Shown here piece after piece: positions 1 to 39,277 of a stretch of DNA of 39,277 nucleotides (the stretch's first letter is position 1; each line of letters begins with the position of its first letter). The DNA lies in assembly GCA_038496445.1 (NCBI GenBank), contig JALMLS010000147.1:1-39277 (forward strand). Reading direction: 5' to 3'. A program made the translations under genes and the position numbers. This stretch comes from Trichosphaerium sp. ATCC 40318. Lineage: Eukaryota; Protista; Tubulinea. The notes beneath the pieces were generated by a model. It made no database searches, was not told the DNA's origin, and saw only the letters and a list, made by a program, of their open reading frames with translations.

Positions 1-1495
1 AAATTTAAATCGATTTTGAAAAGGAAAAAAAAAAAAATAAAATTATTAAAAAATTAAATAGATTAAGTTATTGATGAGAGTATTATTTAAAAAAAGAATC
101 AAATTTAATAAAAAAAGAATTTAAAAATTTTAAAAGAAGATCAAAATATAAATTATATATAGAAAAAATAAAAAAAGAGACAAAATTGATTAGATCGACA
201 GATTTATTTTAAAAGAAATACCTGATTTATTTAATTTTTTGGGTGATTCCATAGTAAAAATTAGAAATTCAAAAATAAATAATATAAATTATATAAAGAA
301 AAAGCAAGAAAATGAAGCGAGGGTGACGTCACCTAAATTTTTTATTAAAGAAATAGAAGAAAAAAAAAACAAGGAGCAAATGAAAATATTAAAAAAATAT
401 GAAAAAGAATGAATAAAAGAAAACAATATAGATATTTTAGATGAGACATATGAAGAAAAAAGGAAAGCTATAGCAAGAAAATTAGAAAAAAAAACGCAAA
501 AAATTCTAACTAAAGATCTTTATATTTTATGAAAAATTTTAAATACATATAATAATAAAAAAAGAAAATTTAGAGATATAATGAATTTTAAAAAAGATAT
601 TTATACTTTAAATAATTATGAGTTGCTAGTTTTGGATTATTTTGAATATAAAATTCAGAAATTGATGCTTAAAAAAATTTTATTTATTAGGTTTAAGTTA
701 TAAGAAAGAAAGTAAAATAAAATTTGTAATGCATTATGGGAAAATGTTTGATTTATTTTTTCATTTAAGAAGAGATCAGCAAGAATTAGAAAGACGTTTA
801 TATAGAAGGGTTTTTAATATAGATTTAAGATATAGAGAAGGTATATCTGAAATTGAATATAAAATGTTTCCGGAAATTGATGAAAATAAAAAGTTAAGAA
901 GCTCTAATAATCTAAGTAAAAAAAATGAGAAAAGTTTAGAAATTATTTGAAGAGATTTGGGCAAAAGATTAAAAAAAAAAAAAATTTCAAAAAAAAAAAT
1001 ATTAATTGAACATTAAAAAGAAATAAGATAAATACCTTATTTGGTAATGATTTTTATATTAAAAAATGAAATAAAAAACGAGGTAATTTTTTTATTTGAG
1101 TCTTTAAAAAAACACCGTCTAAGTGGAGTTTTTTTAAAGATGTTATAGTAGAACCTATAAAAGAGTTATGAGATAATTTTTATGAAGATATGGTAATAAA
1201 ATTCAATGATTTTAAAGAAGATACTTATTATCCATGAAAAGAGGATTTTTATCATCAACTTACCATAGAAGCTGAAGCATTAAGAGAATTAAATGAAGAA
1301 AATTTAGGAGGTAAGAGTAATAACTTTATAACAAGGTTGCGAACAAGATGAGCTGCTTATTTTGATGAAGTATCTCAAAGAAAAGTTAAAATAGAAGAAA
1401 AGCCAGAGGCTGAGTTTGACGAGGTTTGAAGAAAAAAAAAAGAAATAGAGTGAGATAATTTATGGGAAAAAAAAAAACAAGAGCCTAAAGAATAA
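1..1495 (+). CDS. 3' part of the ~622-aa ORF, copy 1
   Basis: Matches ~24203-25696, with homopolymer noise at the window edge. Confidence 0.7.
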
Positions 1496-1852
1496 ATGTG
1501 CCAATAAAATAAAATAAATAGTTAACTTTTTATTTTATTTTATTGGCACATTTATTCTTTAGGCTCTTGTTTTTTTTTTTGTTTTTTTGGTATGTAAAAA
1601 ACACTGTGTAGGGTGGGGAATTTTGTTTTTTTGGTATAAAAAAAAAACAAAATAGATAATTTATGAGAAGAAAAAAGCCTAAAGAATAAAATTCCCCACC
1701 CTAGGCGGAAAAAACTTAAATAAATAGTGGTATATTTTCTATTATTATACCACTATTTATTTAAGTTTTTTCCGCCTACGGCAAGTATCGCTATTCGAAT
1801 AGTTATAATATATATAAGTAAAAAAAAGTATTAATATAGACTTATATATAAG

Positions 1853-3227
1853 ATGGCTAATCTATTTTATTTTTATTTAGAAGAGAGATTCTTATTTTAT
1901 TTTTATTTGGTGATTAATTTTTGGTACTAGTTTACAAATTTGAGGAAAAAGTGCAGGATTCTTGCAAAAGATTTAGGATTATTATGTTTTGTTTTTCAAT
2001 TTTAAGCTTTAGTTGTGCGCGTTAATGCAGTGATATGACTGGATCAAACTTATTTTGATGCTTCGGTTGTATCTATTTAAAAGTGTTATAGTGTGCTTCT
2101 TTTTTTTTTTGACTTCTATGAGGAAAGTGATTCCTACAATGGTGTTTACTTAATTTATGTATATGTTATGTAGTTTTTTAATATTATCGTTTTCGAGTTG
2201 TTGTGTTGTTGAGTTGTTTTAGAATTATTAGAATTTGTTTCTATATTTTATTAAGTGTAGGTCGAATAAAGTTTCTAAATCTGAGCAGCCCTAAAATATT
2301 TAATTTTTAATAAATTAGCTCAGGATTTATTTTTATAGGTTGTGTTATTTTTTGACTTAAGAGTTCATGTGGTCGTATAAGTTTATAGAGTGGGTGTGGA
2401 TTTTTATATTTGGATGGTTTATTATCGTAGGGTTATCTCTATTTTTATGTGTTTATTTATAAAATTAGGGATATTTCCGTTTAATTTTTGATTGTTGATA
2501 GCTATGAGGCAGGTTCTTTGGGGCTTTAAGTATTTTAACAGTAGTAAGTAAAATAGTGACCTTGATGTTTTTTTGAAAGTATTTTTTGTATTGATACAAA
2601 TTGAAGAAATAAGTCAATAATAACAGTATTTTCAGTTATTAGCATGTGGTTTTTGTATTTTTAGGTGTTAGTCAAATAAGATTAGAAGAATTTGAGCGTA
2701 TAGCTCAGTGTAAATTTAAGTTATTTATTATTAGCATGTAATACTGCATCTCATTTAGTTTTTTATGTATTTTAATTTATTTGGTATTTATATGCTTGTA
2801 AGCATGGGTTTTTTTTTAATTTGTTTATTTTGTTAAGTCATTTACAAAATAGAGTATAGTAAATATGTTAGATTTTTTAAATTTAATCATATAGCGTTTC
2901 GTGAAGTATATTTTTTTGATTAAGTTTTTTATCTGTAGCAGGATTACCTCCGCTAATGGCTTTTTTTCTAAATTTTTGTTAATATCGAGTTTATTAGCGG
3001 TAGTGATTGATTACTTGCTATATTTTGCATTTTAGTCGTATTTTTGCATTAAGTTTTATTTAAACGTTTTCAAGGATTCCTGTTTGGTAAATTTTGAGGA
3101 TGAGGCTTATATATAAGGCGAGACGAAATATTTATTATATGTTAGCTTTTTTTTTATGGCTAATATTTTATTTATTTTAATTATGATGTTTTATTTTTAT
3201 TGATATAGATATGTTAATTTAATTTAA
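1853..3227 (+). CDS. nad2: nad2 cryptogene, copy 1
   Basis: Near-identical to 26054-27428, with the same missing bases at the motifs checked. Confidence 0.88.
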
Positions 3228-3231
3228 ATTA

Positions 3232-4651
3232 ATGACAAATTGACTTTTAATTTTGGGTAATAGGGATTGCGTGTTATTTTTTTAGTATATATAAATGTTA
3301 TATTAGTTGGCTTTTTTTATTTTATTTTTTTGTGATACTGAGTTATTTTATATTTTTAGTTACATAGGTAATTTTTTTAGGAGGAACAGAGGATTGGATG
3401 TGACGTTTGTCTTATCTTTTCATATTTTAAGCAGCAGTTTGTTTATATAGGTAAGCTCCTTAATTGGGATCGCAAGTATAGAATAATAGTTTTATTTTTA
3501 TGCTTTTAGCATAACTTGTTGTGCGCAGGTGCTTTTTTAGTATATGATCTTATTTTTTTTTATATTATTTTTGAGTTTTTTTAATACCTCTTTTTTTTTT
3601 TATAGGTATTTGAGGTACTAAAAAGCGACGGTAATAGCATCCTTTAAATTATTTTTATATACGTATTAGGATCTTTTTCTATGCTTATAGGTTAATGTCT
3701 TTATATTCTCAAGTGGTACATTTGATCTGTATACCTTATTTTATATAATAATAGTTTTCAGCGAGATTAGGTACATGTATTTTATTTTTAACAGCATTTG
3801 CTGTTAAAACCCATGTATCCATTTCATTTATGTTACCCGAAGCACATGTAGAGGCAACAACAGTAGGTTCGGTTATTTTAGCAGCTTGATTTTAAAATTA
3901 GCTTGTATGGGCTGTGTAGATTTGTTATTCTTTGTTTTTTGAATCTATAAAATATATGCGCCTTTATTTTTTGTAATTATAATAATTGTATTTTACATAG
4001 TGTATGTTTATCGTGTAGACATGTGATGTTAAAAAGCATAGCTTATATGTCTATAGCACATATGATTTTAGTTTGATTGGTTTGTTTTCGTTAAATATAG
4101 TAGGTGTGCAAGATGCATTTATTTATTAGTAGGACATGGTTAGTATCGAGTGGTTATTTATTTTAGTAGGTATTTTATATGATAGTTTAAAACTCGTGTT
4201 ATTTTTTATTATGGAGTATAAGTCAAATAATGCCATTATGGCATTATTTTATTTTATGTTTATTTTTGCTAATTTTGGTTTTCCTGTTTTTTAAATTTTG
4301 TGGAGAAACTTTTAATTTTTTTTTCTTGTCTTTATATAGTTTTTTATTAAGTTTTTTTTTATGTTTAGGTATGTTATATCTACAGGGGCTAGTGTATGAA
4401 TGTATAATAGGATAGTTTTTGGGAAGTTAAAAATAGAGGCATATTAAAAAAGGTTTGAAAAGAAGTCAAAGAGAAAAAAATTGAAGATTAATGGGAGTAG
4501 TAGAGGTTGGTTGATTAGTACGTATGGTCGTACAGATTTAACTTGGCGTGAATTAATATTTTATGCTTTTTATTATGTACCGTGTAATATTAGGAATATT
4601 ACCATGGTTTGGGAATTCAGCGTTGGTCATTTTATACTACTAACAGAATAA
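3232..4651 (+). CDS. nad4: nad4 cryptogene, copy 1 (a few extra indels)
   Basis: Near-identical to 27433-28853. Confidence 0.88.
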
Positions 4652-4665
4652 TAAGCTTACTTATC

Positions 4666-5679
4666 ATGGAAAATTCTAAAATTGTTGATGAAATAATGGA
4701 AAAAATGGCACGTTTTTTTTTGTTTTTTTTTAATTGCCTAAAAAGCAAAAAAAGCAAAGGGCCTACGTGTCTATACCAGGATTGATATTAGAACCTCAAA
4801 ATTTAGAGGAGGTTATACATAATAGTTCATTTATTAGGAGTAACAAGTGTATTATTTATAGTTTGTTTAGGTTTTGCTGCAGGTTTTTATTATAATAGTA
4901 ATAATCATATAATCTTGTAGATAGGACTGTATTGATCAGGTGCTTCGCTATAATTTAGGGTATAAAAAATTTAAAAAACGATGTGAATCTTGAGAATTGT
5001 GAAGCATATTTTGAACCGCAAAATATATTAATATTACCAGCTTTTGAATTTGAAGATCCAGATTTAGATTTAGACGAAAAATAATTGAGGGAATTTTAGA
5101 ATTGCAGCAACAAATACCAAAAGTAGAGGTAGAGTTAGACGTTGCAAGTGAAACAGTAAAATAATGGAGCAAGCTTTAGAGTCTTACAATTGAGGTAATT
5201 ATAGAGAAAATATAGTAAATATCGAAGATGAACCTACTTATCAAGGGACAGAAAATTTTCAGGATATAATAATCCAAATTTAGATGAGTTATTGTCAGAT
5301 GCAATAGCTTCATCTAAATTTAATGTATCTGATGAACTAGATGATATTCATCAGATACATTAAATTTAGATGAAGCTATTGCATCTGATGGTTCAAATGA
5401 AATTTTTGAGAATATTGTGACTTTTGAGGAAGAAGATTATGGAGGAAAGATACTTTAGAAGGAATTGACATAGTGTTTCCCGGAGAAAATCAACTGGTAA
5501 GGGAAAATGGTGAAAAATATTGATGGAAATTTTATTGTAGTTATGAAGAAAAATATGGTAGGTTGTTATGATTGTTTAAATGAAACTACTCAGTTTTTTT
5601 TAGATATGGATAATGATTTTTTTTTATTTGTTGAAATATTAAAAAAGTTATATATTTTTTAATATCTATTTTTTTTTAA
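4666..5679 (+). CDS. ORF340 copy broken by copy-specific indels (probably sequencing error)
   Basis: Aligns with 28869-29891 but has scattered 1-2 nt indels that are absent from the two intact copies. Confidence 0.65.
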
Positions 5680-5749
5680 TATTTTATTTTTTATTTTTTA
5701 TTTAAAAAAGAGAATGTTATTGTATTTAAATGATATTTAAAAAAGATAG

Positions 5750-6710
5750 TCATTTGTGTTTAATTATTTATAGTTTTATGTCGGAAGATGAATTCATAAA
5801 TTAAGTTCTTCTGTTATTTATCTTATTTACATTTTTTATGTTAATTTTAGTGGAGCGGATTAATTTAAGTACAAATGTTTTTAGTTTGAGAAGTCGTGGG
5901 TTTAGCTTCATTTTTATTAATAAATTTTTTGTTTAACAAGATTATGCGCAATAATGCTGCGCTTAATTTTGATTGTTAATAGAGTTGGTGATGTTTTTAT
6001 TATGTTTGAATTGGTTTTAATTTTTATATATTTAAAAACTATAGAATTATAGTGTATTTTTGAGTTGTTGATTAGATTATGGTCAAAAACTGTTTATTTT
6101 TTAGGGCTATGGAATTTTATATTGTGATATATTTTGTTTTTTGTTTTTCTTATAGAGTTATGGGCCAAATCAGCGCAATTAGGTTGCATACATGAATTAC
6201 CAGATGCATGGTAAGGACCAAAACAGTTATAAGCATTATTCATGCGCACAATGGTTAACGCAGGAGTTTTTTTATTAATAAGTTATCGTTTATTTTTGAT
6301 TATTAATTATATCTATAATTTAATTGTTTTTATTGGGGGTTTACAAGTTTAATGCAGCAATATTTGCATGTTTCAGGTAGATATTATGAAGTTGTTGCAT
6401 ATTCAACATGTAGTCATTTAGGTTATTATGGTCGGTGCGTGGTGATATTCTTGTTTTCAAATGGGCTTTTTTCATATGTTATACATGCGCGGGTTAAAAT
6501 CGTTATTATTTTTTAGGTAGTGAGCACTAAATTCATTCATTTAGTAAATGAAAAGGATAGGCGTATAATTTGCAAGGGTATCTAAATATACACGTTTTTT
6601 TACATTTGTTTTGATTTTCTAGGTTATAGGTTCTTTAGCAGATAACTATGTTATCAGGTTTTGATCAAAGGATTTATTGTAGAATTGTATATTTTTGAAT
6701 AGTTATAGTT
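5750..6710 (+). CDS. nad5: NADH dehydrogenase subunit 5, partial, frameshifted and low-quality; truncated by a junction at ~6711
   Basis: FMSEDE..KFFCYLS, MFL.WE.VGLASFLLIN, NRVGD (~5978-5992), KSAQLG.HTW.PDA (~6167-6210), H..TMV.AGV, VVAYSTCS.LGY, SGF.SKD. Single copy with extra indels; the N-terminal ~100 aa are not seen. Confidence 0.85.
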
Positions 6711-8448
6711 TGTTTTATTCCAGCAGATTGAAATCGTTATAGACAATATGTGCAAAATGATGATTACTGTTCAAATATTATTATCCGTAAGATACACATG
6801 AATAGATTATTATAGATCATTTATGAGAACAAACGATGATGCTAATGTGTTTGGTTTATATAGTTTAAGGTTATTGGGAGATTATAGTGTGGTATATTCT
6901 TATTATTATAGAAAACTTATGAATTTTCCATATCATCGTGTAGTATATGCTAGAGAAAATTTAAATTTAAATCGATTTTGAAAAGGAAAAAAAAAAAAAA
7001 AAAATATAAAAATAAATAGATTAAGTTATTGATGAGAGTTTTATTTTAAAAAAGAATCAAATTTAAATAAAAAAGAATTTAAAAATTTAAAAGAAGATCA
7101 AAAATATAAATTATATATAGAAAAAATAAAAAAGAGACAAAATTGATTAGATCGACAGATTTATTTTTAAAAGAAATACCTGATTTATTTAATTTTTTGG
7201 GTGATTCCATAGTAAAAATTAGAAATTCAAAAATAAATAATATAAATTATATAAAAGAAAGCAAGAAAATGAAGCGAGGTGACGTCACCTAAATTTTTTA
7301 TTAAAGAAATAGAAGAAAAAAAAAAAAGGAGCAAATGAAAATATTAAAAAAATATGAAAAAGAATGAATAAAAGAAAACAATATAGATATTTTAGATGAG
7401 ACATATGAAGAAAAAAGGAAAGCTATAGCAAGAAAATTAGAAAAAAAAACGCAAAAAATTCTAACTAAAGATCTTTATATTTTATGAAAAATTTTAAATA
7501 CATATAATAATAAAAAGAAAATTTAGAGATATAATGAATTTTAAAAAAGATATTTATACTTTAAATAATTATGAGTTGCTAGTTTTGGATTATTTTGAAT
7601 ATAAAATTCAGAAATTGATGCTTAAAAAATTTTATTTATTAGGTTTAAGTTATAAGAAAGAAAGTAAAAATAAAATTTGTAATGCATTATGGGAAAATGT
7701 TTGATTTATTTTTTCATTTAAGAAGAGATCAGCAAGAATTAGAAAGACGTTTATATAGAAGGGTTTTTAATATAGATTTAAGATATAGAGAAGGTATATC
7801 TGAAATTGAATATAAAATGTTTCCGGAAATTGATGAAAATAAAAAGTTAAGAAGCTCTAATAATCTAAGTAAAAAAAATGAGAAAAGTTTAGAAATTATT
7901 TGAAGAGATTTGGGCAAAAGATTAAAAAAAAAAAAAATTTCAAAAAAAAAAATATTAATTGAACATTAAAAAGAAATAAGATAAATACCTTATTTGGTAA
8001 TGATTTTTATATTAAAAAATGAAATAAAAAACGAGGTAATTTTTTTATTTGAGTCTTTAAAAAAACACCGTCTAAGTGGAGTTTTTTTAAAGATGTTATA
8101 GTAGAACCTATAAAAGAGTTATGAGATAATTTTTATGAAGATATGGTAATAAAATTCAATGATTTTAAAGAAGATACTTATTATCCATGAAAAGAGGATT
8201 TTTATCATCAACTTACCATAGAAGCTGAAGCATTAAGAGAATTAAATGAAGAAAATTTAGGAGGTAAGAGTAATAACTTTATAACAAGGTTGCGAACAAG
8301 ATGAGCTGCTTATTTTGATGAAGTATCTCAAAGAAAAGTTAAAATAGAAGAAAAGCCAGAGGCTGAGTTTGACGAGGTTTGAAGAAAAAAAAAAGAAATA
8401 GAGTGAGATAATTTATGGGAAAAAAAAAAACAAGAGCCTAAAGAATAA
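6711..8448 (+). CDS. ~622-aa ORF, copy 2 (5'-truncated)
   Basis: Matches ~23955-25696. Confidence 0.7.
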
Positions 8449-8805
8449 ATGTGCCAATAAAATAAAATAAATAGTTAACTTTTTATTTTATTTTATTGGC
8501 ACATTTATTCTTTAGGCTCTTGTTTTTTTTTTTGTTTTTTTGGTATGTAAAAAACACTGTGTAGGGTGGGGAATTTTGTTTTTTTGGTATAAAAAAAAAA
8601 CAAAATAGATAATTTATGAGAAGAAAAAAGCCTAAAGAATAAAATTCCCCACCCTAGGCGGAAAAAACTTAAATAAATAGTGGTATATTTTCTATTATTA
8701 TACCACTATTTATTTAAGTTTTTTCCGCCTACGGCAAGTATCGCTATTCGAATAGTTATAATATATATAAGTAAAAAAAAGTATTAATATAGACTTATAT
8801 ATAAG

Positions 8806-10180
8806 ATGGCTAATCTATTTTATTTTTATTTAGAAGAGAGATTCTTATTTTATTTTTATTTGGTGATTAATTTTTGGTACTAGTTTACAAATTTGAGGAA
8901 AAAGTGCAGGATTCTTGCAAAAGATTTAGGATTATTATGTTTTGTTTTTCAATTTTAAGCTTTAGTTGTGCGCGTTAATGCAGTGATATGACTGGATCAA
9001 ACTTATTTTGATGCTTCGGTTGTATCTATTTAAAAGTGTTATAGTGTGCTTCTTTTTTTTTTTGACTTCTATGAGGAAAGTGATTCCTACAATGGTGTTT
9101 ACTTAATTTATGTATATGTTATGTAGTTTTTTAATATTATCGTTTTCGAGTTGTTGTGTTGTTGAGTTGTTTTAGAATTATTAGAATTTGTTTCTATATT
9201 TTATTAAGTGTAGGTCGAATAAAGTTTCTAAATCTGAGCAGCCCTAAAATATTTAATTTTTAATAAATTAGCTCAGGATTTATTTTTATAGGTTGTGTTA
9301 TTTTTTGACTTAAGAGTTCATGTGGTCGTATAAGTTTATAGAGTGGGTGTGGATTTTTATATTTGGATGGTTTATTATCGTAGGGTTATCTCTATTTTTA
9401 TGTGTTTATTTATAAAATTAGGGATATTTCCGTTTAATTTTTGATTGTTGATAGCTATGAGGCAGGTTCTTTGGGGCTTTAAGTATTTTAACAGTAGTAA
9501 GTAAAATAGTGACCTTGATGTTTTTTTGAAAGTATTTTTTGTATTGATACAAATTGAAGAAATAAGTCAATAATAACAGTATTTTCAGTTATTAGCATGT
9601 GGTTTTTGTATTTTTAGGTGTTAGTCAAATAAGATTAGAAGAATTTGAGCGTATAGCTCAGTGTAAATTTAAGTTATTTATTATTAGCATGTAATACTGC
9701 ATCTCATTTAGTTTTTTATGTATTTTAATTTATTTGGTATTTATATGCTTGTAAGCATGGTTTTTTTTTTAATTTGTTTATTTTGTTAAGTCATTTACAA
9801 AATAGAGTATAGTAAATATGTTAGATTTTTTAAATTTAATCATATAGCGTTTCGTGAAGTATATTTTTTTGATTAAGTTTTTTATCTGTAGCAGGATTAC
9901 CTCCGCTAATGGCTTTTTTTCTAAATTTTTGTTAATATCGAGTTTATTAGCGGTAGTGATTGATTACTTGCTATATTTTGCATTTTAGTCGTATTTTTGC
10001 ATTAAGTTTTATTTAAACGTTTTCAAGGATTCCTGTTTGGTAAATTTTGAGGATGAGGCTTATATATAAGGCGAGACGAAATATTTATTATATGTTAGCT
10101 TTTTTTTTATGGCTAATATTTTATTTATTTTAATTATGATGTTTTATTTTTATTGATATAGATATGTTAATTTAATTTAA
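8806..10180 (+). CDS. nad2: nad2 cryptogene, copy 2
   Basis: Near-identical to 26054-27428. Confidence 0.88.
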
Positions 10181-10184
10181 ATTA

Positions 10185-11122
10185 ATGACAAATTGACTTT
10201 TAATTTTGGGTAATAGGGATTGCGTGTTATTTTTTAGTATATATAAATGTTATATTAGTTGGCTTTTTTTATTTTATTTTTTTGTGATACTGAGTTATTT
10301 TATATTTTTAGTTACATAGGTAATTTTTTTAGGAGGAACAGAGGATTGGATGTGACGTTTGTCTTATCTTTTCATATTTTAAGCAGCAGTTTGTTTATAT
10401 AGGTAAGCTCCTTAATTGGGATCGCAAGTATAGAATAATAGTTTTATTTTTATGCTTTTAGCATAACTTGTTGTGCGCAGGTGCTTTTTTAGTATATGAT
10501 CTTATTTTTTTTTATATTATTTTGAGTTTTTTTAATACCTCTTTTTTTTTTTTATAGGTATTTGAGGTACTAAAAAGCGACGGTAATAGCATCCTTTAAA
10601 TTATTTTTATATACGTATTAGGATCTTTTTCTATGCTTATAGGTTAATGTCTTTATATTCTCAAGTGGTACATTTGATCTGTATACCTTATTTTATATAA
10701 TAATAGTTTTCAGCGAGATTAGGTACATGTATTTTATTTTTAACAGCATTTGCTGTTAAACACCCATGTATCCATTTCATTTATGTTACCCGAAGCACAT
10801 GTAGAGGCAACAACAGTAGGTTCGGTTATTTTTGCAGCTTGATTTTAAAATTAGCTTGTATGGGCTGTGTAAGATTTGTTATTCTTTGTTTTTTGAATCT
10901 ATAAAATATATGCGCCTTTATTTTTGTAATTAAATAATTGTATTTTACATAGTGTATGTTTATCGTGTAGACATGTGATGTTAAAAAAGCATAGCTTATA
11001 TGTCTATAGCACATATGATTTTAGTTTGATTGGTTTGTTTTTCGTTAAATATAGTAGGTGTAAAGATGCATTTATTTATTAGTAGGACATGGTTAACACG
11101 TAGGGTTATTTATTTTAGTAGG
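10185..11122 (+). CDS. nad4: nad4 cryptogene, copy 2, truncated at an inversion junction
   Basis: Matches 27433-~28374, then the sequence switches strand. Confidence 0.85.
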
Positions 11123-11207
11123 TAATTAAAAAAAAACAAAAAAAAACGTGCCATTTTTTTATTATTTCATCAACAATTTTAGAATTTTCCATGATAAGTA
11201 AGCTTAT

Positions 11208-12628
11208 TTATTCTGTTAGTAGTATAAAATGACCAACGCTGAATTCCCAAACCATGGTAATATTCCTAATATTACACGGTACATAATAAAAAGCATAAAA
11301 TATTAATTCACGCCAAGTTAAATCTGTACGACCATACGTACTAATCAACCAACCTCTACTACTCCCATTAATCTTCAATTTTTTTCTCTTTGACTTCTTT
11401 TCAAACCTTTTTTAATATGCCTTCGTATTTAACTTCCCAAAAACTATCCTATTATACATTCATACACTAGCCCCTGTAGATATAACATACCTAAACATAA
11501 AAAAAAACTTAATAAAAAACTATATAAAGACAAGAAAAAAAAATTAAAAGTTCTCCACAAAATTTAAAAAACAGGAAAACCAAAATTAGCAAAAATAAAC
11601 ATAAAATAAAATAATGCCATAATGGCATTATTTGACTTATACTCCATAATAAAAAATAACACGAGTTTTAAACTATCATATAAAATACCTACTAAAATAA
11701 ATAACCACTCGATACTAACCATGTCCTACTAATAAATAAATGCATCTTGCACACCTACTATATTTAACGAAAACAAACCAATCAAACTAAAATCATATGT
11801 GCTATAGACATATAAGCTATGCTTTTTTAACATCACATGTCTACACGATAAACATACACTATGTAAAATACAATTATTATAATTACAAAAAATAAAGGCG
11901 CATATATTTTATAGATTCAAAAAACAAAGAATAACAAATCTACACAGCCCATACAAGCTAATTTTAAAATCAAGCTGCTAAAATAACCGAACCTACTGTT
12001 GTTGCCTCTACATGTGCTTCGGGTAACATAAATGAAATGGATACATGGGTGTTTAACAGCAAATGCTGTTAAAAATAAAATACATGTACCTAATCTCGCT
12101 GAAAACTATTATTATATAAAATAAGGTATACAGATCAAATGTACCACTTGAGAATATAAAGACATTAACCTATAAGCATAGAAAAAGATCCTAATACGTA
12201 TATAAAAATAATTTAAAGGATGCTATTACCGTCGCTTTTTAGTACCTCAAATACCTATAAAAAAAAAAAGAGGTATTAAAAAAACTCAAAAATAATATAA
12301 AAAAAAATAAGATCATATACTAAAAAAGCACCTGCGCACAACAAGTTATGCTAAAAGCATAAAAATAAAACTATTATTCTATACTTGCGATCCCAATTAA
12401 GGAGCTTACCTATATAAACAAACTGCTGCTTAAAATATGAAAAGATAAGACAAACGTCACATCCAATCCTCTGTTCCTCCTAAAAAAATTACCTATGTAA
12501 CTAAAAATATAAAATAACTCAGTATCACAAAAAAATAAAATAAAAAAAGCCAACTAATATAACATTTATATATACTAAAAAAATAACACGCAATCCCTAT
12601 TACCCAAAATTAAAAGTCAATTTGTCAT
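11208..12628 (-). CDS. nad4: nad4 cryptogene, copy 3
   Basis: Reverse complement of 27433-28853. Confidence 0.9.
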
Positions 12629-12632
12629 TAAT

Positions 12633-14007
12633 TTAAATTAAATTAACATATCTATATCAATAAAAATAAAACATCATAATTAAAATAAATAAAATATTAG
12701 CCATAAAAAAAAAGCTAACATATAATAAATATTTCGTCTCGCCTTATATATAAGCCTCATCCTCAAAATTTACCAAACAGGAATCCTTGAAAACGTTTAA
12801 ATAAAACTTAATGCAAAAATACGACTAAAATGCAAAATATAGCAAGTAATCAATCACTACCGCTAATAAACTCGATATTAACAAAAATTTAGAAAAAAAG
12901 CCATTAGCGGAGGTAATCCTGCTACAGATAAAAAACTTAATCAAAAAAATATACTTCACGAAACGCTATATGATTAAATTTAAAAAATCTAACATATTTA
13001 CTATACTCTATTTTGTAAATGACTTAACAAAATAAACAAATTAAAAAAAAACCCATGCTTACAAGCATATAAATACCAAATAAATTAAAATACATAAAAA
13101 ACTAAATGAGATGCAGTATTACATGCTAATAATAAATAACTTAAATTTACACTGAGCTATACGCTCAAATTCTTCTAATCTTATTTGACTAACACCTAAA
13201 AATACAAAAACCACATGCTAATAACTGAAAATACTGTTATTATTGACTTATTTCTTCAATTTGTATCAATACAAAAAATACTTTCAAAAAAACATCAAGG
13301 TCACTATTTTACTTACTACTGTTAAAATACTTAAAGCCCCAAAGAACCTGCCTCATAGCTATCAACAATCAAAAATTAAACGGAAATATCCCTAATTTTA
13401 TAAATAAACACATAAAAATAGAGATAACCCTACGATAATAAACCATCCAAATATAAAAATCCACACCCACTCTATAAACTTATACGACCACATGAACTCT
13501 TAAGTCAAAAAATAACACAACCTATAAAAATAAATCCTGAGCTAATTTATTAAAAATTAAATATTTTAGGGCTGCTCAGATTTAGAAACTTTATTCGACC
13601 TACACTTAATAAAATATAGAAACAAATTCTAATAATTCTAAAACAACTCAACAACACAACAACTCGAAAACGATAATATTAAAAAACTACATAACATATA
13701 CATAAATTAAGTAAACACCATTGTAGGAATCACTTTCCTCATAGAAGTCAAAAAAAAAAAGAAGCACACTATAACACTTTTAAATAGATACAACCGAAGC
13801 ATCAAAATAAGTTTGATCCAGTCATATCACTGCATTAACGCGCACAACTAAAGCTTAAAATTGAAAAACAAAACATAATAATCCTAAATCTTTTGCAAGA
13901 ATCCTGCACTTTTTCCTCAAATTTGTAAACTAGTACCAAAAATTAATCACCAAATAAAAATAAAATAAGAATCTCTCTTCTAAATAAAAATAAAATAGAT
14001 TAGCCAT
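12633..14007 (-). CDS. nad2: nad2 cryptogene, copy 3
   Basis: Reverse complement of 26054-27428. Confidence 0.88.
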
Positions 14008-14364
14008 CTTATATATAAGTCTATATTAATACTTTTTTTTACTTATATATATTATAACTATTCGAATAGCGATACTTGCCGTAGGCGGAAAAAACTTAAA
14101 TAAATAGTGGTATAATAATAGAAAATATACCACTATTTATTTAAGTTTTTTCCGCCTAGGGTGGGGAATTTTATTCTTTAGGCTTTTTTCTTCTCATAAA
14201 TTATCTATTTTGTTTTTTTTTTATACCAAAAAAACAAAATTCCCCACCCTACACAGTGTTTTTTACATACCAAAAAAACAAAAAAAAAAACAAGAGCCTA
14301 AAGAATAAATGTGCCAATAAAATAAAATAAAAAGTTAACTATTTATTTTATTTTATTGGCACAT

Positions 14365-16232
14365 TTATTCTTTAGGCTCTTGTTTTTTTTTTTCCCATAA
14401 ATTATCTCACTCTATTTCTTTTTTTTTTCTTCAAACCTCGTCAAACTCAGCCTCTGGCTTTTCTTCTATTTTAACTTTTCTTTGAGATACTTCATCAAAA
14501 TAAGCAGCTCATCTTGTTCGCAACCTTGTTATAAAGTTATTACTCTTACCTCCTAAATTTTCTTCATTTAATTCTCTTAATGCTTCAGCTTCTATGGTAA
14601 GTTGATGATAAAAATCCTCTTTTCATGGATAATAAGTATCTTCTTTAAAATCATTGAATTTTATTACCATATCTTCATAAAAATTATCTCATAACTCTTT
14701 TATAGGTTCTACTATAACATCTTTAAAAAAACTCCACTTAGACGGTGTTTTTTTAAAGACTCAAATAAAAAAATTACCTCGTTTTTTATTTCATTTTTTA
14801 ATATAAAAATCATTACCAAATAAGGTATTTATCTTATTTCTTTTTAATGTTCAATTAATATTTTTTTTTTTGAAATTTTTTTTTTTTTTTAATCTTTTGC
14901 CCAAATCTCTTCAAATAATTTCTAAACTTTTCTCATTTTTTTTACTTAGATTATTAGAGCTTCTTAACTTTTTATTTTCATCAATTTCCGGAAACATTTT
15001 ATATTCAATTTCAGATATACCTTCTCTATATCTTAAATCTATATTAAAAACCCTTCTATATAAACGTCTTTCTAATTCTTGCTGATCTCTTCTTAAATGA
15101 AAAAATAAATCAAACATTTTCCCATAATGCATTACAAATTTTATTTTACTTTCTTTCTTATAACTTAAACCTAATAAATAAAATTTTTTAAGCATCAATT
15201 TCTGAATTTTATATTCAAAATAATCCAAAACTAGCAACTCATAATTATTTAAAGTATAAATATCTTTTTTAAAATTCATTATATCTCTAAATTTTCTTTT
15301 TTTATTATTATATGTATTTAAAATTTTTCATAAAATATAAAGATCTTTAGTTAGAATTTTTTGCGTTTTTTTTTCTAATTTTCTTGCTATAGCTTTCCTT
15401 TTTTCTTCATATGTCTCATCTAAAATATCTATATTGTTTTCTTTTATTCATTCTTTTTCATATTTTTTTAATATTTTCATTTGCTCCTTGTTTTTTTTTT
15501 CTTCTATTTCTTTAATAAAAAATTTAGGTGACGTCACCTCGCTTCATTTTCTTGCTTTTTCTTTTATATAATTTATATTATTTATTTTTGAATTTCTAAT
15601 TTTTACTATGGAATCACCCAAAAAATTAAATAAATCAGGTATTTCTTTTAAAAATAAATCTGTCGATCTAATCAATTTTGTCTCTTTTTTTATTTTTTCT
15701 ATATATAATTTATATTTTTGATCTTCTTTTAAATTTTTAAATTCTTTTTTATTTAAATTTGATTCTTTTTTTAAATAAAACTCTCATCAATAACTTAATC
15801 TATTTATTTTTATATTTTTTTTTTTTTTCCTTTTCAAAATCGATTTAAATTTAAATTTTCTCTAGCATATACTACACGATGATATGGAAAATTCATAAGT
15901 TTTCTATAATAATAAGAATATACCACACTATAATCTCCCAATAACCTTAAACTATATAAACCAAACACATTAGCATCATCGGTTGTTCTCATAAATGATC
16001 TATAATAATCTATTCATGTGTATCTTACTGGATAATAATATTTGAACAGTAATCATCATTTTGCACCATATTGTCTATAACGATTTCAATCTGCTGGAAT
16101 AAAACAATAATCTCACACATAAGCCAACTCTCCTAATTGTTCCGATTTTTTATAACGAGCTTCTTTTCCACAACCACGTAACCCAAAAAGAATAAAAAAA
16201 GATCTATGTCATCTTTTTTTATCGTTAGACAT
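14365..16232 (-). CDS. ~622-aa ORF, copy 3
   Basis: Reverse complement of 23829-25696, with 1-nt homopolymer differences. Confidence 0.72.
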
Positions 16233-16251
16233 AATCTTATTTCTAAAAAAA

Positions 16252-17649
16252 TTAGTTTGTCTTTTTTGAAATAAATATCAATAATTTCTTCACATACCCA
16301 TTGATCAACAAACCGCAATGTATTCATCTATTTATTCTTATCTTTAATTTAACTCCATCGCTGTATATTTGCTTCTGTAAAATTCCAATTTTTTTCCATT
16401 TTATATTCTGGTATAGACCATATTGCTTTCATCAGTTGTTCATTCAACAAACGTGAACCTTTCTTATACGGAGTATACATGCTTTTAATGTCCTATAACC
16501 TTCTCCTACACCCAGCATTGCTAATTTTCTCATAGGATATTCGCTACGTGTTAAATGTATTCAATTTCAACCAAAATGATTAAGATTTCAATACATTTTT
16601 CCAAAATTAAAAAAAAATTCACTACGTGAAACTGGTTCAGCATCGTTCTCTAAATCTTTTTCATATCTTTTTTTTGGTGGCGAAATTGCAAACTCTTCAC
16701 CTCTTTCTTTAGCAATAATATCTTGTTTAAACTCCTCACTTTTTATTAAAGACATTTCTAAATATTTATATACATTTTCATCTTTACATCATTTATCTAA
16801 TGCACCAGGACCTAGTTTAAAATTTCTAAAAGATCTGTTGGATACTTTTTGTTTATATATATAATTTCTTCCCTTTGTATAGTATCTTTTGGCTTTAATA
16901 TAATTTAATAAATATTTATCTCTCAATTTTTTATCTCTTTTTAATTTAAAATTAATTCTATTCATTAATTTACCTAATTTTGTTAATTTTTTCTTTTGTT
17001 TTTTTGAGTCCTCTCAACTTATACCATGTACTTTTTCATAATTTATTGCTGGCATGGGCACAGCAACAACTTCCTTGCTTCCCGTATAAAAATTTGGTAC
17101 CGTTATATATAATTGTTCGGATTCATCTCCGGATAACTTTCTATCATAGTAATATAATCCGTAGCTACTTCATTTCTTGCATCCAAACCATTTATCTGCA
17201 TTCTGTACCGCACCTTATCTAATTTTATTCTTTCTTTGTACGCATTCATAATCTCCAATTTATCATGAATATATCTAGGTACTCTTCAAGGCTCTTTCTA
17301 ACCAAATCTGCTCTGCCTCTACCAGCAACTATAACCTACAAAAAACTCACTTTCCCAAAAATTCATCTACTAAGCTCCCTTTTATTTAGCAAGACGTTTT
17401 TGGTATATAACGAATCAACTCCATATAAAGTTCTTCTAAAAACCACAAAGGAATTAAAGATAAATACTTTGGCATTGGCTTTTTAGTCCATTTTAACAAT
17501 ATTATATATTCTATAAATCATAAAAATAAAAAACTAATCAAACAAAGAACCTACAATACTAGGTAAAATAACCATAAAACATTTAACTTAAAATTAGAAC
17601 CTAAATCCAACAATTTTTTAAAAACCAATCCTATAATAATTATGTTCAT
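16252..17649 (-). CDS. Mirror copy of the unknown gene at 22412-23809
   Basis: Reverse complement within inverted repeat 1. Confidence 0.48.
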
Positions 17650-17697
17650 TTTTATAAAAACTCTATTATCTACATTTATTAAATTAACTTATATAAA

Positions 17698-18465
17698 TTA
17701 AATGATTTTAAATCCTCTTAAAAAAATTACCAAATAAATAAATAATAGCTGTCTTTCTTTAACAAACTTAATAATGCTTAATTTCCGTACTTTCTTTTTA
17801 AATTTCGCTTTATTTTCATCCAAATTATATATATTTAATAAATCATAAGAATATTCTAAATCTTTTAAAATATCATTAAACGTATAATTTTCTAATTTAT
17901 ATATTTGTAACATGTCATATATATAATTATATATATTTAAAATATCATCAAAAGTATAACTATCTAATTTATATTTTTTTAATATGTCATGTATATAATT
18001 ATATATATTTTTATTATTTCAAAGAGTAAAAATATATACATCTAATTTATATAATTTTAATATATCATATATATATATATAATCGTAAAAATTTATATTA
18101 GTATTATTTCAAAGAGTAAAAATATATACATCTAATTTATATAATTTTAATAATTTATAAAAATAAAAATCTAATAAAAAAAAATTCAAATTTGAATTAC
18201 CTAAATCATATAAATTTAAAAAATCTTTATAGAAAAAATTATTAGATTTTAAATAAAAATAAATAGAATCAAATTTACCTAAATTATATAATTTTAATAT
18301 ATCATAAGAATTAAAATGGAGAAAGAAAAAAAGGGAATCCAAAAATATTGTTTTATAACTGACAGCAGGATTTAAATTTAAATCCTGCTGTCAGTTATAA
18401 AACAATATTTTTGGATTCCCTTTTTTTCTTTCTCCATTTAATTTAAAAATATAATTTCTATACAT
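17698..18465 (-). CDS. ORF255 mirror copy
   Basis: Reverse complement of 21596-22363. Confidence 0.62.
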
Positions 18466-18590
18466 ATTTTTTCTTTTTTTTAAGTCTATATAAGAAGATA
18501 AATCCTGATAATTTTAACCTTGTAACTTATCCCTTCACATTTGGTGTTTTTATTAAGGATCTATCAAATATTCTTTATTTTTTTTTATTT

Positions 18591-19956
18591 TTATTTTAGT
18601 ATTCTATCACTATACACCATTCATAATTTATACCCAATAACTCCCAAAACGTATATTAAATAAACTATAATAAAATACTCCCATCCAAAATACATCTTAA
18701 ATTAATGCCGGATCTTTTTATAGTTTTACATAATAACTTAAGCTTCTAGTTTACTAAATCAGCTCATTTTGCTATATACCATATTCACTAAAATCATTCA
18801 AATTATACCAATTAATATATCTTTAGCTGTTATAAACTATCTATTTTTTTATTTTGCATTCTCTTATAAAATTACTTTTATTATAAATTAAACTCATTTT
18901 TCTTGGCACTTTTTAATATTGCAGAACTTAATACAATTCTTTATTTTCCAACCTTAACCGGGAGTATCCTTTCTCAATCTGATTTTTCTTGATAATTTAC
19001 ATCCAATCATTAAATAAATAACCCGATATATTTTTTAACTTTTTGGTTTGATTTTGCTTTAACTTAGTTAAAGCAAAATCAAACAAACCGCCCTTTCAAT
19101 AACGTGTCACATCTTGCACCATCTATTAATTTGCCTGATAATACACTTCATCTACCTTTTCACAACGCTTAGCATAACTATAAAACGTAAGCTATATTTA
19201 AGCAACTATCTGGATTTCACGTACTAACTAGATAAGAATACCATCTATTCAATTCTCTAAATATAATTTACGTCCATGTATATCTTGCATGTACAAACAA
19301 ATCTATCTAGTTTCCATTATGATTGAATCACTCGTGAAAAATAATACCCAAGATCAAAAAATTGAATTTCTTTCCATTAACACTGATATTCCTCTGGAGC
19401 CCCTTTAAAGGCTTTTTATAATATTCCAAAATAAATCATCTTCAAAAATAAACCTATTACATGTATACACTGCCCAAAAATAATACAACTCATAAGTGCG
19501 GTATATTTTCTACAGGACTTCTTCCTCTATCATATCATAATAACTAAAATCTACCCATCTCTCATACCTCAAGCATTTCTACATTTACCCTTCTACATTC
19601 AAATTTTCTAACATATTTATACTACTCTTTCATAAATGAACATTCATCCATATCTGCTTCAACCCAGCTAAAGCTTCGTCCCTATTCAATCATATAAATT
19701 ATTTTCCGGAGATTCAAATCTTTATCTTCCGTTGAACTAAATATTCCTTACCATATCTTCAAAATAAATTTCCAAATCCACTATATCTTCTCATATTCAT
19801 CATCTGGATCTTGTTCCGCGTCACTTTTAAACCATAATAGGATTTTATCCCGTATGAATATCAGGCACTTCATCAAAAAGAAAACTGAACCTGATGCTAC
19901 ATCTCACTATTATCCAAATTATATCTGCTGCCTTCTGCACATTTGATTTTTCTTGT
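18591..19956 (-). CDS. Mirror copy of the unidentified cryptogene
   Basis: Reverse complement of 20105-21470. Confidence 0.42.
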
Positions 19957-21470
19957 TTTTGAGAGAGTATGATCCAGAAATGGATTCGATGTGCGGGATG
20001 ATCTTGTGTCTAGTTATATACAGGTGAACAAATAGTTGAGATTTTGATGAAGAATTTATGATGACTTAGATGCTATAGAGAACGTGTTTTAATGTTACTT
20101 ATATACAAGAAAAATCAAATGTGCAGAAGGCAGCAGATATAATTTGGATAATAGTGAGATGTAGCATCAGGTTCAGTTTTCTTTTTGATGAAGTGCCTGA
20201 TATTCATACGGGATAAAATCCTATTATGGTTTAAAAGTGACGCGGAACAAGATCCAGATGATGAATATGAGAAGATATAGTGGATTTGGAAATTTATTTT
20301 GAAGATATGGTAAGGAATATTTAGTTCAACGGAAGATAAAGATTTGAATCTCCGGAAAATAATTTATATGATTGAATAGGGACGAAGCTTTAGCTGGGTT
20401 GAAGCAGATATGGATGAATGTTCATTTATGAAAGAGTAGTATAAATATGTTAGAAAATTTGAATGTAGAAGGGTAAATGTAGAAATGCTTGAGGTATGAG
20501 AGATGGGTAGATTTTAGTTATTATGATATGATAGAGGAAGAAGTCCTGTAGAAAATATACCGCACTTATGAGTTGTATTATTTTTGGGCAGTGTATACAT
20601 GTAATAGGTTTATTTTTGAAGATGATTTATTTTGGAATATTATAAAAAGCCTTTAAAGGGGCTCCAGAGGAATATCAGTGTTAATGGAAAGAAATTCAAT
20701 TTTTTGATCTTGGGTATTATTTTTCACGAGTGATTCAATCATAATGGAAACTAGATAGATTTGTTTGTACATGCAAGATATACATGGACGTAAATTATAT
20801 TTAGAGAATTGAATAGATGGTATTCTTATCTAGTTAGTACGTGAAATCCAGATAGTTGCTTAAATATAGCTTACGTTTTATAGTTATGCTAAGCGTTGTG
20901 AAAAGGTAGATGAAGTGTATTATCAGGCAAATTAATAGATGGTGCAAGATGTGACACGTTATTGAAAGGGCGGTTTGTTTGATTTTGCTTTAACTAAGTT
21001 AAAGCAAAATCAAACCAAAAAGTTAAAAAATATATCGGGTTATTTATTTAATGATTGGATGTAAATTATCAAGAAAAATCAGATTGAGAAAGGATACTCC
21101 CGGTTAAGGTTGGAAAATAAAGAATTGTATTAAGTTCTGCAATATTAAAAAGTGCCAAGAAAAATGAGTTTAATTTATAATAAAAGTAATTTTATAAGAG
21201 AATGCAAAATAAAAAAATAGATAGTTTATAACAGCTAAAGATATATTAATTGGTATAATTTGAATGATTTTAGTGAATATGGTATATAGCAAAATGAGCT
21301 GATTTAGTAAACTAGAAGCTTAAGTTATTATGTAAAACTATAAAAAGATCCGGCATTAATTTAAGATGTATTTTGGATGGGAGTATTTTATTATAGTTTA
21401 TTTAATATACGTTTTGGGAGTTATTGGGTATAAATTATGAATGGTGTATAGTGATAGAATACTAAAATAA
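19957..21470 (+). CDS. Unidentified putative cryptogene (acidic, frequently frameshifted), 5'-truncated
   Basis: Codon-like segments linked by single missing bases, e.g. SDAEQDPDDEYE [g]aa DIVDLEIYFEDMVRN; PENNLYD tg[g] NRDEALA gg[g] VEADMDECSFMKE. It has the same G-over-C strand skew as nad2 and nad4. Boundaries are approximate. Confidence 0.45.
20977..21015. repeat. 19-bp stem with a 1-nt loop
   Basis: GTTTGATTTTGCTTTAACT A AGTTAAAGCAAAATCAAAC. Confidence 0.85.
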
Positions 21471-21595
21471 AAATAAAAAAAAATAAAGAATATTTGATAG
21501 ATCCTTAATAAAAACACCAAATGTGAAGGGATAAGTTACAAGGTTAAAATTATCAGGATTTATCTTCTTATATAGACTTAAAAAAAAGAAAAAAT

Positions 21596-22363
21596 ATGTA
21601 TAGAAATTATATTTTTAAATTAAATGGAGAAAGAAAAAAAGGGAATCCAAAAATATTGTTTTATAACTGACAGCAGGATTTAAATTTAAATCCTGCTGTC
21701 AGTTATAAAACAATATTTTTGGATTCCCTTTTTTTCTTTCTCCATTTTAATTCTTATGATATATTAAAATTATATAATTTAGGTAAATTTGATTCTATTT
21801 ATTTTTATTTAAAATCTAATAATTTTTTCTATAAAGATTTTTTAAATTTATATGATTTAGGTAATTCAAATTTGAATTTTTTTTTATTAGATTTTTATTT
21901 TTATAAATTATTAAAATTATATAAATTAGATGTATATATTTTTACTCTTTGAAATAATACTAATATAAATTTTTACGATTATATATATATATATGATATA
22001 TTAAAATTATATAAATTAGATGTATATATTTTTACTCTTTGAAATAATAAAAATATATATAATTATATACATGACATATTAAAAAAATATAAATTAGATA
22101 GTTATACTTTTGATGATATTTTAAATATATATAATTATATATATGACATGTTACAAATATATAAATTAGAAAATTATACGTTTAATGATATTTTAAAAGA
22201 TTTAGAATATTCTTATGATTTATTAAATATATATAATTTGGATGAAAATAAAGCGAAATTTAAAAAGAAAGTACGGAAATTAAGCATTATTAAGTTTGTT
22301 AAAGAAAGACAGCTATTATTTATTTATTTGGTAATTTTTTTAAGAGGATTTAAAATCATTTAA
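21596..22363 (+). CDS. ORF255: unknown Tyr/Leu/Lys-rich protein with internal degenerate repeats (YDILKLYKLD-like)
   Basis: ATG 21596 to TAA 22363 is open in code 4 and joins the supplied 77-aa and 71-aa ORFs through TGA codons. It reads through a 126-bp palindrome. Confidence 0.65.
21622..21747. repeat. Perfect 126-bp palindrome with no loop, inside ORF255
   Basis: Centre GATTTAAA|TTTAAATC at 21684/21685; mirrored at 18314-18439. Confidence 0.95.
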
Positions 22364-22411
22364 TTTATATAAGTTAATTTAATAAATGTAGATAATAGAG
22401 TTTTTATAAAA

Positions 22412-23809
22412 ATGAACATAATTATTATAGGATTGGTTTTTAAAAAATTGTTGGATTTAGGTTCTAATTTTAAGTTAAATGTTTTATGGTTATTTTACCT
22501 AGTATTGTAGGTTCTTTGTTTGATTAGTTTTTTATTTTTATGATTTATAGAATATATAATATTGTTAAAATGGACTAAAAAGCCAATGCCAAAGTATTTA
22601 TCTTTAATTCCTTTGTGGTTTTTAGAAGAACTTTATATGGAGTTGATTCGTTATATACCAAAAACGTCTTGCTAAATAAAAGGGAGCTTAGTAGATGAAT
22701 TTTTGGGAAAGTGAGTTTTTTGTAGGTTATAGTTGCTGGTAGAGGCAGAGCAGATTTGGTTAGAAAGAGCCTTGAAGAGTACCTAGATATATTCATGATA
22801 AATTGGAGATTATGAATGCGTACAAAGAAAGAATAAAATTAGATAAGGTGCGGTACAGAATGCAGATAAATGGTTTGGATGCAAGAAATGAAGTAGCTAC
22901 GGATTATATTACTATGATAGAAAGTTATCCGGAGATGAATCCGAACAATTATATATAACGGTACCAAATTTTTATACGGGAAGCAAGGAAGTTGTTGCTG
23001 TGCCCATGCCAGCAATAAATTATGAAAAAGTACATGGTATAAGTTGAGAGGACTCAAAAAAACAAAAGAAAAAATTAACAAAATTAGGTAAATTAATGAA
23101 TAGAATTAATTTTAAATTAAAAAGAGATAAAAAATTGAGAGATAAATATTTATTAAATTATATTAAAGCCAAAAGATACTATACAAAGGGAAGAAATTAT
23201 ATATATAAACAAAAAGTATCCAACAGATCTTTTAGAAATTTTAAACTAGGTCCTGGTGCATTAGATAAATGATGTAAAGATGAAAATGTATATAAATATT
23301 TAGAAATGTCTTTAATAAAAAGTGAGGAGTTTAAACAAGATATTATTGCTAAAGAAAGAGGTGAAGAGTTTGCAATTTCGCCACCAAAAAAAAGATATGA
23401 AAAAGATTTAGAGAACGATGCTGAACCAGTTTCACGTAGTGAATTTTTTTTTAATTTTGGAAAAATGTATTGAAATCTTAATCATTTTGGTTGAAATTGA
23501 ATACATTTAACACGTAGCGAATATCCTATGAGAAAATTAGCAATGCTGGGTGTAGGAGAAGGTTATAGGACATTAAAAGCATGTATACTCCGTATAAGAA
23601 AGGTTCACGTTTGTTGAATGAACAACTGATGAAAGCAATATGGTCTATACCAGAATATAAAATGGAAAAAAATTGGAATTTTACAGAAGCAAATATACAG
23701 CGATGGAGTTAAATTAAAGATAAGAATAAATAGATGAATACATTGCGGTTTGTTGATCAATGGGTATGTGAAGAAATTATTGATATTTATTTCAAAAAAG
23801 ACAAACTAA
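22412..23809 (+). CDS. Unknown gene or 5' part of the large ORF: sparsely frameshifted hydrophobic N-terminus, then ~320 open codons
   Basis: ATG at 22412. Successive protein-like segments can be linked by adding one base at a time. The frame 22847-23809 is open in code 4 (…ADKWFGCKKWSSYG…SKKTN*). Confidence 0.5.
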
Positions 23810-23828
23810 TTTTTTTAGAAATAAGATT

Positions 23829-25696
23829 ATGTCTAACGATAAAAAAAGATGACATAGATCTTTTTTTATTCTTTTTGGGTTACGTGGTTGTGGAAAAGAA
23901 GCTCGTTATAAAAAATCGGAACAATTAGGAGAGTTGGCTTATGTGTGAGATTATTGTTTTATTCCAGCAGATTGAAATCGTTATAGACAATATGGTGCAA
24001 AATGATGATTACTGTTCAAATATTATTATCCAGTAAGATACACATGAATAGATTATTATAGATCATTTATGAGAACAACCGATGATGCTAATGTGTTTGG
24101 TTTATATAGTTTAAGGTTATTGGGAGATTATAGTGTGGTATATTCTTATTATTATAGAAAACTTATGAATTTTCCATATCATCGTGTAGTATATGCTAGA
24201 GAAAATTTAAATTTAAATCGATTTTGAAAAGGAAAAAAAAAAAAAAATATAAAAATAAATAGATTAAGTTATTGATGAGAGTTTTATTTAAAAAAAGAAT
24301 CAAATTTAAATAAAAAAGAATTTAAAAATTTAAAAGAAGATCAAAAATATAAATTATATATAGAAAAAATAAAAAAAGAGACAAAATTGATTAGATCGAC
24401 AGATTTATTTTTAAAAGAAATACCTGATTTATTTAATTTTTTGGGTGATTCCATAGTAAAAATTAGAAATTCAAAAATAAATAATATAAATTATATAAAA
24501 GAAAAAGCAAGAAAATGAAGCGAGGTGACGTCACCTAAATTTTTTATTAAAGAAATAGAAGAAAAAAAAAACAAGGAGCAAATGAAAATATTAAAAAAAT
24601 ATGAAAAAGAATGAATAAAAGAAAACAATATAGATATTTTAGATGAGACATATGAAGAAAAAAGGAAAGCTATAGCAAGAAAATTAGAAAAAAAAACGCA
24701 AAAAATTCTAACTAAAGATCTTTATATTTTATGAAAAATTTTAAATACATATAATAATAAAAAAAGAAAATTTAGAGATATAATGAATTTTAAAAAAGAT
24801 ATTTATACTTTAAATAATTATGAGTTGCTAGTTTTGGATTATTTTGAATATAAAATTCAGAAATTGATGCTTAAAAAATTTTATTTATTAGGTTTAAGTT
24901 ATAAGAAAGAAAGTAAAATAAAATTTGTAATGCATTATGGGAAAATGTTTGATTTATTTTTTCATTTAAGAAGAGATCAGCAAGAATTAGAAAGACGTTT
25001 ATATAGAAGGGTTTTTAATATAGATTTAAGATATAGAGAAGGTATATCTGAAATTGAATATAAAATGTTTCCGGAAATTGATGAAAATAAAAAGTTAAGA
25101 AGCTCTAATAATCTAAGTAAAAAAAATGAGAAAAGTTTAGAAATTATTTGAAGAGATTTGGGCAAAAGATTAAAAAAAAAAAAAAATTTCAAAAAAAAAA
25201 ATATTAATTGAACATTAAAAAGAAATAAGATAAATACCTTATTTGGTAATGATTTTTATATTAAAAAATGAAATAAAAAACGAGGTAATTTTTTTATTTG
25301 AGTCTTTAAAAAAACACCGTCTAAGTGGAGTTTTTTTAAAGATGTTATAGTAGAACCTATAAAAGAGTTATGAGATAATTTTTATGAAGATATGGTAATA
25401 AAATTCAATGATTTTAAAGAAGATACTTATTATCCATGAAAAGAGGATTTTTATCATCAACTTACCATAGAAGCTGAAGCATTAAGAGAATTAAATGAAG
25501 AAAATTTAGGAGGTAAGAGTAATAACTTTATAACAAGGTTGCGAACAAGATGAGCTGCTTATTTTGATGAAGTATCTCAAAGAAAAGTTAAAATAGAAGA
25601 AAAGCCAGAGGCTGAGTTTGACGAGGTTTGAAGAAAAAAAAAAGAAATAGAGTGAGATAATTTATGGGAAAAAAAAAACAAGAGCCTAAAGAATAA
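23829..25696 (+). CDS. ORF of ~622 aa, Lys/Glu/Trp-rich, unknown function; no editing-type frameshifts
   Basis: The frame is open from 23730 if TGA=Trp (MSNDKKRWHRSFF...LAYVWDYCFIPADWNRYRQ...EIEWDNLWEKKKQEPKE). It includes the supplied 122-aa ORF. The terminal poly-A differs by 1 nt between copies, so the stop is taken from copies 1-3. Confidence 0.75.
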
Positions 25697-26003
25697 ATGT
25701 GCCAATAAAATAAAATAAATAGTTAACTTTTTATTTTATTTTATTGGCACATTTATTCTTTAGGCTCTTGTTTTTTTTTTTGTTTTTTTGGTATGTAAAA
25801 AACACTGTGTAGGGTGGGGAATTTTGTTTTTTTGGTATAAAAAAAAAACAAAATAGATAATTTATGAGAAGAAAAAAGCCTAAAGAATAAAATTCCCCAC
25901 CCTAGGCGGAAAAAACTTAAATAAATAGTGGTATATTTTCTATTATTATACCACTATTTATTTAAGTTTTTTCCGCCTACGGCAAGTATCGCTATTCGAA
26001 TAG
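25669..26003. repeat. Intergenic hairpin cluster between the large ORF and nad2 (possible termination, processing or origin region); present in all five copies
   Basis: 112-bp palindrome at 25669-25780 (1 mismatch) spanning the stop codon; TAGGGTGGGGAATTTT (25810-25825) pairs with 25889-25904; 33-bp stem at 25903-25935/25947-25979; CTATTCGAATAG at 25992-26003. Confidence 0.85.
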
Positions 26004-26053
26004 TTATAATATATATAAGTAAAAAAAAGTATTAATATAGACTTATATATAAG

Positions 26054-27428
26054 ATGGCTAATCTATTTTATTTTTATTTAGAAGAGAGATTCTTATTTTA
26101 TTTTTATTTGGTGATTAATTTTTGGTACTAGTTTACAAATTTGAGGAAAAAGTGCAGGATTCTTGCAAAAGATTTAGGATTATTATGTTTTGTTTTTCAA
26201 TTTTAAGCTTTAGTTGTGCGCGTTAATGCAGTGATATGACTGGATCAAACTTATTTTGATGCTTCGGTTGTATCTATTTAAAAGTGTTATAGTGTGCTTC
26301 TTTTTTTTTTTGACTTCTATGAGGAAAGTGATTCCTACAATGGTGTTTACTTAATTTATGTATATGTTATGTAGTTTTTTAATATTATCGTTTTCGAGTT
26401 GTTGTGTTGTTGAGTTGTTTTAGAATTATTAGAATTTGTTTCTATATTTTATTAAGTGTAGGTCGAATAAAGTTTCTAAATCTGAGCAGCCCTAAAATAT
26501 TTAATTTTTAATAAATTAGCTCAGGATTTATTTTTATAGGTTGTGTTATTTTTTGACTTAAGAGTTCATGTGGTCGTATAAGTTTATAGAGTGGGTGTGG
26601 ATTTTTATATTTGGATGGTTTATTATCGTAGGGTTATCTCTATTTTTATGTGTTTATTTATAAAATTAGGGATATTTCCGTTTAATTTTTGATTGTTGAT
26701 AGCTATGAGGCAGGTTCTTTGGGGCTTTAAGTATTTTAACAGTAGTAAGTAAAATAGTGACCTTGATGTTTTTTTGAAAGTATTTTTTGTATTGATACAA
26801 ATTGAAGAAATAAGTCAATAATAACAGTATTTTCAGTTATTAGCATGTGGTTTTTGTATTTTTAGGTGTTAGTCAAATAAGATTAGAAGAATTTGAGCGT
26901 ATAGCTCAGTGTAAATTTAAGTTATTTATTATTAGCATGTAATACTGCATCTCATTTAGTTTTTTATGTATTTTAATTTATTTGGTATTTATATGCTTGT
27001 AAGCATGGGTTTTTTTTTAATTTGTTTATTTTGTTAAGTCATTTACAAAATAGAGTATAGTAAATATGTTAGATTTTTTAAATTTAATCATATAGCGTTT
27101 CGTGAAGTATATTTTTTTGATTAAGTTTTTTATCTGTAGCAGGATTACCTCCGCTAATGGCTTTTTTTCTAAATTTTTGTTAATATCGAGTTTATTAGCG
27201 GTAGTGATTGATTACTTGCTATATTTTGCATTTTAGTCGTATTTTTGCATTAAGTTTTATTTAAACGTTTTCAAGGATTCCTGTTTGGTAAATTTTGAGG
27301 ATGAGGCTTATATATAAGGCGAGACGAAATATTTATTATATGTTAGCTTTTTTTTTATGGCTAATATTTTATTTATTTTAATTATGATGTTTTATTTTTA
27401 TTGATATAGATATGTTAATTTAATTTAA
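26054..27428 (+). CDS. nad2: NADH dehydrogenase subunit 2, cryptogene (needs many single-nt insertions; TGA=Trp); best-quality copy
   Basis: Motifs read after restoring one base: tct ga[g] gca gcc cta aaa tat = SEAALKY; FIKLGIFPFNFW(tga) tt[g] VDSYEAG; KIRRIW(tga)AYSS; LSVAGLPPLM g[g]c FFSKF. ATG at 26054. The stop at ~27426-27428 is approximate because the frame depends on the insertions. Confidence 0.9.
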
Positions 27429-27432
27429 ATTA

Positions 27433-28853
27433 ATGACAAATTGACTTTTAATTTTGGGTAATAGGGATTGCGTGTTATTTTTTTAGTATATATAAATGTT
27501 ATATTAGTTGGCTTTTTTTATTTTATTTTTTTGTGATACTGAGTTATTTTATATTTTTAGTTACATAGGTAATTTTTTTAGGAGGAACAGAGGATTGGAT
27601 GTGACGTTTGTCTTATCTTTTCATATTTTAAGCAGCAGTTTGTTTATATAGGTAAGCTCCTTAATTGGGATCGCAAGTATAGAATAATAGTTTTATTTTT
27701 ATGCTTTTAGCATAACTTGTTGTGCGCAGGTGCTTTTTTAGTATATGATCTTATTTTTTTTTATATTATTTTTGAGTTTTTTTAATACCTCTTTTTTTTT
27801 TTATAGGTATTTGAGGTACTAAAAAGCGACGGTAATAGCATCCTTTAAATTATTTTTATATACGTATTAGGATCTTTTTCTATGCTTATAGGTTAATGTC
27901 TTTATATTCTCAAGTGGTACATTTGATCTGTATACCTTATTTTATATAATAATAGTTTTCAGCGAGATTAGGTACATGTATTTTATTTTTAACAGCATTT
28001 GCTGTTAAACACCCATGTATCCATTTCATTTATGTTACCCGAAGCACATGTAGAGGCAACAACAGTAGGTTCGGTTATTTTAGCAGCTTGATTTTAAAAT
28101 TAGCTTGTATGGGCTGTGTAGATTTGTTATTCTTTGTTTTTTGAATCTATAAAATATATGCGCCTTTATTTTTTGTAATTATAATAATTGTATTTTACAT
28201 AGTGTATGTTTATCGTGTAGACATGTGATGTTAAAAAAGCATAGCTTATATGTCTATAGCACATATGATTTTAGTTTGATTGGTTTGTTTTCGTTAAATA
28301 TAGTAGGTGTGCAAGATGCATTTATTTATTAGTAGGACATGGTTAGTATCGAGTGGTTATTTATTTTAGTAGGTATTTTATATGATAGTTTAAAACTCGT
28401 GTTATTTTTTATTATGGAGTATAAGTCAAATAATGCCATTATGGCATTATTTTATTTTATGTTTATTTTTGCTAATTTTGGTTTTCCTGTTTTTTAAATT
28501 TTGTGGAGAACTTTTAATTTTTTTTTCTTGTCTTTATATAGTTTTTTATTAAGTTTTTTTTTATGTTTAGGTATGTTATATCTACAGGGGCTAGTGTATG
28601 AATGTATAATAGGATAGTTTTTGGGAAGTTAAATACGAAGGCATATTAAAAAAGGTTTGAAAAGAAGTCAAAGAGAAAAAAATTGAAGATTAATGGGAGT
28701 AGTAGAGGTTGGTTGATTAGTACGTATGGTCGTACAGATTTAACTTGGCGTGAATTAATATTTTATGCTTTTTATTATGTACCGTGTAATATTAGGAATA
28801 TTACCATGGTTTGGGAATTCAGCGTTGGTCATTTTATACTACTAACAGAATAA
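27433..28853 (+). CDS. nad4: NADH dehydrogenase subunit 4, cryptogene (needs many single-nt insertions; TGA=Trp); best-quality copy
   Basis: YDLIFFYIIFE, IGIW(tga)G, PMYPFHL tg[g] LPEAHVEA, VGSVILA g[g]c LILKL g[g]c LYG, R ca[g] CDVKK.IAYMSIAHM, GHG.VSSG.F, YD ag[g] FKTR, NFGFP g[g]t FLNF.GE, W(tga)MYNRIVFG, DLTWRE. The stop position is approximate. Confidence 0.93.
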
Positions 28854-28868
28854 ATAAGCTTACTTATC

Positions 28869-29891
28869 ATGGAAAATTCTAAAATTGTTGATGAAATAAT
28901 GGAAAAAATGGCACGTTTTTTTTTTGTTTTTTTTAATTGCCTAAAAAGCAAAAAAAGCAAAGGGGCCTACGTGTCTATACCAGGATTGATATTAGAACCT
29001 CAAAATTTAGAGGAGGTTATACATAATAGGTTCATTTTATTAGGAGTAACAAGTGTATTATTTATAGTTTGTTTAGGTTTTGCTGCAGGTTTTTATTATA
29101 ATAGTAATAATCATATAATCTCTGTAGATATGGACTGTATTGATCAGGTGCTTCGCTATAATTTAGGGTATAAAAATTTAAAAAACGATGTGAATCTTGA
29201 GAATTGTGAAGCATATTTTGAACCGCAAAATATATTAATATTACCAGCTTTTGAATTTGAAGATCCAGATTTAGATTTAGACGAAAAAATAATTGAGGGA
29301 ATTTTAGAATTGCAGCAACAAATACCAAAAGTAGAGGTAGAGTTAGACGTTGCAAGTGAAACAGTAAAAATAATGGAGCAAGCTTTAGAGTCTTACAATT
29401 GAGGTAATTATAGAGAAAATATAGTAAATATCGAAGATGAACCTACTTATCAAGGGACAGAAAATTTTCAAGGATATAATAATCCAAATTTAGATGAGTT
29501 ATTGTCAGATGCAATAGCTTCATCTAAATTTAATGTATCTGATGAACTAGATGATAGTTCATCAGATACATTAAATTTAGATGAAGCTATTGCATCTGAT
29601 GGTTCAAATGAAATTTTTGAGAATATTGTGACTTTTGAGGAAGAAGATTATGGAGGAAAAGATACTTTAGAAGGAATTGACATAGTGTTTCCCGGAGAAA
29701 ATCAACTGGTAAGGGAAATTGGTGAAAATATTGATGGAAATTTATATTGTAGTTATGAAGAAAATATGGTAGGTTGTTATGATTGTTTAAATGAAACTAC
29801 TCAGATTTTTTTAGATATGGATAATGATTTTTTTTTATTTGTTGAAATATTAAAAAAAGTTATATATTTTTTAATATCTATTTTTTTTTAA
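28869..29891 (+). CDS. ORF340: unknown acidic protein with hydrophobic segments near residues 55-77 and at the C-terminus; no frameshifts
   Basis: The supplied 177-aa and 129-aa ORFs are in the same frame and are joined by TGA (29400-29402) plus 33 sense codons. In code 4 this is 1023 nt, ATG to TAA. Confidence 0.8.
29505..29599. repeat. 45-bp perfect stem with a 5-nt loop, inside ORF340
   Basis: TCAGATGCAATAGC…GAACTA gatga TAGTTC…GCTATTGCATCTGA. Confidence 0.95.
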
Positions 29892-30755
29892 TATTTTATT
29901 TTATATTTTTTATTTAAAAAAAGAGAATGTTATTTGTATTATAAATGAATATTTAAAAAGATAGTTATTTGTTTATAATTTTTTATAGTTTCAACTAAGA
30001 AGCGAAATTAAAAATAAATTAATTCTTTATTTTTTTTTTTTTTTTTTTAGATAGCTTTTATTTTTTTTTATATTTTTGTTTTTCTTCATTTTATTTTTTT
30101 AAATAAATTTTATAATATTTTACATTTTATAAAAATATTAAACCTTTTTTTTATTCTTTTTTTTTTTTTTAATTTTTTTAATTAATCATTTAAATTTTAA
30201 TTTAAAAATCTCTTTAGTTTGTAAACTTATTTGTTCTACGTATTTTCTTTTAATTTCATAATAAAAAAAAAGAAGAGATTTTATATTAAATTTGATTCTT
30301 CTTTTTTTCTAATAACTAAAAATTTAAAAAACTTATGATTAAAATTTTTAATCATTTTAATCATTTTATTTTTTAATATTAATATCATAAGTTTATTTAA
30401 CTTATATTTTCTTTTTATTTTCTTAATCTCTTTTTTTATATCTTTTTTTTTGCTTTATTATTTTTTTAATCTCTTTTTTTATTGCTTTTTTTTTTTTCCT
30501 AAGTTTTTTAAAAAATTTTTTTCTTTTTTTTTTAATCTCTTCTTTTTTTTTCAATTTTTTTTGTTTTATTCTTTCTTGCCTGCGATCTCATGCTCTTTTT
30601 TTTCTAAAATAACCTTTTGTATATCTACCTACTAAAAATTTTAATACCTTTTTTTTTTTTTTTCTTTTTTTTAATATTCTTTTTATTTTATTACCTTGAC
30701 TTTTTTTGGTTTTTAAAATTTTTATTTTAGAATTAAAAATTTTTATTTTATATTT

Positions 30756-30809
30756 TACATTAAATTTAAATTTTTTCAGAAGCTTCTGAAAAAATTTAAA
30801 TTTAATGTA
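30756..30809. repeat. Perfect 54-bp palindrome just downstream of ORF190
   Basis: Centre GAAG|CTTC at 30782/30783. Confidence 0.9.
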
Positions 30810-30840
30810 TTTTTTTTTATAATGTTCTTTTTTATCTTTT

Positions 30841-31413
30841 TTATTTTTTCTTTCCTTTTTTTTGTTTTTTTTTCTTCTCCTTTCTAAAATATAAAAAATA
30901 CTGACGTCGTAAGTATTTTTTATATATTTTACTTGGTTTTTTTACTATTCTTTTTATTTTTTTTAATAAAAACCTTTTTCTAATGTAACGTTTATGAAAA
31001 AACAATGAAGGTTTTAAAATTATATTTTTTACGTGATATTTTATTAAGTCAAAGTTTTCTTTCTTTTTTAGATAGTCAATACACGTTGGACGTACGTCCA
31101 ACGTGTATTGACTATCTAAAAAAGAAAGAAAACTTTGACTTAATAAAATATCACGTAAAAAATATAATTTTAAATTACTTTCTTTAATTTTACTTTTAAT
31201 TTTACCTACTAAATCAATATTAAAACTAACTTCTTTTCTTTCTTTTAAACATGTATTTATACCTTCACTTTTATTTGTTTCTTTTAGATATGTATTTATA
31301 CCTTCACTTTTATTTGTTTCTTTAAAAAAGATCCTATCGCGATTTTTTAAAGAAATATCCAGGTTTTTTCTTACTAGTAAAATTAAAGAGACCCAAAGGT
31401 TGTTTTTTTTCAC
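30841..31413 (-). CDS. ORF190: basic Lys-rich unknown protein containing a 162-bp palindrome and a duplicated KETNKSEGINT
   Basis: Supplied ORF. The start codon is uncertain (GTG inside a hairpin loop; frame open back to ~31467). Confidence 0.4.
   Translation of the reverse strand: MKKNNLWVSLILLVRKNLDISLKNRDRIFFKETNKSEGINTYLKETNKSEGINTCLKERKEVSFNIDLVGKIKSKIKESNLKLYFLRDILLSQSFLSFLDSQYTLDVRPTCIDYLKKKENFDLIKYHVKNIILKPSLFFHKRYIRKRFLLKKIKRIVKKPSKIYKKYLRRQYFLYFRKEKKKKQKKGKKK
31013..31174. repeat. Perfect 162-bp palindrome inside ORF190
   Basis: Centre ACGT|ACGT at 31093/31094; the same peptide is encoded on both strands. Confidence 0.95.
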
Positions 31414-31778
31414 AAATAACCTTTGGGTCTCTTTAATTTTACTAGTAAGAAAAAACCTGGATATTTCTTACTAAGGTTATCTAATATTATTTCTTCGCTG
31501 GTATACTTAATTTTAAATTAATTTAAAATTAAGTATACCAGCGAAGAAATAATATTAGATAACCTTAGTAAGAAATATCCAGGTTTTTTCTTACTAGTAA
31601 AATTAAAGAGACCCAAAATTAATGACTTAATTACTATTAAATTTTTATCGATAGGTAAGCGGGATATAAAGTTTACGTCTCTCTTTTAGTTAACTAAACA
31701 AAGACGTAAACTTTATATCCCGCTTACCTATCGATAAAAATTTAATAAAGCGGGATATAAAGTTTACGTCTTTGTTTT
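31350..31778. repeat. Cluster of overlapping palindromes
   Basis: 52-bp stem at 31350-31401/31418-31469; perfect 196-bp palindrome at 31422-31617; 46-bp stem at 31635-31680/31702-31747 followed by a third partial arm copy at 31748-31777. Confidence 0.92.
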
Positions 31779-31854
31779 TAAAACGCCGTTTTTTTTTTTT
31801 TTCTTTTTTTTTTCTATTCAATATTTTTATTTAAATTTACAAAATTAATAAACT

Positions 31855-33260
31855 TAATTTATTTTTAAAATAAGTTTATTTTTTATAGGCAATTTTACCT
31901 TCTATAACGTCCACTAATATGTAATTTATTTAATTTATTGCTTATTTTTTCTGGTTTCTTATTTCACGATATAATACAAAATTTGCTTACTATTAAGATA
32001 TTTTCTTAAAATTAATTACGCTTACCTTTTCATAAAGTTTTTCAAAAAGATTACTACGACGTGGTATAAACTTCTAAACACTTTTACATAAAAATATAAA
32101 CACGTATAAAAAAACTTAAAATATCAAAAAATAAACCGAAAACGAATGATTTAAATTTTCCATTTTACCAACCCTAATCTAACTAAATTATTCCTATTTT
32201 TTCAAAATATAATACAAAATTTAGCAAAACAAAATATAAAACTTTGCTATTTTAAAAAACGCCTCAATTAACACCTAAAAACCACCCTTACGTAAAAACT
32301 TATAATTAATATAAAAACTCTAAATTTCTTGCACAAAATTCTTAATTTATAAACATAACCAAGTTTATAGAAGCTTTTCTTCCTTCATATAAGTTAACTT
32401 AAACCTCACATTTGATCTATTTTGGCTAATTTTTGTTTATTAAATTGATCTCCATAAAACGAGAACACTATAAAACACACATTACGACTACTATAACAAG
32501 TATATAACCAAGTTTTACAAAACAACTATATATCACCATTGATCATAAACATATCAAGGCATATTCATACCTTAAATCAGCTAAACCCCTATTAAATAAT
32601 AAATAAACTGTGTTGGAGGATAACGAACAAAAAAAGATTTAAGGGAATGATTTTAAAACTAACATATTTAAATATCGCTTATTTTTAGGTTGTTTAAACA
32701 ACCTAAAAATAAGCGATATTTAAATATGTTAGTTTTAAAATCATTCCCTTAAATCTTTTTTTGTTCGTTATCCTCCAACACATAAATAACCTTTTAAAAA
32801 ACTTTAATATCTAGATGATTACTCTGTATTTTTTTAGAGAATTGTTGCGTTACCAAAAAATTAATTTTTTGGTAACGCAACAATTCTCTAAAAAAATATC
32901 ACTAGTTAGTAATTCAAAACTAAATTTCTTTTTTTCAAAACATAAAGAAACCTTTTGTTATAGCAACTCAGTAAAACCATCACTTCAGCATTACAATTAA
33001 AACTATAATTATTACCACTTAGCTATACCATTTATCCAAATACATCCACCTACATAACCATCCATGTAGTCATACCTACACAATATCTGTTTGACACACT
33101 AAAGATGCCCTATTAAAATTATATGCTTCATTATAACACGTAAACCGTCGTAACCTAATCACAAAGAATAAAAACAATAGGTCTTACTCTTTTTTTAAAA
33201 TGTAAACTATATTATTAAAATCTTCTTTTAACCAACCTACAATGCTAAACCTAAAAACAC
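31855..33260 (-). CDS. Possible divergent, frameshifted ribosomal-protein genes (rpl14-like near 33260-33000, rps14-like near 32080-31855)
   Basis: The minus strand is G-skewed like the other cryptogenes. Fragments VIRLRR..FNRASLV..CVG..LHG and PRR..LYE..KP..HISGRYR.V weakly resemble uL14 and uS14 in the usual S10-spc order. The similarity is weak and judged by eye. Confidence 0.22.
32609..32898. repeat. Two perfect palindromes: 174 bp (32609-32782) and 72 bp (32827-32898)
   Basis: Centres GTTT|AAAC at 32695/32696 and AATT|AATT at 32862/32863. Confidence 0.93.
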
Positions 33261-33453
33261 TTAAATATAAAAAAAAAAATAAAAGCTATCTAAAAAACAA
33301 AAAAAAATAAAATAAAGAACTTAATTTATTTTTAATTTCGCTTCTTCCCTTGAAACTATAAAAAATTATAAACAAATAACTATCTTTTTTAAATATTCAT
33401 TTATAATACAAATAACATTCTCTTTTTTTAAATAAAAAATATAAAATAAAATA

Positions 33454-34476
33454 TTAAAAAAAAATAGATATTAAAAAATATATAACTTTTTTTAATATTT
33501 CAACAAATAAAAAAAAATCATTATCCATATCTAAAAAAATCTGAGTAGTTTCATTTAAACAATCATAACAACCTACCATATTTTCTTCATAACTACAATA
33601 TAAATTTCCATCAATATTTTCACCAATTTCCCTTACCAGTTGATTTTCTCCGGGAAACACTATGTCAATTCCTTCTAAAGTATCTTTTCCTCCATAATCT
33701 TCTTCCTCAAAAGTCACAATATTCTCAAAAATTTCATTTGAACCATCAGATGCAATAGCTTCATCTAAATTTAATGTATCTGATGAACTATCATCTAGTT
33801 CATCAGATACATTAAATTTAGATGAAGCTATTGCATCTGACAATAACTCATCTAAATTTGGATTATTATATCCTTGAAAATTTTCTGTCCCTTGATAAGT
33901 AGGTTCATCTTCGATATTTACTATATTTTCTCTATAATTACCTCAATTGTAAGACTCTAAAGCTTGCTCCATTATTTTTACTGTTTCACTTGCAACGTCT
34001 AACTCTACCTCTACTTTTGGTATTTGTTGCTGCAATTCTAAAATTCCCTCAATTATTTTTTCGTCTAAATCTAAATCTGGATCTTCAAATTCAAAAGCTG
34101 GTAATATTAATATATTTTGCGGTTCAAAATATGCTTCACAATTCTCAAGATTCACATCGTTTTTTAAATTTTTATACCCTAAATTATAGCGAAGCACCTG
34201 ATCAATACAGTCCATATCTACAGAGATTATATGATTATTACTATTATAATAAAAACCTGCAGCAAAACCTAAACAAACTATAAATAATACACTTGTTACT
34301 CCTAATAAAATGAACCTATTATGTATAACCTCCTCTAAATTTTGAGGTTCTAATATCAATCCTGGTATAGACACGTAGGCCCCTTTGCTTTTTTTGCTTT
34401 TTAGGCAATTAAAAAAAACAAAAAAAAAACGTGCCATTTTTTCCATTATTTCATCAACAATTTTAGAATTTTCCAT
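33454..34476 (-). CDS. ORF340, second intact copy
   Basis: Reverse complement of 28869-29891. Confidence 0.8.
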
Positions 34477-34491
34477 GATAAGTAAGCTTAT

Positions 34492-35912
34492 TTATTCTGT
34501 TAGTAGTATAAAATGACCAACGCTGAATTCCCAAACCATGGTAATATTCCTAATATTACACGGTACATAATAAAAAGCATAAAATATTAATTCACGCCAA
34601 GTTAAATCTGTACGACCATACGTACTAATCAACCAACCTCTACTACTCCCATTAATCTTCAATTTTTTTCTCTTTGACTTCTTTTCAAACCTTTTTTAAT
34701 ATGCCTTCGTATTTAACTTCCCAAAAACTATCCTATTATACATTCATACACTAGCCCCTGTAGATATAACATACCTAAACATAAAAAAAAACTTAATAAA
34801 AAACTATATAAAGACAAGAAAAAAAAATTAAAAGTTCTCCACAAAATTTAAAAAACAGGAAAACCAAAATTAGCAAAAATAAACATAAAATAAAATAATG
34901 CCATAATGGCATTATTTGACTTATACTCCATAATAAAAAATAACACGAGTTTTAAACTATCATATAAAATACCTACTAAAATAAATAACCACTCGATACT
35001 AACCATGTCCTACTAATAAATAAATGCATCTTGCACACCTACTATATTTAACGAAAACAAACCAATCAAACTAAAATCATATGTGCTATAGACATATAAG
35101 CTATGCTTTTTTAACATCACATGTCTACACGATAAACATACACTATGTAAAATACAATTATTATAATTACAAAAAATAAAGGCGCATATATTTTATAGAT
35201 TCAAAAAACAAAGAATAACAAATCTACACAGCCCATACAAGCTAATTTTAAAATCAAGCTGCTAAAATAACCGAACCTACTGTTGTTGCCTCTACATGTG
35301 CTTCGGGTAACATAAATGAAATGGATACATGGGTGTTTAACAGCAAATGCTGTTAAAAATAAAATACATGTACCTAATCTCGCTGAAAACTATTATTATA
35401 TAAAATAAGGTATACAGATCAAATGTACCACTTGAGAATATAAAGACATTAACCTATAAGCATAGAAAAAGATCCTAATACGTATATAAAAATAATTTAA
35501 AGGATGCTATTACCGTCGCTTTTTAGTACCTCAAATACCTATAAAAAAAAAAAGAGGTATTAAAAAAACTCAAAAATAATATAAAAAAAAATAAGATCAT
35601 ATACTAAAAAAGCACCTGCGCACAACAAGTTATGCTAAAAGCATAAAAATAAAACTATTATTCTATACTTGCGATCCCAATTAAGGAGCTTACCTATATA
35701 AACAAACTGCTGCTTAAAATATGAAAAGATAAGACAAACGTCACATCCAATCCTCTGTTCCTCCTAAAAAAATTACCTATGTAACTAAAAATATAAAATA
35801 ACTCAGTATCACAAAAAAATAAAATAAAAAAAGCCAACTAATATAACATTTATATATACTAAAAAAATAACACGCAATCCCTATTACCCAAAATTAAAAG
35901 TCAATTTGTCAT
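34492..35912 (-). CDS. nad4: nad4 cryptogene, copy 5
   Basis: Reverse complement of 27433-28853. Confidence 0.9.
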
Positions 35913-35916
35913 TAAT

Positions 35917-37291
35917 TTAAATTAAATTAACATATCTATATCAATAAAAATAAAACATCATAATTAAAATAAATAAAATATTAGCCATAAAAAAAAAGCT
36001 AACATATAATAAATATTTCGTCTCGCCTTATATATAAGCCTCATCCTCAAAATTTACCAAACAGGAATCCTTGAAAACGTTTAAATAAAACTTAATGCAA
36101 AAATACGACTAAAATGCAAAATATAGCAAGTAATCAATCACTACCGCTAATAAACTCGATATTAACAAAAATTTAGAAAAAAAGCCATTAGCGGAGGTAA
36201 TCCTGCTACAGATAAAAAACTTAATCAAAAAAATATACTTCACGAAACGCTATATGATTAAATTTAAAAAATCTAACATATTTACTATACTCTATTTTGT
36301 AAATGACTTAACAAAATAAACAAATTAAAAAAAAACCCATGCTTACAAGCATATAAATACCAAATAAATTAAAATACATAAAAAACTAAATGAGATGCAG
36401 TATTACATGCTAATAATAAATAACTTAAATTTACACTGAGCTATACGCTCAAATTCTTCTAATCTTATTTGACTAACACCTAAAAATACAAAAACCACAT
36501 GCTAATAACTGAAAATACTGTTATTATTGACTTATTTCTTCAATTTGTATCAATACAAAAAATACTTTCAAAAAAACATCAAGGTCACTATTTTACTTAC
36601 TACTGTTAAAATACTTAAAGCCCCAAAGAACCTGCCTCATAGCTATCAACAATCAAAAATTAAACGGAAATATCCCTAATTTTATAAATAAACACATAAA
36701 AATAGAGATAACCCTACGATAATAAACCATCCAAATATAAAAATCCACACCCACTCTATAAACTTATACGACCACATGAACTCTTAAGTCAAAAAATAAC
36801 ACAACCTATAAAAATAAATCCTGAGCTAATTTATTAAAAATTAAATATTTTAGGGCTGCTCAGATTTAGAAACTTTATTCGACCTACACTTAATAAAATA
36901 TAGAAACAAATTCTAATAATTCTAAAACAACTCAACAACACAACAACTCGAAAACGATAATATTAAAAAACTACATAACATATACATAAATTAAGTAAAC
37001 ACCATTGTAGGAATCACTTTCCTCATAGAAGTCAAAAAAAAAAAGAAGCACACTATAACACTTTTAAATAGATACAACCGAAGCATCAAAATAAGTTTGA
37101 TCCAGTCATATCACTGCATTAACGCGCACAACTAAAGCTTAAAATTGAAAAACAAAACATAATAATCCTAAATCTTTTGCAAGAATCCTGCACTTTTTCC
37201 TCAAATTTGTAAACTAGTACCAAAAATTAATCACCAAATAAAAATAAAATAAGAATCTCTCTTCTAAATAAAAATAAAATAGATTAGCCAT
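35917..37291 (-). CDS. nad2: nad2 cryptogene, copy 5
   Basis: Reverse complement of 26054-27428. Confidence 0.88.
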
Positions 37292-37648
37292 CTTATATAT
37301 AAGTCTATATTAATACTTTTTTTTACTTATATATATTATAACTATTCGAATAGCGATACTTGCCGTAGGCGGAAAAAACTTAAATAAATAGTGGTATAAT
37401 AATAGAAAATATACCACTATTTATTTAAGTTTTTTCCGCCTAGGGTGGGGAATTTTATTCTTTAGGCTTTTTTCTTCTCATAAATTATCTATTTTGTTTT
37501 TTTTTTATACCAAAAAAACAAAATTCCCCACCCTACACAGTGTTTTTTACATACCAAAAAAACAAAAAAAAAAACAAGAGCCTAAAGAATAAATGTGCCA
37601 ATAAAATAAAATAAAAAGTTAACTATTTATTTTATTTTATTGGCACAT

Positions 37649-39277
37649 TTATTCTTTAGGCTCTTGTTTTTTTTTTTCCCATAAATTATCTCACTCTATT
37701 TCTTTTTTTTTTCTTCAAACCTCGTCAAACTCAGCCTCTGGCTTTTCTTCTATTTTAACTTTTCTTTGAGATACTTCATCAAAATAAGCAGCTCATCTTG
37801 TTCGCAACCTTGTTATAAAGTTATTACTCTTACCTCCTAAATTTTCTTCATTTAATTCTCTTAATGCTTCAGCTTCTATGGTAAGTTGATGATAAAAATC
37901 CTCTTTTCATGGATAATAAGTATCTTCTTTAAAATCATTGAATTTTATTACCATATCTTCATAAAAATTATCTCATAACTCTTTTATAGGTTCTACTATA
38001 ACATCTTTAAAAAAACTCCACTTAGACGGTGTTTTTTTAAAGACTCAAATAAAAAAATTACCTCGTTTTTTATTTCATTTTTTAATATAAAAATCATTAC
38101 CAAATAAGGTATTTATCTTATTTCTTTTTAATGTTCAATTAATATTTTTTTTTTGAAATTTTTTTTTTTTTTTAATCTTTTGCCCAAATCTCTTCAAATA
38201 ATTTCTAAACTTTTCTCATTTTTTTTACTTAGATTATTAGAGCTTCTTAACTTTTTATTTTCATCAATTTCCGGAAACATTTTATATTCAATTTCAGATA
38301 TACCTTCTCTATATCTTAAATCTATATTAAAAACCCTTCTATATAAACGTCTTTCTAATTCTTGCTGATCTCTTCTTAAATGAAAAAATAAATCAAACAT
38401 TTTCCATAATGCATTACAAATTTTATTTTACTTTCTTTCTTATAACTTAAACCTAATAAATAAAATTTTTTAAGCATCAATTTCTGAATTTTATATTCAA
38501 AATAATCCAAAACTAGCAACTCATAATTATTTAAAGTATAAATATCTTTTTTAAAATTCATTATATCTCTAAATTTTCTTTTTTTATTATTAATGTATTT
38601 AAAATTTTTCATAAAATATAAAGATCTTTAGTTAGAATTTTTTGCGTTTTTTTTTCTAATTTTCTTGCTATAGCTTTCCTTTTTTCTTCATATGTCTCAT
38701 CTAAAATATCTATATTGTTTTCTTTTATTCATTCTTTTTCATATTTTTTTAATATTATCATTTGCTCCTTGTTTTTTTTTTCTTCTATTTCTTTAATAAA
38801 AAATTTAGGTGACGTCACCTCGCTTCATATTTCTCTGCTTTTCTTTTATATAATTTTATATTATTTATTTTTGAATTTCTAAATTTTTACTATGGAATCA
38901 CCCAAAAATTAAATAAATCAGGTATTTCTTTAAAAAATAAATCTGTCGATCTAATCAATTTTGTCTCTTTTTTTATTTTTTCTATATAAATTTTATATTT
39001 TTGATCTTCTTTTAAATTTTTAAATTCTTTTTTATTTAAAATTTGATTCTTTTTTTAAGAATACAACTCTCATCAATAACTTAATCTATTTATTTTTTAT
39101 ATTTTTTTTTTTTTACCTTTTCAAAATCGATTTAAATTTAATTTTTCTCTAGCATATACTACACGATGATATGGAAAATTCATAAGTTATTTCTATAATA
39201 ATAAGAATATACCACACTATAATCTCCCAATAACCTTAAACTATATAAACCAAACACATTAGCATCATCGGTTGTTC
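37649..39277 (-). CDS. ~622-aa ORF, copy 5 (runs off the window end)
   Basis: Reverse complement of ~24071-25696, noisier toward the edge. Confidence 0.7.

Follow-up and report, generated by a model that had tools for sequence, protein, structure and literature searches.

The window, i.e. the whole stretch of DNA that was analysed (39,277 nucleotides), has a G+C content of about 25%, shows a strong excess of G over C on the coding strand and is laid out as a mosaic, in which a few segments recur as direct and inverted copies. The genes nad2 and nad4 sit side by side between an open reading frame (ORF) of 662 codons and one of 345 codons, and both are broken up by repeated losses of frame. The features of this region and its copies are as follows.

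23730–25715: ORF of 662 codons, open with TGA read as Trp.
26054–27413, plus strand: nad2 cryptogene, about 35–42 bases short in a frameshift-aware alignment to the NuoN of L003 (a metagenome contig with an ordinary protist nad4).
27414–27432, plus strand: nad2–nad4 spacer, with a 10-nt indel (27414–27423) relative to L002 (a contig from a relative, described below).
27433–28845, plus strand: nad4 cryptogene, about 36–43 bases short in the profile alignment, or about one base per 35 nt.
28599–28601, plus strand: TGA codon read as Trp; in the Nad4 profile it falls on column 399, an invariant Trp (score 11.4).
28854–29888, plus strand: intact ORF340/345, directly downstream of nad4, with 340 codons from the ATG at 28869 and one in-frame TGA.
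11208–14007, minus strand: identical inverted copy of the nad2–nad4 stretch, found when this stretch was searched against the window with blastn.
34492–37291, minus strand: second identical copy of this stretch, found in the same blastn search.
1853–4651, plus strand: near-identical copy, from blastn and a list of differences.
8806–11124, plus strand: truncated copy, from blastn and a list of differences.

When translated in three frames, nad4 displayed the Nad4 motifs in the correct order and dispersed over all three. Positions 27430–28870 were aligned, with frameshifts allowed and TAA and TAG forbidden, to a profile of 120 Nad4/NuoM proteins. A model that permitted only missing bases scored 1270 with 43 one-base-short codons, compared to 913 for a model with only extra bases, and allowing both types of shift (40 missing-base and 5 extra-base events) gained just 8 units, indicating that the shifts in nad4 are essentially all of one missing base, in agreement with the preliminary description of this DNA, according to which motifs are kept and the frame is always lost by one missing base. 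Counting the shifts forced by stop codons alone did not reveal their direction. The in-frame runs between breaks are 5–29 residues long, and the alignments that forbade TAA and TAG yielded a stop-free path through the full length of the gene, as had been claimed for the repaired reading; the roughly 27 sites that had been counted by hand between 27730 and 28630 compare well with the 29 found there by alignment to one NuoM. On these alignments, single-nucleotide insertions would suffice to restore nad4, with no need for deletions or substitutions. The repaired reading of 485 aa is similar over its full length to the 120 Nad4/NuoM proteins (PF00361, Proton_antipo_M), with the motifs in order, and shows 41–47% identity to protist Nad4 (E about 1e-104; best match 46% over 366 aa, E = 5e-104), identities that are slightly inflated because the reading maximised similarity at about 40 codons. 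Its stop is probably the TAA at 28843–28845, after the C-terminus ...ILGILPWF...YY, and the end previously placed at 28853 corresponds to a stop in another frame. For nad2, the start ATG at 26054 is the point where cross-species conservation starts, and the end lies between 27381 and 27413. Inspection by eye of the contexts of 12 well-placed sites revealed as a common feature just a G with A, T or C beside it.

Three copies of the stretch 26054–28853 are present in the window and are 100% identical to one another, so that the recurrence of the sites across repeated copies, reported earlier, holds. The copies at 1853–4651 and 8806–11124 differ mainly by indels in A/T homopolymers, and the latter also contains a short garbled stretch near the equivalent of 28311–28354, close to its truncation at 28375. 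Although the homopolymer indels between some copies show that the assembly is imperfect, the indels between copies fall in A/T runs, away from the inferred missing-base sites. The 662-codon ORF is disrupted in the remaining copies in the window, evidently by assembly indels.

Intact ORFs of 662, 345, 320 and 271 codons, each with 1–23 in-frame TGA codons, were found in the window with TGA read as Trp. This reading, which had been proposed before, is borne out by the TGA at 28599 on an invariant Trp column, and under it the two ORFs described as intact, at 28854–29888 and 23730–25715 (662 codons), are indeed open. No Pfam match was obtained for the intact ORFs, exact look-ups of four window ORFs found none on record, and a piece of ORF345 used as protein query returned no homologs. 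ORF340/345 has no frame breaks and appears not to be edited, judged by its reading frame; the relative carries a different, unrelated ORF in its place. Neither tRNA genes (ARAGORN) nor rRNA genes (Rfam) were detected in the window, and no further standard mitochondrial genes were recognised in it with the references at hand.

A search with the nad4 tail among 1.8 billion representative proteins gave one match, P0001, a 72-aa ORF in the unedited frame on L002, a 3.6-kb Logan contig (run SRR28397362) from an independently assembled relative that is about 94% identical in nad2 and nad4. The contig is unedited and DNA-like. Over approximately 2.75 kb of nad2 and nad4, the window and L002 differ by zero indels; those observed are confined to the region upstream of nad2 (near 25966 and 26046), the spacer (27414–27423) and the region after nad4 (28854–28859). 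Substitutions were then assigned to codon positions in the shifting frames, which were set by homology of the window alone. At codon positions 1, 2 and 3, 25, 7 and 51 substitutions were counted in nad4 (chi-square p = 2e-8) and 24, 9 and 52 in nad2 (p = 5e-8), whereas the distribution was flat in every fixed frame for both genes. Synonymous and non-synonymous counts against L002 were 46:27 in nad4 and 54:28 in nad2, and the two species differ at 62 of 240 four-fold sites and at 5.6% of codon positions 1 and 2. The lack of any coding indel and the third-position bias indicate that every frame break is kept in both species and that selection acts on the repaired reading. Thus, nad2 and nad4 are under purifying selection in their repaired, shifting frames, and neither errors of assembly nor decay of the genes would account for the frame breaks, as judged from the identical copies and the comparison with L002. 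The earlier view of both genes as cryptogenes in need of single-nucleotide insertions is strengthened by these results, given that all breaks are kept in L002 and that purifying selection follows the shifting frames.

To call the base missing at each break, the profile likelihoods of every base at every nearby insertion slot were added up, in part under a neighbour rule by which the inserted base copies an adjacent templated base. The positions of all sites listed in the preliminary description (28033, 28086, 28103, 28222, 28315, 28387, 28419 and 28489 in nad4, and 27160 in nad2) were confirmed. The sites with the clearest calls are given below.

28103, plus strand: templated G that needs doubling, in the invariant Gly of KLG.YG (posterior for G 0.96–0.99).
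27606, 28033–28034, 28086, 28315, 28341–28342, 28355, 28387–28388, 28419 and 28489, plus strand: nad4 sites at which G is required or favoured.
27160, plus strand: nad2 site at which G is required or favoured.
28222, plus strand: non-G-looking site, at which CA + A gives the conserved Gln of RQ.D.KK (posterior for A 0.97, neighbour rule).
28268, plus strand: non-G-looking site, at which A yields Asn in the HMN motif (posterior for A 0.98, neighbour rule).
28132, plus strand: non-G-looking site, at which C gives a conserved Pro (posterior for C 0.90, neighbour rule).

The posterior for G reached 0.98 at 27606 (Gly of GIDG), 0.84–0.97 at 28315 (Gly) and 0.75 at 28086 (Gly) and, under the neighbour rule, 1.0 at 28033 (Trp of HLWLPEAH) and 0.99 at 28387 (Arg). 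The ordinary nad4 of L003 reads ...TATGGTTACC... at the position where the window has ...TATGTTACC.... A C at the constrained sites would turn the invariant Gly into Ala, and Trp into Cys, Ser or Leu. Judged by codon conservation, the codons of nad4 for invariant Gly, Trp and Arg (27606, 28033, 28086, 28103, 28315 and 28387) need a G beside a templated G. Among the 11 confident nad4 sites, G was called at 5–6 and C at one, and three weaker sites fit T. At all 11, a base identical to a neighbour restores the conserved residue and lowers the likelihood by just 0.1–1.0 bits, the weakly conserved sites being uninformative in this respect. The best-scoring unconstrained assignment for nad4 contained G 13, T 13, A 11 and C 6 times among 43 sites, and the expected base counts were G 10, T 8.5, A 7.9 and C 2.7 among 29.

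C-anywhere models scored lower than G-anywhere models (1128 vs 1169, and 1275 vs 1330), and C-only models were lowest. T is found at 45% of the positions (nad4 base counts: T 655, A 402, G 258, C 126), and the raw scores of single-base models therefore fail to tell it from G. When opportunity was matched by random position sets of equal size, G-only scored 1006 in nad4 vs 929 ± 39 (0 of 40 sets reached G) and, with E. coli NuoM and BLOSUM62, 396 vs 310 ± 60 (0 of 30), whereas A-only and T-only in nad4 lay below 97–100% of their random sets. G-adjacent positions are hence enriched as repair points in nad4, at a p of roughly 0.01–0.03, which is not overwhelming, since the maximum of an earlier run of 60 random sets (1034) was above the G-only score. 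For nad2, G-only scored 244 vs a random median of 248, a comparison with one distant reference that has no statistical power. Among edited codons that differ between the window and L002, the ratio of synonymous to non-synonymous changes was 7:2 under G, 1:5 under A and 2:6 under T, the synonymous pairs of the G model including GGC/GGT, GGA/GGT, GGG/GGT and AGG/CGG. Of the 24 G[G]N codons, six showed a change in the base after the doubled G, which corresponds to the rate of four-fold sites and not to that of positions 1 and 2; this places the gap before the third codon base and leaves the inserted base itself unnamed. Amino-acid composition did not discriminate between the bases, apart from a slight excess of Gly in the G-only reading (8.3% vs a family maximum of 7.9%), an overshoot which argues that not every site is G. 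The earlier statement that only G restores the conserved codons was therefore too strong: the Gln at 28222 is restored by A (or by G if a match to the neighbour is not demanded), A at 28268 and C at 28132 are better than G, and Gly would be in excess. The wider claim of G-insertion editing is upheld in so far as G is needed at the best-constrained sites and G-adjacent positions are enriched in nad4; it is weakened by best assignments that are only about one-third G and by the uninformative result for nad2. The DNA settles the identity of the inserted bases only in part and does not fix the share of G.

An edited Nad2 or Nad4 product was not present among the proteins matched by the nad4 tail in the 1.8 billion representatives, P0001 being the only one, and the same query against a set of 5.8 billion proteins again returned P0001 alone. 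With a scaffold and three nad4 pieces as the query, the best 120 of 8000 candidates were ordinary Nad4 relatives of the scaffold and none came from this clade. A DNA pattern scan of metagenome contigs retrieved the ordinary protist nad4 of L003 alone, two such scans of viral contigs gave no match, and neither did scans of genome and viral contigs with back-translated P0001.

Insertional editing would seem to be the sole reasonable reading of the two cryptogenes, and we infer that they are corrected at the RNA level. We consider it probable (about 70%) that the transcripts of nad2 and nad4 undergo neighbour-copying insertional editing of the type described for BB2, a heterolobosean amoeba, at around three times the density found there. 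The mitochondrial DNA of both genes would be one nucleotide short every ~35 nt and the transcript would gain the missing nucleotides. Each inserted base would repeat a neighbouring templated base, usually G and in a minority of cases A, C or U, as proposed for BB2, and G would form the overall majority of the insertions. By analogy, this could come about through stuttering of the mitochondrial RNA polymerase, which would read a single template base twice during transcription.

An unlikely alternative is insertional editing without a strong majority of G, with all four nucleotides (G, A, U and C) among the frequent insertions, whether copied from a neighbour or not. The nearly even base calls described above, both in the unconstrained assignment (G 13, T 13, A 11 and C 6 of 43) and in the expected counts (G 10, T 8.5, A 7.9 and C 2.7 of 29), the Gly excess of the G-only reading and the lack of a G preference in nad2 would fit such a pattern. 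However, A and T positions performed worse than random sets of equal size and G positions better, A and T were called mostly in columns of weak conservation, in which all bases score alike, and most of the differences in edited codons would alter the amino acid if A or T were inserted. Editing as in Physarum (MICOTREM), i.e. non-templated, co-transcriptional insertion of mostly C independent of the neighbouring bases, would make the organism a myxomycete or myxomycete-like. C insertion of this kind was the first reading, on account of the AT content, the spacing and the unedited ORFs, and was rejected because the Gly, Trp and Arg sites need G. The G+C content of about 25%, a spacing near the ~25 nt of Physarum and cryptogenes that adjoin intact unassigned ORFs (PMC10048350) speak for it, yet we regard it as very improbable: C was called at just one of the 11 confident sites and cannot restore the Gly codons at 27606, 28103 and 28315, the Trp codon at 28033 or the Arg codon at 28387, the C-anywhere models score below the G-anywhere models, and the insertions in Physarum consist of one C, one U or a dinucleotide, not of one G (PMC10048350).

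Two further explanations dispense with editing. If the mRNA were identical to the DNA, the ribosome would have to re-read one base at each break, amounting to programmed frameshifting at ~40 sites per gene. The window contains no rRNA or tRNA gene by which this could be excluded directly; about 40 shifts per gene would, however, leave a negligible yield of full-length protein, and no common slippery or stop-hungry motif was seen by eye in the 12 contexts, which makes frameshifting by the ribosome hardly credible. Least probable of all is that the two genes are no longer functional, whether as pseudogenes or as mitochondrial DNA inserted into the nucleus, or that the breaks stem from long-read assembly errors. 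The mosaic nature of the window and the homopolymer indels in some of its copies, a sign of an imperfect assembly, speak for this; against it, three copies are identical, the independent assembly of L002 has every break and no coding indel, the third-position bias in the shifting frames is strong, and the indels between copies lie in A/T runs and not at the inferred sites.

In the literature searched, neighbour-copying insertional editing is known from a single organism, BB2, in which both its mechanism and the rule for its sites are unsolved. If editing of this type operates on nad2 and nad4 of the window, it would be a second case, about 3-fold denser, and would open neighbour-copying editing to comparative study, with added comparative value from a sequenced close relative that has all sites in common. 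All of the approximately 75 sites of nad2 and nad4 are conserved in a pair of species in which one in four of the four-fold sites differs. It is a tentative suggestion, which we hold to be possible rather than likely, that neighbour-copying, G-biased editing arose here independently of BB2 and at a Physarum-like density. Were this true, the choice of sites would be strongly constrained and the species pair would constitute a comparative system for learning how a mitochondrial RNA polymerase is directed to the positions at which it stutters. Standard annotation cannot read mitochondrial genomes of this kind and is liable to label their genes as pseudogenes or assembly errors; the present contribution consists of two genes, nad2 and nad4, and the cross-species evidence for them.

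Editing in kinetoplastids inserts and deletes U post-transcriptionally with the help of guide RNAs. It resembles the window in that its cryptogenes are unreadable as DNA, but the window needs no deletions, and adding U would not give back the Gly and Trp codons. In the P gene of paramyxoviruses, a variable number of Gs is inserted by stuttering of the polymerase at one A(n)G(n) tract. There, as at the sites considered here, G is added beside a templated G (in the virus during RNA synthesis), whereas the window has dozens of sites per gene instead of one tract, mostly with single Gs and without a homopolymer. Physarum, in which co-transcriptional editing inserts mostly C along with some U and dinucleotides and follows no neighbour rule (PMC10048350), shares with the window dense single-nucleotide insertions (about every 25 nt in Physarum), an AT-rich mitochondrial DNA and cryptogenes beside unedited unassigned ORFs; it differs in the predominance of C, given that the constrained sites of the window need G and cannot be restored by C. 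BB2, which had already been named as the system to compare with, is the right one. All of its 475 sites are single insertions, 84% of them of G; each insertion repeats a templated base next to it, and the efficiency of editing exceeds 99% (Yang et al. 2017; PMC5421314). Of these sites, 309 lie in 40 protein genes, rRNAs and tRNAs are edited as well, and the authors proposed as the mechanism that the mitochondrial RNA polymerase stutters co-transcriptionally (PMC5421314). The two systems differ in density, which is about one site per 35 nt in the window and, by our estimate, roughly one per 100 nt or more in BB2, in G+C content (25% vs 30%) and in their unassigned ORFs, all four of which are edited in BB2 and which are intact in the window. 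They are alike in that single-nucleotide insertions alone are called for and constrained sites need G, the window being known from its DNA alone, in that the inserted base at well-placed sites can be read as a copy of a neighbour and no motif surrounds the sites, and in that nad2 adjoins nad4 in a mitochondrial DNA with large inverted repeats.

Downstream of nad4, the window carries the intact ORF345 (28854-29888), whereas the equivalent place in L002, the contig of a close relative, holds an unrelated ORF (2911-3585), which makes the intact ORFs resemble variable cargo, perhaps mobile, rather than core genes; editing seems to spare them. The metagenome contig used for comparison (L003, VFQM010000242.1, 66 kb) encodes cox1, nad2, nad4 and nad5 in ordinary reading frames, and since its Nad4 shares 53-55% identity with the Naegleria and Stachyamoeba proteins, the contig probably represents the mitochondrial genome of a protist.

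The only open copy of a 662-codon ORF lies at 23730-25715, with TGA at 23 positions and TGG at two (tryptophan, 3.8%, unusually high). Its copies at 14368-16331 and 194-1492 are disrupted by single-base indels, suggesting that some copies in the assembly were more poorly polished than others.

The window contains numerous palindromes, perfect or nearly so, whose arms measure 36-98 nt and often abut without a spacer:

31422-31617, palindrome
32609-32782, palindrome
31013-31174, palindrome
18309-18444, palindrome
21617-21752, palindrome
25669-25780, palindrome
29505-29599, palindrome
32827-32898, palindrome
25900-25982, palindrome

One is contained in ORF345 and another lies immediately 5' of nad2, at the point where L002 stops. 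In Rfam the palindromes score as microRNA-like hairpins, though under the threshold, and they may be elements of recombination or replication.

At a larger scale, the window (1-39277) is a mosaic of direct and inverted copies:

11119-19956 versus 20105-28943, inverted copy, 99.9% identity, centre near 20030
24073-30159 versus 33163-39277, inverted copy, flanking about 3 kb of unique sequence
1-5776 and 6963-11124, further direct copies

The palindrome centre is straddled by a stretch of about 1.5 kb (19957-21470) with a G+C content of up to 31%, in which no rRNA match was found and which showed no similarity to the small reference set compared. Among the nad4 copies, one breaks off at 28375 and is fused to an inverted copy at 11119-11124. 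The mosaic may represent genuine multi-isomer or palindromic mitochondrial DNA, or else be a product of long-read assembly. A parallel for real palindromic mitochondrial DNA is provided by the heterolobosean amoeba BB2, the mitochondrial DNA of which contains a 49-kb inverted repeat (PMC5421314).
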